A stretch of DNA of 62,636 bases, the filler included, from Candidatus Woesearchaeota archaeon (GTDB taxonomy: Archaea > Nanobdellota > Nanobdellia > Woesearchaeales > J072): the NCBI GenBank assembly GCA_003695265.1. It is 6 parts of 6 records of this genome, joined end to end, with 100 filler letters (N's around TTAATTAATTAA, not from the genome) between each part and the next. Parts side by side here need not be neighbours in the genome. Positions count along the whole stretch, not along the records: positions 1 to 24,561 come from RFII01000068.1; 5 more parts are not named here. The stretch is one strand, 5' to 3'. The position numbers and the translations under genes are program-made. How positions within the stretch are numbered: position 1 is the first letter of the stretch; each line of letters starts with the position of its first letter. The notes beneath the pieces were generated by a model that did not search any database, had not been told where the DNA came from, and saw only the letters and a list, made by a program, of their open reading frames with translations. Shown here in pieces: positions 1 through 62,636 of this stretch.

Positions 1-84
1 GCTTTAAACACTTTATTACGCTTTAAAACACTTGAATTCAAAAGGCAAAAGGTTTTTATACGTTTACAGCTTATTGCATTGGTT

Positions 85-768
85 ATGCCAAGAGAAAGCC
101 TTTTTTTCGCAATAACTATATTATTACTGATTACTCCTTGTGTTTTTTCTGCAACAATTCACGGCAGCATATATGATATGAACCTTGAGGCTGCAAAAAA
201 TTCTGTGATAAGAGTTAATTCCGTGCCTGAGCAGGTTTTTGTTGCAAAAAACGGTTCTTATTCATTTACTCTACCTAAAGGGGATTATATTATCAAGGCT
301 GATTACAATTCTGACAACATTGATTTCTCGGCAGAAGAAAACATAACAATCAAGGAGGAAGGTGATTACGTACTGGATATAATTTTGTTTCCGGACATAA
401 GCACTGAGGAAAGCCTACTCGATGAAGATATAAGCTTTTCTGATGTTGATATAGAAGAAAAAGACAGCAGAAAGTTGTGGTTGTATTTTATAGTTGTAAC
501 TTTTTTAACTGTTTCTGCTTATATTATTTTAAAGAAAAAAAGCAAGATGAGGAAAAAGAGGATAATTGTGAGGGAGGAAGACCAGGCAAAAGAGGTTCTT
601 GATTTCATAAAAAGAAATGACGGGAGGGTAACACAAAAAGAGATTAGAAAGCAGTTCCCTTTCTCAGAAGCAAAGGTAAGCCTGATCCTTACTGAATTAG
701 AAGAAAAAGGTTTAATAAAAAAGATTAAGAGAGGAAAAGGTAATATAATCATATTGGATGAGAAATAG
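85..768 (+). CDS. Membrane-anchored protein with extracellular beta domain, one TM helix and C-terminal winged HTH (COG2512-like)
   Basis: Signal peptide, beta-rich domain, TM LWLYFIVVTFLTVSAYIIL, then wHTH (GRVTQKEIRKQFPFSEAKVSLILTELEEKGLIKKIKRGKGN). Confidence 0.75.
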   Translation: MPRESLFFAITILLLITPCVFSATIHGSIYDMNLEAAKNSVIRVNSVPEQVFVAKNGSYSFTLPKGDYIIKADYNSDNIDFSAEENITIKEEGDYVLDIILFPDISTEESLLDEDISFSDVDIEEKDSRKLWLYFIVVTFLTVSAYIILKKKSKMRKKRIIVREEDQAKEVLDFIKRNDGRVTQKEIRKQFPFSEAKVSLILTELEEKGLIKKIKRGKGNIIILDEK

Positions 769-790
769 TTTTTTGCGAGGCTGATTAAGA

Positions 791-991
791 ATGGGCTTAA
801 TAAAATGGGCTGAGAAAGGCTTCAGGAAATTCAGTCTTTTTGACATTGCAGTATGGAAAATAGACGTTGCTTTGGGAGGCATAATAATAGGTGCTTTCAT
901 CTCTGAGTTTGTAAAGAAATACATGTGGTATTTTGTTGCTGTCTTTGCCATGTTGTACGTTTACTTGTTGAGTAAGATGTTTAAGAAGTGA
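791..991 (+). CDS. Small two-TM membrane protein
   Basis: 66-aa ORF, two hydrophobic segments, co-oriented with the upstream gene. Confidence 0.6.
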   Translation: MGLIKWAEKGFRKFSLFDIAVWKIDVALGGIIIGAFISEFVKKYMWYFVAVFAMLYVYLLSKMFKK

Positions 992-1234
992 TTATTTGAG
1001 AAGATTAAAGCGATCCACTAAGTCAATCTCATAAAGCCTAGGACAGTCATAATCCTTGCAGGCTTGCGGCTGGCTGCCATACACCAAACATTCTCCTTCT
1101 GGGCTGAGATTGGGGCATGCGATTACTGTATTACCTTCTGCTGTGATTAGTTCTATGCTTTCTCCGGTCTCAGGATTTGAGCCACAGCACATGCTGGTTT
1201 TCTCATCTATATTGCAAGTAATGCAAAGTCTCAT
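992..1234 (-). CDS. YkgJ-like cysteine-cluster (Zn/Fe-S) protein
   Basis: CxxC..CC..CPNL..GECLVY..QPQACKDYDC pattern. Confidence 0.65.
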   Translation of the reverse strand: MRLCITCNIDEKTSMCCGSNPETGESIELITAEGNTVIACPNLSPEGECLVYGSQPQACKDYDCPRLYEIDLVDRFNLLK

Positions 1235-1274
1235 AAAGCCAACCCCTAAAAAGTTGTATAATAAACTTTGCTTG

Positions 1275-2174
1275 TTATCTAAGATAATTCATAAAATGAC
1301 AAAAGATATGAGGCTTGACAAACTGGTACTCTGGGTCTGAGTTGAATTTATCATCAATAGTTGTTTCTCTGTTTAAGCTGTGGTCAGCCCCTTCAACAAT
1401 TAATACATCTTTTTTTCGGCTTGCGGTCTTTGTTATCATATTCCTTAACCCCATTGGCAAGATGCTGTGCCTTATTTTCAGGTAATGGTCTTCTCCACCA
1501 TAAATAAAAAGCACTGGCTGGTGTATTCTTTCAACAAATTTCATCATGTCAGGAGCGTTTTCTATCCAGCCTATTAATTCAGACAAATTTGGTATTTTTA
1601 ACGCACCGAACTGGGCGTAAGGTCTGTAACCTGAAGGTGTTTTGAATTGGTGATGTGTTAAATTCCTGTAATTTTCATAAACAGCTGTAGCAAATATGTC
1701 ATATGCTATTGTTGCAGCACGCAAAAAACGTTGTGGAACTTTTCTCAAAAGATTGAGCTGCCATTTTCTTACATAATCCTGGAGCGCGACTGGCAATCCT
1801 GCAAGGCATATTGCATCAAATTCTGTGTCATCATAAGACGCAACAATCCCAACAGCCATTCCACCAATTGAGTTGCCGAAGCCACCAAGCTTTCTTAATC
1901 CATGCCTCTTTTTTAGATGGGAGTGGATATTATAAACACTTTCAGCCATCTGCAGCAAATCCCAGTTTCCTGTTGATTCGCCTTGCGAATTTAGGTCAAA
2001 GTTCCAAACATTAAAATGATTTGACAAAAGTTCAGCAAGATCGTCCAGAGAGCTTCTGTGCTCTGTAAAACCAGGAAACATGAGTATGCCTTCCTTAGAA
2101 TAAGTATTTTCCCTAAAGGTTCCAACTATTTCAACTCCTGGTGGAGCTTTGATAACAATTCTCTCGCCTTCCAT
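1275..2174 (-). CDS. Alpha/beta hydrolase
   Basis: Nucleophile elbow GNSIGG, PGFTE oxyanion region, GGEDH acid, GADH catalytic His; ATG about 26 nt from a TATA box. Confidence 0.8.
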   Translation of the reverse strand: MEGERIVIKAPPGVEIVGTFRENTYSKEGILMFPGFTEHRSSLDDLAELLSNHFNVWNFDLNSQGESTGNWDLLQMAESVYNIHSHLKKRHGLRKLGGFGNSIGGMAVGIVASYDDTEFDAICLAGLPVALQDYVRKWQLNLLRKVPQRFLRAATIAYDIFATAVYENYRNLTHHQFKTPSGYRPYAQFGALKIPNLSELIGWIENAPDMMKFVERIHQPVLFIYGGEDHYLKIRHSILPMGLRNMITKTASRKKDVLIVEGADHSLNRETTIDDKFNSDPEYQFVKPHIFCHFMNYLR

Positions 2175-2277
2175 ACAGAAAAAGAAGTCTAAATTCATTT
2201 TTAAAGTTTTCGGTTTTGTTATTACTATATAGTAGTATTAATTAGGATTTATTAATAAAACATAAAAAAATAATTTT

Positions 2278-2802
2278 TTAATTTCTTTCTCTTGCCGCAT
2301 AAAAGTGGATTTTAGAGATTAGGAAAGCCATGACAAATATTATTGGCAAAGTTATTAGGATTCTGAGCAGAAAGAATTTTAAGCCAAGGAACTGTAATTC
2401 AAAAACCTCATCATTTATTTTAAAGCAAGCCCATGTGCTCAAGAAAACAACAGCGTTAAACTTGCTGATGCCCCTCTTAAGGAGGATTCCTGCAATTGGA
2501 AACGCAATGTAAAGAGGTCCTGGAATTACTGCTCCGAGCAAAAAGCTGTAAAGGCTTCCTTTTGCGCCTGAATGCTTTCCTAAATGGTGAATGATAAAGC
2601 TCTCAGGCAGCCACACCTCAATCAAACCCATTAATATAAAAAATCCTGGAAGATAATAAGCCATTGTCAAGGCAAGGCTGTAATCAGATTCGGTTATGAA
2701 CTTGTAAAAGTAATCCGGAAAGATTACAAATATGAGTATAGAAACAATTATGATTATCATCAAGGTTATTTTGTGAGATAAATTATTTATTCTGTGTATC
2801 AA
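2278..2802 (-). CDS. Predicted permease, half of a split ArsP/DUF318-type pair
   Basis: Multi-TM; GAVIPGPLYIAFPIAGILLKRG motif; overlaps partner stop. Confidence 0.7.
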   Translation of the reverse strand: MIHRINNLSHKITLMIIIIVSILIFVIFPDYFYKFITESDYSLALTMAYYLPGFFILMGLIEVWLPESFIIHHLGKHSGAKGSLYSFLLGAVIPGPLYIAFPIAGILLKRGISKFNAVVFLSTWACFKINDEVFELQFLGLKFFLLRILITLPIIFVMAFLISKIHFYAARERN

Positions 2803-3284
2803 TACAACACACCTATTATAACACCTATGATTACCGCAAATATTAAGCTTATAAGGTTTCTTATTACTGCAAACTTAAAGCCCAGCTCTTTGATTTCTAT
2901 TGGAATACTGAAAGTATGTACCATCACCAGGCTCGTGACAAGGGCTGCTATAAAGCCAGGATAAACGCCGCCCTGCAAGAGCTGACCTGCTACTGAGAAA
3001 GCAATGAAGTGAGGTATTTGCACTATTGAGCCGAGAAAAACAGACAGCAAGTAGCCCTGCCATCCTGAGAAACTTGTTATTGAGGAAGCGATGAGTTCAA
3101 AAGACAAAATTCTTTCTAAAATGAGTATAACAAAAAGTATTACTAATAAAAGAGGGAATATTCTTTTGAAAGACTTTGCGCTTAGCTTCACAGCCTCAAC
3201 TGCTTTTTTCCTGTTAATAAAGAAATACGCCGAAAAAATGATAAAAATTGTAAGGTTAAATATTGTTGGTGGGCTCATAAACAT
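2799..3284 (-). CDS. Predicted permease, other half of the split pair
   Basis: Multi-TM; LGSIVQIPHFIAF..EIKELGFKFAVIRN motif. Confidence 0.7.
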   Translation of the reverse strand: MFMSPPTIFNLTIFIIFSAYFFINRKKAVEAVKLSAKSFKRIFPLLLVILFVILILERILSFELIASSITSFSGWQGYLLSVFLGSIVQIPHFIAFSVAGQLLQGGVYPGFIAALVTSLVMVHTFSIPIEIKELGFKFAVIRNLISLIFAVIIGVIIGVLY

Positions 3285-3334
3285 ATTTTTGTGGAATATG
3301 GTATAAATATGTTTTGAAAAAAAGAACCAAATTC

Positions 3335-3889
3335 TTATTTTTCCTTTTTTATTAATAAGAAAACAGAAACAAACAAACCCATCAAAGAGAGCAAGAACAT
3401 TATTATGAATAAAAGCTTAAAGCCATATAAATCCGCCAGAAAACCACCCAACGCTGCGGCAACCGCTGTCACGACCCATTGCAACGACTCCCACAAACCC
3501 CATTCAGAAGCAAATTTCCCCTTGTCCAAATGCTTTGAGTAAAGCCCGTCAAAAGCCGGCGTGCCAACTGCCTCACCAATCCCAAATATTATCTGCACTA
3601 TAAACAAATGAACCGGCTCTCTTATCAGCAAATATCCTAAAAACCCAGAGCAGCTTAGAACGTATCCTGCAACAACCAATTTTTCCTGGTGCTTCACATG
3701 GTCTTCCCATCTGCTAATAACAAATATTAAAATTGCTGCTGCCAACGCAAATAATGCATAAGCAGTCCCTGCTGTTAAAAGATCACCGCCGATTTCCTCA
3801 ACAAAAACAGCGTATATTGGGCCAAATAATCCGCCGGCAAGCATGAACAGCGCGGATGAAAATAAGAGTATTTTTAGTTCTCTCTGCAT
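3335..3889 (-). CDS. Half-size (6-TM) MFS-type transporter
   Basis: About six TM helices; GLFGPIYAVF..GG and QIIFGIGEA..PAFD MFS-like segments. Confidence 0.7.
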   Translation of the reverse strand: MQRELKILLFSSALFMLAGGLFGPIYAVFVEEIGGDLLTAGTAYALFALAAAILIFVISRWEDHVKHQEKLVVAGYVLSCSGFLGYLLIREPVHLFIVQIIFGIGEAVGTPAFDGLYSKHLDKGKFASEWGLWESLQWVVTAVAAALGGFLADLYGFKLLFIIMFLLSLMGLFVSVFLLIKKEK

Positions 3890-3963
3890 AAAAAAATAAA
3901 TTGTAGGATGATGTTTTTATTTTTTTCTAAATATTTATATATTATTTCATTCTAAAAAAAAAT

Positions 3964-4899
3964 ATGAGAGGGACTATAACTGCATTTCTTGCAATCGCTT
4001 TTTTCAGCCTTTATTTTGTTTTTGCCAAGCTGCTTCTGGCAAACATCAGCCCTTTTATAATTATGGTTTTAAACCAGGCAACAGCAGGAATAATAATTAT
4101 TCTCATCCTTGACTTGTTCAAAAAAATATCGGAGATAAAAAACACTTCGAAATATGACTTCAAATCTATTTTTGTAATCTCAATTTTTACTGCTGTTGTT
4201 GGCCCAACACTTTTTCTTTTTGGCTTAGACTACTCTTCTGCTACTAATGCGATATTAATTGGAAAATCAGAAGCGCTTATCACTTCTCTGCTTGCAATAA
4301 TAATGCTTAAAGAGAGGATTACAAAACAGCAAATAATAGGTGGGGTAATAATGTTTCTTGGAGTGATAATTATAGCAACAAAAAATTTCTCATCAGGCCT
4401 AAGGCTAGAACTCGGAGATACCTTAATATTTTTTGCTGCTGTTAGTTATGCAACAGGAACAGTGTTGTTCAAGAAATATGTTGACCACCTCCCACCAGAA
4501 GTTATTGTGACCCTAAGAAATTTGTATGGTGCCATAATACTATTTGTGATTTCCTTAATGTTTGTGGATTATTCAACTGTTCTCCAAATCATTAGTCTCA
4601 AATTTGTGTTAGTCTTTCTAGGAATGGTCATATTCGTCACAATATTTGGCCAATATTTATGGTACAGGGCATTAGAAGCAACCAGCGCAACGAAAGTATC
4701 TTTGGCGGGGCTGAGCAGCCCACTAATTGCAATAGTATATGCTATTATCTTCCTTGATGAAAGACTGGTTTCATCACAAATGTTGGGAGGCGCACTTATA
4801 ATGGCTGGGCTGATAATTCTTGAGTTACATTTCAGGAAGACATACACCCACAAAAGACATAAGTTCCACCTAAAGTTAAAGCACTGGCATCACATATAA
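3964..4899 (+). CDS. DMT/EamA family transporter
   Basis: About 10 TM, duplicated EamA halves (LKERIT / LDERLV); His-rich tail. Confidence 0.85.
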   Translation: MRGTITAFLAIAFFSLYFVFAKLLLANISPFIIMVLNQATAGIIIILILDLFKKISEIKNTSKYDFKSIFVISIFTAVVGPTLFLFGLDYSSATNAILIGKSEALITSLLAIIMLKERITKQQIIGGVIMFLGVIIIATKNFSSGLRLELGDTLIFFAAVSYATGTVLFKKYVDHLPPEVIVTLRNLYGAIILFVISLMFVDYSTVLQIISLKFVLVFLGMVIFVTIFGQYLWYRALEATSATKVSLAGLSSPLIAIVYAIIFLDERLVSSQMLGGALIMAGLIILELHFRKTYTHKRHKFHLKLKHWHHI

Positions 4900-5087
4900 G
4901 CGACCATCACAAATTTTTTAATTTTTATCTTACTTTAGAATGGTTCAAGTTTTCTCAGAGAATCAATTTCTACAAATTCACTTTGGCTTTTGGAATTATT
5001 TGTTTTATCGGCGCAATAGTTGAGTTTGTAGTACGACCTTTAAGTGTAGTACCACACAAAATAATTATTGTTTAAATAAAAAAATAA

Positions 5088-5498
5088 TCAAATGAACAGT
5101 TTAACAATCCTAAGTTTTATCTTGCTGAAAAAAGTCTTTGGGACAATTTGGATTTCTCCAGAAGAATATAATTCTGGGAGTGTGTTCAAAGCCTTTTCTG
5201 TCATGTGCTTCTCATGTATTTTTATTATGTAATCAGGCTTTTCAACGCCGCCGGCCTTAAACTCCTGAACAGCACTATTTTTTATAACAAAGCCGAAAAC
5301 TGAAATACTGCCATTTTCTCGCGTGACTTCAAGATTCACTTTTGGGCTGCCGAGAAGGAACCTGAATATTCCTGGAGCCTGGCTCAAATCAATCTTATTA
5401 AGGTTGCCCTTTATTGTGTCCTCAAGGTCGTCAGCTATAGCAAGCCCTGTAAACAGCAATGCAAGGACAAGGCAGATTAATAATGATTGCTTTTTCAT
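5088..5498 (-). CDS. Secreted hypothetical protein
   Basis: Signal peptide ending AIA; SCP2-like pattern is only tentative. Confidence 0.6.
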   Translation of the reverse strand: MKKQSLLICLVLALLFTGLAIADDLEDTIKGNLNKIDLSQAPGIFRFLLGSPKVNLEVTRENGSISVFGFVIKNSAVQEFKAGGVEKPDYIIKIHEKHMTEKALNTLPELYSSGEIQIVPKTFFSKIKLRIVKLFI

Positions 5499-5567
5499 AA
5501 AAACACCACTGTGTTGAAGTGGTTAAACAACAAATTATTTAAATATTTTGAGAATGCATTAAAAATA

Positions 5568-6023
5568 ATGAAGCTAAACAAATTCTTAGTAAAGGCAAAG
5601 GCCAACACTTATGCAAGTAGCGGAGAAGGAGGGGAGAAGATTATTGAAGATGGCAGCAAAGAATTAAGTTATGAAGAAGGAGAGTTTAAGTATAGGGACA
5701 GGTACTTTGGCTTTAATCCTTTTGTGGGGGAGGAGATTGTCTGGAAGAAAGGAAAAGTTTTGTGGGCTATGAATTATTATGGAAAAGTCATTTCAAGAGA
5801 GGTTCCTGCAAAAAGAATTTATGAGTTCCTAAAAGAAGCTTTAAGCAGGGTGAATGAAGAAATTCCATTTAGAGGGCCAAAAGAGTTTGAGAAAGATGAG
5901 CTAAGATACGAGAATTATCCCAGCGGAACAATTGAAGAATTCACTGGATTTGAGAAAATATTTCACAAAGGAAAAGAGGTTTACAGATTATATTATCACG
6001 GCGGCCTAGCAAAAACAAAATAA
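5568..6023 (+). CDS. DUF5680-like protein
   Basis: FLVKAKANTYAS, YRDRYFG, WAMNYYG, PFRGP, YHGG motifs. Confidence 0.75.
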   Translation: MKLNKFLVKAKANTYASSGEGGEKIIEDGSKELSYEEGEFKYRDRYFGFNPFVGEEIVWKKGKVLWAMNYYGKVISREVPAKRIYEFLKEALSRVNEEIPFRGPKEFEKDELRYENYPSGTIEEFTGFEKIFHKGKEVYRLYYHGGLAKTK

Positions 6024-6028
6024 AAAAA

Positions 6029-6466
6029 TTAAGCACTTTCTGTAATCCCAACAAGCTTGACTTTGAAGTTTAATTCTTTTCCCGCAAGTGGATGATTCAA
6101 ATCAATTGTTACGTCCTTGTCGCCGACTTCCTTAATCTGCGCAGGAACCTGCACGCCGTTGGGCAAAGTCATAATAAGCATCATGCCAGCCTTGACTTCC
6201 TTGCCTTGTGGCATTGCTTCTTTCGGGACTTTTTTAATAAGATCTGGATTGGGGTCTCCATAAGCGTCTGCCGGCTTAAGCTTGAACTCTTTTTCCTCAC
6301 CTTTTTTCATCCCAATAATAGCTTCCTCAAACCCCTTAATCACTTTTTTTGAACCGACCTCAAACTCTAACGGCGCTCCATGCTTCTCAGAACTATCAAA
6401 AATAGTGCCGTCATTAAGCTTTCCCTCATACTCAACTTTTACCTTGTCTCCATTTTTCACAGCCAT
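6029..6466 (-). CDS. slyD: FKBP-type peptidyl-prolyl isomerase, SlyD type
   Basis: GDKVKVEYEG..IFDSS..AYG..DLNHPLAGKEL. Confidence 0.9.
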   Translation of the reverse strand: MAVKNGDKVKVEYEGKLNDGTIFDSSEKHGAPLEFEVGSKKVIKGFEEAIIGMKKGEEKEFKLKPADAYGDPNPDLIKKVPKEAMPQGKEVKAGMMLIMTLPNGVQVPAQIKEVGDKDVTIDLNHPLAGKELNFKVKLVGITESA

Positions 6467-6622
6467 GATACCAACTCTCCATCGTAAAAAAATATAGAAT
6501 TCATTTACGATTCGTGAAAAGTAGGGATTAAATATATTTAAGTTTTTTGGAAAAAAAGGTGAAAATTTCATCAAATCAATTGTATGGAAATATATATAAA
6601 GAGGCTCATTTCACAGAAATTT

Positions 6623-7357
6623 ATGGAAATAATATATTGGATATTGGTTATTAGCGTCGCAGGACCAATAATTGGCTCTATTATAGGAGTAATTAAGAAG
6701 CCAAAAGATGTGTTCATGTTTAATATGCTCTCTTTTGCAGCAGGTGTAATGATATCAATCTCGTTTTTAGAGCTGATACCCCAAAGTATAAGCATATTCT
6801 CTGCTTTGGGATGTAGCATAGGGATAGTAATAGGAATGTTAATAATGTATGCGCTTGATAAAATACTTCCACACATTCACCCCGAATTATATAAGAACGG
6901 AGAAAAATGTGACTTAAGAATAACTGCAACTTACCTCATAGTAGGTATATTTTTGCATAATTTTCCCGAAGGGATGGCCGTAGCGACAGGAACAGTGACT
7001 GGTTTTGAGTCAATGCTTGCAATATCCATAGCAATTGCAGTGCAGAACGTCCCAGAAGGGATATGCACATCAGCACCTTATTATTACTGCACAAAGAAAA
7101 GGCTGAAATCATTCTTGTTATCAGCATCAACTTCTGTGCCAATAGTAATAGGTTTTTATTTCGCCCGTTTCCTATTTCAGAATATCACACCACAGGTAAT
7201 AGGAATAATTATAGGAGCGATAGCAGGAATGATGATTTACATCTCTGTTCATGAATTAATACCTGTATCCTGTGGAAGAAACAACGGAATCAACCAGAGC
7301 ACAACATTCTCATTAATTTTTGGTATTTTGTTTGTGATGTTTCTTATATTCGCATAA
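6623..7357 (+). CDS. ZIP family metal transporter (ZupT/GufA-like)
   Basis: FAAGVM, HNFPEGMA, QNVPEG, ELIP motifs. Confidence 0.88.
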   Translation: MEIIYWILVISVAGPIIGSIIGVIKKPKDVFMFNMLSFAAGVMISISFLELIPQSISIFSALGCSIGIVIGMLIMYALDKILPHIHPELYKNGEKCDLRITATYLIVGIFLHNFPEGMAVATGTVTGFESMLAISIAIAVQNVPEGICTSAPYYYCTKKRLKSFLLSASTSVPIVIGFYFARFLFQNITPQVIGIIIGAIAGMMIYISVHELIPVSCGRNNGINQSTTFSLIFGILFVMFLIFA

Positions 7358-7478
7358 AATTAAAAAAAATTAACTAGCAGACAGTACTCATCCAATTTTA
7401 TAAACATCACAATTATTTTATTTAGACCCCAGCTAATGACAAACAAAGTATATAAATCAGAACAAGATTCTCATTTGC

Positions 7479-8003
7479 ATGATAGAGCTAGAAAGAACAT
7501 ATTTAGCAAAAGAGATCCCTAAAGACTTGAAGAAATACAAGTCAAAGGAAATAATTGACATTTACATTCCTAAAGATTCTGATCATGCGCCAATAAGGAT
7601 AAGGAAAAACGGCGATAAGTATGAAATAACTAAGAAAAGGCCTGTTGAAGGCGATGCCTCAAGGCTTCACGAGCAAAACATAATACTTGATGAAAGCGAG
7701 TTCAAGGAATTCTTAAAGTTGGAAGGCAAAAAAGTGCATAAGATAAGATACTTGTATGATTACAAAGGCTTAACCGCGGAATTTGACGTTTTTCAGGGCA
7801 GATTGAAGGGTTTAGTCTTAGTTGACTTTGAGTTTGAGAGCGAAGAGCAGAAAAACAGTTTTAAAATGCCTGATTTCTGCTTAGCGGATGTTACAGGAGA
7901 AGAGCTAATAGCTGGGGGCGTTATTTGCAGCAAGACATATGAGGACTTGGAGCCTTTCCTTAAGAAATACAATTACAAAAAATTGTTTATTGATGAAAAT
8001 TGA
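7479..8003 (+). CDS. CYTH domain protein
   Basis: N-terminal ExExx, RIRK, KIRY, EFD, DFEF. Confidence 0.8.
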   Translation: MIELERTYLAKEIPKDLKKYKSKEIIDIYIPKDSDHAPIRIRKNGDKYEITKKRPVEGDASRLHEQNIILDESEFKEFLKLEGKKVHKIRYLYDYKGLTAEFDVFQGRLKGLVLVDFEFESEEQKNSFKMPDFCLADVTGEELIAGGVICSKTYEDLEPFLKKYNYKKLFIDEN

Positions 8004-8202
8004 AGTTAAGTTGGGAAAATACATGAATTTCAAAGGACATACTTATGAAGTGGTTGGCGTTGCAAAGCATTCAGAAACCTTAGAAGAATTAGTAATATAT
8101 AGAGATATGCATGGACAGTTATGGGCCAGGCCTAAACCAATGTTTTTGGAAATTGTGGAAAAGGACGGCAAGAGAATTCCAAGGTTTGAGTTTATAGGAT
8201 AA
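7993..8202 (+). CDS. DUF1653 family protein
   Basis: Y..FKGHTYEVVGVAKHSETLEELVIY..WARP..MF..RF. Confidence 0.8.
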   Translation: MKIEVKLGKYMNFKGHTYEVVGVAKHSETLEELVIYRDMHGQLWARPKPMFLEIVEKDGKRIPRFEFIG

Positions 8203-8234
8203 TTATTTTTTCTATTAAAAATTATTCCCAAAAA

Positions 8235-9173
8235 TTATTCCCCTCTTAGAAACTGGTAAGTTACCATACTCTTTAGAAATTGGCGGGCAGGAGTATGATT
8301 GTGATATGTCCTGAAATTGCCAGAAACAATTGCTTGGCGCAATTCATTCCTTAATTCTTCTCCGACAGGCTCTTTGTCAAGAGAGAAGATGTTTCCAGAG
8401 CGCCCTATTTCCCTTCTTGTTCTGCTGTCAATTCCATGCGCATCAGAATTCGCCAAAGGCTTGCCGGGATATTCCTGCTGCACTAATTCATCGCTTATGA
8501 CCATCCAAGCAGCGTTATCAGAGACAAGGTCAACGCTCTCAACCTCTGGAAAAAGCTTCTCCCTAATAGCAACCCTTTCTTCTGGTTTTGCAAGCCTGAA
8601 CCTAAAAAAGCCAAACGGGCCATAAGGGTCATGAATGGTGAAAGGGTGAGCGCCTATGATTATTGCGTTGTGTTTTCTTGCCACGTCTAAGTATTCGTCA
8701 AGAGGCATTCCACTTTTCGCATGATCTGAGAATCCTTCATCGGGCATCAGTGCAAGAACGTCTAAGCCGCCGCTAACTCCATCCAATCTAACAGAAGTCT
8801 CGTAAGCTCCGACAAGAGTTATTTTTTTCCCTATTGCATCAACGCTAAGCGAAAGACCATAATCATGGCGATTCAGCAAGCAAAGGTATCCTGTGCTGTT
8901 TTGGAAAAGCCGCTTAACCCCAGAAAGATCATGTTGTTTTTTGCTAGTTGCGTGGCAGGTTACTGCAAGTATCCCAACATTGTTTGTTTTAGCAGCGTTT
9001 AATGTGTCAATAAGGTCATTCTCAGAATAGATGTAAGGATGAGCGTGTAGGTCAGCAATAATCTCTCCTGGCTTGAGCTCTGGCTGGCCTGACCTAACAG
9101 TATCCAAAATTGAGCCTAATGCTGTCTCTAAGCTATAACTTGTAATACCTCTCAAAAAATCTCTGAACCGCAT
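8235..9173 (-). CDS. PHP-family metal-dependent phosphoesterase
   Basis: DLHAH, AHP and NSDAH motifs. Confidence 0.75.
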   Translation of the reverse strand: MRFRDFLRGITSYSLETALGSILDTVRSGQPELKPGEIIADLHAHPYIYSENDLIDTLNAAKTNNVGILAVTCHATSKKQHDLSGVKRLFQNSTGYLCLLNRHDYGLSLSVDAIGKKITLVGAYETSVRLDGVSGGLDVLALMPDEGFSDHAKSGMPLDEYLDVARKHNAIIIGAHPFTIHDPYGPFGFFRFRLAKPEERVAIREKLFPEVESVDLVSDNAAWMVISDELVQQEYPGKPLANSDAHGIDSRTRREIGRSGNIFSLDKEPVGEELRNELRQAIVSGNFRTYHNHTPARQFLKSMVTYQFLRGE

Positions 9174-9355
9174 AAAAAACGAGAAACCTTAATAATTTAT
9201 AAAACTTGCGCTTTGTTGCTACTAAATGATAATAATCATAACCAAGATCTAATGCTTAAAACAGTGTAACTTAATGCGCAACAGCTAACTATTTCTGCAA
9301 TTTACCAAAAAATTTATAATGAAGTTAATCATGTGTTTTTTGCAGGGGTGCAAAA

Positions 9356-9508
9356 ATGGCTGTAGGTGTTACTGAAATCATAATTGTCCTTATAATAATC
9401 TTAATACTGTTCGGACCTAAAAAACTTCCACAGCTGGCAAGGTCGATAGGGGAGTCAATAAGGGAGTACAGGAAAGGGCTCTCAGGACAAAAGAAGCCAA
9501 AAGGCTGA
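9356..9508 (+). CDS. tatA: Twin-arginine translocase subunit TatA (50 aa, absent from ORF track)
   Basis: MAVGVTEIIIVLIIILILFGPKKLPQLARSIGESIREYRKG; RBS GGGGTG; directly upstream of tatC. Confidence 0.93.
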   Translation: MAVGVTEIIIVLIIILILFGPKKLPQLARSIGESIREYRKGLSGQKKPKG

Positions 9509-9513
9509 TTCTG

Positions 9514-10200
9514 GTGCAAAAGAGGGTCATCAAGCATTTGGAAGAGCTCAGGAGCAGGATAGTATTTGTGGTTACTTTCTTAATTCTGTTTTTCATACTT
9601 GGAACTTTGTTATCCCCAGTAATAATTAAGAGAATAATAAAGGATATGTCAATAAATGGTGTTCAATTAGTATCCTTGTCCCCATTAGAATTTATTTACA
9701 CTCAAATAAAAATTGGTCTCATAATAGGCTTTGCACTAACTTTCCCTTTATTAGTGTATCATGCAGCAAGGTTTATTAAGCCAGGCCTGAGGAAGAAAGA
9801 AACAGCGCTTTTAAGAACAATTCTGCCAGCCACAATCCTGTTGTTTGTTTTGGGCTTGGTGTTCTCCTATTTCATATTCTTAAAGATAAGCGTTGGTTTT
9901 CTGGCCAATCTTTCAAACATTGCAGGTATAAGCAATACGTGGAGCGTTGAAAGGTTTATTGGCTTTATTGTTGGAGTGTGTTTTTTTATCGGCCTGATAT
10001 TTGAGTTTCCTCTTGTCATGTGGGTTTTAGGCAGGTTAGGGCTGATAAGGGCTTCAGCATTGAAAAAGAAAAGAGCACACACATACGTTGGTGTGTTTAT
10101 TCTGGCAGCAATATTAACACCTCCAGACGCTGTTACCCAAATACTTATGGCTGTCCCTTTAATAATACTGTTTGAGATCAGCCTTTTGTTTGTAAAATAA
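9514..10200 (+). CDS. tatC: Twin-arginine translocase subunit TatC
   Basis: HLEELRSR, FIKPGL, FEFP, AAILTPPD motifs; about 6 TM. Confidence 0.95.
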   Translation: MQKRVIKHLEELRSRIVFVVTFLILFFILGTLLSPVIIKRIIKDMSINGVQLVSLSPLEFIYTQIKIGLIIGFALTFPLLVYHAARFIKPGLRKKETALLRTILPATILLFVLGLVFSYFIFLKISVGFLANLSNIAGISNTWSVERFIGFIVGVCFFIGLIFEFPLVMWVLGRLGLIRASALKKKRAHTYVGVFILAAILTPPDAVTQILMAVPLIILFEISLLFVK

Positions 10201-10201
10201 C

Positions 10202-11692
10202 TTATTCTTCCTCAAACACGAAAGCCTGGTAAGTGGAAACTTTTGTGGATGTGTCCTTCCAGCAGTCTTCTCTCATGCCTCCTTTCTTGCAGAGGCTTGT
10301 CAAGAACAATTCCTTGTCGGGAAGCTGTTCCCAAACTTGCGGCAAATAAGTGCTCTGCCTCATCCCATTCCTTAGAACAACGCCGTCAACCAAAGGCCTC
10401 AGCTTATTCTTCAAGTCTTCGCCAGAGCTGAATTCCAAAGGCTCTGGAACAGACAGCACAGAAATCTCAATCTTGATGTCGTCTAATTCGTCAGCCCTGA
10501 CAGGCAGAAACCTGCGGTCGTTCACAGCAGCACTGATAACATTGTCCATAACGCATTTGTAAAGCTCCTCTTGTGGAAGAATATGACCAATACATCCACG
10601 CAGATTGTAGTTTTTGTTGAGGGTTGTGAAGCAGCCCTGAATCTTTTTGAGGTTTGGAGAAAGCTCAGACTCATCAATAACAGGCTTTTCTCCAAGCCCA
10701 TAATAATAGTTAAGGGTGTCTCTGGCAAGCTTCAGAAGGAATTCCTGCTCATCCTTGGTAAGGGGCTCTTTTTTTGGTTCTGTGAAAACCATCGAGACAT
10801 AACTTACTGAGTTTTTGTAGTCGCCAGTAATATTTCCTGAAGTGTCATAGCTTATTAGCTGTGGAGTAATGTCCTCTCCTTGCAGCATGAAAAGAAGTGC
10901 TAAAACAGCGTGCCTTCCGCAGATTGTTGCGCCTGTTTCTGAGAGAAACTCTGCAAACCCTTCTGCGTCCTTTGCCTTGATTCTGTCAATTGCCAGCGAG
11001 TCTAAAAATTTGATGTTGTCTGAGACGTTTTCAGTGAATGGAATGTAACCGTACCTTGGGCCGTAATGAGTGAAGTCAGAACTCACAACAATCAATGTAT
11101 TGTTATCAACATATTTTTTCAGCGTTGAAGCAATTGAATTTATCTCATCAACAGTCGTTCTAGGCCCTATGAGGACAGGAATTATCTCAAAATTAGACAG
11201 AGCGTACTGCAGGAAAGGAAGCTCAATCTCAATAGAGTGCTCTTTTTTGTGGGCTTCATTATAAGAGTTAAACAGCGGCTCTGCAAGGAGTTGTTTTGTC
11301 TTGTCTGAAACCTTAACCAAACCAAGGGGCGTTTCGTAATGCGTGGCATTAGGTATTGACGCGCCGTCAAAAGAGGATGTGTGCGAAGGCCCAAGAATAA
11401 GGACAGTATTATAATCCTTCTTATGCTGGACAAGCTGCTTGAAAGCAGCTGCTGCAACTCTTCCTGAGAAGCGCCAGCCCGCATGAGGAACAATAATCGC
11501 CTTTATGTTTTCAAGACCGGCATCCTCAACATTATTAAAGTAATTGCTTAATGTTTTATTGATTTCCTCTTCACTATTAGGATACCAAGAGCCTGCAATA
11601 GCAGATTCTCTAACAACTTTTTTCTCTTCAACTACTTGTGTTTGGCAACCAAGCAAAACCATTAGCAAGAGAATAATAAGTATTTTTTTCAT
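10202..11692 (-). CDS. amrB: AmmeMemoRadiSam protein B (MEMO1) fused to protein A (AMMECR1), with lipoprotein signal
   Basis: AGSWYP, PHAG, GPSH, EHSIE, SSDFTHYG, TICG (MEMO); GCFTTL, LRGCIG, IEISVLS, TYLPQVW (AMMECR1); MKKILIILLLMVLLGC; ATGA overlap with amrS. Confidence 0.92.
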   Translation of the reverse strand: MKKILIILLLMVLLGCQTQVVEEKKVVRESAIAGSWYPNSEEEINKTLSNYFNNVEDAGLENIKAIIVPHAGWRFSGRVAAAAFKQLVQHKKDYNTVLILGPSHTSSFDGASIPNATHYETPLGLVKVSDKTKQLLAEPLFNSYNEAHKKEHSIEIELPFLQYALSNFEIIPVLIGPRTTVDEINSIASTLKKYVDNNTLIVVSSDFTHYGPRYGYIPFTENVSDNIKFLDSLAIDRIKAKDAEGFAEFLSETGATICGRHAVLALLFMLQGEDITPQLISYDTSGNITGDYKNSVSYVSMVFTEPKKEPLTKDEQEFLLKLARDTLNYYYGLGEKPVIDESELSPNLKKIQGCFTTLNKNYNLRGCIGHILPQEELYKCVMDNVISAAVNDRRFLPVRADELDDIKIEISVLSVPEPLEFSSGEDLKNKLRPLVDGVVLRNGMRQSTYLPQVWEQLPDKELFLTSLCKKGGMREDCWKDTSTKVSTYQAFVFEEE

Positions 11693-12861
11693 GCTTCCCA
11701 CACACCAGGAATCTTTTCTCCGCAGAACTTGCAGGAGCCGTTCTCAAGGTTGTTCTCTGTTATGGTGTAGCCCCTCCTGCCTATAACAACCCTGCCGCAT
11801 TTCGGGCAGTAAGTGCTTTCAGCCTTGTTCCCAGGAACATTGCCTATATAAACGAATTTAATGCCGGCGTCCATTGCTATTTCTCTTGCGTCCTTCAAAA
11901 CTGATATGGGAGTTGGGGGCAAATGAGTGAGCTTGTACATTGGAGTGAAGCGCGAGAAATGAAGGGGGTAGTCCTCGTAGCCGTTCTCAGCAAGCCAGCT
12001 GCACATCTCCCTTATCATGTCCAAATCATCAGTCCAGCTTGGAATAACAAGGTTGGTTATTTCAAACCACACTTTCTCCTCTTTCAGAACCTTGAAAGTG
12101 TTAAGGATCGGCTTTAGTGTTCCTGCGTTAAGCTCGTTGTAAATGCTGTTCTCAAAGCTTTTCAGGTCAACGTTAGCAGCATCGAGGTATTTTGCAAGGT
12201 CACGCAACGCCTCCTCGTTGATGTAGCCGTTAGTAACCCACACGTTCTTAATATTCTTTTCTCTAGCAAGTTTTGAAGTGTCATACATGTATTCATAAAA
12301 TGCTATTGGCTCAGAGTAAGTGTAGGCTATTGACTGGCACTGCTTCAGGAGGGCAGAATCAACAACTTTTTCTGGCATAAGGTCAATGTTCTTTGTCTCT
12401 TCCGGCTGGAACTGTGAGATGTCCCAGTTCTGGCAGTTAAGGCAGCGGAAATTGCAGCCCGCTGTGGCAATAGAAAACGCCTTGCTCTCAGGAAGGAAGT
12501 GAAACAAAGGCTTCTTCTCAATAGGGTCAATGTGGACAGCGCAAGGATTGCCATAAGCAAGAGTGTAAAGCTTGCCATTCATGTGCACTTTATCCCTGCA
12601 AAAGCTCCTGTCGCCCTCTTTCAAAATGCACTGGTGTGGGCAAATATTGCACTGCACGTTTTTGCCTAGCTTAGTGTAATGGTAAGCTTCCCTGCTCCAT
12701 TTCCAAAGCTCATCCGGAGCTCCGCCCTCAAAGACAGAATTGTCCAATTTCTTGCAGGCAGGAATGCCGAAAGCAAGCGCTCCCAAGCCAAGAGCAGCGC
12801 ATTTCAGGAAGGCCCTCCTGCTTATCCTCTTGTTAAGTATTTTCTCAAAGCCTTTTTCCAT
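11689..12861 (-). CDS. amrS: AmmeMemoRadiSam radical SAM enzyme with Tat signal peptide
   Basis: CNICPHQC, DPIEKKPLFHF, CNFRCLNCQNWDISQ, C-terminal CPKC..CKFC; likely start MEKG..SRRAFLK at 12861. Confidence 0.92.
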   Translation of the reverse strand: MEKGFEKILNKRISRRAFLKCAALGLGALAFGIPACKKLDNSVFEGGAPDELWKWSREAYHYTKLGKNVQCNICPHQCILKEGDRSFCRDKVHMNGKLYTLAYGNPCAVHIDPIEKKPLFHFLPESKAFSIATAGCNFRCLNCQNWDISQFQPEETKNIDLMPEKVVDSALLKQCQSIAYTYSEPIAFYEYMYDTSKLAREKNIKNVWVTNGYINEEALRDLAKYLDAANVDLKSFENSIYNELNAGTLKPILNTFKVLKEEKVWFEITNLVIPSWTDDLDMIREMCSWLAENGYEDYPLHFSRFTPMYKLTHLPPTPISVLKDAREIAMDAGIKFVYIGNVPGNKAESTYCPKCGRVVIGRRGYTITENNLENGSCKFCGEKIPGVWEA

Positions 12862-13088
12862 TTTCCAACCCTGTAATAAATCTGTATTCCTGGGTGGATT
12901 AATAAGAGTATGAAAGAGAAAACACTTATCGGCACTGATATGTGAAAGCTTTTTGACTGCTTTAACGGAACAAAACCAAAATATCCGAGCATGACGAATC
13001 CGGAAACAAAGTAAGCCAGCAGCACAAAAAAGAGGAGCCATGCTGCAACAGCGTCAATCTTTCTAACAAGTTTTCTTATAGCAACCAC
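12822..13088 (-). CDS. Small two-TM membrane protein
   Basis: 88 aa, two TM segments with His residues; fills the gap between the SpeE-like gene and amrS. Confidence 0.55.
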   Translation of the reverse strand: MVAIRKLVRKIDAVAAWLLFFVLLAYFVSGFVMLGYFGFVPLKQSKSFHISVPISVFSFILLLIHPGIQIYYRVGKWKKALRKYLTRG

Positions 13089-13143
13089 CCTTTTTTTTCC
13101 TATTATTTTTTTATTAATTAAACTCTTTCAGCGTATAAAAAAT

Positions 13144-15282
13144 TTATTGTTTTTTAGTAAACAAAACAATTCCGCTAAGCAGGTTGAGGAATGCTATGAA
13201 AAAGCAAACGCTAATAAGTCCGAATATTGGGATTAGGAAAGCGCTGACAAGCAAAGCGCCAAGAGACGCGCCCAAAAGGTCGGCGTTGTAGAGCTCTGCT
13301 GCCGTGGATGATATTTTTTTGAAGTGCAGCTTTGAAGCAAGCGGGAATTCCATTCCAGCCATCACAGCAATTATAAACGTGAGTACAGAGAACACGGCCT
13401 GGTTTGCTGCAAAGCCTGCACTGTGCTTTGCCAAATATAAAAGCGTAAAAGGAAGCATGACAGCATACAATACTATTGCAAATTCGAGCCTTATGAGATC
13501 ATTAATGTTTTTCTTTCTTAATTTCTTATTCATGTAAAACGAGCCTGCGGCAAGGCCGAGCATGAACATTGTTATTATCAACCCTATGATGTGGTAAACA
13601 TAACCGTATATTACCTGAAATGCTATTAGAAGCACGACCTCTAGCGAGGATGATGCGAAGCCCGTGGTGAATATTGCGAAGCTCACTGCCTTTAGCCTTG
13701 AGAGGAAGAATGCCATTAGCAAGATGATAATAATTATGAATAATGCGTAATTTGCTTTGAAGTGGCTCATCCAGTAAAGCAAATGGTAATAATACGTTAC
13801 AGGGCTGAAATCATGATTTACGCCCTCTTTTTCATCTATCGAGCTTGTTATTTGGCTTATCCTGTCAGGAGTAAACACTCCTTTAAGGTAATCCTCATTA
13901 ACGTAAACCGTTTGTACGCCTTTCTCTTTTATAAGCCTTGCAATGTCTGTGCTTAATTCTCCGTCAGATGCAATGAAGAAATTTTTTTCGCCTGGCAAGA
14001 CAATCACGTTTTTGAAATGTGTTTTCAGCGTGTTATAAACCACAGAGTTTAATTTGCGCGCCTCATCACTAATGTAATTAGCGGTTGAGATTAAGCTCAA
14101 GGAAACAACACCATCATCGCTCATCTTTTTCTTAAGCTCACCAAAGAATTCAACGGTGTAAAACCTGTTTATCTGCGCAGTGCTCGGATCAGGAAGGTCA
14201 ATTATCACAACATCATACTTTTTGTTTGTTTCTCTTACAAACATCCTAGCGTCCCTGTTTATTACGTTTATCCCCTCTAAAGATGAGGGTGTGTAAGCCC
14301 TTCCCAGAGCAATAATCTTTGGGTCGAGCTCAACATAATCAACATTTTCAACACCGTATTTTAGTATCTCACCTGTTGTCCCTGCTATGCCCCCTGAAAT
14401 CAAAAGAACGCTTTTTGGATTGTCATGCTGAACCATGGCGTAATGGACTGTTTCCTCATTGGCAATTGTGTTTTCTGTCGAGAACAATATCATTCCGTTC
14501 TCAAAGAAGTTTAACTGGCCTGATGTTCTTGTTACCACAATATTTCCGTAAGGAGAGTTTGTTTGCGTGACTAATTCCTGGTTCCTGAACTGCAGCTCTG
14601 TTGAAATTTTATTAAAGTCAATAATCACGAATAAAAAGGATATTACAAGCAGGGCGCTTACAAGATACTTGAATTTATTGATGAGAAATGCTAAGAGCAA
14701 AGCCGCAATAAGGTTAATAAACATTATGAAGAATATCATTTGGAAAGGGTTAAGGATGTGGATAAGCACAAAGCTGAATAGAAAGCCGCCGAGAATGTCT
14801 CCTATGTTGTCAATAAAGTACACCTTGCCAATTGACGCAGCATCATTCCTTGTTGAGAAAGCTGTGCAGAAGAGTGTGAGAAGAAAGCCTGATATAAGGC
14901 AGTAAGGCAGCAAGAGTATGAGGGAGCTGACAAAAACTTCCACTATGCCAACAAGGCTTCCAACAGGAAAAATAATGTTTTTTAAGGACCTTATCAGAAA
15001 AACTTGAATGAAAGGAATAAAAGCAACCAATACTTGAGAGAATATTATGAAGCTTATTTTTCTTTTTATTTTATCCGAGTATTTGCCAAAGTACGCTCCA
15101 AGACCTGTTAGTAAGAGCCAGTTCGCAAGTATTATCCCAAAAACGAGCTCGTTTCCGTAAAACACGCTCAAGAACTCCCTGATTAGTATTATTTGGGTGA
15201 TAACAGATGAAATGCCGAGCGCTGTTATTGAGTAAAACAAGAGTTTGCCCTTGTCCATCATGTAATGGTATAATTTAACCAA
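13144..15282 (-). CDS. Multi-pass membrane protein with central spermidine-synthase/methyltransferase domain (fused MFS/SpeE type)
   Basis: SPYGNI, VHYAM, LLISGG, VELDP, DAR, YDVVIIDLPDP, NRFYT flanked by TM blocks on both sides. Confidence 0.85.
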   Translation of the reverse strand: MVKLYHYMMDKGKLLFYSITALGISSVITQIILIREFLSVFYGNELVFGIILANWLLLTGLGAYFGKYSDKIKRKISFIIFSQVLVAFIPFIQVFLIRSLKNIIFPVGSLVGIVEVFVSSLILLLPYCLISGFLLTLFCTAFSTRNDAASIGKVYFIDNIGDILGGFLFSFVLIHILNPFQMIFFIMFINLIAALLLAFLINKFKYLVSALLVISFLFVIIDFNKISTELQFRNQELVTQTNSPYGNIVVTRTSGQLNFFENGMILFSTENTIANEETVHYAMVQHDNPKSVLLISGGIAGTTGEILKYGVENVDYVELDPKIIALGRAYTPSSLEGINVINRDARMFVRETNKKYDVVIIDLPDPSTAQINRFYTVEFFGELKKKMSDDGVVSLSLISTANYISDEARKLNSVVYNTLKTHFKNVIVLPGEKNFFIASDGELSTDIARLIKEKGVQTVYVNEDYLKGVFTPDRISQITSSIDEKEGVNHDFSPVTYYYHLLYWMSHFKANYALFIIIIILLMAFFLSRLKAVSFAIFTTGFASSSLEVVLLIAFQVIYGYVYHIIGLIITMFMLGLAAGSFYMNKKLRKKNINDLIRLEFAIVLYAVMLPFTLLYLAKHSAGFAANQAVFSVLTFIIAVMAGMEFPLASKLHFKKISSTAAELYNADLLGASLGALLVSAFLIPIFGLISVCFFIAFLNLLSGIVLFTKKQ

Positions 15283-15304
15283 ATATTTAATTTCTACGGT
15301 TTAA

Positions 15305-15628
15305 TTATTGGAGAACACGCTCGATCTTTTCTTTTAAGACAGGCTTTGAAACAGAGCCGGTTATCCTTCCAATCTCCTTTCCTTCTTTCAGCATGACAAT
15401 GCACGGAACGCTCATCACACCGAACTTGCTTACCAATTCTGGAGAGTGCTCAGCGTTTAAGCTGGCAAATTTGAATTTTCCATTATACTCAGAACTCAAT
15501 TCCTCAAAAATAGGGGCTAATGCCTTGCAAGGACCGCACCAAGAAGCCCAGAACTTCAAAATAACAGGAACTTCAGATGATTTCACTTCACTCTCAAAGT
15601 TTTCTGTATTAACTTTTACAACACCCAT
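15305..15628 (-). CDS. trxA: Thioredoxin
   Basis: WASWCGPCK active site. Confidence 0.92.
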
Positions 15629-15697
15629 TTTCCGCAGAATAACATGTAGGAAACAGGTTTTATTTAAATCCTTGTGATTACTAACATGTCAAAAAAA

Positions 15698-16792
15698 TCA
15701 GGCTTTGCACACATTGGTGATATTATACTCTTTTTTGTAGTCTTTAACATAGGATATTATTAGTCCGTGAATTCCTTTCCCTATTATTATGAGTGCGCAC
15801 GCGTCAAGAAAGTATATTACGCTTCTTGAAAATCCGAGGCTGGCTAAGTCAGCATTGGCGAAAATTAGGCCGAAAGAGAAGATTATCATTGACAGGTTCT
15901 TTGTGAATGATTCTCCTGCAAACAAGAATATGAAAGCAATAAGAGTCGTCAGCAAAAAGCCACCCGCCAAAAGGGGTTTTTGGGCTGTGTCCTCTGAGCA
16001 TGTGACTGAAGTCTTGGGGGAGTGGTGCTGCTTATAAAGTGTGACTTCGTACTTGCAGCCGTTAAGGCTAGCGAACACTGCATGGCCCATTTCGTGCATT
16101 GCAATAGTCCCGAACATTATGAAGACAACAAAGGTTATTATAAAAAGTGAGAACTTAACCACTTCCAAAGGGAAGAAACCCTCTTTTTTGTAATTAACAT
16201 CTATTTTCTGGCATTTTCTGGTGTGGAGCATGAAGAAATAGAAGGCAAACATCATTATCAAGTATGGAAAGAACCCAAAAGAGGTGTATTTTTCATTTGA
16301 TATTGAAAAATATGTTAAGATGATTGAGAGAAGAGAGTAAAATATTCCGAGCAAAGCGGCTTTCTTAATCTCGCCGACTGATTTTAGGTTAAGTCTTATG
16401 AATATCAGCAAAAGAAAAATTGAGGATATCATGTTTATGAGAACCCAGGAGCCTGATGCCAGAAAAATACCTGCGCATGCTAAAAGGAAAACAATGTAAA
16501 ACACCTTGTAGCCGTGCCTGTCAGACAGCTTGTAAAAAACAAAGAAGAAAAGGGTTGCCAAGAAGAAGTTAAGCATTGCTGAGATTAAGGCAATATCATT
16601 TCGTACAGGCTCTAAAAACCCTAGAAACCATATGAAGTACATTAAAGATATTAATAAGAACAATATTCCGAGCACACCCATAAGTTTTCCGATCTTGCAC
16701 TTCCCAGTTTTTGAGGTGTTGTATAAGCAAATCACGCCAAGAATTCCTATGATGAAATATACAAAACTGTTTAAAGCAAAAACAAGGTTCAT
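15698..16792 (-). CDS. Polytopic membrane protein with C-terminal HExxH intramembrane metallopeptidase-like module
   Basis: About 7 N-terminal TM, then HEMGH inside a hydrophobic stretch, LAGG and NAD motifs. Confidence 0.6.
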   Translation of the reverse strand: MNLVFALNSFVYFIIGILGVICLYNTSKTGKCKIGKLMGVLGILFLLISLMYFIWFLGFLEPVRNDIALISAMLNFFLATLFFFVFYKLSDRHGYKVFYIVFLLACAGIFLASGSWVLINMISSIFLLLIFIRLNLKSVGEIKKAALLGIFYSLLSIILTYFSISNEKYTSFGFFPYLIMMFAFYFFMLHTRKCQKIDVNYKKEGFFPLEVVKFSLFIITFVVFIMFGTIAMHEMGHAVFASLNGCKYEVTLYKQHHSPKTSVTCSEDTAQKPLLAGGFLLTTLIAFIFLFAGESFTKNLSMIIFSFGLIFANADLASLGFSRSVIYFLDACALIIIGKGIHGLIISYVKDYKKEYNITNVCKA

Positions 16793-16815
16793 ACTTTAAC
16801 CCCTTTTAAAATTTA

Positions 16816-17130
16816 TTAGTTAAGCGTTTTGAAGTCAACTATTTCCCCTGTCCTCTGGTCTATTGAGACAGAAAGCAACCTGCTTTTCTTATCTCCAGTC
16901 TGTGTTGAGGAAACATTCAATAGGAGATGCCATTTCTTGTTTTTATTCAAAACTGAGAGTATGTTTATGCTGGCTTTGTTGACTGTGTTGTTTCCAACAT
17001 GAAACTTAACGTTCTGATTAACAAAGTTTTGAGTTATTTGTATAGCCTGCTCTCTTGATATGCTCTTTCCGCACGAAGCAAGAGTGAAAAGAAGCAAAAA
17101 AAACAGTAATAATATGATTTTAGCCCTCAT
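16816..17130 (-). CDS. Small lipoprotein, PepSY-like
   Basis: Lipobox LASC; ISREQAIQI..IDQRTGEIV. Confidence 0.65.
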   Translation of the reverse strand: MRAKIILLLFFLLLFTLASCGKSISREQAIQITQNFVNQNVKFHVGNNTVNKASINILSVLNKNKKWHLLLNVSSTQTGDKKSRLLSVSIDQRTGEIVDFKTLN

Positions 17131-17275
17131 CTTCCAACCTCTCGTCAAGAAGTGAATTAATTTCATCCTCTGTTACAACTCCTTCTTTCTGCAGCAATTC
17201 AATCAGGACTTTCACCTTTAAATCCAGCATTTTAAGCTGCGCTTTCATCTCAAATAATTCAGGCTCTGCACTCAT
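17120..17275 (-). CDS. Small acidic protein (51 aa, absent from ORF track)
   Basis: MSAEPELFEMKAQLKMLDLKVKVLIELLQKEGVVTEDEINSLLDERLEDEG; GGTGA upstream; fills operon gap. Confidence 0.6.
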   Translation of the reverse strand: MSAEPELFEMKAQLKMLDLKVKVLIELLQKEGVVTEDEINSLLDERLEDEG

Positions 17276-17281
17276 GACTTA

Positions 17282-17992
17282 TCACCCTGGCGGCACATGC
17301 TTTTTTCCTTTTTCTGTCAGCAGCACTATCTTGTTGCGGCCGTTTTTTCTTATTATGACAAAACCCTTTTTCTCAAGAGCCCTGATTCTTTTCCTTGTTG
17401 TAGTCTTTGTGATAGAGAACTGCCTGCTTATGTCTTTGAATGAGACTTTTTTAGGGGAGGTGTGGGCAAACAAAAGAATCTCATGAAGGTCGTCTTCCAA
17501 CTCGTCTTCTACACCAAGGTCCTTTCTTGTGATCTCCTTGATTTCTTGCTGAAGAAGATTAAGCTGGTAATTGTTAAGTATTTCTGGATTGACATTCACA
17601 AGAAGTACAGCATTCTTTGACATTACGATATCGTTCAGTGAGTAAATGAATTTTATTACCTGCTCGAAAGTGTAGAGGTTAATAAGGTAATCTATCCTGT
17701 CGAGAAGTATTAGGGAATTCTTGTTTTTCTGCACGAATTTTTTCACGCTTTGCAGTATGTGGCCTAAATTGGACGTTTTCAGGTCATCCTTGTCAGGCTG
17801 GTTTGTAAGCCACAAGACAGGGCTGAGAATCTTGTATTTTTCCCTGAGGTATGACGGGTTTGTGCGCGTTATGCAGTAACCTTTGAACTCTTTTTTTGTT
17901 TTCTCCGCAAAGAGAGAGTAAGCCCAATCGCTTGAGTATTCCTTGATTAGATAGCTGCTGCCAAGAGCAAAAACATTCTTCAAAATCACCAC
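17282..17992 (-). CDS. DUF835 (KaiC/RecA-like inactive domain) fused to winged HTH
   Basis: SYLIKE, GYCITRTNP, LWLT, ILLDRIDYL; C-terminal HTH ISRQFSITKTTTRKRIRALEKKG. Confidence 0.8.
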   Translation of the reverse strand: MVILKNVFALGSSYLIKEYSSDWAYSLFAEKTKKEFKGYCITRTNPSYLREKYKILSPVLWLTNQPDKDDLKTSNLGHILQSVKKFVQKNKNSLILLDRIDYLINLYTFEQVIKFIYSLNDIVMSKNAVLLVNVNPEILNNYQLNLLQQEIKEITRKDLGVEDELEDDLHEILLFAHTSPKKVSFKDISRQFSITKTTTRKRIRALEKKGFVIIRKNGRNKIVLLTEKGKKHVPPG

Positions 17993-18001
17993 CTTTTAAC
18001 A

Positions 18002-18490
18002 CTAATTTGCACTATTAGTTTCTTTGCCTTTAAATGTTTTTCGCATTAATGAAATCCTTTTCTGCATGTTTTCCTGCAACACCTTCGCATCCTCCAGCTT
18101 GTCTTGAGGCAGTGTTTGCATAAGGTCGGAAAGCTCGTTGTACAAAGCTATTAGCTTGTCCTCATTATCAGAAGACATGTTATTGAATTTTCTTGATATG
18201 TCCATGTACTGCAGAAAAGCGTTGTACTCAAGCATTTTTTTGTCATCTTTATGGGTGCGCTCATGTATTATTTCATCTGACATTTTCACCATTTCATCTT
18301 CGCTGCCTGACATTAAAACCCATATTGTTGCAGAAACCCCGAGAAAAACTGCTGAGATAACAACCTGTAGTTGAGGGGAAATATTAAGCGATGCTGATAT
18401 TGGGCGAAGCAAAAAGTGGTAAAACATGAGTGTTATTCCGCAACACATGATTGTTCCAGCAGTCCATGTAATTAGCCTTGTGCTAACCAT
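18002..18490 (-). CDS. Two-TM hypothetical protein, paralog of 18483..18977
   Basis: Two TM, W..SGSED, MLEYNAF, LPQDK. Confidence 0.7.
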   Translation of the reverse strand: MVSTRLITWTAGTIMCCGITLMFYHFLLRPISASLNISPQLQVVISAVFLGVSATIWVLMSGSEDEMVKMSDEIIHERTHKDDKKMLEYNAFLQYMDISRKFNNMSSDNEDKLIALYNELSDLMQTLPQDKLEDAKVLQENMQKRISLMRKTFKGKETNSAN

Positions 18491-18977
18491 TCTCTTTTCT
18501 CGGATTTACCTTCTGCTTTAATTTTTGTATTGCCTGATCAACCTCCCACTTCTTGTCCTGCGGAACATTCTCGTACAAGTCCATAAGCCTTGTTGTCAGG
18601 TCCATTATAGCGTTCTCATCATCACCCACAGATTTTATCTCCTCTTTTATCATTTTGAACTGTGAGTAAGCGTGATAGCCGAGCATTCCCTCGTTCGTCC
18701 TTTTTTCTGTGTCATCGCTTATCATGTTTTCAACAGAAGCGCTCAGGTCAATGTCTTCGCTTGAACTTATGAAAAACAGCCAAACACCAACCATAAAAAC
18801 ATAAATAAAAACAATAACTATTATTTGGACTAGCTTGCTGACACCGAAAACTCTCGCTGATGGTATGATAACAAGGTTTTGAAACAGAAATGACAATATT
18901 CCAGAGACAATCAGCCCGACAAAAACAAGCATTGGATTGTATTTCTTAAGCAGGTTTCGAATTTTTTTGTAGACCAT
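18483..18977 (-). CDS. Two-TM hypothetical protein
   Basis: Two TM, W..SSSED, MLGYHAY, VPQDK. Confidence 0.7.
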   Translation of the reverse strand: MVYKKIRNLLKKYNPMLVFVGLIVSGILSFLFQNLVIIPSARVFGVSKLVQIIVIVFIYVFMVGVWLFFISSSEDIDLSASVENMISDDTEKRTNEGMLGYHAYSQFKMIKEEIKSVGDDENAIMDLTTRLMDLYENVPQDKKWEVDQAIQKLKQKVNPRKENG

Positions 18978-20100
18978 TTTTGAGTGGAAGAGTGAAGCTG
19001 AAAGTAGACCCCTTTCCATAAGTGCTTTTTACAAAGATTTTTCCTTTGTGAGCCTCTATTATTTGCTTCGCAATAACTAATCCGAGACCTGTCCCAGGGT
19101 ATTTTGTTGTGAGCTCAGTTTCTGCCTGGTAGAACTTGTCAAAAATTTTGGGAAGAGCGCTCTTTTTTATGCCAATGCCATTATCCTTAACAGACACAGT
19201 CGCTTTTTTCGCGTATTTCTTAACACTTATGATTATCTTGCCATTAAAACCGGTGAATTTTATTGCGTTTCCTATCAGGTTTGTGAGCACTTGGTCTATC
19301 CTGCGCTCATCACCCATTATTAAAGGCAGTTTTTTTTGCTTGAACGTTATCGTTATGTTTTTCTTAAGGGCAAGAGGCTCAAGCTCTGAGATAACCTGCC
19401 TGATTGTCCTGTTAAGGTCAAACTTTTTCTTCACAAAGTCAAGCCTTCCGGACTCGAGCTTTGAAATGTCAAGAACGTCATTGAGGATTGTTGAAAGGCG
19501 ATTAATGCTTTCAAGCATTGTCTTAAGACTCTTCTTCTGAAGCGCGTTTATTTTCCCCAGGTTCTCGTCATACAGAAGCTGGGCAAACGACTTTATTGAC
19601 GTTAAAGGAGTTCTAAGCTCGTGGCTCACATTAGCTATGAAGTCGTCCTTCATGTGGTCAAGGCTTTTAAGCCTCTTGTAAGCGTCATGTATTTTCAGGT
19701 TTGAAACAACAAGCTCATGATTGGCCTTTACCCTTGAAGTAATATCCTCTATTAGTATTAGCAAGCCGTTAACTTTCTTTTTTTCCTTGATAGGTATTAT
19801 TATGTAATGCCTGTAAGTCGTTTTCCTGCTTAGGTGAGTAACATACTTAACATTGTCAAGCTCAAAGCTTTTTCCTTTAAGCCCTGCCTTAAAGTATTTT
19901 ACGAGGCCTGCCTTTTTAGAGCCGGGCCAGTCCAAAAGGTTTATGCTCAGAAGCCTTTTTTCTGATTTTATTCCGGCAATCTTTTTCATCGCTGAATTAG
20001 CCGCGACAACATTCCCTTTTTTGTCAAGAATAAAAATGCCAATAGGCGCTTTTTTCATAATGCTTCCGAGCAGCTTGGCATAATCATGTTTTATAGTCAT
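18946..20100 (-). CDS. Soluble PAS-domain histidine kinase
   Basis: PAS (APIGIFILD..AN..EDITSR), H-box SHELRTPL, N-box NAIKF, DNGIG, GTGLGL. Confidence 0.93.
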   Translation of the reverse strand: MTIKHDYAKLLGSIMKKAPIGIFILDKKGNVVAANSAMKKIAGIKSEKRLLSINLLDWPGSKKAGLVKYFKAGLKGKSFELDNVKYVTHLSRKTTYRHYIIIPIKEKKKVNGLLILIEDITSRVKANHELVVSNLKIHDAYKRLKSLDHMKDDFIANVSHELRTPLTSIKSFAQLLYDENLGKINALQKKSLKTMLESINRLSTILNDVLDISKLESGRLDFVKKKFDLNRTIRQVISELEPLALKKNITITFKQKKLPLIMGDERRIDQVLTNLIGNAIKFTGFNGKIIISVKKYAKKATVSVKDNGIGIKKSALPKIFDKFYQAETELTTKYPGTGLGLVIAKQIIEAHKGKIFVKSTYGKGSTFSFTLPLKNGLQKNSKPA

Positions 20101-20462
20101 TGTAGATACTTCTTAACTGTTTCCAGAAGCTCGTCCTTGTCAAAAGGCTTTGTTAGGTAAGCGTCCGGCCGGTAATAAGCCTTAGTCATTTCTTTTGTGC
20201 CAGGATCACTCCTTGCTGTAAGGATTATAACAGGAATCTTGAATTTCTTCTTGATAAACTTGCAAACCTCAAAGCCGTCAATGTTGGGCATCATCAAGTC
20301 AAGTAACACGAGGTCAGGAAGCTCCTGTTTTACTGCTTCTATTGCCTGCTCCCCATCACTAGCAGTGATTATTTCCCACTGATTGCCTGAAGTCTCAAAA
20401 ATCAGCTGCAACGAGCTTAGTATGGCCTCATCATCATCAACGACAAGTATTTTCTTAGGCAT
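20097..20462 (-). CDS. Stand-alone response regulator (REC)
   Basis: VVDDD, DLMMP, LTA, KPF. Confidence 0.93.
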   Translation of the reverse strand: MPKKILVVDDDEAILSSLQLIFETSGNQWEIITASDGEQAIEAVKQELPDLVLLDLMMPNIDGFEVCKFIKKKFKIPVIILTARSDPGTKEMTKAYYRPDAYLTKPFDKDELLETVKKYLQ

Positions 20463-20532
20463 GATCCTCACCTAAGATATGATTGGAAAAGCTCCTTTAT
20501 AAGTGTTTGCAAGAATTAATACAAATTATTAC

Positions 20533-21705
20533 TCAAAAATTCTTAATGTACCTGTCAAGGATTTCCTGCGCCGCTCTTTTAGTGTCGGGAATAACTTGGG
20601 AAGTCGTGTCAATATAGGCAACTTTTGTTCCGCGGTCCTCGAATATTCTTGCAAAGTCAGGGCTTCTGTACCTTTCGACTAATGCTGCTTGGAATTCAGC
20701 AGTCTCAAAAATGCAGTTGTCCTGCTTTTCCCTACTGCTCATTCTTCTCATTATCTCTTCAGGATCGCACGTCGTTATTATCAGCAGTCCGGGAGGATTA
20801 TTCAATGCAAGCCTGTTTCCCGCAAGAGACATAACTTTTTCTTCAGACAATTCTTCGCCCTGGAATTGTGCCTGGATTATTTGGTAGGCTAATGAGGTTG
20901 AAACACCCCTTTCCACAAAGCCCGCTTTTTCCTGGTTTGGAATCCAGACTCTTCTGTAAAGGGTTGCCCTGTCAGCTGAAAAGGTTTCCGCGACTTCCTC
21001 TGCTGTGTATCTCCTGGAGTTTTGCGCTATTTTCTCCCTTCTTATGTCATTGCCTACTCCTGCATAGGTTGGCTCGCATGCAAGGATTACATCAAAAGGC
21101 TCTAGCAGCCATTCTTCCGGATAAACCTTGTGCTCTTTCTGGAAGCTGCGCATGTCAAAAACTGTTTGCCCTCTTTCTCTTGCAAGACTGCCGAAATGAT
21201 CAATTATTGTGCCCTTGCCAGAAACATCTGTGCCGTCAACCATTACAAGGTTTTTTAAGACGTTTGAGCCCATCCTCAAGTCAAAGAATCGCTGAATAAC
21301 TTCAGGAAGCGTTCTGTCAGAATAAGTTCTTATCATAAGATAAGGGCTGGGAGAATCCTCTAAAAGCCAGCTTGTTCTCATTCCTTCAGGGTAAAGGAGA
21401 AGTGTCGGAATTTTTTTCTCTCTTGTCGCGATTGCTATCTCGTATCCCTTGCCGTCGCTGGGGTAAGCGTTTAAAGCAACCAGGCAATCAGCTCTGCCAA
21501 GAAGCCATTCGTCAATGTCGCGGTCGTGAATATTAACGCCTCTGACCCTGTTTCTTGCTTCAAACTCGCGAACATCTTTTCTTCCAATATGCCTTGTTAA
21601 AACGTTGCCGTATTTTGAGAGAAGCCTTATAACTCTCCTTGCAAGATCATTGTCGCCTTTTGCGCTGACTGGAGCGGCAAAGTAAATGTTTGGTCTTTCT
21701 TTCAT
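20533..21705 (-). CDS. Fusion: nucleoside 2-deoxyribosyltransferase/DNPH1-like N-hydrolase + thymidylate kinase
   Basis: N-term IYFAAP..IHDRD..W..ADCLVA..PSDGKGYE; C-term DGTDVSGKGT P-loop, EPT, ADR, ERGVSTSLAYQ. Confidence 0.8.
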   Translation of the reverse strand: MKERPNIYFAAPVSAKGDNDLARRVIRLLSKYGNVLTRHIGRKDVREFEARNRVRGVNIHDRDIDEWLLGRADCLVALNAYPSDGKGYEIAIATREKKIPTLLLYPEGMRTSWLLEDSPSPYLMIRTYSDRTLPEVIQRFFDLRMGSNVLKNLVMVDGTDVSGKGTIIDHFGSLARERGQTVFDMRSFQKEHKVYPEEWLLEPFDVILACEPTYAGVGNDIRREKIAQNSRRYTAEEVAETFSADRATLYRRVWIPNQEKAGFVERGVSTSLAYQIIQAQFQGEELSEEKVMSLAGNRLALNNPPGLLIITTCDPEEIMRRMSSREKQDNCIFETAEFQAALVERYRSPDFARIFEDRGTKVAYIDTTSQVIPDTKRAAQEILDRYIKNF

Positions 21706-23372
21706 TTATGCAAACCTGGTTCTTCATGTTTTATTCTTATGATATCTTCGAGCCACGGAAGCACTTTTGTCACTTCTCTATGAACGTTATGCATGTCCTG
21801 ATGATAGGAAAAGTGCCTTCCAGGGCCTGTCCTTAATTCTTCCATGTAAGCAAGCTCTGCCAAGTCCATTGTGATGTGCAATGGAAACATTGTTGCCATT
21901 GGAATAGCATATTGGTAAGCGAAAGGGAACCTGTCTCTTGCTTTTTCTTCAAACTGCATTGCCTTCTCGCCAACTTCCTCAAACAAAGGATTTAATCCCA
22001 TCTCAAGAGCTGAGTCAGGAATGTAAATGCCGTGCCTTAAAGTGTACCTTTCTTCTGTCTTAACGCACCTTCTGTGCCTTCTCAAGTCTCTCAAAGCTCC
22101 AACATCTGTCTTTATTTCAACGCCGATTTGGACATTCCTAAATGCCTCATCTAAATGCTCGTTTTTTTCTCCCCTTTTCTCAACAGTCCTTTTGAGCAGA
22201 GCAACTTTTTGGTCATAAGGCATTGAAGATGCTAATTTTCTGAAGTGCTCTAATGAGCCGTGATTCAACCGCTTCATTATGAAAGCAACAACCTCGTCAA
22301 GCGCGTCATGATTAATCATTGTTAGGCGCGCATACTTTCCTGAGTCTGGCTCAAAATGGTTTTCAGCATTAAAAGCTCCATCATAACCGGCTAGCATGTC
22401 AGCATAGTAAGGGTCTCTTCCAGCGTATTTTATCAGCGAAGGAGAAAGCTGTTTTGCAGCTATTTCAAAAAGCTTACCGAAGATTTGAACTTCCTGCAAT
22501 GGGTGAGAAAGCCATTTGCTTATGTTTAGCTCCTCTTCCCTGCCGCTCATAACAAAATAGATGTTTGTCATTGTTGCTTGAGGCAACAGGTAGCGCACAA
22601 CGTCTAAAGCTTGGCCTTGAATCATTCTGTCATAATCAGCTTTCTGGCCTCTGAGCGTTTTCTTGTTTGTGTGGCCCTCCTCGACGAACCTTTCGAAAGG
22701 CATTTTGCTAATGAACCACCTTTTTGCAATTGGCAGGGCTTTTTCATAGGCCTGCATCATAAACCGGACAGTATCCTCGTATTCGCTTCCTAAGTCAGAA
22801 GCCATTATTTCTGGATCGCGGTAAAAAGTTTCAGAATCAAAATGAACATACCTCGTTGACTGCTCAATAAATGATATTAAAGGGTCGAAAGCAAGCTCTC
22901 GCGCAACAAGCTGGCTTATGTTGTTGGCGACAAACCTGTCCTTTACTGTGTCGCCAACGCTTTTATGTCCGTATCTCCCAAACCAAAACTCAAAGAACCT
23001 CTGACTTTTTTTAAGGCCTGACTCCAAAAACCTGCTCGGGTCTCTTGAGAAAGGCGCTAAAACAAAAAAATTCCAGAAAAACTGCAGGTTTCCCTTGATC
23101 TTGTCAATTCTGCCTGCCGCGCTTGCCTGACCTGACGCAAAATCAATAAGATGGTCTCTTACATCCCGAGGATTCCTGCTGAAATAGGAGCCTGCTGCGC
23201 CGCCAGTTTCTCCCCTAACAGGATGCAGCAATCCATAAACAGGCGCGTCAGGATGAGTTACAAAATATTTTAATGCGCGCCTCTGAAGCCAAGACCATTT
23301 TGAGCTGCGCTCACTATCACGGATTATTTTTTGGGCAATTCTTTCTAATTCGTCTTCAGGAATAAGGCTCAT
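21702..23372 (-). CDS. thyX: FAD-dependent thymidylate synthase, tandem-domain type
   Basis: YGHKSV, EQSTRY, RYLLP in domain 1; DLRRHR and ELRT in domain 2. Confidence 0.85.
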   Translation of the reverse strand: MSLIPEDELERIAQKIIRDSERSSKWSWLQRRALKYFVTHPDAPVYGLLHPVRGETGGAAGSYFSRNPRDVRDHLIDFASGQASAAGRIDKIKGNLQFFWNFFVLAPFSRDPSRFLESGLKKSQRFFEFWFGRYGHKSVGDTVKDRFVANNISQLVARELAFDPLISFIEQSTRYVHFDSETFYRDPEIMASDLGSEYEDTVRFMMQAYEKALPIAKRWFISKMPFERFVEEGHTNKKTLRGQKADYDRMIQGQALDVVRYLLPQATMTNIYFVMSGREEELNISKWLSHPLQEVQIFGKLFEIAAKQLSPSLIKYAGRDPYYADMLAGYDGAFNAENHFEPDSGKYARLTMINHDALDEVVAFIMKRLNHGSLEHFRKLASSMPYDQKVALLKRTVEKRGEKNEHLDEAFRNVQIGVEIKTDVGALRDLRRHRRCVKTEERYTLRHGIYIPDSALEMGLNPLFEEVGEKAMQFEEKARDRFPFAYQYAIPMATMFPLHITMDLAELAYMEELRTGPGRHFSYHQDMHNVHREVTKVLPWLEDIIRIKHEEPGLHK

Positions 23373-23424
23373 TTTTTAATTTTTGATTAACCCCCTTTAA
23401 TAAAGATTTACATACTTTTTTATA

Positions 23425-23440
23425 ACTATTCCAGAATAGT
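23425..23440. promoter_or_regulatory. Inverted repeat ACTATTC-CA-GAATAGT between divergent thyX and kinase/deaminase promoters
   Basis: Perfect 7-bp arms between two TATA-like elements. Confidence 0.4.
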
Positions 23441-23474
23441 AAAAAATATATATAGTTTTCGGTATTTAAAGCGC

Positions 23475-24503
23475 ATGATTATTGGAATAACAGGTTTTTT
23501 AGGGGCAGGCAAAGACACTGTTGCCGAGTATTTGATGAGTCTTGGCTTTCACCACATCTCGCTTTCTGACATGATTAGGGACGAGCTAAGAAAAAAAGGA
23601 TTAAGCCTGAGCAGGGAAAACCAGCAAAAGATGGGCAACAGCCTGAGGGAGAAGTACGGCAGCGCCATTCTTGCCCAGAGAGCTCTGAAGAAGATGAGCT
23701 GGGACAAAAACTGGGTTGTGACAAGCATAAGGACTCCTGCAGAAGTCGAAACGCTTAAGCAGACAGAGAAGTTTGTCCTCATATTCGTTGATGCGCCTAT
23801 AAGAGTGAGGTGGGAAAGAATAAAGGCAAGAAGAAAAGAGGGTGATCCTCACAGCTTTTCAGAGTTCAAAACATTAGAAGAGCGCGAATTAAGAGGAAAA
23901 GGGTCAGAGCAGCAGCTTATTGCTGTAAGAGAATGCGCTGAAATAATCTTGAAGAACGATTTAACAATTGAGGCTTTGCACAAGAAGATTGATAGGATTA
24001 TTGCTAAGCTAAAGAAAAAAAAGGAGTTCTTAAGGCCGACTTGGGACGAGTATTTCTTAGAGGTCATGGATGCAGTGGCAAGAAGAGCAACCTGTGACCG
24101 AGGCAGAAGCGGCGCTGTTATAGTGCGGAACAAGCAGATACTTACAACAGGCTATGTGGGAAGCCCTGTCGGAATTGAGCACTGCGACGAGGTGGGGCAT
24201 TTGATGCAGACAGTCCACCATAGCGATGGAAGCGTAAGCAAGCATTGTGTGAGAACAACGCATGCCGAGCAAAACGCGATCTGCCAAGCAGCAAAATATG
24301 GGATTAGCATTGACGGCGCGACTCTTTATTGCAAGATGACGCCGTGCTTTGCATGCGCGAAAATGATAGTCAATTCAGGAATAAAAAGGGTTGTGTGCAA
24401 GAAAGCATATCATCGCGGAAAAGACAGCGAAGAACTGTTTAAGAAAGCGAATGTCAAGCTGGAAATATTAGATAAAACACCTGAAAAATATATTAACCAA
24501 TAA
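23475..24503 (+). CDS. Fusion: P-loop (d)NMP/dephospho-CoA kinase-like domain + dCMP deaminase
   Basis: GFLGAGKDT; RPTWDEYF, RATC, HAEQNAI, PCFAC. Confidence 0.88.
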   Translation: MIIGITGFLGAGKDTVAEYLMSLGFHHISLSDMIRDELRKKGLSLSRENQQKMGNSLREKYGSAILAQRALKKMSWDKNWVVTSIRTPAEVETLKQTEKFVLIFVDAPIRVRWERIKARRKEGDPHSFSEFKTLEERELRGKGSEQQLIAVRECAEIILKNDLTIEALHKKIDRIIAKLKKKKEFLRPTWDEYFLEVMDAVARRATCDRGRSGAVIVRNKQILTTGYVGSPVGIEHCDEVGHLMQTVHHSDGSVSKHCVRTTHAEQNAICQAAKYGISIDGATLYCKMTPCFACAKMIVNSGIKRVVCKKAYHRGKDSEELFKKANVKLEILDKTPEKYINQ

Positions 24504-24561
24504 CAAGCACTTTCTCTTTTGAGGAAAGACCTGATTTTATCCTGACTTTTCTCTTTAAAAC

Positions 24562-24661
24562 NNNNNNNNNNNNNNNNNNNNNNNNNNNNNNNNNNNNNNN
24601 NNNNNTTAATTAATTAANNNNNNNNNNNNNNNNNNNNNNNNNNNNNNNNNNNNNNNNNNNN
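24562..24661. other. Artificial contig spacer
   Basis: N44-TTAATTAATTAA-N44 (stops in six frames). Confidence 0.97.
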
Positions 24662-25675
24662 GAAGATAATACTGGTGTGATAAATGTTATTATTAACAAA
24701 AACAAACAAGATTTGTTTAATATTGCAAAGGATTTCATGCTTGACGAAATCATTGGTGTTGTTGGTGTTTGCTCTAATAATTTTGTTTTTGCGAACAATC
24801 TTTTTTACCCAGACATACCTTTCAGTAAGGAATTAAAAAAATCACCTGATGAGGTTTATGCTCTGTTTCTTTCTGATATTCATGTCGGCTCAAAACAGTT
24901 TTTGCAAGACAACTTTGAAAGGTTTATTAAGTGGATAAACCAAGAAATAGGCTCAGAACAACAAAAACACATAGCGTCAAAAACAAAATATGTTTTCATA
25001 GCCGGCGACGTCATCGATGGTGTCGGCATTTACCCAAACCAAGAGAAGGATTTGACTATAAAAGATATTTATGAACAATATGATGAATTCACAAAGTACA
25101 TCGCTAGAATTCCTTCAAACATTAAGGTAATAATATGCCCTGGAAACCACGACGCTGTTCGTCTGGCAGAACCACAACCACCAATACCAAAAGACTTGGC
25201 AAAAAACCTTTATGAACTTCCAAACGTTAGCCTTGTCAGCAACCCCTCTTTAATTAAAATACACAAGACAAAAAATTTTCCAGGAATAAACGTTCTTTTA
25301 TACCATGGTTACAGTTTTGACTTTTATGTTGCAAACGTTGATTCTATAAGATCAAATGGGGGTTATGACCGAGCTGATTTAATCATGAAAAAAATGCTGC
25401 AGCAAAGACACCTGGCAATAACACACTCATCAACGCTATACACACCTTACTCAGACAAAGACCCTTTAGTTATTGAAGAAATCCCAGACATAATGCTTTC
25501 AGGCCATATTCACAAGGCAAGTGTTTCTCATTATAGAAATATTTCACTAATCTGCGGCTCATGTTGGCAGTCAATGACTGAATTCCAGGAAAAATTAGGC
25601 CACACACCAGAACCTTGCAAAGTGCCTGTCATGAACCTTCAAACAAGAAAAATAAAAATCCTTAATTTCAATTAA
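24662..25675 (+). CDS. polB: DNA polymerase D small subunit DP1, 5'-truncated by contig edge
   Basis: SDIHVGS, GDVIDG, PGNHD, YHG, RHLA, GHIH phosphoesterase motifs; upstream of DP2. Confidence 0.93.
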   Translation, partial: EDNTGVINVIINKNKQDLFNIAKDFMLDEIIGVVGVCSNNFVFANNLFYPDIPFSKELKKSPDEVYALFLSDIHVGSKQFLQDNFERFIKWINQEIGSEQQKHIASKTKYVFIAGDVIDGVGIYPNQEKDLTIKDIYEQYDEFTKYIARIPSNIKVIICPGNHDAVRLAEPQPPIPKDLAKNLYELPNVSLVSNPSLIKIHKTKNFPGINVLLYHGYSFDFYVANVDSIRSNGGYDRADLIMKKMLQQRHLAITHSSTLYTPYSDKDPLVIEEIPDIMLSGHIHKASVSHYRNISLICGSCWQSMTEFQEKLGHTPEPCKVPVMNLQTRKIKILNFN

Positions 25676-25689
25676 ATATTAATAAAAAA

Positions 25690-28600
25690 ATGCTTGAGAA
25701 AAGTCAAAAGATGGAGCAGTACTTCAAATCAGTGCAGAAAGAAGTGGAAAAGGCTTATAAAATTTCTAACGAGGCAAGAAAAAAAGGATACGATCCTGAA
25801 GAAAGAGTTGACGCGACTCTCGCTAAGAATATGGCTGAGCGCGTCTTTGGACTCATAAGCTCTGTCGCGCCACAAATTAATGAGAAAGCGCTGGTTAAAA
25901 GAATAAACGAGCTTGAGAAAAAATACGGCAAGCTTGCCTGGCAGATAGCATTAATCATTGCAAAGGAAGTGGCGCAGGAAAAATTCTGCAAGTTCAAAGA
26001 CAAAAAAGAAGCTATGGAAATAGGTATTAGGACTGGCTTCGCTTATCACACAAACGGAATCGTGGCAGCACCTTTGGAAGGTTTTACAGAGTTGGTAATA
26101 AAAAAAAGAAAGGATGGTAAGGAATATGTGGCAATGAAATTTTCAGGGCCTGTGAGAGGTGCTGGAGGAACAGCAGCGTCTGTTTCAGTTATAATAGGTG
26201 ATTATGTCAGAAAAGAAATGGGTTACTCACCTTATGATCCTACAGAAAAGGAGATAAACAGGTATGTGACAGAAATAAATGATTATCATGAAAGAGTAAC
26301 CAACTTACAGTATTTCCCTTCAGAAGAGGAAATAAGATTTCTCACAAAACACCTGCCAATAGAAGTTGATGGTGATCCTACAGAAAAGATTGAAGTATCA
26401 AATTACAAGGATCTTGAGCGCGTAGAAACAAATAGTATTCGCGGCGGAGTTTGCCTTGTTTTGGCAGAGGGAATATCTCAAAAAGCAAAAAAATTATGGA
26501 AAAGGCTTGAAGTTTGGGGTAAGGATTTCGGCTTGGAATGGGGTTTTTTAAAAGAGTTTTTAGAGCTTCAGAAAAGGATTAGGGCGCATAAAGAAAAGGC
26601 AAAAGAGCCTAACAAAATAGAGCCTAATTACACTTTCATAATGGACCTTGTTGCTGGCAGGCCGGTCTTAACACACCCAATGGCTCCTGGAGGATTCAGG
26701 CTGAGGTACGGCAGGACAAGGACTTCAGGTTACAGCTCAGCAGCCATTCACCCTTTCACACAGTTTCTTCTTAACAAGTACATAGCCACAGGCACACAAC
26801 TGAAAGTTGAGAGGCCTGGAAAAGCAACAGCAGTTACTATTTGCGAAAACATAGAACCTCCAATAGTGAAGCTGAATGACGGCTCAGTCATAAGATTAGA
26901 CACAAAAGACAAACTAAAAGAGCATTTGGGTGAGGTAAGCGAAATCCTTTTTTTAGGCGACATATTATTCAATTATGGTGATTTCTCAGAAAACGGACAT
27001 GTTTTGGTTCCGCCAGGATATTGCGAGGAATGGTGGACTCTTGAGCTTGAAAAAGCAATAGTGGACACTTTCGGATCTTTTGATTTGGAAAAACTGTCAG
27101 AATTCGTTAACATTTCACCAGAAGGACTTTCATTACTAATACAAAAGCCGCAGAGCACAAAAATTTCATTAGAAGCAGCTTTTTCCATATCAAAAAAATT
27201 AAGCATTCCACTTCATCCAAAATTCACTTTTTATTGGAGCTTGCTCACAAAAGACGAGCTTTTAGGATTTTTGAACGTGCTGAACAGAATGAGAATTGAA
27301 AAAGAAGGAGATTCCTTTAAAATAATAATTCCTTTTGACGAAAGACCAAAAAAAGTTTTGGAAAAAATAGGCGCTCCCCACTTAGTTGTGAACAAAGAAT
27401 TCCTTGTTCTTGATAAAACAAACTCAGCAGCCCTTCTCAAAACACTTTCAATAGAAAAATTAGAAGATGTGGATGAATGTATTATAAAAGCTGAGGAAAG
27501 CCCTTCTGAAAACGTTCTCGAGCTGATAAACCTGCTTTCTCCTGTTCCGATAAGGGACAAGGCTGGCACTTTCATCGGAGCTAGGATGGGCAGGCCTGAA
27601 AAGGCGAAGATGAGGAAATTAACAGGCTCGCCCCAAGTCTTGTTCCCTGTAGGCAAGGAAGGCGGCAGGCTCAGGTGCTTCCAATCAGCTATGGAAAAAG
27701 GAAAAATAAAAGCAGATTTTCCAGTGTATAAATGCAACAAGTGCAACAAGACAACAATTTATCGTGTGTGTGAGGTTTGTGAAAAAAAGGCTGTGAGGCT
27801 GTACAACTGCAGGGTTTGCGGCCTTATTGAAAAAGAGCACTGCCCAAAACACCCCGAAATGACTCTTCCTTACAAAACACAGGAAATCGACATAAACCAT
27901 TATTTCAGCAAATCTTTGGAAAAGCTAAAAGAAAAAACGTATCCTGACTTGATAAAAGGCGTTAGGGGCACGTCAAACAAAGACCACACCCCGGAAAACC
28001 TCCTCAAAGGGATTTTGAGAGCAAAGCACGACATAGCTGTTAACAAGGACGGCACGACAAGGTATGACATGACTGAACTTCCAATAACAGCTTTTAAGCC
28101 GAAAGAAATCGGCGTTGACATGGTCAAGCTTAAAGAGCTTGGTTATGAGAAAGACATTCACGGAAATGAGATAATTAGTGATGATCAAATCATAGAATTA
28201 TTTCCTCAAGACATAATCCTTCCGGCAACTATGAATGCTATGGAAGAGTCAGCCAAGGATGTTCTTTTCAGAACCACGAAGTTTGTTGATGAGCTTTTGG
28301 TAAAGCTTTACGGCCTGAAACCATATTATTCCTTGAAAGAGCCGAACGACCTTATAGGTCATTACGTGGTCGGGTTGGCGCCACACATTTCTGCCGGAAT
28401 GATAGGAAGGATAATAGGCTTTTCACAAACACAGGGCTGCTTTGCTCATCCTTTATGGCACGCAGCATTAAGAAGGGACTGCGACGGTGATGAGTGCTCT
28501 GTTTCAATGCTCCTTGATGTTTTGTTGAACTTTTCAAGGCAGTACCTTCCTGACAAGAGGGGCTCAAGGACAATGGACGCCCCTCTTGTCCTGACATCAG

Positions 28601-29226
28601 AGCTCATACCTTCAGAGGTTGATGACATGGTTCACGGCATTGACAAGGTGTGGAAGTACCCTTTAGAGTTTTACGAGGCTGCTCTCGCTCAAAAATACCC
28701 TTGGGATGTGAAAATAGAGCAGCTCGCAGACAATATAGGAACAGAAAAGCAGTACGAGCAGTTTGGCTTCACGCACGAAGTTAGCAGCATAAACGCTGGT
28801 GTTTTGTGCTCAGCATACAAGACTTTGCCTTCTATGGAAGACAAGCTGAAGGGGCAGATGGAAATAGCTCAGAAAATAAGGGCTGTTGATGAAAGCGATG
28901 TTGCCCGCTTGGTTATAGAAAAGCATTTTTTGAAGGACATAAAAGGGAATTTAAGGAAATTCAGCACTCAGCAGTACAGGTGCGTTGACTGCAACGAGAA
29001 GTTCAGAAGGCCGCCGCTGAGCGGGAAATGCCCTTGAGGAGGAAAAATAATCTTCACTGTTTCTGAAGGCTCAATAACAAAATATTTGCAGCCCACAATA
29101 AGCATCGCAGAAAAGTATGACGTTCCAGTGTACTTAAAACAGACAATCGAATTGACTAAAAGAAGGATTGAAAGCGTTTTCGGAAAGGACAAGGAAAAGC
29201 AAGAAGGCCTTGGCAAGTGGTTTTAG
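25690..29226 (+). CDS. polC: DNA polymerase D large subunit DP2, with in-frame TGA at 29035-29037
   Basis: GFRLRYGR, GARMGRPEKAK, RRDCDGDE; homology continues in frame past the TGA (GGKIIFTVSEG..QEGLGKWF) to TAG 29224-29226. Confidence 0.95.
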
Positions 29227-29528
29227 CCTTCTTCCTTTATTTGAATTATCTGTGCGTGTGGAGTTTTATTAACATAACCAACATTCTTTTCTTCAAGCAC
29301 TTTTAATGCGATAAGAAACTTGATTGATTTTTTCCCGACACAGTTTATTATGTAAGCGTCTTCAACACACTTCTTTAATTTCTCATCACTAAGTTTTTCT
29401 CCTTTGTAAAAGTCGGATGTTAAGTCAAGAACTGCTTCTTTGCCTGAAATTTTTTTTCCAACAAGCTCGTCGTCACAAAGTGCTAGAACAAATCTTCCAT
29501 CATTCGTTTTATGCTTTTTTGCTATCAT
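29223..29528 (-). CDS. DUF424 family protein
   Basis: VLALCDDELVGK, FYKGE, INCVG, PHAQ. Confidence 0.85.
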   Translation of the reverse strand: MIAKKHKTNDGRFVLALCDDELVGKKISGKEAVLDLTSDFYKGEKLSDEKLKKCVEDAYIINCVGKKSIKFLIALKVLEEKNVGYVNKTPHAQIIQIKEEG

Positions 29529-29923
29529 ATAACCCTTTGCTTTGCTCCGCAGGCAAGGCACTTTATAAAAGTAAGAGGCCCTTCTTTCATTAGTTTGGTG
29601 TCTGGCTTTCCGCATTCCTTGCAAATAACATATTTTTCAGCGTAAGCCCTGATTTTCTCGTTTATTCTGGACGCTGGAACTTTGGAGCCTATTATTAAGG
29701 CGGTTTTTGTAATCTCTCCAGGCGCGGCCAGTTCTTTCAAAACGTATTTTAACACGTGTTTCACATCCCTGTGCAAGACGCCGGCTATTTGGAAGAAATT
29801 GCTGATGACAGTCCTGTTTCCCTGAATGTGACCTCTGACTTTAGGTATTTCAAACCTAGTGTCTTTAACTGATTTTTCAGGCAGCTCTTCTTTTGCTTTT
29901 TTGACCATGCTTTTAAAGTCCAT
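29525..29923 (-). CDS. eif2b: Translation initiation factor 2 beta subunit
   Basis: RFEIP, GNRTVISNF, CKECGKPDT..CLACGA zinc ribbon. Confidence 0.93.
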   Translation of the reverse strand: MDFKSMVKKAKEELPEKSVKDTRFEIPKVRGHIQGNRTVISNFFQIAGVLHRDVKHVLKYVLKELAAPGEITKTALIIGSKVPASRINEKIRAYAEKYVICKECGKPDTKLMKEGPLTFIKCLACGAKQRVI

Positions 29924-29996
29924 AATTCCAAAAATTTTTATTTAATATTTAAAAGTGTCGAAAAGTATATAAAGAAAAACAAAGGATAATTAAGGT

Positions 29997-30848
29997 ATGG
30001 TTCTGGAATCATTAACAAACCCTTTCAGGGCTGAAAAAGCACCTTGGATGCTTTTCTTCTTCGGGTTATTTTTCTCTTCAATAGCAATTTTTCTCAGCTT
30101 GTGGATTTTCAAGTCTTACTCAAGCGTGCTGCTTGTCTTCTTCACTGTTCTCGCCGCGATACCTTTGGTTTACAACACTATCAGAATGGAGGAAACCAAA
30201 GACTTGGTTATTTCAAAAGAAAAAAAGTTGTTGAGAGAGCATTCAAAAGCCCTTAGCTTTCTAATGCTTTTCTTTCTAGGCGTAACACTTTCAATTTCAA
30301 TATGGTATGTGGCTTTGCCATCAAACACAGTCTCAACTTTGTTCAGGGCGCAGACAGAAACTATTGTTGAAATAAATTCGAATGTGACTGGAAACTTTAC
30401 AGAGTCAATGTTCATTTTCACAAGAATACTTCTGAACAACATGAAAGTGATGATCTTCTCAATACTTTTCGCATTTATTTATGGCATTGGCTCTTTATTT
30501 ATATTGACTTGGAACGCTTCTGTCATAGGCGTCGCTCTCGGAAATTTTGTTAGGGTTGGCATTGCTAACAGCGCCGCAAGTTTCGGATTTGCGAAAACAG
30601 GAGCTTACTTCCATATTTTCGCGCTTGGCCTGCTGCGCTACATGATACACGGAATACCTGAAATACTGGCGTATTTCGTTGCAGGATTCGCAGGAGCTAT
30701 CTTATCAGTTGCTATAATAAGGCATGATTACAACACAAAAAAATTTGAGAAAGTAATACTTGATTCTGCCAATCTTTTAATAATAGCTATTGGCCTGCTT
30801 GTTTTTGCAGCTTTTCTAGAAGTATTTGTAACACCCATATTTTTTTAG
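29997..30848 (+). CDS. SpoIIM/DUF95 family membrane protein
   Basis: ILLNN, WNASVIG, HGIPE, AAFLE motifs. Confidence 0.82.
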   Translation: MVLESLTNPFRAEKAPWMLFFFGLFFSSIAIFLSLWIFKSYSSVLLVFFTVLAAIPLVYNTIRMEETKDLVISKEKKLLREHSKALSFLMLFFLGVTLSISIWYVALPSNTVSTLFRAQTETIVEINSNVTGNFTESMFIFTRILLNNMKVMIFSILFAFIYGIGSLFILTWNASVIGVALGNFVRVGIANSAASFGFAKTGAYFHIFALGLLRYMIHGIPEILAYFVAGFAGAILSVAIIRHDYNTKKFEKVILDSANLLIIAIGLLVFAAFLEVFVTPIFF

Positions 30849-31471
30849 TCTAATATTTTTATGCGGCCAGACCTTATTTCAAAGACTTCACCCTGTTCTA
30901 TCAAATTTTTTATTATTTTTTCAGCATTTTTAATCTTGCTGGTGCTTATAACTTCCTCAATCAAAGCGCCATTCCCGTCGTCAAGGCTTTTTATAACGTT
31001 GAGTATCTTATCAATAAAACCTTCTGAAATGTTTTCTTCCTCCTTTTTTTCTTCGGATTCTTCCATGGATTTATCTTCCGGCTTTTTGTAAATAATAGTA
31101 TTTAACTGAAGTTTTCTTAGCTCAACCCATTTTTTGTTAATTATTTTCCTTATTATTTCTGGCATGATAAAAATCTCTTTTCCGAATTCTCTCGGCCTGC
31201 CAATAATAAGAACAACATCTCCAACATCAAAATCGTTTAGCCTGTTGTTTTCAAAAGACCTCACACTTATTTTTCCTGTGCCGTCATCAATGATTATTGA
31301 AGGAAATTCTCCATCACCAGATTTTGAAACCACAACAGCTATCAAGTTAACCCTTGATATCTTAAGGCCTTCTTTTGTTATTATGTAGTTGGGCTCCCAC
31401 CCTTCGCGCCTGACATATTCACCTTTAAGAAGGTTGTTGATGTTTGTAATAATTGCTGGCTGGCGCTGCAT
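30845..31471 (-). CDS. RPA32-like OB-fold ssDNA-binding protein with C-terminal winged helix
   Basis: SRVNLIAVVV, IDDGTG, IGRPREF, GEVFE; coupled to mcm. Confidence 0.82.
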   Translation of the reverse strand: MQRQPAIITNINNLLKGEYVRREGWEPNYIITKEGLKISRVNLIAVVVSKSGDGEFPSIIIDDGTGKISVRSFENNRLNDFDVGDVVLIIGRPREFGKEIFIMPEIIRKIINKKWVELRKLQLNTIIYKKPEDKSMEESEEKKEEENISEGFIDKILNVIKSLDDGNGALIEEVISTSKIKNAEKIIKNLIEQGEVFEIRSGRIKILD

Positions 31472-31473
31472 TT

Positions 31474-33498
31474 TCAAATCTTTTGGATTCGGCCCCTCTT
31501 AGGCTCGAAAATGTCACCAGAACGCTTCAGCTTTTCAATAATCTCATTAACGTCATCCTCTTCAATGTTCTTGCTCACAGCAGAGCTGACAATCTCTTCT
31601 ATGGGAATTGGTATTTTCCCAAGCTTTTCCTCTAATTCATTAATAATCTCCCTGACAGTCGCTATTTTCGAGCGCTGCGTTGCAGGAATTCCTGTTGAAA
31701 TCCTGTCAATGTCAACCATTCCAGTTTCTGGGTCAATTCCCACTTGGTGGAGGCAGAAATGTATTAGGGAAATGGCGCGCTTCGCATCCCTTTTTGTGAC
31801 TTTGTCAGAAAGCCTTGTCCTCGCGGACGCTTCGGAAAGCCTCACCAAAGCCTCCAATTGCCTTGGAGAAATTGGTATTGGTTTTATTCCTCCTTCTTCT
31901 GTTGCCCCACTAGTTCTCATCTTAACATAATAATTTTTTATTTCCTCCAAAGCGCTGTCCGTGAGTTTTGGCCTAACATTCTGGCGCGCGTACGCAATAT
32001 ACTTTCTCATGAGCTCAGTGCTGATTTCTGTTTCCTTTGTTTTGTCTGTTTGGTGGAGGTTAAGAACAAATTTTGCCAGGTCCTCATCCCTATCCTTATC
32101 TGGAAGGTCGCGGATTGGAAAAATTAAGTCGAACCTGTTAATAAGCGTTGACGGAAGGTCAATCTGCTTTGCTATCGTCTCATAAGGGTCAAACCTTCCG
32201 AATTTCGGGTTTGCAGCTGCCAAAACAGCAGCCTCTGACCTCAGCGTAGCCTGAATGTTTGCCTTGCTTATGCTGACTGTCTGCTGCTCCAATGCTTCGT
32301 GCATCGCGTCCCTGTCCTCTTTTGTCATTTTGTCGAGCTCGTCAATCATTACAAAACCTTGGTTTGAAAGTACCAACGCGCCTGCTTCCAAAGCCCAACC
32401 TTTCAAGAACTCATCTCTTACAACCGCGGCTGTCAACCCAGCGCCGCTGGCCCCTTTTCCGCTGACATACCTTGCTTTTGGAGCAACAACAGAAGACCTT
32501 TTTAGAAGCTGGCTTTTTCCAGAACCAGGATCACCTATTAGGAGAACATGAATGTCACCTCTTGTTACTGCGCCGTCATCGCGCACCTTCCTCAACCCAC
32601 CCATTAACTGCAGAAGGATGGCTTCTTTAACTTTTTCATGCCCATATATCGAAGGTGCTATTGACTCAACAAGCTTTTCGTAAATGCGTGGGTTCTCAGA
32701 AAGCTCTTTCAGCTGTTCTGCCTCTTCGGGTGTTATATCAATTTCCCCAAAGTTTTCCTCAACAGGCTCAACGTAATTTGCTTCCATAAGCAGATCAAAC
32801 CTTATTGACTGGCCGCCGGTCCTGAGAAGAACAGGAACCTCTTTCACAACACCGGAAACGATTATTCTCGTTCCAGGGTTTGTTTTTTTATCGCTTAAAG
32901 GGCTTACAAGGTCGTTTTTCAAAAAAATATTCAGCCTTTTTGCTTGTTCCCCACCTTCAAGTGTTTCAGGCGATTCTTCCAACACAATTTTTTGCGCGTC
33001 CACCAAGTCCTTGCTGAGAAGCCTGAACTTTCCTTTCCTGCCGCAGCCGCACGATGAAGGCTCTGTGAATTTCATATCAACCTGTAGTACGGTTATTTCA
33101 TTCCCACAGCTCGGGCACTCAAACCTCGCAGCAGTTACTTGCGGCCTGACGTCAGACTTCTGCCTTACAATGCCATCAATTACAAGCAGTTTGTTTATGT
33201 CTTTGCTTCTTATGTCCCTTATCTTTATGTACTGGCTTTCTGGGAGGTTTTTGAACCTAACGCAAAAACCACTCAAATCGCTGTCCACCTCAAACTGCTC
33301 TACTGCTAATTCGGCAGCTTTAAAAACGTCCTCTGGATAATCAATTAGGGTTTCGGCTAGGTCTGGATTGAATTTTGACAGCTCAAAAAAGTCAACAACA
33401 AACGATTTCTCGCCTTTTGCTATTGCCTCAAGAAGCTCTTTGTGGTAATTCTTTTCAAGGAATTCGTGAAACTGCCTAATCATGTCAGATGCTTTCAT
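31474..33498 (-). CDS. mcm: Replicative helicase MCM
   Basis: Zn finger CPSC..CGC, GDPGSGKSQ, IDELDKM, AAANP, NRFD. Confidence 0.97.
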   Translation of the reverse strand: MKASDMIRQFHEFLEKNYHKELLEAIAKGEKSFVVDFFELSKFNPDLAETLIDYPEDVFKAAELAVEQFEVDSDLSGFCVRFKNLPESQYIKIRDIRSKDINKLLVIDGIVRQKSDVRPQVTAARFECPSCGNEITVLQVDMKFTEPSSCGCGRKGKFRLLSKDLVDAQKIVLEESPETLEGGEQAKRLNIFLKNDLVSPLSDKKTNPGTRIIVSGVVKEVPVLLRTGGQSIRFDLLMEANYVEPVEENFGEIDITPEEAEQLKELSENPRIYEKLVESIAPSIYGHEKVKEAILLQLMGGLRKVRDDGAVTRGDIHVLLIGDPGSGKSQLLKRSSVVAPKARYVSGKGASGAGLTAAVVRDEFLKGWALEAGALVLSNQGFVMIDELDKMTKEDRDAMHEALEQQTVSISKANIQATLRSEAAVLAAANPKFGRFDPYETIAKQIDLPSTLINRFDLIFPIRDLPDKDRDEDLAKFVLNLHQTDKTKETEISTELMRKYIAYARQNVRPKLTDSALEEIKNYYVKMRTSGATEEGGIKPIPISPRQLEALVRLSEASARTRLSDKVTKRDAKRAISLIHFCLHQVGIDPETGMVDIDRISTGIPATQRSKIATVREIINELEEKLGKIPIPIEEIVSSAVSKNIEEDDVNEIIEKLKRSGDIFEPKRGRIQKI

Positions 33499-33536
33499 AC
33501 CCCTTCACCAATCAAAAAAAACAAAAAAACAAAAAA

Positions 33537-34112
33537 TTATTTAACAATCTTCTTAAGGTTCCCTATGAGCTTGTCAAGGGCCTTATGCACTTCTTCCTCG
33601 CTCTTCGTGCCAGTGCAGACTATTTTTCCGTTCGTGAAAAGCAGGAAAGTCGCCTTTGCTTCCTTTAGCTTGTAAACAAGGCCTGGGAACTGCTCAGGCT
33701 CGTACTCAGTGTTCTCAAGCTTCATGGCCAGCGTGTTAAGGTTCAAGTCCATTCCTACAGAGCCAGAAGCCACGATGTTTTGGATTTGGATTTCTGGTGT
33801 TATCGTGATGTTTATGTTAATCTTTTTGAGAGCCTTTATTATCTTCTTTATTGACTCGTCAACTTTTTCCATTGACCTCGCGCCTGTGCAGACAACGTTG
33901 CCAGAGCTGAAGATTAATGCAGAGGTTTTCGGCTCTTTTATCCTTATAACAAGCCCAGGAAACTGCTCCGGGTTGTACTCTGTGTTTGGCAGCGTTGCAG
34001 CCATTTTCTCCAATGGAATGTCATGCTTTAAAGAAGTAGAAACGACTATGTTCACAACACTAATACTTTTTGTCCCTTCCTTTTTCTTTTTTTTAGCAGC
34101 TTTTTTAGGCAT
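33537..34112 (-). CDS. tbp: TATA-box-binding protein
   Basis: Two repeats NIVxS..EYxPEQFPGLV..CTG. Confidence 0.97.
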   Translation of the reverse strand: MPKKAAKKKKKEGTKSISVVNIVVSTSLKHDIPLEKMAATLPNTEYNPEQFPGLVIRIKEPKTSALIFSSGNVVCTGARSMEKVDESIKKIIKALKKININITITPEIQIQNIVASGSVGMDLNLNTLAMKLENTEYEPEQFPGLVYKLKEAKATFLLFTNGKIVCTGTKSEEEVHKALDKLIGNLKKIVK

Positions 34113-34223
34113 TTTACGCACCCCACATAATTTTATTAGTTTTTAAAGGGAAATCCCTTTTCATTTATAAATACTCTTATTTTTAAACCGTTTTTTTCCA
34201 AAATATGCTTTATAAACTAAAAC

Positions 34224-34245
34224 ACTCCTTGATTTCCTCTGGAAA
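34224..34245 (-). promoter_or_regulatory. ORB-like origin recognition box 1
   Basis: Minus strand TTTCCAGAGGAAATCAAGGAGT: TCCA-N2-GGAAA core plus G-rich tail. Confidence 0.65.
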
Positions 34246-34307
34246 AACTTATTCTCTATTTGCTCGTCGACAAATTTTTGCGTGTTTTTTGCTATGAAAA
34301 TTTGAAG

Positions 34308-34329
34308 ACCCCTTCGTTTCCTGTGGAAA
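34308..34329 (-). promoter_or_regulatory. ORB-like origin recognition box 2
   Basis: Minus strand TTTCCACAGGAAACGAAGGGGT; 18/22 identical to box 1, 84 bp apart. Confidence 0.7.
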
Positions 34330-34410
34330 TTTTTTGGTTTCAGGCGCTCAAACCCAAGCATAATTTTTTTTATAGAAACACTTATAAATTACTGCAAAAA
34401 ATCATGGCTT

Positions 34411-34824
34411 ATGAAGACGAAACGCGGGATTTGCGCCATTATTTTCAGTAACGACCTTTTTTTAATACTTAAAAGAATGGGCACATGGCACGGCTGGGAG
34501 TTCGTGAAAGGAGCCATAGAAAACGGCGAAACAGACGAGGAAGCGCTGAAAAGGGAGGTCAAGGAGGAAACAGGGCTTGACGTAAAAGAATTCTTCCGTG
34601 TCGAGTACCAGACAATCTTTAACAACAAAGGAACAAACATCTCAAACGAAGTATTCCTTGTAAGGCTTGACTCAACACCAAAAATAAATCTTGAAGCACT
34701 TGAGCACCCAGAGCACAACGACTATAAATGGGCTTCCAGCGAAGAAGTTCTTTCCACGCTGACATGGGATGAGGACAGGAAGGCATTCCAGAAAGCTCTT
34801 CAACTTGTGCAAAAACTTAAATAA
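34411..34824 (+). CDS. NUDIX hydrolase
   Basis: Nudix box GAIENGETDEEALKREVKEETGL. Confidence 0.9.
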   Translation: MKTKRGICAIIFSNDLFLILKRMGTWHGWEFVKGAIENGETDEEALKREVKEETGLDVKEFFRVEYQTIFNNKGTNISNEVFLVRLDSTPKINLEALEHPEHNDYKWASSEEVLSTLTWDEDRKAFQKALQLVQKLK

Positions 34825-34845
34825 ATTAACAAACAACTTCTTAAC

Positions 34846-35481
34846 ATGTTTGTCGACATTGTGTTTCCTCAGAAAAATGAGAAAGAATTTTTGAGCATGG
34901 CAGAAAAGCTGGGCTCAAAGCTATGCTTTGTTTACCCAAAAGAAGAATCTTATGAGAAAGAATTTTCCGGCATAATAACAACCCAGAGCCAAATAACAAA
35001 GCTCAAACAAAAAGCAAACCTGCTCGTTGTGAGGGCAGGCGAAGAAAACAGGAAGGCTTTTGACGCAGGTCCGGACATAATCTTCGGCTTAGAAAACTCA
35101 AAAAGGCCTGACTTCATCCACCAGAGGAACTCTGGATTAAACCAAGTGCTGTGCAATCTCGCAAAAAAGCATGGAACAATGATTGGGATAAGCTTCGCCG
35201 ACTTCCTAAGAGCCGAGAAGCCTGCGCAATACCTCGGCAGGGTAATGCAGAACATCATGTTATGCCAAAAATACAATGTTGAAATGGTTGTTGCGAGCTT
35301 CGCAAGAACGCCGTACGAGATGAGGCCAGAGCACGAACTAAAATCATTCTGCCTAATGCTCGGAATGCACCAAAAAACAGCAAAAGAAGCAATTAACAAT
35401 TTACACAAAAAAATTATGATTAATCAAAAGAAAAAAAGGAAAGAATACTATAACGAAGAGATTTACGTGGAAGAAAATTAG
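34846..35481 (+). CDS. rnp3: RNase P protein subunit p30 (Rpp30)
   Basis: RPDFIHQRNSGLNQVLCNLA..SFARTPYEMR, PHP-like barrel. Confidence 0.8.
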   Translation: MFVDIVFPQKNEKEFLSMAEKLGSKLCFVYPKEESYEKEFSGIITTQSQITKLKQKANLLVVRAGEENRKAFDAGPDIIFGLENSKRPDFIHQRNSGLNQVLCNLAKKHGTMIGISFADFLRAEKPAQYLGRVMQNIMLCQKYNVEMVVASFARTPYEMRPEHELKSFCLMLGMHQKTAKEAINNLHKKIMINQKKKRKEYYNEEIYVEEN

Positions 35482-35513
35482 AAAATTATTTATAGTTAAA
35501 GAATTGTTTTTAA

Positions 35514-35656
35514 ATGAGAAAAAAGGGGTTGCTTTTTGAAATGTGGGAAAAATATATTTTATTTTTAATCTTAATTTTGTTATGCTTTACACCCGTTTTT
35601 GCAGTAGAAAACGTAACAAATCTCAATGAAGAATTCCAAAATGCTTTATCTAAATC
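35514..35656 (+). CDS. Secreted protein, N-terminal fragment truncated by contig end
   Basis: Signal peptide ending VFA, runs into spacer. Confidence 0.45.
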
Positions 35657-35756
35657 NNNNNNNNNNNNNNNNNNNNNNNNNNNNNNNNNNNNNNNNNNNN
35701 TTAATTAATTAANNNNNNNNNNNNNNNNNNNNNNNNNNNNNNNNNNNNNNNNNNNN
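35657..35756. other. Artificial contig spacer
   Basis: N44-TTAATTAATTAA-N44. Confidence 0.97.
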
Positions 35757-35852
35757 GCCCATACCACCCAAATAATTAATACTTATCACAATTAGGCTGG
35801 CTTAACCTTGTTATCGTTAAGTTTATATATTGAAAAGCAAGAGCTCATGCTC

Positions 35853-37265
35853 ATGGCAAATGAAATAACATTAGAGAAATTTTTTGATAAGAGCACGATG
35901 TCGGTTCATATCAGGGAAAACACTGTTCCGACCGCAAAAAAAGGCGCTCCGGGAGAATGGAAGCTAGTGGGTATTGGAAAGAAAAAGCTCAGCCCGGCTG
36001 AAGTTGAATCAATAGCCAAAGAAATAATAGATGCAACAGAATCAAGGGATGACGGCTTTATAGAAATAGAAAGGGAAGGCTCCTCAATAATCCAGCTCTC
36101 TAATTACAGGATTGTTATAACGAGGCCGCCGTTCTCAGACGGGTGGGAAATAACTGCTGTCAGGCCTGTGAAAAAACTCACCTTTGATGACTATGATGTT
36201 GATGAGAAATTAAGGGAGAGGATTGCGAACAAGGCAGAAGGAATCCTTATAGCGGGCAGCCCTGGAATGGGAAAGTCAACATTTGCGCAGGCACTTGCAA
36301 TGTTCTACCTGTCACAGAACAAAGTGGTTAAAACAGTTGAGGCTCCGCGCGACTTAAACCTGCCTGACTCAATAACGCAGTACGCAATATCCCACGGAGA
36401 CGCTCAGGAAATACATGACATCTTGCTTCTCTCAAGGCCTGACTACACAATATTTGACGAGATGCGCAACACAGACGACTTCAAACTGTTTGCAGACTTA
36501 AGGCTTAGCGGCGTCGGAATGGTTGGAGTTGTGCACGCTACAAAGCCGATAGACGCGATTCAAAGGTTTGTGGGTAGGATTGAGCTAGGAGTAATCCCAC
36601 AAATAATTGACACTGTTATCTTTATAAAAGACGGGAAGATTGACAAGGTTCTCAGACTGGCAATGACTGTGAAAGTGCCTAGCGGAATGACCGAGGCAGA
36701 CCTTGCAAGGCCTGTTGTTGTTGTGAGCGATTTCACTACAAGAGAGCCTGAGTACGAGCTTTACAGCTACGGCGAAGAAACAGTTGTTGTACCTGTTTCA
36801 AAAGCAGCAAGCAAGTCGCCTGCTCTTGAGCTGGCGTCAAGGCAGATAGAAAATTACTTCAAGAGGTACAGCAGGAACGTTGAGGCTGAGGTTGTTTCTG
36901 AGAACAAGTGCATAGTTCGAGTTGACAAAAGCGCGATTTCTGAGATTATAGGAAAGCAGGGCAGAAACATAGACAAGATTGAGAAAGAGCTCGGAATGAG
37001 CATTGACATCCAGGAAATCGGGGCAGTTTCTAGCGAAGGGGAAATGATTGAATACACCACAAAAATAACTAAGAAGTCAATAGTCTTTTATGTTGAGAAA
37101 AAAGCATTGAACAGGGACGTTGACATTCTGATTGGTGGTGATTATTTGCTAACTGCGAAAGTAGGAAGTGGTGGCACAATAAAAATAAAAAAGAATAATA
37201 AGATTGGCAGAATAATAAGCCAGGCACTGACAGCAGGTGAAGAAGTTTCTTTGATTGTAAAATAA
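35853..37265 (+). CDS. PINA-family PilT-like ATPase with KH domain; PIN domain not present in frame
   Basis: MSVH..AKKG.PG, PPFSDGWEIT, GSPGMGKST, DEMR, MTEADLARP, KH IIGKQG. Confidence 0.85.
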   Translation: MANEITLEKFFDKSTMSVHIRENTVPTAKKGAPGEWKLVGIGKKKLSPAEVESIAKEIIDATESRDDGFIEIEREGSSIIQLSNYRIVITRPPFSDGWEITAVRPVKKLTFDDYDVDEKLRERIANKAEGILIAGSPGMGKSTFAQALAMFYLSQNKVVKTVEAPRDLNLPDSITQYAISHGDAQEIHDILLLSRPDYTIFDEMRNTDDFKLFADLRLSGVGMVGVVHATKPIDAIQRFVGRIELGVIPQIIDTVIFIKDGKIDKVLRLAMTVKVPSGMTEADLARPVVVVSDFTTREPEYELYSYGEETVVVPVSKAASKSPALELASRQIENYFKRYSRNVEAEVVSENKCIVRVDKSAISEIIGKQGRNIDKIEKELGMSIDIQEIGAVSSEGEMIEYTTKITKKSIVFYVEKKALNRDVDILIGGDYLLTAKVGSGGTIKIKKNNKIGRIISQALTAGEEVSLIVK

Positions 37266-37266
37266 G

Positions 37267-37932
37267 TCAGAAATACTCATTATTCTTAAAGAAACCGTGT
37301 GAAAAAACCATTTTAGGTATTTGAGGCTGAGCCCTTAATAACACTCCCTTGATTTCATCCCTCAACTTTGCAGCAGCCTCATAATTCTCTCTCCCAACTG
37401 CCTTCCTCATTTCTCTGTGCAGGGGAATCAATTCCTTGTAGCAACTGGGAAACTCGGTTGCAAAGTAAAGCTGCTCCCTGAAATTCTGAAGTGCATTAAA
37501 CACCACTTCATACGGCGCTCCTGGTAGAATAACATTAACTTCAGGGTCTAATCTTATTGCTAGTTCCACATCTCTTGTCGCTCTTAGCGTTAATTCCCAT
37601 GATTTTCTTAAATGCGCATCATAGCTTTTTGAATTTGGATTCATTCTTTGCGCCCTTTCAAAAAGCAAAACAGCATAATTCTGCGATCTCTTATAATCTT
37701 CTTCTAAGTAATCCAAAGCTAATGACAATTCAAGATCAGTTAATTCATAATTTCTTTCTTCTATTTCCTGCTCGAGCAGTTCTCCTAGGTCTTCTCCCGG
37801 CTCCTCCGGCGAAAGATAATCCGGAAGGGCAAGATTCAATGTCTCACTATCCGATGTGTTTGGGTTTTTCTCCAGTCTCTCCTTAGCTAATCTTTTTCTT
37901 GCAAGGTATTCAAAGATTGATTCCTCCTCCAT
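37267..37932 (-). CDS. Orphan protein with C-terminal UvrB/UvrC coiled-coil motif
   Basis: EMRKAVGRENYEAAAKLRDEI. Confidence 0.7.
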   Translation of the reverse strand: MEEESIFEYLARKRLAKERLEKNPNTSDSETLNLALPDYLSPEEPGEDLGELLEQEIEERNYELTDLELSLALDYLEEDYKRSQNYAVLLFERAQRMNPNSKSYDAHLRKSWELTLRATRDVELAIRLDPEVNVILPGAPYEVVFNALQNFREQLYFATEFPSCYKELIPLHREMRKAVGRENYEAAAKLRDEIKGVLLRAQPQIPKMVFSHGFFKNNEYF

Positions 37933-38046
37933 TGCAAATAACAGAAAAGAACTCATATTTAAATCTTTCGGTTAGTTACTACTTTATAGTAGTTATTGTA
38001 TTAATGGGTATTTTTACTTATGATTTATTTATAAAATACTGCTTTA

Positions 38047-38502
38047 TCAGACTGTGTAATTCCCAGACTTTATTCTTTCCCTTAACTCACTAACATAAAA
38101 TGAGGCGTCGCGCTGGTTCTCTAAGCTGTTTCCTCTTGTAAAGTCCTCTCTGTTATTAACTTTCAGCCTGCCATCACCACATTCCTCATAAACAATAACA
38201 CGGCAGTCTCCAGAAACGCCCTTCTCAAGCTCTAATAAGTAATTACCCTCTCTCGTGAATATTTTTCCTTCGCCGTCTCTCCTAACAACTACAAGATGCC
38301 CGTTAGCAGCAAAAGGAGGATGCTTTAATGAAAGACTTGATAAATGAATACCAAAAGTACGCAAATAATTCTCAGTATAAGGCCCAAAATACTCTCTTAG
38401 AACTCTTCTGGCTGACCTCATTAATTTAGGATGAACTGCCTGAGCAACAAGGTCATGTATCCCATTTTCTATATTAGGCAATAAAGTCTGGAAGCGCACC
38501 AT
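38047..38502 (-). CDS. Hypothetical protein
   Basis: Open frame from MVRFQ, divergent from serS; no motif recognised. Confidence 0.5.
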   Translation of the reverse strand: MVRFQTLLPNIENGIHDLVAQAVHPKLMRSARRVLREYFGPYTENYLRTFGIHLSSLSLKHPPFAANGHLVVVRRDGEGKIFTREGNYLLELEKGVSGDCRVIVYEECGDGRLKVNNREDFTRGNSLENQRDASFYVSELRERIKSGNYTV

Positions 38503-38665
38503 CCTTACTTTCTGTTTTTCTTTTTTTAAGCAATTATGTAAGCAATTATTCTTTTTAAACTTTACTTCAAAAACAGCAAATTTTCCGACGATAAAAGTAT
38601 GATGCTGTATGATAATCTTGCTTTTAATCAAAAATTATTTAAACACAAAAAAAAGACAAGAACGC

Positions 38666-39958
38666 ATGCTTGACATAAAACTAATTCGAGAAAGCCCTGA
38701 CTTTGTTAGGGATAAACTAAAGAGAAGGCAAAACCCTGAAATTTTGGAATGGCTGGACAATGTCATAAAAAAAGACAAAGAATACCGCGAGCTGCTCCAA
38801 AAAGTAGAATCGCTCAGGCATAAGAGGAACGTTATCTCAAACGAGATTAGGATTCTGAAAAAGGAAGGTAAAAACGCAGATTCAAAAATAAAAGAATCAA
38901 AAGAGAACGTAAAAAAAATAAAGGAAACAGAAGAAGAGCTTGGAAAAATCAAGGAAGAAATAAAATATTTTCTAATGAGAATACCTAACCTTCCTCATGA
39001 CTCAGTGCCTGACGGCAAAGACGAAAGCGAAAACAAAGTCATTAAGAAATGGGGCACTCCGAGAAAATTCAGTTTTCCTGTAAAAAACCATGCTGAGCTT
39101 GCTGAAGCCCTAGGCGTTGCTGATTTTGAGAGAAGCGCAAAGATTTCAGGAAGCATGTTTTACTTCCTAAAAGGAGAACTCGCACTACTAAACCTTGCCT
39201 TGATAAGGTTTGCAGTTGATTTCCTGATTAAGAAAGGATACACTTACGTTGAGCCACCGTTAATGATACGAAAAAAAGTTGTTGAAGGCGTAACCGATTA
39301 CGACTTCTTCAGAGAAATGGTTTACAAGGTTGATGGAGAAGACCTTCACCTAATACCCACCGCAGAGCATCCAATAGCAGGAATGCACATGAACGAAGTA
39401 ATAAAAGAAGATGAGCTGCCCTTAAAATACGTTGGGTACAGCATGTGCTTCAGAAAAGAGCTCGGAAGCCACGGCGTAGACACAAAAGGACTCTGGAGGA
39501 CGCACCAATTCAACAAAGTGGAGCAGTTCATACTCTGCAAGCCAGAAGACTCCTACAAGTATTACGATGAGCTGCTAAGCAACACAGAACATCTCTTCCA
39601 AAAACTCGGAATTCCATACAGGATTTTTGAGAGCTGCGCCGGCGACTTGGGAATCGTCAAGTCCAAAGGATGCGATTTGGAAGGATGGTTTCCAAGGCAG
39701 AAGGCTTATGGCGAATTAGCCTCATTAAGCAACTGTACTGACTACCAGGCAAGGCGCTTAAATATCAGAATGGAAGACACTCACGGCAACAGAAGATTCT
39801 TGCACACCCTGAACAATACAGCAATAGCCACTTCAAGGGCAATAGTCGCGATACTTGAGAATTATCAGAACGAGGACGGCTCAGTCACAATTCCAAAAGT
39901 TCTGGTTCCTTACATGAACGGCATCAAAAAAATAGAGAAGAGAGAAGATAAAGAATAA
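38666..39958 (+). CDS. serS: Serine-tRNA ligase
   Basis: MLDIKLIR, coiled-coil arm, IPTAE, CFRKE, HQFNKVE, SNCTDYQARR, HTLN. Confidence 0.96.
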   Translation: MLDIKLIRESPDFVRDKLKRRQNPEILEWLDNVIKKDKEYRELLQKVESLRHKRNVISNEIRILKKEGKNADSKIKESKENVKKIKETEEELGKIKEEIKYFLMRIPNLPHDSVPDGKDESENKVIKKWGTPRKFSFPVKNHAELAEALGVADFERSAKISGSMFYFLKGELALLNLALIRFAVDFLIKKGYTYVEPPLMIRKKVVEGVTDYDFFREMVYKVDGEDLHLIPTAEHPIAGMHMNEVIKEDELPLKYVGYSMCFRKELGSHGVDTKGLWRTHQFNKVEQFILCKPEDSYKYYDELLSNTEHLFQKLGIPYRIFESCAGDLGIVKSKGCDLEGWFPRQKAYGELASLSNCTDYQARRLNIRMEDTHGNRRFLHTLNNTAIATSRAIVAILENYQNEDGSVTIPKVLVPYMNGIKKIEKREDKE

Positions 39959-40010
39959 AAAGTAAATTATAAATACCTAGGAATTCTTGACACTACTTTA
40001 GGTGAGTATT

Positions 40011-40535
40011 ATGGCATTATTTAGAAAAGTGTCCGCTCGAGTAAAACTGCGCGAGGCAAAACAGAGAGAAGGTCTGAAAAACCTCAACCCATTAAGGCAT
40101 GTTTCCAGGAAAAGAGACCGCATAAGAGAAGAGAAGCACGCCCATAACCTAATAGAAGACACATTAAAAGCTGTCACTGATGTCAAAAAAAGCCTTAGCG
40201 GAGAAATAGACATTGATGATTACATAGAGTCCTTAAACGAATACGAGGAAAAAGTGAATCAAGCAATAAAAATTATTAGCAGCAGGGGAGAAGACATGGC
40301 TATAAAATTCCAGGAGCTTCTCAAAGCAGTAACCAACATGAAATCAATGATGGTGCAGATGAGGCAGCTCCGGGCGCAGAGCAATGAAAAAGCAGCGAGG
40401 GCAGCTCAGCTTTCAGAAATAGAAATTGCAAAGCTTAACGTAGAACTTGAGGCGCTTGGAAAAGTGTGCGACACATTAAGAAAACTATTCCTTGCTGAGA
40501 TGGACCAAGCAGAAAAGATAAAGAAAATAGCCTAA
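40011..40535 (+). CDS. Helical/coiled-coil hypothetical protein
   Basis: RBS GGTGA, heptad-rich sequence. Confidence 0.6.
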   Translation: MALFRKVSARVKLREAKQREGLKNLNPLRHVSRKRDRIREEKHAHNLIEDTLKAVTDVKKSLSGEIDIDDYIESLNEYEEKVNQAIKIISSRGEDMAIKFQELLKAVTNMKSMMVQMRQLRAQSNEKAARAAQLSEIEIAKLNVELEALGKVCDTLRKLFLAEMDQAEKIKKIA

Positions 40536-40590
40536 ACTTCAAAAAACATAAGCGAAAATAATAAAAATTTAGGCTGATTATCAAGAGGCA

Positions 40591-41661
40591 ATGCCACTGT
40601 TCAAAGATATCCTCAGCTCAGAAGAGAGCCTTTTCATGAACACTATTGCTCTTGATTATGATTACATCCCCAAACTCGTGCCGTACCGCGAGCAAGAGCA
40701 GCGCTACATAGCAGCCTGCATAAAGCCACTGCTGCAGAAGCGCAACGGCAAAAACCTTCTCATCTACGGCAGCCCTGGAGTCGGAAAAACAGTAGCAGTA
40801 AAGCACTTATTCAAAGAGCTGGAAGAAGAAACTGATGACGTCATAGCAATATACGTTAACTGCTGGCAGAAAAACACGCCCCACAAAATTATTCTCGAAA
40901 TGTGCGACCAGCTTGACTACAAGTTCACTCATAACAAGAACAGCGACGAGCTCTTCAAAATACTGAGAGACATGCTGAACAAGAAATCTGTAGTCTTCTG
41001 CTTTGACGAAATCGACAAGCTAGACGACGCAGGAATACTTTACCAAATATCAGAGGAAATCTACAGGAAAACAATAATCCTCATAACAAACTTCAAAGAC
41101 TGGATTGCAGGCCTGGATGAGCGGATAAAGTCCAGGCTCACAATAGAAATGCTTGAATTCAAACCTTACAACAAAGCAGAGACAAAAGGAATACTAAGGC
41201 ACCGCTTAGATTACGCTTTTGTGAAAGGCGTGTGGGATGAAAAAGCTTTCGACTTAATAGCAGAGAAAACCGCAGAGCTCAAAGACATCCGAACAGGACT
41301 CTACCTTATGAGAGAATCAGGAAACGAAGCAGAAAACAATGCATCAAGAAAAATAACAGTCGAACACGTAAAGGTCGCAATTGCCAAGTTTGACGACTTC
41401 TCCATAAAGAAAAGTACTGACTTGGATGAGGATGAGCGCTTTATCCTAAGCATAATAAAAGAGAATTCCGGAAAGAAAATCGGCGAATTATTCAAGCTCT
41501 ACAAAGAGCAGGGTGGAAAAGCAGGCTACAAGACATTCCAGCGCCGAATAGGTAAATTAGAAGCAAACAGCTTTATTTCTGTAAAGAAAATAGTCGGCGG
41601 CCCAGAAGGCTCCACAACCATAATCAATTATGAGAAAACAAAGAAGCTGACAGAATTCTAA
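40591..41661 (+). CDS. cdc6: Orc1/Cdc6 family replication initiator
   Basis: YIP..RE, GSPGVGKT, YVNC, DEID, SRL, FKPY, DIR; C-terminal winged helix. Confidence 0.92.
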   Translation: MPLFKDILSSEESLFMNTIALDYDYIPKLVPYREQEQRYIAACIKPLLQKRNGKNLLIYGSPGVGKTVAVKHLFKELEEETDDVIAIYVNCWQKNTPHKIILEMCDQLDYKFTHNKNSDELFKILRDMLNKKSVVFCFDEIDKLDDAGILYQISEEIYRKTIILITNFKDWIAGLDERIKSRLTIEMLEFKPYNKAETKGILRHRLDYAFVKGVWDEKAFDLIAEKTAELKDIRTGLYLMRESGNEAENNASRKITVEHVKVAIAKFDDFSIKKSTDLDEDERFILSIIKENSGKKIGELFKLYKEQGGKAGYKTFQRRIGKLEANSFISVKKIVGGPEGSTTIINYEKTKKLTEF

Positions 41662-41720
41662 GCACTGCCCACTGGACATTCACTCGGACGAGGTATTTAA
41701 AGCTGAAAATCTAAGTTCTA

Positions 41721-41786
41721 AAAGTGCTTGCCCCATAGCTGCACTTTAAGTTTGGCAGGAAAGAAGAATCCTGCCATTATTTTTTT
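41721..41786 (+). promoter_or_regulatory. Two tandem hairpins followed by a T-tract (structured leader or terminator)
   Basis: AAAGTGC/GCACTTT (41721-41747) and TGGCAGGA/TCCTGCCA (41753-41776), then TTATTTTTTT. Confidence 0.45.
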
Positions 41787-41803
41787 AGTGGAGGTGAAAC
41801 AAA

Positions 41804-41938
41804 ATGAGCGACGCAGCAGTGATCGAATACACAGAGCAAAAGTACGGCGTGCCACGCCTAAGCGAATCATTCCAGGCAGAAATAAGAGACCTTTTCATAG
41901 AAAGCGTGATGAAAGCAACAAAAAAAAGAATGAGGTGA
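41804..41938 (+). CDS. Small protein (44 aa, absent from ORF track)
   Basis: Strong RBS GGAGGTGA; MSDAAVIEYTEQKYGVPRLSESFQAEIRDLFIESVMKATKKRMR. Confidence 0.55.
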   Translation: MSDAAVIEYTEQKYGVPRLSESFQAEIRDLFIESVMKATKKRMR

Positions 41939-41943
41939 TAAAT

Positions 41944-42075
41944 ATGATAGGCTTGTTTGAAACAGAACTTGACAAAGATGATATCTACAGCGAGGAAACA
42001 ACGGGCCTGTGGCTGGAAGACGACAAGATATCCTCTGCTGAAGAAGCATTCATGCTCGGCTACCTGAAAGCATGA
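41944..42075 (+). CDS. Small acidic protein (43 aa)
   Basis: RBS GAGGTGAT; MIGLFETELDKDDIYSEE..DDKISSAEEAFMLGY. Confidence 0.6.
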   Translation: MIGLFETELDKDDIYSEETTGLWLEDDKISSAEEAFMLGYLKA

Positions 42076-42233
42076 TTTTTCCTTTTTTTTAAGCAAAAAG
42101 AATTCTGCTTGGTATTCCCAAAATATTTTCAGCATAAACCAATAATTTTATATTTTACCAAATATTAAATAAAAAAAAATAAGCAACAAAAAAGGGTTTA
42201 AAACATACAATCTTATTTTGAGGGGGGTTTAAA

Positions 42234-42710
42234 ATGCGAATATTGCCAAGATATGAAATTGACCAAGGAAGAGTTCCTTTTGCAACAGGCCTTGAATATG
42301 CAACAGGCTCTGACTCTGAAGAATGGACCAATCTGGACAGGACAAGAATTTTAAGTGTGTTAAATGATTTACAAAGAAGCGGCGTGCTTAATTTCTCACC
42401 TATTGAGAGAACAGTTGAGATTACTTTTAGAGACGGACATTCTTATTTGCTCGCAACAGGAAGCCCTGTGGAAGGCAATTTCCAACCAGAAGCAGTATTC
42501 CCTCATTTGGACCACAGCACAGCACAATACAACGCCTTGTACTACATAGATAAAGGAACAAACAGTGTTGTTTACAGGCCACAAGAGGGCTTTGGCAGCT
42601 GGGAACATAAAGATCTGCTCCTTGTTGATATGGCAATAACAAAGCTGACAAACGAATTAAGCGAACGTTTTTTAGCGGAAGAAAAAGCAAGGGCAGAATC
42701 TGATGACTAA
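42234..42710 (+). CDS. Hypothetical protein
   Basis: RBS GAGGGGG, 158-aa ORF, no motif recognised. Confidence 0.6.
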   Translation: MRILPRYEIDQGRVPFATGLEYATGSDSEEWTNLDRTRILSVLNDLQRSGVLNFSPIERTVEITFRDGHSYLLATGSPVEGNFQPEAVFPHLDHSTAQYNALYYIDKGTNSVVYRPQEGFGSWEHKDLLLVDMAITKLTNELSERFLAEEKARAESDD

Positions 42711-42743
42711 TTGATGACTAATTAAGCCATAACACATAAACAA

Positions 42744-43940
42744 TTATAAGCTGTTTGTTTTACTCTTATAAATTTGAAAGTTATACGAACTTCCTGTTAA
42801 AAAATCTGACAATAATCCGGATAACGACTCAAAATAACCATTGTCATCCAGATGCTTTGCGACTTTTGTAATAATACTAGACTCAATTCTTCTTATTAAA
42901 GTATCATACTTAATATCATGTAATCTGCTTTTGTAAATTTGTTCAGAAAAAAGGGTTTGTTGTGATTTAATATGAAACCTATACCATTGAGTGTCAGGAT
43001 GCATTAGTCTAACACCCCTCCCTCTATTAACAATTTTCAAGTCTGATTCCGGCACTTCTGCATCCTCACCAAGCATTCTTCTCAGCTGCGCCACAACAAC
43101 TGGAAGATAAGTTTCTCTTGTGCGCCTCAAATGCTGCGCTCTCTTTTCCAAAACATAATCATTCCCACTGAAATGCTGGAGATGAGCCAACACTCTCCCA
43201 ATAAGGTCATCTAAATCATCGCACTCAATGATTGCTCCGGCGCTTACGAGCTGCCTGTACCCATATTGTGCTGTGTCTGAAGGAGGAACCATGAACAGGG
43301 GGCCGCCCTCTGTTGCTTCCACGAAATTATGCAAAGGAGCTGATGAAGGCGAAATGTTGTGCGCGTTTATAGTAGCGTCAGCAACCGCATAATAATCCTT
43401 TAAGACGCCGTGCTTTTGAACAGAACGAACCCTTCTTTTTGCCTTCTTGCTCAATCCTAAGCTTTCCACATCAACACATCCAACAAGGTAGACATTAGCG
43501 AATTTTGATGCTTCCTCAACAATTCTTGCAAGTTCTCGAGAGAAATCCGCGTATCCTATAACTAAAACAGGCCTGTCAGAAGGGATATCATACTTTTTTC
43601 TTAGTTCTGTTTTTTCCTCATCAGTTAATGGGGCAACGCTGTTTTTCAAGATTGATATGTCAATGGATAAGTCTCCACAATCACCTATGTCAGAATAGCA
43701 TCCAACCACAGCATCGATTGAATTTAACTGCTCAGCTGTTGGAGAAGAAGCCAGGACCTCTCTGGCGCGCTCTGTATTGATAAAGCCGCCAAAAAACAGG
43801 TTGGCATTAAGCCCGTTCTCTGGCAAGTGCTCAGACAAGAAATCATAAAGGGTCTTTAAAGCGTAAAGGTCGGCAAGCTCCCTAACCTGAAATAACACAT
43901 TCTTTGTCCTGGCTTCAACAGCCTGCTCCAAAGCTTCCAT
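42744..43940 (-). CDS. Probable GT-B glycosyltransferase-like protein (C-terminal half resembles WaaA/GT30)
   Basis: ELRKKYDIP..PVLVIG, GVLKDYYAVAD, HNFVEA..P. Confidence 0.55.
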   Translation of the reverse strand: MEALEQAVEARTKNVLFQVRELADLYALKTLYDFLSEHLPENGLNANLFFGGFINTERAREVLASSPTAEQLNSIDAVVGCYSDIGDCGDLSIDISILKNSVAPLTDEEKTELRKKYDIPSDRPVLVIGYADFSRELARIVEEASKFANVYLVGCVDVESLGLSKKAKRRVRSVQKHGVLKDYYAVADATINAHNISPSSAPLHNFVEATEGGPLFMVPPSDTAQYGYRQLVSAGAIIECDDLDDLIGRVLAHLQHFSGNDYVLEKRAQHLRRTRETYLPVVVAQLRRMLGEDAEVPESDLKIVNRGRGVRLMHPDTQWYRFHIKSQQTLFSEQIYKSRLHDIKYDTLIRRIESSIITKVAKHLDDNGYFESLSGLLSDFLTGSSYNFQIYKSKTNSL

Positions 43941-44012
43941 AATAATTGTGATTAGTAATTTGGCTATATAAATCTTTCGATTTTGTTATCACTTATAAGT
44001 AATAAATAAAAA

Positions 44013-44112
44013 NNNNNNNNNNNNNNNNNNNNNNNNNNNNNNNNNNNNNNNNNNNNTTAATTAATTAANNNNNNNNNNNNNNNNNNNNNNNNNNNNNNNN
44101 NNNNNNNNNNNN
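44013..44112. other. Artificial contig spacer
   Basis: N44-TTAATTAATTAA-N44. Confidence 0.97.
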
Positions 44113-44168
44113 GATCTAGTATAAGTCATAAATTTTAAAACACAATATCTGTATATAAGTATTTCTTT

Positions 44169-45122
44169 TTAATAATAATTTTTATACCACTCAATAAACC
44201 TTCTCATTCCTTCCTCAACACTAACCTTTGGCTTAAATCCGAGGAGACTTTTTGCTTTTGATATGTCTGCGTATGTTATTTTCACGTCTCCTGGCTGGAT
44301 TGGGTATCGTCTTATTTTTGCTTTTTTTCCGAGGTGCTTTTCAATAATGGAAATAAAGTCTCGCAGTTTTATTGTGTTTGAGTTTCCGAGGTTTATTATT
44401 TCGTATTTAAAAGGCTTGTTAAGCGCGGCAATTATTCCGTCAACGACGTCTGTTATGAATGTGTAGTCTCTTCTTGTTGTGCCGTCTCCGAACATTTTTA
44501 TCGGTTTTCCTTCATTAATCCATTTTGTGAAAAGGTAAGGTGCCATGTCCGGCCTTCCGCGCGGCCCGTAAACTGTGAAGAACCTTAAGCAAGTGACGTT
44601 TATTTTGTATAAGTGGCTGTACGTGTAGCAGTAAAGCTCGCATGCTTTCTTTGATGCTGCGTAAGGTGATATTGGCTTTTCCACTTTGTCTTCTTCTGAG
44701 AAAGGCACTTTTGTGCTGTTTCCATAAACAGATGATGATGAGCCGAAAATAAAATTTTTTATACTGTATTTCTTTGAGAGTTCCAGAAGGTTTAATGTTC
44801 CTTTAATATTGGTGTCCTCATACAATAATGGTTTTTCAATTGAGGACCTGACACCGGCTCTCGCTGCTAGATGTATTATTCTGCTGATTTTGTTGTTTTG
44901 AAAAACTTGTTCTAATTGGTCTTTGTGAGTGATGTCTATGTTTAAGAATGAGTAGTTTGGGTTGTCAAGGTTGTGCTGAATGTTCCTTATTTTTATTTTA
45001 GTTGGATAATATGAATTGAGGTTGTCTAAGCAGATAACTCTTTTTCCAATGGACAAAAGCCTGTCGCAGACATGGCTGCCGATAAAGCCTGCGCCGCCTG
45101 TAACAAGGATTGTTTCTCCCAT
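44169..45122 (-). CDS. NAD-dependent epimerase, UDP-glucuronate 4-epimerase-like
   Basis: TGGAGFIG, HLAARAGVR, YAASK, RFFTVYGPRGRPDMA. Confidence 0.9.
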   Translation of the reverse strand: MGETILVTGGAGFIGSHVCDRLLSIGKRVICLDNLNSYYPTKIKIRNIQHNLDNPNYSFLNIDITHKDQLEQVFQNNKISRIIHLAARAGVRSSIEKPLLYEDTNIKGTLNLLELSKKYSIKNFIFGSSSSVYGNSTKVPFSEEDKVEKPISPYAASKKACELYCYTYSHLYKINVTCLRFFTVYGPRGRPDMAPYLFTKWINEGKPIKMFGDGTTRRDYTFITDVVDGIIAALNKPFKYEIINLGNSNTIKLRDFISIIEKHLGKKAKIRRYPIQPGDVKITYADISKAKSLLGFKPKVSVEEGMRRFIEWYKNYY

Positions 45123-45148
45123 AGAGGAGTGAAGAAAAATGGGTATAT

Positions 45149-45901
45149 TTAAACCTTTTTCTTTGACCTGTATTCTTTGTCTGCTGCTTCCAGGCCTTCA
45201 AAGCTTCCGATGTCAAACCATTTCTCATTTGGTTTTGTGCCGTAGACAAAGCCGTACACTTCAGATTTCTTATACAGGTATTGTATGAAATGGCCTGCTT
45301 GGTCTCTGCTCTTGTGTTTTTCCATGTACTCATTAAGCTGTTTTATAGTGTTTTTTGTGAACATGTAAATTAGTGTTGCGGAAAGGGTTGATTTGGGGTT
45401 GTGCGGCTTCTCTTCAAAGCTTACTATTCTGCCTTTTTTGTTTATCTCGGCAATTCCGAATTTCTTTGCGTACTCATAATTTTTCACGTCATAAAGAGCT
45501 ATTACAGGAGCGTTTTTTTCTTTGAAGAACTTTTTCATTTCTTCAAGGCCGAACTGGAACAGGTTGTCGCCTGCAATTATCATCAAGTCCTCATCAAGTT
45601 TTTTCTTGTCAATAACGAATTGTATGTCTCCTAATGCGCCGAGGCGGACGTCCTCTGACATTGTGCCGTCATTCAAAATCTCAATGTTTTCGTTATCTGG
45701 ATAGTATTTAAGCCATTTCTCAAACTGCGGGAAGAATTTGTTGTTTGTGACAACGTAAATTTTGGTTGTTATTGGCCTTATTTTTTCTATTATGTATTCT
45801 ATTATCGGTTTGTCTGCTATGTTAATCAAAGGCTTTGCGATCTTTTTTGTCATGGGATACATCCTAACAGCGTATCCTGCGGCAAGTATTATTGCTTTCA
45901 T
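45149..45901 (-). CDS. Sugar-phosphate nucleotidyltransferase
   Basis: ILAAGYAVR..KPL, GDN, EEKP, WFDIG. Confidence 0.88.
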   Translation of the reverse strand: MKAIILAAGYAVRMYPMTKKIAKPLINIADKPIIEYIIEKIRPITTKIYVVTNNKFFPQFEKWLKYYPDNENIEILNDGTMSEDVRLGALGDIQFVIDKKKLDEDLMIIAGDNLFQFGLEEMKKFFKEKNAPVIALYDVKNYEYAKKFGIAEINKKGRIVSFEEKPHNPKSTLSATLIYMFTKNTIKQLNEYMEKHKSRDQAGHFIQYLYKKSEVYGFVYGTKPNEKWFDIGSFEGLEAADKEYRSKKKV

Positions 45902-45904
45902 TTT

Positions 45905-47173
45905 TTACCAGCACACACCTTGATAGTTTTTAGGCCTTTTACCGTCGAAAATGTTTTTTCCGTCAATCACTAGTTTTTCTTTGTAATCAACGTCTTTGAA
46001 CTCAGGCCATTCTGTCAGTATAAGCGCGACGTCAGCAGAGTCGACTGCTTCCTGCGCGCTTGAAGCGTATTTCAAATGTGGAAACAGCTTCTTAACCTTG
46101 TTGACAGCCACTGGGTCAAAGATTATTAGTTCTTTGTCGTCCAGCAGGAGTTCCTTTATGATGCTTAGGGAAGGGCTTTCCCTAATGTCATCTGTTCCTG
46201 CTTTGAATGTCAAGCCAAGTATGGCTATTTTATCATTATTAAACTTATCGTTTTCATCAAGCAGTTCCAATAGTTTTATGGGTTGGTCGCGGTTAACGTC
46301 AAGTACTGACCTGAGAAGCCTGGGATGATAGCCGTGCTCTGTCGCCTTGTAAATTAATGCCTGGACGTCTTTCGGGAAGCAGCTGCCGCCAAACCCTATT
46401 CCTGACTTAAAGAACTTCCTTCCTATGCGATGGTCTAATCCTACAGCTTCTGCAACTTTGTTAGTGTTTATTGACATTTTCTTGCAAATGTTTCCGATTT
46501 CATTAATGAATGACAGCTTTGTTGCTAGGAAAGCGTTTGATGCGTACTTTATCATCTCCGCCTCCTTAAAGCTTGTTCTTATTATCGGCGCCTCGAATTT
46601 TTTGAATATTTCTTCTGCAGCCTTAATAGAATCATTGTCATTTGAGCCTATTACTATTCTGTCAGGATTTCTGAAGTCTTCAAGGGCTGAGCCTTCTCGC
46701 AAAAATTCAGGGCAGGAAACTGCCCCAAAACCATTAGGGTATTTTTTTCCTGAATGCTTTTCTATCTGTGGTATTACTGTTTCTTGCATTGTTCCTGGAA
46801 CAACAGTGCTTTTTACTATGATGTAATGCTTGCCTTTTTTTCGTTTTAGGGCTATTCCTATTTCTTGAGAAGCCTTTTTTATCTGGTCCAAGTTTATTGA
46901 GCCGCGCTTTCTGGAAGGGGTGCCTACGCAGATAAAAGTGGCATCAGAATTTAGCACAGCAGCCTTAAAATTGGTGGTTGCCTTCAGCTTTGAAGGAACC
47001 ACTTTAACCAATAATTCTTTCAGCCCTTTCTCATATATTGGAGGTGTTCTCTCGTTGATTAGTTTTACTTTTTCTTTGCTTATATCGACGCAGGTTACCT
47101 GATGGCCTTTTTCTGCAAGGCCTGCCCCTGTTATTAGCCCAACATATCCTGTTCCTATAATGCTTATGTTCAT
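45905..47173 (-). CDS. ugd: UDP-glucose/GDP-mannose 6-dehydrogenase
   Basis: GTGYVG, KSTV, PEFLREG, GGSCFPKD, DDIRESP. Confidence 0.92.
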   Translation of the reverse strand: MNISIIGTGYVGLITGAGLAEKGHQVTCVDISKEKVKLINERTPPIYEKGLKELLVKVVPSKLKATTNFKAAVLNSDATFICVGTPSRKRGSINLDQIKKASQEIGIALKRKKGKHYIIVKSTVVPGTMQETVIPQIEKHSGKKYPNGFGAVSCPEFLREGSALEDFRNPDRIVIGSNDNDSIKAAEEIFKKFEAPIIRTSFKEAEMIKYASNAFLATKLSFINEIGNICKKMSINTNKVAEAVGLDHRIGRKFFKSGIGFGGSCFPKDVQALIYKATEHGYHPRLLRSVLDVNRDQPIKLLELLDENDKFNNDKIAILGLTFKAGTDDIRESPSLSIIKELLLDDKELIIFDPVAVNKVKKLFPHLKYASSAQEAVDSADVALILTEWPEFKDVDYKEKLVIDGKNIFDGKRPKNYQGVCW

Positions 47174-47206
47174 AGATTGTTATGAAGCAAAATAATATAA
47201 ATATAT

Positions 47207-47227
47207 TACCTTTATCCTACCTTATCC
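47207..47227. promoter_or_regulatory. Tandem direct repeat TACCTTTATCC/TACCTTATCC, candidate operator
   Basis: Lies between two divergent TATA-like elements (ugd and the RHH fusion gene). Confidence 0.4.
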
Positions 47228-47264
47228 GATAAATATATATAGTTGTTTTGGTTTATTGCATTTT

Positions 47265-48068
47265 ATGAAGGAAAAAATCTCGATAACTCTTAACAAAAAA
47301 ATAATTCAGGAAATTGACGGCATTGTTGACAACGTGTTCATAAGGAACAGAAGCCAGGCAATAGAATACCTTGTTAACAACGCTTTGGGCCAGCAAAAAA
47401 CAGCAGTCATTCTTGTCGGCGGCCCTTTGGAAAAGTTGAGGATAAACGGACAATTCAAAATAACAGCAAAGGCTGGCAACCTCACAGTAGTGGAGCTTGC
47501 TGTTAAGAAGCTGCGCGAAAACGGCTTCAAGAAAATTTTTGTAGTTGGAAAACATCCAATATTGACGGCTGTGTTTGACGTCGTGAAAGAAGGCTCAAGG
47601 TACGGAGTATCAATCAATTATGTTGAGGAAATAAGAGCAGAGGGCAGCGCGGAATCTCTAAAGTATTTGCGTGGGAAAATAAGGAGCAGCTTCCTTGTCG
47701 TGTTCGGAGACATAATATTTGAAAGGATAAACATTCAAAAGCTGTGGGAAGATCACATAAAGCAGCGCGGCATCGCCACCCTTATGCTCACAACATCTGC
47801 TACGCCTTCAAAAAAAGGAGTTGTCAAGGTTGAGGGCAACAAGATTCTTGAGTTCATTCAAAAGCCAAAAACAACAGACATTTATCTTGGATTCTCATCC
47901 ATTTTTGCTGCGGAGCCGGAAATACTTGAGTATGAGGGCAAAAGCCTTGAATATGATGTTTTCCCAAAGCTTGCAGAAAAAGGACTCCTGATAGGGCATT
48001 TGAGCAGTGAGAAAGAGATTCATATAAACACTTTGGAAGACTTAAGAAACGCAAACAAAAAATGTTAA
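47265..48068 (+). CDS. Ribbon-helix-helix DNA-binding domain fused to degenerate sugar nucleotidyltransferase domain
   Basis: KEKISITL..EID..NRSQAIE (RHH); AVILVGG, YVEE..GSA, FGD, QKP (NTP_transferase) lacking GxGxR. Confidence 0.75.
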   Translation: MKEKISITLNKKIIQEIDGIVDNVFIRNRSQAIEYLVNNALGQQKTAVILVGGPLEKLRINGQFKITAKAGNLTVVELAVKKLRENGFKKIFVVGKHPILTAVFDVVKEGSRYGVSINYVEEIRAEGSAESLKYLRGKIRSSFLVVFGDIIFERINIQKLWEDHIKQRGIATLMLTTSATPSKKGVVKVEGNKILEFIQKPKTTDIYLGFSSIFAAEPEILEYEGKSLEYDVFPKLAEKGLLIGHLSSEKEIHINTLEDLRNANKKC

Positions 48069-48400
48069 AATGGCAAGCCAATTCCTAGAATTTCCTTTAA
48101 TTCCTCGCTCGGCTCCCACAGGGGCTCAAAAACAATTTCTATCTCAGCCTCAAAGCCTTTTTTCTTTAATTCCTCGGTTAAATTGTCGATGAGTATTTGG
48201 CCGTAGGGGCACATGGGGCTTGTAAAAGTCATGTAAATGTTTACTTTTTTCCCTTTAACTTTGAGGTCGTAAATTAGTCCGAGAGTCCATATGTCAACAC
48301 CTATTTCGGGATCAACGATTTTTTTCATGACTTCTATTATTGGCTTGTTTTCTTCTATTTTTTCCATTTCTGAGGCTTCTTTCTTTTTGAATTCACTCAT
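48065..48400 (-). CDS. DUF59/SufT-like Fe-S assembly factor
   Basis: DPEIGVDIWTLGLIY..TSPMCP..FEPLW. Confidence 0.88.
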   Translation of the reverse strand: MSEFKKKEASEMEKIEENKPIIEVMKKIVDPEIGVDIWTLGLIYDLKVKGKKVNIYMTFTSPMCPYGQILIDNLTEELKKKGFEAEIEIVFEPLWEPSEELKEILGIGLPF

Positions 48401-48409
48401 TTTAGCAAG

Positions 48410-49147
48410 TTAAGAAACATGAGAATACCCTTTTGATTCTATTTCATGAGCCAGCACGTCGCCCTTTGCTTCCTTGGTAATCCTGCCTTCTTTTATTACG
48501 CTGACTTTGTCAACTTTAATGTATTTTAATATCCTGTTGTAATGAGTTATGAGCAAGCATCCCATGCCGGTGCTCTTTTTTATTGTGTTAATGCCGTTTG
48601 CTATTGTTTTGAGGGCGTCAATGTCAGTGCCGCTGTCTGTCTCGTCAAGTATTGCGAATTTCGGCTGGAGAACAGCTAATTGCAGGATTTCTGATTTCTT
48701 CTTCTCACCTCCTGAGAAGCCCTCGTTCAAGTACCTTCTTCCAAATTTTTCGTCTATTCCAAGGAGTTTCATCTTCTCTTTCAATAATTTGTGAAAGCTG
48801 ACAACGTCAAGCTTTTCTTCCTTTAAGTTGTTGTATGCTGTCCTTAAGAAATTGCTTATAGTTACTCCGGTCACTTCACATGGGTATTGGAATGAGAGGA
48901 ATAAGCCAAGCTTTGCTCTCTCATCAGCGCTCATCCCAGTAATGTCTTTGCCGTTCAGCAGGATTTTTCCTTTTTCTACCTTGTACTTTTGATTGCCCAT
49001 TATAACGTTTGCTATTGTGCTCTTGCCGGAGCCGTTCGGGCCCATGAGGGCATGTACTTTCCCGGACTCTATTTCCAGATTAACGCCTCTCAGTATTTTT
49101 TTTCCGTTAACGCTTACATGCAGGTTTTTTAATTGCAGCTTAGCCAT
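48410..49147 (-). CDS. sufC: Fe-S assembly ATPase SufC
   Basis: GPNGSGKST, FQYP, FSGGEKK, LDETDSG, ITHY. Confidence 0.95.
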   Translation of the reverse strand: MAKLQLKNLHVSVNGKKILRGVNLEIESGKVHALMGPNGSGKSTIANVIMGNQKYKVEKGKILLNGKDITGMSADERAKLGLFLSFQYPCEVTGVTISNFLRTAYNNLKEEKLDVVSFHKLLKEKMKLLGIDEKFGRRYLNEGFSGGEKKKSEILQLAVLQPKFAILDETDSGTDIDALKTIANGINTIKKSTGMGCLLITHYNRILKYIKVDKVSVIKEGRITKEAKGDVLAHEIESKGYSHVS

Positions 49148-49149
49148 GA

Positions 49150-49551
49150 TTATTCACCCATTTTCTCTATTATTTTTTTCAAGGCCCTCCAGGAAAGTAG
49201 GCCGCATTTCATCCTCACAACACCTAAAGGCACGCCTATCATTTCTAAAATATCGTCTTTGCCAAGCTTTTCTAATTCAGCAAAGGCCATTCCTTTTATT
49301 TTTTCAGTGAGCATTGACGTTGCTGCCATGCTGATTGCGCACCCTTTCCCGACAAACTTCGCGTCAATTACTTTTCCGTTTTCGACTTTAACATAAAGCT
49401 TTACCTCGTCTCCGCACAGGGGATTTGATTCTTCCTGGCAGAAGCTGTTTTTTATTTCGCCGAAGTTTCTAGGGTGCTTGTAATGGTCAAGGATGTTTTC
49501 CTTGTATATTTCGTCTTCGCCAACCCAATCAGGATTTGTGTCCTCGCTCAT
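49150..49551 (-). CDS. sufU: SufU/IscU-type scaffold
   Basis: ILDHY..PRN, NPLCGD, GCAIS, RMKC. Confidence 0.9.
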   Translation of the reverse strand: MSEDTNPDWVGEDEIYKENILDHYKHPRNFGEIKNSFCQEESNPLCGDEVKLYVKVENGKVIDAKFVGKGCAISMAATSMLTEKIKGMAFAELEKLGKDDILEMIGVPLGVVRMKCGLLSWRALKKIIEKMGE

Positions 49552-50732
49552 TTGAAAACCTCTTTGACCTTTTTAATGGCGGCAACTGCCTTGTCTATGT
49601 CTTCTTTTGTGTTGTACAAGTATATTGAGATTCTGCAAACGCTGCTCTCTTTCAAGACGCTTTTGATGAAAGGCATGGCGCATAGATGGCCCGTCCTTAT
49701 CGCAACATTGCACCTGCTCATTATTGTGGAAACGTCATGTGGGTGAACTCCTTTTATGTTAAAGCTTATTATTCCGCTGTCTCCGTTGCTGTAGATTTTG
49801 ATTCCTTCAATTTTTTTCATCTGCTCAAGCGCGTAATCCTTTAGAGCGTCTATGTGCCTTCTTATCCTCTTGATTCCAATGTTATTTATGTAGTCGATTG
49901 CTTTTCCAAGCCCAATGGCTGATGCTATTGGTGGTGTTCCAGCCTCAAACTTCCAGGGTATGTCGTTCCATTTTGAGTCCTTAAAGCTTACTTCTGAAAT
50001 CATGTCCCCGCCGTAAAGGAAAGGGCTTATTCTTGCCAATAATTCTTTTTTCCCGTAAAGCACGCCGACACCTGTTGGGCCTAGCATTTTGTGGCCGGAG
50101 AAAGCAAGGAAGTCTACGTCATCATCCTTGACATTAATTCCTAAATGCGGGACGCCTTGCGCCCCGTCAACGACTAACAAGGCGTTTTTATTGTGGGTAA
50201 TCCTGCTTATTTCCTTTAAGTCGTTTATTCCGCCTGTGACGTTGCTCATCTGGGTGACAGAGACTATTTTGGCGTCTGAGTTTCTTAACAACTCTTTCAA
50301 GTGCTCAGTATTTACCCTGCCGTTCTGTGTCTTTGCGTAGCTTGCTTTTCCGAGCTGCTGCCATGGAACCAGGTTGCTGTGGTGCTCTAACTCGCTGAGA
50401 ATCACTTTTCTTCCGAAGTCTCTTGTTAGTGAGTAAGCGAGCAGGTTTAAGGATTCTGTCGTGCTCTTGGTGAATATTATTTCTTCAGGCTCAGCGTTTA
50501 TGAAATCAGCTATTTTCCTGCGAGCCTCCTCATATTCAAGCGTTGCTTTTTCGCCGAGCTTGTGGATTGCCCTGTGAACGTTAGCATTGTAGTTTAGGTA
50601 ATATTCCTTTATTGCTTCAACAACTGGTTTTGGCGTCAGGCTTGTCGCTCCGCTGTCTAAGTAAGCCGTGTTTTTTAGGACTGGAAAATCCTTTCTTATC
50701 TTCTCAATATCAAATTCTTGTTTTTTCTTCAT
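49548..50732 (-). CDS. sufS: Cysteine desulfurase, SufS type
   Basis: YLDSGAT, ANVHR, EHHSN, SGHKM, RTGHLC. Confidence 0.93.
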   Translation of the reverse strand: MKKKQEFDIEKIRKDFPVLKNTAYLDSGATSLTPKPVVEAIKEYYLNYNANVHRAIHKLGEKATLEYEEARRKIADFINAEPEEIIFTKSTTESLNLLAYSLTRDFGRKVILSELEHHSNLVPWQQLGKASYAKTQNGRVNTEHLKELLRNSDAKIVSVTQMSNVTGGINDLKEISRITHNKNALLVVDGAQGVPHLGINVKDDDVDFLAFSGHKMLGPTGVGVLYGKKELLARISPFLYGGDMISEVSFKDSKWNDIPWKFEAGTPPIASAIGLGKAIDYINNIGIKRIRRHIDALKDYALEQMKKIEGIKIYSNGDSGIISFNIKGVHPHDVSTIMSRCNVAIRTGHLCAMPFIKSVLKESSVCRISIYLYNTKEDIDKAVAAIKKVKEVFK

Positions 50733-51571
50733 TTCCATTTCTCAGCAATAGTTTTCTTCACGCTTTCTTTAAGGCTAGTGTTGCTGAGTTTCTCGATAAA
50801 CGGGCTGAAGAACCCTTCTATTATTAGTTTTTTTGCTGTTTTTTCGTCCAAGCCGCGGCTTTTCATGTAAAACAGCTTTTCCTCATCAACCTGGCTTATG
50901 GTGGCTCCGTGACTGCAAGCAACATCATTGTTCTCAATCTCAAGATTTGGAACCGCCTCAACTGCTGCGTCTTCGCTGAGGAGTATTGTGTCAGATTTTT
51001 GGTAGCCTTCGCAGCCAACAGCATTTGGGTTTATCCTTATAAGGCCTGTGTGAAAAGCCCTGCTTTTGCCGTTCAGGACGATTTTGGCTAAGATGTCGCT
51101 CTTGCTTTTATCGGCTTTGTGGATTACCTCGTTGTTAATCTTAAAAACGCTTTTTCCGCTGCCGAAAACTATGCTGAAGCTGCTGCAATTGCTTCCTTTT
51201 CCCTTAAGGATTGTTTTAGTTTCAGAATTTGTTTTTGCCTCGCACAAATAGCAGTTTAGCCAGTTCAGCGCAGCGTTTTTACTAATTATTCCTGTCTTGT
51301 TTGAAAAGCTTTCAATCTCTTTTTTGTAGTTGTGGATTGAAATGTAATTAACCACAGAGTTTTCGCCAACGATTAATTCTATTTTTTGATTTGTGAAGCC
51401 TTTTGAAAGTTCTGTAATCCTGGCTGAGCTGTTCTTTCCCACGCTCACTTTAATGCTGCCCTTTCCCTGAAAAATTATTTTTATTTCTTCTTTGGAATTG
51501 TCAGGAATTCCGAGCAAATAATCGTTTCCTGTGTTTTCAACACGCACTCTGTCGCTGGAAATTATGTTCAT
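50729..51571 (-). CDS. sufD: SufD-like protein
   Basis: PNLEIENNDV.CSHGAT..LFYMKSRG; between sufB and sufS. Confidence 0.88.
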   Translation of the reverse strand: MNIISSDRVRVENTGNDYLLGIPDNSKEEIKIIFQGKGSIKVSVGKNSSARITELSKGFTNQKIELIVGENSVVNYISIHNYKKEIESFSNKTGIISKNAALNWLNCYLCEAKTNSETKTILKGKGSNCSSFSIVFGSGKSVFKINNEVIHKADKSKSDILAKIVLNGKSRAFHTGLIRINPNAVGCEGYQKSDTILLSEDAAVEAVPNLEIENNDVACSHGATISQVDEEKLFYMKSRGLDEKTAKKLIIEGFFSPFIEKLSNTSLKESVKKTIAEKWK

Positions 51572-52974
51572 CCTACAGTGCCCTCCATTTCCAGCTCGAT
51601 TAGCTTGTTAAGCTCAACAGCGTACTCTAACGGCAGCTGCTTAACTATCGGCTCTATGAAGCCGCTGACAACCATTTGAATTGCCTGCTCCTCGCTAAGC
51701 CCCCTCGACATTAAGTAAAATATTTCGTCTTCACCTATTTTTCCAACTTTTGCTTCGTGCCCAACATCGACTTTGTTAGTGTTTATTCTCATAATCGGAA
51801 AAGTGTTTGAAACGCTTTTTTTGTCAAGTAGGAGTGCGTCGCATACTACGCTGCACTTGCTGTTCTTCGCATTCTTTGTTATCTTAACCAATCCTCTGTA
51901 AGTTGAGATTCCTCCGTCTTTGCTTATACTTTTTGCCTTTATCGTGGAAGTTGTGTTTGGAGCGACATGAATAACTTTGCTTCCTGTGTCCTGGTTTTGG
52001 CCGCGGCCTGCAAAAGCTATTCCCAACGAGTCTGACCTTGCGCCTTCTCCAACCAACACGCTGCACGGGTAGAGCATAGTGCATCCTGAGCCCATATTTC
52101 CATTAACCCATTCTATAGTGCCGTTTTCTTCAACAATAGCCCTTTTTGTGTTAAGGTTGAAAGTGTTTTTGCTCCAGTTCTCAACGCTTGAGTACCTTAC
52201 CCTAGCATTTTTGTGGACGAAGATTTCGACACAGCCGGCATGCAATGCGCTTTCCTCGTACTGCGGCGCTGAGCAGCCTTCTACGTAATGAACCTCGCTT
52301 CCCTCATCAGCTATTATTAGTGTGTGCTCAAACTGACCTCCTCTTTGGTAATTCATCCTGAAATAAGCTTGTAGGGGCACTCTCACTTTGACATTCTTTG
52401 GTACATAAATGAAAGTGCCGCCGCTCCACACAGCAGCATGCAACATTATGAACTTGTGGTCTGTTACAGGAATGCATTTTGTCATGAAGTATTTCTTCAC
52501 AAGCTCGGGGTATTTTTGGACTGCTGTGTCCATGTTCTCAAATATTATGCCTTGATTTTCCCATTCCTTCTTCAAGTTGTGGTATGCCATGTCAGAATCA
52601 AACTGAAAGCCTGCTCCACTCAAGCTCCTTTTTTCTGCTTCTGGTATTCCAATCCTCTCGGCAGTTTTTCTTATTTCCTCGGGCAAATCTTCCCATCTTT
52701 TTGACTCTTTTGTTCCAGGCTTGACGTAATAATGGATTTTGTTAAGGTCTAGTTTTTCCTTTACCTCTTTAGGCCCCCATGATGGCAGTGGTGTTTTGTT
52801 GAACCAATTCAGGCCTTGCAGCCTTTTCTTAAGCATCCATTCCGGCTCATTCTTGTCCTTAGAGATAAATCTTACTAATTCCTCAGTTAGCCCCGGCTTT
52901 GCAACGTACTTGTTTTTGATAATTGCTGCATCGTCGTATCTGCTCCTGTCAATCTTGAAGCTTTTCATCCCCAT
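51568..52974 (-). CDS. sufB: Fe-S assembly protein SufB
   Basis: WSGGTFIY, QFEHTLI, EGCSAP, QDTG, FYLMSRG, EMEG. Confidence 0.95.
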   Translation of the reverse strand: MGMKSFKIDRSRYDDAAIIKNKYVAKPGLTEELVRFISKDKNEPEWMLKKRLQGLNWFNKTPLPSWGPKEVKEKLDLNKIHYYVKPGTKESKRWEDLPEEIRKTAERIGIPEAEKRSLSGAGFQFDSDMAYHNLKKEWENQGIIFENMDTAVQKYPELVKKYFMTKCIPVTDHKFIMLHAAVWSGGTFIYVPKNVKVRVPLQAYFRMNYQRGGQFEHTLIIADEGSEVHYVEGCSAPQYEESALHAGCVEIFVHKNARVRYSSVENWSKNTFNLNTKRAIVEENGTIEWVNGNMGSGCTMLYPCSVLVGEGARSDSLGIAFAGRGQNQDTGSKVIHVAPNTTSTIKAKSISKDGGISTYRGLVKITKNAKNSKCSVVCDALLLDKKSVSNTFPIMRINTNKVDVGHEAKVGKIGEDEIFYLMSRGLSEEQAIQMVVSGFIEPIVKQLPLEYAVELNKLIELEMEGTVG

Positions 52975-53356
52975 GTTTTCTTCCTCCAAAACACTTGATC
53001 AGCTCAGGGCAGCATTCTTTTGGAATGTCTGAGAACTGCTTGTGCAATTTACACATGATTTTTGTGTTTCTTATGATTCTTAACAGCCGCTGCATTTCCC
53101 TCAAATAAGATAATTTGTCCTTAATCAGACTGGCTGATTTTTTGATTTCTTTTTGGATTGAGTCATCAAAACTGATTTTGTTACCTCTTTTTCCGCTCAG
53201 GTACTGGCTGACAGCAGCCTTGTCAATTGAGAAAAGCTCGGCTATTTCTTTCTGCTTCATGCCATTGTTTTTCATATTAATAGCAAGATTCCTTCTTAAA
53301 GCAGGCATTATGTAATATACTTCTATTTCTTGTGGCTGCAGTAATATTGAACCCAT
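52949..53356 (-). CDS. HTH transcriptional regulator heading the SUF operon, Cys-rich tail
   Basis: PQEIEV..PALR, QKEIAELF..AAVSQYLSGKRG; CKLH..CC..C. Confidence 0.82.
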   Translation of the reverse strand: MGSILLQPQEIEVYYIMPALRRNLAINMKNNGMKQKEIAELFSIDKAAVSQYLSGKRGNKISFDDSIQKEIKKSASLIKDKLSYLREMQRLLRIIRNTKIMCKLHKQFSDIPKECCPELIKCFGGRKHGDEKLQD

Positions 53357-53363
53357 AAAAAAG

Positions 53364-53377
53364 TTAACTATAGTTAA
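53364..53377. promoter_or_regulatory. Perfect palindrome TTAACTATAGTTAA, candidate SUF operator
   Basis: Sits between the minus-strand TATA element (about 53379-53386) and the ATG at 53356. Confidence 0.55.
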
Positions 53378-53401
53378 GTATATAAATATTTTGGTAAAGA
53401 A

Positions 53402-53501
53402 NNNNNNNNNNNNNNNNNNNNNNNNNNNNNNNNNNNNNNNNNNNNTTAATTAATTAANNNNNNNNNNNNNNNNNNNNNNNNNNNNNNNNNNNNNNNNNNN
53501 N
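53402..53501. other. Artificial contig spacer
   Basis: N44-TTAATTAATTAA-N44. Confidence 0.97.
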
Positions 53502-53642
53502 GTTATATGTTATCATTAAGGCTTTCTTTGCTTTAAACTTTTTCATGAAGTAAAAGTTTTTCAACAAATTTGCAGGATTCTCGGAACGCTTCTGATTTTT
53601 TCTCGGCAACTTATTTTAATTGGAAAACTATTATTATTAACG

Positions 53643-54038
53643 ATGAGTGAGAAATATACATGCACTTTAGACATATGGGTTCCAGAAGGAAATCCAAGCA
53701 AACTTGTAATGCAAATAACCCCAGATTGCCTGCAAGGAACCTTTAGCGACTTGGCATTTCATCTTTTAGAACAGCCTTTGGAAAAAAAATATTCAGGAGA
53801 ACAATTAAAAAAAGCAAGATTGCTTCGGGAATTATTTTGTCATAATGATCCTTATTGCACAGAAATAAGTTTTTTTTCATATTTGGATCATAATAATGAT
53901 TTTACAGGTCCTTTTTTCATGGAAGACAGCATTGCTGATAATCTTGATAGAATCGTAAGAAAAACTACTGGAAATAGTTGTGGTTATGACACTAATAATA
54001 GGATTGATTTAATTATTTTTTTTAGGGAGATGTTCTAA
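53643..54038 (+). CDS. Hypothetical protein
   Basis: 131-aa AT-rich ORF, no motif recognised. Confidence 0.5.
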   Translation: MSEKYTCTLDIWVPEGNPSKLVMQITPDCLQGTFSDLAFHLLEQPLEKKYSGEQLKKARLLRELFCHNDPYCTEISFFSYLDHNNDFTGPFFMEDSIADNLDRIVRKTTGNSCGYDTNNRIDLIIFFREMF

Positions 54039-54768
54039 AATATGACACTCCTGTTCTTTCACGAACTCCAATCCAAAAGTATTTTATTGCATCAAAACAC
54101 TTCTCACAAACACTCAATATCGGAGCTGATTTCAAAGTATTGCATAACTTAACATTAGCATAACCTTTTGTTTGAGCTAATGGATCGTCATGGTGCCAAG
54201 GATTGCCAAGCAAATGGTTTGCCTCATGCTTCGCAATATTCTTTATGTATCCTAAATATTGCTGCCTGTTTCCTTGCAATGTTATTATCACGTGCCCAGT
54301 CCTAAAATTTGAGTTTCCCCAATAATACTCTGTGGGGTCATTAAAGAAACCCCTATCAACCAAAACAACATCAGCATGAGGGCTGCCGCCCTTCTCAGGA
54401 TCACGGTAATCCTCATTGCCCAAAATATTAGCCAGTGTCTTAGGATTAACAAGCCCATTCTCCAAAGACATTTCAACTTGCCTGATTACTGAGTCATGAA
54501 TTCCGCAGTCAAAAACAGAAATATCCAGCCCAACCTCCCTTATTAACTCTTCAATCCCTTCCTTAACATAAGGAACAACTATAGGATTTATTGAGGGCAT
54601 CCTGTAAATCCTAATTTCTCTGTCATAAAACCACTTAATGCTTGGTTCAGCAGACTGGCTTGAAAACATAAACCCCTGTTTCCGCCAGGAATCCTCCCAC
54701 TTTCTCCTGCTTTTCTTTCTTTCTAATTCTTCCCTTAACAATCTCCTAAGCTTATTGTTTGAGCCCAC
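54022..54768 (-). CDS. Zinc metallopeptidase, archaemetzincin-like
   Basis: HEANHLLGNPWHH followed by C..CEKC. Confidence 0.65.
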   Translation of the reverse strand: MGSNNKLRRLLREELERKKSRRKWEDSWRKQGFMFSSQSAEPSIKWFYDREIRIYRMPSINPIVVPYVKEGIEELIREVGLDISVFDCGIHDSVIRQVEMSLENGLVNPKTLANILGNEDYRDPEKGGSPHADVVLVDRGFFNDPTEYYWGNSNFRTGHVIITLQGNRQQYLGYIKNIAKHEANHLLGNPWHHDDPLAQTKGYANVKLCNTLKSAPILSVCEKCFDAIKYFWIGVRERTGVSYFRTSP

Positions 54769-54876
54769 ACCAAAATTTAAGTATTAATACCTATAAAAGC
54801 ATTTTGGCTTCTGCTATGCGTACATAAAAAAATAATCTTTAGAAAACCAAAGAAGAAAAAAATAAAAAAATTTTTT

Positions 54877-55596
54877 TTATTTTATTAGTATCATTTTTTT
54901 TGGTTTTGTTGCTTTTCCGTTGGCGATCATTCTGTACAGGTAGACTCCTGAGCTTACTGGCTGGCCTTGGTTGTTTGTGCCGTCCCAGTTAACTTGGTAT
55001 GTTCCTGGGCTTAATTCACTTTCGATGAGGTTTTTTACTAGTCTTCCTGTTGCGTCGTAAACGTCAATTCTTACGAGTGCTGGCTTGTCTAGGCTGTATT
55101 TTATGCTTGTGTTCGGGTTGAATGGGTTTGGCGTGTTTTGTGCTAGCCTGAACCATGTTGGGAGTGGCGTGTCAGGCACTCCTGTTGTTGTTAGGATTGC
55201 GTTCAGTGAGTCTACTGTTGCTTGGTACAAAGTTGCTGAGTCTGGCGCGCTTGGCATGTTTATGTAGGTGAAGAATAGCAGCATTCCGTCAAACTGTTCT
55301 TTTATGTCTGCGCTGTTTTCTGGTGTTGCTGTGCTGTCTGCCATGTAGTCTACTCCGATGTCTGTGAATGGAAGTGTTATTGTTGCTAGTGAGTCGTTGG
55401 AGTATGATGTGAATCTCCATCTGTTTCCGAAGAAGTCTCCTTCATGATTAAACAGTGCGTTGCCTAGCACGTCTACTACTGCTTGGTGTACTATTTGTTC
55501 TCCTGTCTGCCTGTCGACTTGTGCGTTCGCGTATTTTGGGCTTAGCAAAGCGATTAGTCCTGCCAAGCCTGCTGCGATCATGGTTTTTTTTCTCAT
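54877..55596 (-). CDS. Secreted protein with FlgD-Ig/T9SS type-A-like C-terminal domain
   Basis: Signal peptide ending ANA; LAQNTPNPFNPNTSIKY..IDVYDATGRLVK..WDG..SSGVYLY..KKMILIK. Confidence 0.82.
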   Translation of the reverse strand: MRKKTMIAAGLAGLIALLSPKYANAQVDRQTGEQIVHQAVVDVLGNALFNHEGDFFGNRWRFTSYSNDSLATITLPFTDIGVDYMADSTATPENSADIKEQFDGMLLFFTYINMPSAPDSATLYQATVDSLNAILTTTGVPDTPLPTWFRLAQNTPNPFNPNTSIKYSLDKPALVRIDVYDATGRLVKNLIESELSPGTYQVNWDGTNNQGQPVSSGVYLYRMIANGKATKPKKMILIK

Positions 55597-55607
55597 GCTC
55601 TCACCTT

Positions 55608-57398
55608 TTATGTGATTGTTATTGTTATTGTTTTGTTGTTGTTGGTTTCGTTTATTTCGCTTATTGTTGTTGTGTAGTCTGTGCTTGCTGTGATGTTGTG
55701 TGTTCCTGCGCTGCTGAATGTGAGGCTGTCTATTACTGTGAATGTGTCTTGGCCTTTTATTGTGAAAGGCTGCGAACTAGTCTTTATGTTACTACCTGAC
55801 TCTAATTTCCAATTAACATTGGTTATGTTGACGAAGCCGTTGTTTCTTATGTTGAATCTGAAGTATACTGGCTCGCCAACAACAGGATTGTCTGGGTAGA
55901 TTTTTACTAAGTCTGTGACTTCCAGGTCGTAATGCAAGGCGTTGTTAGCGTTAAGCCTTCCGCCAATAGGCTGATCAGTGCTAATTGGGTCTGCTGAGTT
56001 TATTAGGATGTCATAAACTTCCTGGTTCGTCAAAGAAGGGTTGTAAGATAAGAGCAAACCAGCAACACCAGAAACAAAAGGAGCAGAGGCTGAGGTACCA
56101 CTACAATAATTATACCCATTAAGAGTTCCAGGACACAACCCATCTGGGCTAATTGCTGTTGTATAAATGTCTGCTGCTGCGGCAGATATATCAACCCAAG
56201 AACCATAATTTGATCCTATTGTACCACTAAACACCCATCTTTCATCACTCGCATTTGTTCCACCCACAGATATCACACTATCCAAAGCTGCAGGATATTT
56301 TGGGCTGTTACCATTCTCATTTCCTGCAGAAGCAACAAAAATAATATTATTATTTTGATAATAATTTGTTATTGTATCATTCATACCAGAAGAAAATACC
56401 CCACCAAAACTCATGCTCACAATGCTTGCTCCATTATTCACAGCATAATCAATAGCAGGTATTATTGCTCCTTCGCTACAACCGACTTTTCCATCATTTT
56501 GTTTGATACATGCTTTTAGTGGCATTATCTCACAATTAGGACAAACACCAGCCATTCCTTGAGTATCAACAAAAGTTTGTGCTCCTGCAATAGCAGCTAC
56601 TGCTGTTCCATGGCCATCAACGTCATTTGGGTCATTATCTGGTGTTGAGTCACAATCTTCTGTTGGCCAACATAGGGGTGGTGGAAAAAGAATAAAATCC
56701 CAACCCCTAACATCATCAATGTAACCATTACCATCTGTATCAGTTCCATCAATTATTTCATCACTATTACTCCAAATTTTATTTACTAAATCAATATGTG
56801 TCCAATTAACACCACTGTCAATAACAGCGATCACAACATTAGAACTTCCTTGTGTTAGGTCCCATGCTTCCGGAGCGTCAATATCAGCATCGTATATGCC
56901 TTGATCAGTTGGTGGTTTATAAATTTGTCCTGTGTTATGAAGTTCATATTGCCTCCAAAAATCTTCATCGTTAGGAACAGCATCTCCATAATAAATATAA
57001 TCAGGCTCAGCATACTCAACATTAATACTCTTCTTTATTCTCTCAACTTCTTTGAGAACATTAATATTTCTTGGGATTTTTACTAAATATATCCTATCAA
57101 GCCCAAATTTTTTACTTTCTGAATTAGGAATTAATTGAATCATCTTAATATTATTCTCTTTTGCTAAACTGAATTCTGAGATTTTAGAAATAGCTTCCTT
57201 ATTGTTATATGATGATTTGAACTTAACAATATACTGTCCAGGCACGTAGTCAACTCCTGCTATGAGTTGTGGTTTTTGTGGTATTTTCTTTTTTGTTTTT
57301 TTTGGTATTTTCAGCATTCCTATGTTTTCTTTTGCTGCTGCAACAACACCAACGATTAGTAAGAGCACTAGCGCGCTTATAATGATTTTTTTGCTCAT
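55608..57398 (-). CDS. Secreted S8 subtilisin-like protease with propeptide and CARDB-like C-terminus
   Basis: VAVIDSG-type Asp motif (IAVIDSG), DGHGT, SAGN, SGTSASAPFVSG; EINETNN. Confidence 0.92.
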   Translation of the reverse strand: MSKKIIISALVLLLIVGVVAAAKENIGMLKIPKKTKKKIPQKPQLIAGVDYVPGQYIVKFKSSYNNKEAISKISEFSLAKENNIKMIQLIPNSESKKFGLDRIYLVKIPRNINVLKEVERIKKSINVEYAEPDYIYYGDAVPNDEDFWRQYELHNTGQIYKPPTDQGIYDADIDAPEAWDLTQGSSNVVIAVIDSGVNWTHIDLVNKIWSNSDEIIDGTDTDGNGYIDDVRGWDFILFPPPLCWPTEDCDSTPDNDPNDVDGHGTAVAAIAGAQTFVDTQGMAGVCPNCEIMPLKACIKQNDGKVGCSEGAIIPAIDYAVNNGASIVSMSFGGVFSSGMNDTITNYYQNNNIIFVASAGNENGNSPKYPAALDSVISVGGTNASDERWVFSGTIGSNYGSWVDISAAAADIYTTAISPDGLCPGTLNGYNYCSGTSASAPFVSGVAGLLLSYNPSLTNQEVYDILINSADPISTDQPIGGRLNANNALHYDLEVTDLVKIYPDNPVVGEPVYFRFNIRNNGFVNITNVNWKLESGSNIKTSSQPFTIKGQDTFTVIDSLTFSSAGTHNITASTDYTTTISEINETNNNKTITITIT

Positions 57399-57560
57399 CT
57401 TACCACCCTTCATAATTATTTTTTTGTCACTGTTAAATTAATGCAATATTAAAATTTTTCGTTTTACGAGCAAAAACCTTGAATTCACGTTTAAGTATGC
57501 ATTTCCAAAAAATTTATATAAGCCATGCCAAATAATACTATTAAAAAAGAGGTATTATTC

Positions 57561-59687
57561 ATGAAAAAACACCAAGCAGCTGTTGAGTTCATAATCATTC
57601 TCTCAATGATTATGATAAGCTTGTTTGTTGTCCTTGTTGTTAATGATGACGTTTCAACTTCTGTTGAGGGCCAGCACCAAAGGGCTCAGGTGGAAAGCTT
57701 TCTTGACGACTTGGGAACTGCTCTTGAGCAGGCTTACCAGAGCGGCGTAGGCACTAAAACAACAGTGCTCGTTGACCTTCCTAATAACGTTCAAGAAGTT
57801 TCAATCCAAAACAACACCATCATCATCACCTTGTTGCAGGACGGCGTTCCGACTCATGTTTACAGGAATTTTGATTTTCCAATAAGCGGAAGCTTTGACA
57901 TAAACGAGGGAACACAGGAGATACCTATTGAGATAACAAGTAATGGTGTTTCTTTCGGCGAAGAAGTAACGCAAGGCGACACCACTCCGCCAGTAATCTC
58001 AAACGTTCAGCCTGAGCCAGGGCAAACAATAACAGAGCTTCCTTTCACCCTAAGCCTTAACACTGACAAAAACGCGGTCTGCAGTTACGGCATAAACGAG
58101 CTTCCAGGAGCAGTTATTTCCGACAATTTCTCCACTACTGGCGGCATTTCTCACTGGTCTAAGCTGGCCTTAGACAATGGCAATTACACTATTAGCATTT
58201 ACTGTGAGGACGAGCACGGCAACAACAATAACAAAAACCCTTACACAATAAGCTATACTGTTAACGTTTCAGACGTTATCCCACCTTTCCTATCAGACAT
58301 CCAGATTTACGGCATAACAAACGACTCAGCAGTTGTTTCATGGAAGACAGATGATTACGCGGACTCATTAGTTGAGTACGGCTTATGGAACTTCCAGACT
58401 TATGAAAAATACGACTCAGACATGGTATTAAACCATGAAATCATAATAACAGGGCTTGTTGAGAACAAAACGTACTGGTTTGACGTTACAAGCTGCAACG
58501 CAGCAGGGCTGTGCACGACAGCAGGCACATACAATTTTGAGACTTTGCCTCCTGAAACACCCCCTCAGATTCCTGAGACTCCTCAAGAAGACATCACGCC
58601 GCCTGAACTATGGTTTTTCGGCGCAAACAACTCTTACCCAAAAGTCAATGACTCAGTGCAGTTCTTCTCCTACTGGACAGACGACCTAGAGCTCGGCTCA
58701 TGGATGTTCAGCTGGACTCCTGACTGCGCTAACTGGCAAAACGATTCCTGGGTAGCTTTCGGCCAAGGCGTCACAGGAGACTGGGCGAACACCACAAAAA
58801 ACATCTCAGAGCAGTGCGCAAACAAAACAATCAGCGTGAAATTCAGAGTTAATGACAGCGCTGGCAACACAGTCGAAACAGTTACAGGAATGCTGCCAGT
58901 GCAGCCTATAGAAGAGCCCCTGCCACCACAAGAGCCTTACATTAACGTTAATTTGATAAGGCCTGAGGATATGGGTGAAGTGTATAATGGAACAATTTAC
59001 TTTTATTATAATGTTAGCTCAAATGAAGAAATCATTAATTGCACTCTTTTTGTGCGCGACTTCTATGGAGCCTTCAATGAGATTGATTATGATACAAGCG
59101 TGGAATTAGACGCAGAACAAAACATGTCTGTTGAAATTCAATACTCTGATTATTTCAGGTGGTGGGTTACATGCTACTCAAACACAATGTTTGGCAATAC
59201 AACAGAGAGATATTTTTATACAATAATTGGTTCTTTTACTGATACAACACCCCCCTCCCCAACTTCTTCCATTTTCATTAATGATTCTTCTGTTAGTGTT
59301 GGTGACAGCATTAATTTCAGCGTTAATTGGAGTGATAATATTGAGCTTGACTCTTATGTTTTCAGCTGGACTCCTAACTGTGCTAACTGGCAGAATGATT
59401 CGGCTGTTTACTTTGCTGACGGCTTGCAGAACGCTACTGCCTCAAGCGTTCACACAATTCAGGCAGGGTGCAAAGGCCAATACATTTACTTCATGTTCTT
59501 TGCAAACGACACCTCTAATAATTGGAACGACACAGGATTGTACAGCATTCAAGAAGCGTCAAGCCCTTTCATTATGAAAGGAAGCCCTTTTATCATGAAA
59601 AATGGTGATGGCAGTCCTTTTGTCTTAAAAAAAGGCACACAAACTCCTATTATTCCTCCTTGCCCACCCGACTGTGGTAATTATTAA
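57561..59687 (+). CDS. Surface protein with class III (pilin-like) signal peptide and Ig/FN3-like repeats
   Basis: MKKHQAAVEF + hydrophobic helix; repeated DxxPP linkers; FN3-like VSWKTD..VEYG..H..TGL..Y; duplicated FSWTPxCANWQNDS. Confidence 0.75.
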   Translation: MKKHQAAVEFIIILSMIMISLFVVLVVNDDVSTSVEGQHQRAQVESFLDDLGTALEQAYQSGVGTKTTVLVDLPNNVQEVSIQNNTIIITLLQDGVPTHVYRNFDFPISGSFDINEGTQEIPIEITSNGVSFGEEVTQGDTTPPVISNVQPEPGQTITELPFTLSLNTDKNAVCSYGINELPGAVISDNFSTTGGISHWSKLALDNGNYTISIYCEDEHGNNNNKNPYTISYTVNVSDVIPPFLSDIQIYGITNDSAVVSWKTDDYADSLVEYGLWNFQTYEKYDSDMVLNHEIIITGLVENKTYWFDVTSCNAAGLCTTAGTYNFETLPPETPPQIPETPQEDITPPELWFFGANNSYPKVNDSVQFFSYWTDDLELGSWMFSWTPDCANWQNDSWVAFGQGVTGDWANTTKNISEQCANKTISVKFRVNDSAGNTVETVTGMLPVQPIEEPLPPQEPYINVNLIRPEDMGEVYNGTIYFYYNVSSNEEIINCTLFVRDFYGAFNEIDYDTSVELDAEQNMSVEIQYSDYFRWWVTCYSNTMFGNTTERYFYTIIGSFTDTTPPSPTSSIFINDSSVSVGDSINFSVNWSDNIELDSYVFSWTPNCANWQNDSAVYFADGLQNATASSVHTIQAGCKGQYIYFMFFANDTSNNWNDTGLYSIQEASSPFIMKGSPFIMKNGDGSPFVLKKGTQTPIIPPCPPDCGNY

Positions 59688-59705
59688 TAAAAATGTATTT
59701 TTTTA

Positions 59706-59805
59706 NNNNNNNNNNNNNNNNNNNNNNNNNNNNNNNNNNNNNNNNNNNNTTAATTAATTAANNNNNNNNNNNNNNNNNNNNNNNNNNNNNNNNNNNNNNN
59801 NNNNN
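59706..59805. other. Artificial contig spacer
   Basis: N44-TTAATTAATTAA-N44. Confidence 0.97.
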
Positions 59806-60735
59806 AATATAAATTAAGTAAATTGCTATAAGCGCAAAAGCCTCTTTCTTCTCGAGCTTTAACTTTCTCCAAAAGAAAAACAAGGCTATTAATGATGCCA
59901 AAAACCAAAAAGGAATGTCAAAAAAAAGCACTACAGGGTCGAAAGCGTAGGTTGAGATTGCTGCGCCGATACCTAAGATCAGTAGAGGGTTTGTTATGTT
60001 GCTGCCGACCAAGGTTCCGAGAGATATTCCATACGATTTCTTCATAAGCCCAACTGCTGAAGTTGTCAGTTCAGGAAGGGCTGTGCTAACACCTATCACG
60101 AGAGACCCTATGAGAGAGCCGCTTATGCCAAACTTATCTGTGAAGAATACTGCTATTTTCATAACGCGGTCTGCTGAAAAAATTAAAACTATTATACCAA
60201 TAATTATCATGATTAAATCAGCTGCTAAACGCGCTATTTTTTTGTGGCGCTCAACCTTTCCTTTAACGTCCTCTTTTTTTGACAAGTAAACCATGTAACC
60301 AGCATAGATTAATATAAAGACAATTCCCTCCAACCTTGATAAAAGACCGTCCAATCCTATCAAAAAAAGCAGCGCAATGCTTGCAAGCATGAAAACATAG
60401 CTTGTCTTTAGGAAATTCTTGTTTGTGTGAATAATCCCGAAGAAGCCAACAATTCCTGTGATTAAAGTTATTTGAACAAGGTTTGAGCCAACATTAGTGC
60501 CCAGAACAATAGAGGAAACAGTGTTTATGTCAGCACCTTTTAATATGTCAATACTTCCTGCCACGTGGGTTGCGAGCTCTGCCAAACTAGTTCCTATTGA
60601 GAGGACGGTCAGCCCAATAAAGAATTCAGAAATGCCAAGTGACTTTGCCACTTTCCTGCTTTTGCTTACAATAAGCTCAGCTGACAAGACAACTAAAAAA
60701 AGGAATAAAAATCCGAGCAGGACTTCCCCTATAAT
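59806..60735 (-). CDS. Ca2+/Na+ antiporter (YrbG/CaCA family), 3'-truncated; start codon uncertain
   Basis: Alpha repeats GTSLAE..GSN and STALPE..GSNITN. Confidence 0.88.
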
Positions 60736-61034
60736 ATTAAACCACCCTTTGCCTCAATCTTTTTCAAAAAGTATTTCAAGCAGTCAGGCGCGCAGAAAGA
60801 CGCTTTTTTCTTAAAGTCATCAGGGCCGAAAATTAAGGTCATATTATGACTTCCCAAAGGGGCTCCGCAAGTAGCACACACAGACCTCTTTTTTGTTTTG
60901 AACTCCTCTATTTTTAGGTTTACCAAATGCTTTAAGTGTTTTCCGCCATAGTCAAGGTCCTTCTTCATTTTTATAAGCTCTTCGTAAGGCAGCTCATTAA
61001 TCATTTCCACCACTTTTTTTCGGTTGATTTTCAC
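60729..61034 (-). CDS. Small zinc-finger protein (TRASH-like)
   Basis: CATCG..FGP..FCAPDC. Confidence 0.7.
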   Translation of the reverse strand: MKINRKKVVEMINELPYEELIKMKKDLDYGGKHLKHLVNLKIEEFKTKKRSVCATCGAPLGSHNMTLIFGPDDFKKKASFCAPDCLKYFLKKIEAKGGLIL

Positions 61035-62293
61035 ACCTCCAATATTTCATCTGTTTTAGGAGCGCATGCTTTTATGCCGAGGCTTTCTGCGAATTTTGCC
61101 ATGCTTAACGTTGCGCTTTTGTCGCCGTGAACAAAGATTGCGTGCTCAGGCATTATTTTTCTGACTAATTCCTTAAGCTCGCGCATTCCTGCATGCGCTG
61201 AAAAGTCAAACTGCTTGACCTGCGAATTAATCTTTATTAGCTTGTTGTCAATTATGACGCGGCCTTCCTCTAAGAGAAGGCGGCCGTTGCTGTCCTCTGT
61301 CTGGTATCCTGTTAGGAGAATCCCATTGTTAGGGTTGTCTCCTAGCTCGGTTAAGTACTTAATGACAGGCCCTCCACTCAGCATGCCGGATGTTGTGAGA
61401 AAGATTCCTTTCTTCTTCAGCGCTTCTTCACGCTCATCTCTTGATTCTATGAATTCCACTTTTTCCGCAGACTTTTGAAGAAGACTCACATCCCTAATAA
61501 AACCTGGCTCCTGCTCGAACAGCTCTGTAACGCTTTTTGCCATTCCATCCATATAAATCGGAACGCTAAAATCCTTTTTTGCCAGCATCATCATTACTTC
61601 CTGCGCTCGGCCAACGGCAAAAACAGGCAGTATTACTGAGCCTGTATCACTTATTTCTTTTACCTTACTCAAAAAGGCCTTCTCCTCTTTTTTTCTTTCC
61701 GGATGATCTTTCTCTCCGTAGGTTGACTCGCAAATAAGCGTGTTTATCTTCGGAAAGTTGACAAAAGCGCCTTTGAGCAGCATTGTCTGCGTTGTATTTA
61801 TGTCTCCTGTGTAAAGTATTCTTTTTCCTTCTACTTCAACCATTATTGACGCGCTTCCAGGAATGTGGCCTGCGTCCTGAAATGCGAACTCAATACCTTC
61901 TAAATAATTCTTCTGTCCGTACCTCACCTTTTGTACTGAGTCAAGCGCTTTGAAAACATCATTCTTGTCATATGCTGGGTGGTGGTGCTTTATCCTTTCA
62001 ATTTTTAAGGCGTCTTTTAACAGTATTCTTGTTATGGCTTTTGTAGCAGAAGTGCAAAAAATAGGGCATCTTAATCCAGTATGATCAAGCAAGGGAAGCG
62101 CACCGCAGTGGTCCAAGTGGCCGTGGCTTAAAAAAACACCTGCTATCCCTCTTAAATCATCTATATGAGTTGGGTGCTCAGGCTGCTCTGCAGTTATTTT
62201 TATGCCGGCATCAAACAAAAATCTTTTCTCTGATGCTACTTCAACGCAGCTCCTACCAACTTCTCTTGCTGCTCCGTGAAATATCAGTTGCAT
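61031..62293 (-). CDS. Beta-CASP metallo-beta-lactamase ribonuclease
   Basis: EVGRS, SHGHLDH, AGHIPG, TGD, ESTYG, FAVGR, SAH, VHG. Confidence 0.92.
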   Translation of the reverse strand: MQLIFHGAAREVGRSCVEVASEKRFLFDAGIKITAEQPEHPTHIDDLRGIAGVFLSHGHLDHCGALPLLDHTGLRCPIFCTSATKAITRILLKDALKIERIKHHHPAYDKNDVFKALDSVQKVRYGQKNYLEGIEFAFQDAGHIPGSASIMVEVEGKRILYTGDINTTQTMLLKGAFVNFPKINTLICESTYGEKDHPERKKEEKAFLSKVKEISDTGSVILPVFAVGRAQEVMMMLAKKDFSVPIYMDGMAKSVTELFEQEPGFIRDVSLLQKSAEKVEFIESRDEREEALKKKGIFLTTSGMLSGGPVIKYLTELGDNPNNGILLTGYQTEDSNGRLLLEEGRVIIDNKLIKINSQVKQFDFSAHAGMRELKELVRKIMPEHAIFVHGDKSATLSMAKFAESLGIKACAPKTDEILEV

Positions 62294-62294
62294 T

Positions 62295-62618
62295 TTATTC
62301 ACCCATTATCCTTTTCAGGCTTGCAAGCTCACCTTTTGTCAGCCTGACCAGCTTTTTTGCAGTTTTGTCTTTGCTTGCCAGGATAATATAAGCAATGTCT
62401 TCCTTTAATGAGAACATGACCCTAGGCTTTCCTTTAAACACTGTTCCTGTCTTTTCCTTTTTTATTATTCCGAGCAATTCGAGAATTCTGAGCTGCTGGG
62501 AAATATTTGCGCTGCTCGTTTTTAAGGTTTTTGCAAGGCTGTCCAGGCTTTTTTCTGATTTTGAAACCTCCTCTATTATCCTCCATTTCGTGTCAGAAAA
62601 CACCATTTCCAAGTCCAT
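62295..62618 (-). CDS. ArsR-like winged-helix regulator
   Basis: KW.II..LAKTLKTSSANISQQLRILELLG..GKPR. Confidence 0.8.
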   Translation of the reverse strand: MDLEMVFSDTKWRIIEEVSKSEKSLDSLAKTLKTSSANISQQLRILELLGIIKKEKTGTVFKGKPRVMFSLKEDIAYIILASKDKTAKKLVRLTKGELASLKRIMGE

Positions 62619-62636
62619 AATTACTTCTTATAAACC

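Follow-up and report, generated by a model that had tools for sequence, protein, structure and literature searches.

An apparently Tat-exported AmmeMemoRadiSam system with membrane partners in a Woesearchaeales archaeon

Radical SAM enzymes are held to be cytoplasmic, since their chemistry calls for SAM, a low-potential electron and shelter from oxygen. A locus of Candidatus Woesearchaeota archaeon (NCBI GenBank assembly GCA_003695265.1), in which an AmrS radical SAM enzyme and its Memo-AMMECR1 partner both begin with apparent export signals and lie next to tatA and tatC, raises the question whether such chemistry may also take place outside the cell membrane. Conservation of Memo and AMMECR1 extends to humans, both are linked to disease, and we know of no established reaction for either. 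Memo-AMMECR1-radical SAM systems are reportedly treated most fully by Burroughs et al. 2019 (J Biol Chem); that paper, which may mention secreted versions, lay outside the reach of the literature search, in which no report of an exported radical SAM enzyme or of this exported system was found. Balaji and Aravind 2007 (PMC2034487), according to excerpts, drew attention to the trio as well as to the fusion of Memo with AMMECR1, and proposed RNA base modification.

The window, that is, the whole stretch of DNA analysed, comprises 62,636 nucleotides in six contigs joined with runs of N. All six genes of the locus, listed below with the features that they encode, lie on a single contig (window positions 1-24561; RFII01000068.1, contig C16 of genome G000), and profile matches and coordinates placed each of them where the first-pass annotation had put it.

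9356-9508, + strand: tatA (50 aa); TIGR01411 67.6 bits against a cut-off of 53.9, PF02416 E 1.7e-17
9514-10200, + strand: tatC (228 aa); TIGR00945 163.7 bits against a cut-off of 132.7, PF00902 E 2.3e-55
10202-11692, - strand: Memo-AMMECR1 fusion (AmrB-AmrA, 496 aa); TIGR04336 244.6 bits, TIGR04335 192.4 against 99 bits
11645-11692, - strand: Sec/lipoprotein-type signal of the fusion, 16 residues with an LLGC end; from the sequence and homologue leaders
11689-12861, - strand: AmrS radical SAM enzyme (390 aa); TIGR04337 363.3 bits against a cut-off of 220
12754-12861, - strand: AmrS leader of twin-arginine type (residues 1-36), SRRAFLK with h-region; from pattern scans and relatives
12822-13088, - strand: two-helix membrane protein (88 aa); from an alignment of 11, weak Pfam matches in relatives and a homodimer model
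13144-15261 (705 aa, ATG start) or 13144-15282 (712 aa, TTG start), - strand: MFS-fold/SpeE protein with 14 helices; NF037959 69 bits against a cut-off of 40
13756-14613, - strand: inserted SpeE-fold domain, residues 217-502, predicted to face outward; from positive-inside alternation and residue counts

The stop codons of tatC and of the Memo-AMMECR1 gene are separated by 1 nt, which bears out the convergent arrangement described earlier; the Memo start and the AmrS stop overlap as ATGA, and the end of the 88-aa gene overlaps the AmrS start by 40 nt. Judged from homologue N-termini, the MFS-SpeE protein probably starts at ATG 15261 rather than at TTG 15282. For AmrS, a start at the in-frame ATG further upstream (13041) was rejected since it would cross the small gene and relatives begin near the RR motif, as were downstream TTG and GTG starts, which would throw away the conserved leader. 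A thioredoxin gene at 15305-15628 is not a member of the cassette, having no homologue in 80 loci or the other fetched regions. The genome itself (1.06 Mb; 94.6% complete) encodes MetK, SufBD and a membrane pyrophosphatase, and neither an ATP synthase nor HemB was found in it. tatA is its sole copy by tblastn and tatC its one match genome-wide. A second, short and leaderless AmrS (41% identical; contig C43) and a stand-alone AMMECR1 (contig C83) are also encoded, which makes the exported system a paralogous branch. Away from the locus lies an AdoMet decarboxylase domain, in an ORF that we read as also carrying a deoxyhypusine-synthase-like domain.

The case for export begins with the AmrS leader, which consists of S-R-R-A-F-L-K followed by 15 uncharged residues and thus joins the S/T-R-R-x-F-L-K motif and h-region of a Tat substrate, near the N-terminus, with TatA and TatC in the same genome. 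In our own pattern scan the full twin-arginine consensus occurred in one of 1086 non-redundant ORFs, AmrS alone, and no other clear twin-arginine leader turned up in the genome. Across 25 relatives the first arginine and the phenylalanine are kept in 25/25 and the second arginine in 23/25 (lysine in 2). The motif and h-region noted in the first-pass annotation were thereby confirmed, whereas its lipobox-like cysteine was not: IPAC fits no lipobox pattern, and a cysteine stands there in 1/25 leaders, the window's own. Rather than being lipidated, AmrS is probably held in the membrane by a leader that stays uncleaved. Bacterial leaders carry KR or RK instead of RR in about a third of cases (26 of 80 loci). 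In Cloacimonadota and Nitrospirota the leaders end in AxA-type cleavage sites, and at all five Nitrospirota loci the leader and first strand form a separate 43-46-aa gene with such a site. No leader was found in any frame at two Bacteroidota loci (L018, L022), nor a hidden one in four genomes with two weak AmrS matches, where all matches start at query residue 57 at least.

The distribution of tat genes tells the same story. Among 301 genomes of the order, counting tatC above cut-off and AmrS leaders of RR or RK type, tatC occurs in 26, leader-bearing AmrS in 25 and both in 23 (Fisher p 5e-29, overstated since kin are not independent). All 25 leader-AmrS genomes have tat genes, the two lacking tatC having tatA at a contig end; three genomes have tatC without leader AmrS (G001, G046, G219), and in G001 a different RR protein adjoins tatA. 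The carriers fall in 19 families, 11 of which also include a genome with short AmrS only and no tatC. A second, partly overlapping draw of 201 genomes gave one new tatC genome, G379, with the full cassette. The proposal that Tat is retained for the Fe-S enzyme is therefore backed by comparison, with 23/26 tatC genomes carrying leader AmrS. A lack of conserved tatAC adjacency, named earlier as refuting, is not what archaea show: tatC adjoins a system gene in 15/23 co-carrying archaeal genomes. It is nearby in 0/62 bacterial loci. The membrane partners travel along, an MFS orthologue being present in 24/25 leader-AmrS genomes (none was found in G297) and one or the other of two membrane redox proteins in 18/25, never both, with none found in 7/25.

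One lineage has lost the leader. In G253 (95% complete) a leaderless AmrS is nested among leader-bearing genus mates (support 98-100), and no tatA, tatC, MFS protein or redox partner was found there. Its Memo-AMMECR1 fusion keeps an N-terminal helix beside the leaderless AmrS, an arrangement that would leave the membrane between the two partners unless the locus is decaying or rerouted. The tree, built with FastTree only, is unrooted and its short-AmrS outgroup does not fall on one side of a branch, so that local nesting is claimed and not a single origin; archaeal and bacterial AmrS sequences interleave in it, showing signs of lateral spread. A translocase apparently kept for one substrate, and not seen where the leader is lost, provides strong genomic evidence of real export, and on such comparisons AmrS is very probably carried to the outer face of the membrane.

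Export of the partner protein is likewise indicated. The fusion opens with a basic-hydrophobic signal with LLGC at residues 13-16, which conforms to the LAGC-like lipobox consensus (PMC6098224), and 52 of 54 homologues have a hydrophobic leader, lipobox-like in 22; the Sec lipoprotein signal described earlier thus stands. Both halves keep their motifs. The Memo metal-site residues are intact and conserved in 58 homologues (His 57/58, His 57/58, Asp 58/58, His 58/58, Cys 52/58), and the fusion aligns with human MEMO1 (E 7e-33) and with PH0010. The RGCIG and DxRF motifs of the AMMECR1 half answer to the RGChG and DxRa motifs as defined in excerpts of PMC2034487, each present in 58/58 homologues. 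With TIGR04335, TIGR04336 and TIGR04337 all over cut-off, catalytic motifs intact and genes coupled, this is an AmmeMemoRadiSam system, differing from the known one in the export signals on both proteins and in the added MFS-SpeE fusion, membrane redox protein and tatAC.

AmrS carries a CxxxCxxC motif, its three cysteines invariant in 78 sequences, and further cysteine clusters at the N- and C-terminus. Its model (pLDDT 96.6) is closest to pyruvate formate-lyase activating enzyme, PflA (PDB 3c8f; Z 22.8 against 16.7 for the next match, rmsd 2.4 over 226 residues), which is also the closest solved sequence (profile E 5.9e-17). In contrast to PflA, with which it shares 20% identity, AmrS has cysteine-rich extra domains at both ends and an export leader, and it scores far under the TIGR02493 cut-off (59.5 against 231.75 bits). 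On the modelled fold AmrS is like a glycyl-radical-enzyme activase in how it works structurally, yet not a member of that family; protein-radical chemistry is a tentative reading of this likeness, somewhat less probable than its negation.

The protein heading the run, formerly described as SpeE-like, is better described as an MFS-fold transporter with a SpeE-fold insert. Foldseek gave SpeE-fold matches alone among the matches listed; the MFS fold emerged from a full structural search, in which MFS carriers make up the greater part of the top 50 rows and two pseudo-symmetric six-helix bundles of that fold were recognised. The model (pLDDT 90.7) aligns with VMAT2 (9kqa; Z 29.5, rmsd 3.4, 338 aligned) and with spermidine synthase (1uir; Z 28.6). 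By fold the protein comes nearest to exporters and H+ antiporters (VMAT2, SotB, NorA), amine, choline and nucleoside transporters being further neighbours, and the fold does not fix direction. Buried in the MFS helices are conserved aromatics and two symmetric acids, D151 and D661, acidic in 48/48 homologues. The SpeE domain lies between the MFS halves and, from positive-inside alternation across the 48 homologues, its topology, left to prediction in the first-pass annotation, is predicted to be outward-facing. Its adenosyl-binding residues are kept (E311 in 47/48, D337 in 48/48), whereas the acid after GGG that selects dcSAM is acidic in 0/48 and is Ile in the window protein. The first Asp of the DxxDP motif acts as base towards putrescine; 17/48 homologues have Asp at this position and 24/48 have Asn, the window copy having DLPDP, and the Tyr upstream of that motif is absent in 48/48. 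In excerpts of PMC3725402, the first Asp of the motif binds the amino group of the cofactor, and the acid after GGG holds the amine of dcSAM and repels the carboxylate of SAM, D103I having abolished spermidine synthase activity. With this acid absent throughout, the domain is probably a SAM binder and no spermidine synthase, so that the SAM handling earlier ascribed to the SpeE-like partner is backed by comparison while the enzyme name falls. The cut-off of NF037959, the model for fused MFS/spermidine synthase, is exceeded, and scores for PRK00811 (114/260 bits), PRK03612 (198/472) and TIGR00417 (96/249.55) are far below cut-off; the protein further differs from spermidine synthase and PRK03612 in the placing of its domain, predicted outside between MFS halves, and in its linkage to AmrS and not to polyamine genes. 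Whether the MFS part supplies SAM is, on the sequence comparisons, an even call.

The 88-aa protein offers a possible route for electrons. His49 and His65 are invariant in 11/11 aligned sequences (a set gathered partly with a two-His pattern, 10 rows having first been found without it) and lie on one membrane helix, 14-16 residues apart. Relatives match DUF4405, Sdh_cyt and Ni_hydr_CYTB, all under cut-off, the window copy matching none, and the first atlas match (0.90) is named cytochrome b561-like. A homodimer model scored 0.69 against 0.00 for the best of 3 controls, with 100% of contacts agreeing between runs and pLDDT of at least 84; the mark is reached by 20/30 solved pairs and 1/23 single chains, resemblance to helical bundles of solved structure may account for a pass, and the score concerns protein contacts, not haem ligation. 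In other relatives a NapH-like Fe-S protein (Fer4_5 matches) takes the place of the two-histidine protein. Tat-exported metalloenzymes are known to receive electrons from membrane donors such as NapH/MauN-type Fe-S proteins and cytochrome b subunits, and the present system resembles them in that the cofactor is loaded inside, Tat is the export route and a redox partner in the membrane is encoded alongside; it differs from Tat-exported respiratory oxidoreductases in that AmrS also needs a cytoplasmic co-substrate, SAM, besides electrons. The two-histidine protein is thus a likely candidate electron conduit in the form of a cytochrome-b-like predicted homodimer; as HemB was not found, either haem would have to come from scavenging or the two histidines would have another ligand.

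The membrane-tethered extracytoplasmic AmmeMemoRadiSam pathway first suggested for this locus is accordingly backed by leader-tat co-occurrence and by its partners, and we consider a five-part radical SAM machine at the cell surface, served by a SAM supply, an electron conduit and a translocase of its own, the probable reading. AmrS would receive its [4Fe-4S] cluster in the cytoplasm, where Suf genes are at hand, be exported folded by TatA-TatC and stay anchored by its leader, the Memo-AMMECR1 fusion leaving by Sec and being lipid- or helix-anchored beside it. The MFS-fold protein may mediate SAM efflux, or exchange for 5'-deoxyadenosine or methionine, driven by an ion gradient, with the outward SpeE-fold domain keeping SAM at the surface. 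Single electrons might cross the membrane through the two-histidine homodimer, a part played in relatives by the NapH-like Fe-S protein, and reduce the AmrS cluster. Like the PFL-activating enzyme, AmrS would then take hydrogen from a protein or peptide, its likeliest target being the Memo-AMMECR1 partner with the invariant RGCIG cysteine of AMMECR1 as putative radical carrier, and the radical-bearing AMMECR1 and the Memo metal site could together modify or repair some substrate at the surface that bacteria and archaea share. That the apparatus is complete in every part, comprising a Tat-exported activase, a dedicated SAM exporter, a swappable electron wire and a radical-carrying AMMECR1-Memo with Tat kept almost solely for it, has slightly less than an even chance of being right.

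The same parts can be arranged otherwise. An exported surface salvage or catabolic pathway, in which the SpeE domain acts as an N-methyltransferase or captures substrate and the MFS protein imports an amine or nucleoside product of AmrS and Memo-AMMECR1, is unlikely. It draws on Ile292 and Thr295 of the window protein (Thr in 25/48 homologues), which sit where, in excerpts of PMC3725402, D103I and V106T turned the Datura spermidine synthase into a putrescine N-methyltransferase; on the amine, choline and nucleoside transporters among the fold neighbours; on the nucleoside phosphorylase/hydrolase fold from which the Memo superfamily derives in excerpts of PMC7694686; and on a 1-Mb genome without a detected ATP synthase, which scavenging would suit. 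Yet the sparse first Asp of DxxDP and the missing upstream Tyr speak against it, the top fold matches are exporters and H+ antiporters even if the fold leaves direction open, and the source of SAM outside is left unexplained. A true aminopropyltransferase, adding dcSAM-derived groups to a surface molecule for AmrS and Memo-AMMECR1 to tailor, would fit the SpeE fold, the AdoMet decarboxylase domain in the genome and the DLPDP of the window copy, but is highly improbable given the loss of the dcSAM-binding acid in 48/48, a change whose D103I equivalent, in the same excerpts of PMC3725402, killed spermidine synthase activity, given polyamine profiles far under cut-off and given a decarboxylase located elsewhere.

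Location and target raise two further doubts. SAM and low-potential reductants are cytoplasmic, the literature search on periplasmic radical SAM enzymes found nothing, and G253 and the two Bacteroidota copies are leaderless yet look intact, all of which would suit a cytoplasmic system whose leader is an inner-face tether or a vestige and whose tatAC travels by linkage. This is very unlikely, however, as co-occurrence persists in the 8/23 genomes where tatC lies away from the system, cleavage sites of AxA type end the leaders of Cloacimonadota and Nitrospirota, the Nitrospirota leader is retained as its own gene when detached, and the partner is lipobox-like in 22/54 homologues. The first-pass annotation also raised action on a host, by which the surface radical chemistry of a DPANN cell would alter the host envelope. 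The patchy, accessory occurrence in small archaea (25/301) with signs of lateral spread is in keeping with this, but bacteria, by record title, account for 62 of the 80 fetched loci, mostly anaerobic lineages whose periplasm would keep the enzyme away from any other cell. No finding speaks for a host target, many free-living anaerobic bacteria have the same system, and the probability of the idea is very small. The conserved neighbours include no adhesin, toxin, secretion gene or glycyl-radical enzyme and none that names a substrate; a scan that covered 72 of 121 candidate flanking ORFs brought up no hint of a substrate more than sporadically, one row being the N-terminal part of an MFS homologue.

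Taken together, the comparisons favour the surface radical SAM machine. If export is real, a candidate SAM exporter is named and the uncharacterised MFS-SpeE family gains a role. An extracytoplasmic location would argue against an RNA or nucleic-acid substrate for the exported branch, which in turn may serve as a handle on the old question of the Memo/AMMECR1 reaction, with a five-gene cassette that could be expressed and assayed as one unit.

The system lies entirely on the first (G000:C16) of the six contigs that N runs join into the window, in a source genome, G000, of 1.06 Mb and 94.6% completeness. PolD and MCM genes in the window mark the genome as archaeal, and the nearest named relatives of the window AmrS include Nanoarchaeota and Woesearchaeota records; with no ATP synthase found either, G000 is probably a DPANN archaeon. 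Four genes on the minus strand are convergent with tatA and tatC, the facing stops being separated by 1 nt, as the first-pass annotation had it:

minus strand, membrane MFS-SpeE protein, 705-712 aa
minus strand, two-helix protein, 88 aa
minus strand, AmrS, TIGR04337 (363 bits)
minus strand, Memo-AMMECR1 fusion, TIGR04336 and TIGR04335

By every testable feature this is a member of AmmeMemoRadiSam, from which it differs in its probable compartment and in three support modules, all new here. Memo metal-site residues and the AMMECR1 motifs RGCIG and DxRF are intact over 58 fusions. G000 also carries a second, short canonical AmrS, 41% identical (G000:C43:6943-7995), and a stand-alone AMMECR1 (G000:C83:2374-2958); a second Memo was not found in G000, the sole Memo being the putatively exported fusion. 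MetK, SufBD and a membrane pyrophosphatase, which export would need, are all encoded there. A Suf-type Fe-S assembly cluster (two SufBD, a class-V aminotransferase and an ABC ATPase) occupies window 48413-52989, on a different contig, and the membrane H+/Na+ pyrophosphatase lies at G000:C94:11366-12943. No ATP synthase having been found in this 94.6% complete genome, the pyrophosphatase probably generates the gradient on which Tat would run.

Around the system, a thioredoxin (WCGPC; window 15305-15628) stands directly upstream on the same strand; it was rejected as a member, not being kept beside the system in relatives. A PHP-like metallohydrolase of 312 aa with a weak NF038032 match (8235-9173) is divergent from tatA, and a ThyX-domain gene (21702-23372) is divergent from a P-loop kinase-like domain fused to a dCMP/cytidine deaminase domain (23475-24503).

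AmrS opens with S-R-R-A-F-L-K followed by uncharged residues, and pattern scans for Tat substrates of G000 (strict, three candidates; relaxed over 1086 ORFs, 22 rows) returned the full twin-arginine consensus in AmrS alone. Across 80 loci, which were gathered with the window AmrS as query and are thus enriched for its clade rather than a census, the AmrS leader was RR in 33, KR or RK in 26, hydrophobic without RR in eight, absent in frame in eight and unscorable in five. The fusion carries a short signal with a terminal LLGC, in keeping with the Sec lipoprotein signal first assigned to it; of the 54 Memo homologues whose start is complete, a hydrophobic leader is present in 52 and a lipobox-like end in 22, and all but five are joined to AMMECR1 (49), four of those five being truncated at contig ends. 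The lipobox-like cysteine also claimed for AmrS was rejected, since only one of 25 leaders has a cysteine there; the others look like uncleaved anchors. Seven loci (L036, L039, L040, L041, L044, L076, L077) display an AmrS with a Sec-like hydrophobic leader devoid of twin arginine, a DsbD-type membrane protein lying near three of them. Tandem AmrS paralogues, two or three, mix RR with plain hydrophobic leaders at L031, L036, L039 and L052, the last of which includes one ORF of about 850 aa made of two AmrS units.

Among 301 genomes of the order, an AmrS-like gene was found in 199, and tatC exceeds the cut-off in just 26. A leader-bearing AmrS was detected in at least 25 (RR 23, RK 2) within the best 150 of 227 AmrS matches, the remainder scoring lower. 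As the proposed partnership predicted, tatC is found in 23 of these 25 carriers (21/23 when the unpublished genomes G129 and G206 are left out), the other two having tatA at a contig end, and strong MFS-SpeE orthologues occur in 26/301 genomes: 24 of the carriers, and also G001 and G003 (both fragmented). Carriers are spread over 19 families, and non-carriers occur as well in 11 of them; in family f130 this contrast depends on G129. G187, whose clade AmrS is truncated at a contig end, was excluded; no tat gene was found in this 86% complete genome. A second draw of 201 phylum genomes, partially overlapping the first, gave tatC in eight, of which G379 alone was new; it combines RR-AmrS with a NapH-like gene, the fusion and tatAC at one place. 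The adjacency of tatAC held in archaea and not in bacteria: of the 23 co-carrying genomes, 15 have tatC adjoining a system gene and eight have it elsewhere, and within the set of 80 loci tatC is close by in 8/18 archaeal versus 0/62 bacterial ones. Three tatC genomes have no leader-AmrS. In G001 the MFS and small genes border a contig end, and tatA adjoins a different RR protein; this protein, 245 aa long with a consensus twin-arginine leader and immediately beside tatA-tatC (L171:1075-1812), would add a further type of Tat substrate to those of the order. G046 (L172) and G219 (L174) have divergent tatC genes.

Two departures from this pattern bear on the leader. In G253 (95% complete) the clade AmrS starts at the catalytic body, leaderless (L162:5801-8429), nested among two leader-bearing genus mates with support of 98-100, and neither tatA, tatC, an MFS orthologue nor a redox partner was found in that genome. 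Because G253 contributed a single AmrS match among the best 150 of 227, a possible reading is that this enzyme returned to a cytoplasmic job. Its Memo-AMMECR1 retains an N-terminal helix or anchor, and this pairing is the main loose end for the mechanism. In all five seemingly leaderless Nitrospirota loci (L026, L027, L029, L032, L034), AmrS is encoded in two pieces in permuted order: the gene for the catalytic body is followed at once by one for a 43-46-aa protein (e.g. L027:1368-1505, L032:2364-2504) that joins RRxFL and an h-region to an AxA-type site and to the first strand lacking from the body, making these candidates for piggyback Tat export by strand complementation. The leaderless appearance of L019 is a frameshift; no leader was found for the AmrS of L018 or L022. 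Conservation, co-occurrence, joint loss in G253 and the detached leader all argue that the AmrS leader is a real Tat signal, and sustain the initial proposal of an extracytoplasmic radical SAM pathway with Tat serving the Fe-S enzyme; judged from sequence, the system is very probably extracytoplasmic.

Alignment of 48 MFS-SpeE homologues gave 14 helices, and K/R alternation predicts that both termini face inward and that the soluble domain of 286 residues following helix 7 lies outside. The structure model (pLDDT 90.7), in which a weak hydrophobic peak at 97-115 forms a loop and the start of helix 4, matches VMAT2 (Z 29.5, rmsd 3.4, 338 aligned) and other MFS carriers (SotB, NorA, FLVCR, ENT1) on par with spermidine synthase (Z 28.6). 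Symmetric conserved polar sites mark the membrane part (Q23/Q549, Y148/Y658, D151/D661). In the SpeE domain the adenosyl-binding residues are kept (E311 in 47/48, D337 in 48/48), the dcSAM-selecting acid after GGG is missing in 48/48 (Ile in the window protein), and position 295 is Thr in 25/48. In Datura spermidine synthase, D103I abolished aminopropyl transfer, and its combination with Q79T and V106T yielded SAM-dependent methyl transfer (PMC3725402). Together these features indicate a SAM-type site, predicted to bind SAM rather than decarboxylated SAM. A catalytic role is weakened by replacement of the first Asp of DxxDP by Asn in half of the family. The suggested SpeE-like handling of SAM thus stands as a SAM-type site predicted to face outward, on a protein with an MFS carrier fold and lacking the dcSAM-selecting acid. 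At L050:1969-4446 the MFS-SpeE protein has an extra N-terminal membrane segment with two histidines 14 residues apart, as though the small protein had been joined to the transporter (the segment has no Pfam match at 1e-5). Querying G000 with the SpeE-like protein of the window (tblastn) revealed no separate spermidine synthase; an AdoMet decarboxylase domain lies at G000:C72:10671-11594, where it shares an ORF with a C-terminal portion that we take to resemble deoxyhypusine synthase.

Two glycines and two histidines are common to 11 homologues of the small protein; its relatives have sub-threshold matches to DUF4405 and cytochrome b families, and its first atlas match is named cytochrome b561-like (0.90). 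Modelled as a homodimer with two haems it scored 0.69 (best of three controls 0.00), a score that leaves haem out and was possibly helped by likeness to solved bundles, the mark being reached by 20/30 solved pairs and 1/23 single chains; runs agreed in 100% of contacts with pLDDT ≥84. HemB was not found in the 94.6% complete G000, which counts against a haem role. Elsewhere a polytopic Fer4_5 (NapH/MauN-like) protein accompanies the system instead: carriers have the Fer4_5 protein in 15/25, the histidine protein in 3/25, both in 0/25 and neither in 7/25, and outside them strong matches to either occur solely in G001 and G003. At single bacterial loci a multihaem cytochrome c or DsbD-type membrane protein adjoins the system. 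Such exchange of unrelated redox proteins in one slot suggests that electrons have to cross the membrane.

We propose that Tat would deliver AmrS already loaded with its cluster to the outer face and Sec the Memo-AMMECR1, that the MFS protein would provide SAM and may take products back, and that the small protein would provide electrons; this whole outward-facing arrangement seems somewhat probable. Profile comparison (E 5.9e-17) and fold comparison (Z 22.8, next 16.7) both place AmrS nearest to PFL-activating enzyme, which abstracts hydrogen from a protein. The most likely option would be activase-like chemistry, a radical being put on the partner or on a surface protein, which would also hold SAM demand low; such a step by AmrS is offered tentatively. 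Balaji and Aravind (PMC2034487), who noted the trio and the Memo-AMMECR1 fusion, raised the idea that the AMMECR1 cysteine bears an organic radical and put forward a role in RNA modification. Since archaea and diderm bacteria, whose envelopes differ greatly, are both among the carriers, a protein or a small molecule would be a more fitting substrate than a lipid or wall polymer confined to one lineage.

Searches by title and abstract start returned no paper on an exported AmmeMemoRadiSam branch, nothing matching 'periplasmic radical SAM' and only unrelated literature on a fused MFS-spermidine synthase. The branch is likewise undescribed in passages of PMC2034487, PMC4075521, PMC7159879, PMC7694686, PMC3725402, PMC6098224, PMC10924467 and bioRxiv 10.64898/2026.08.21.746120; Burroughs 2019, outside the search, could describe it. 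The putatively exported AmmeMemoRadiSam system is real, widespread and absent from the literature searched, and it is directly testable.
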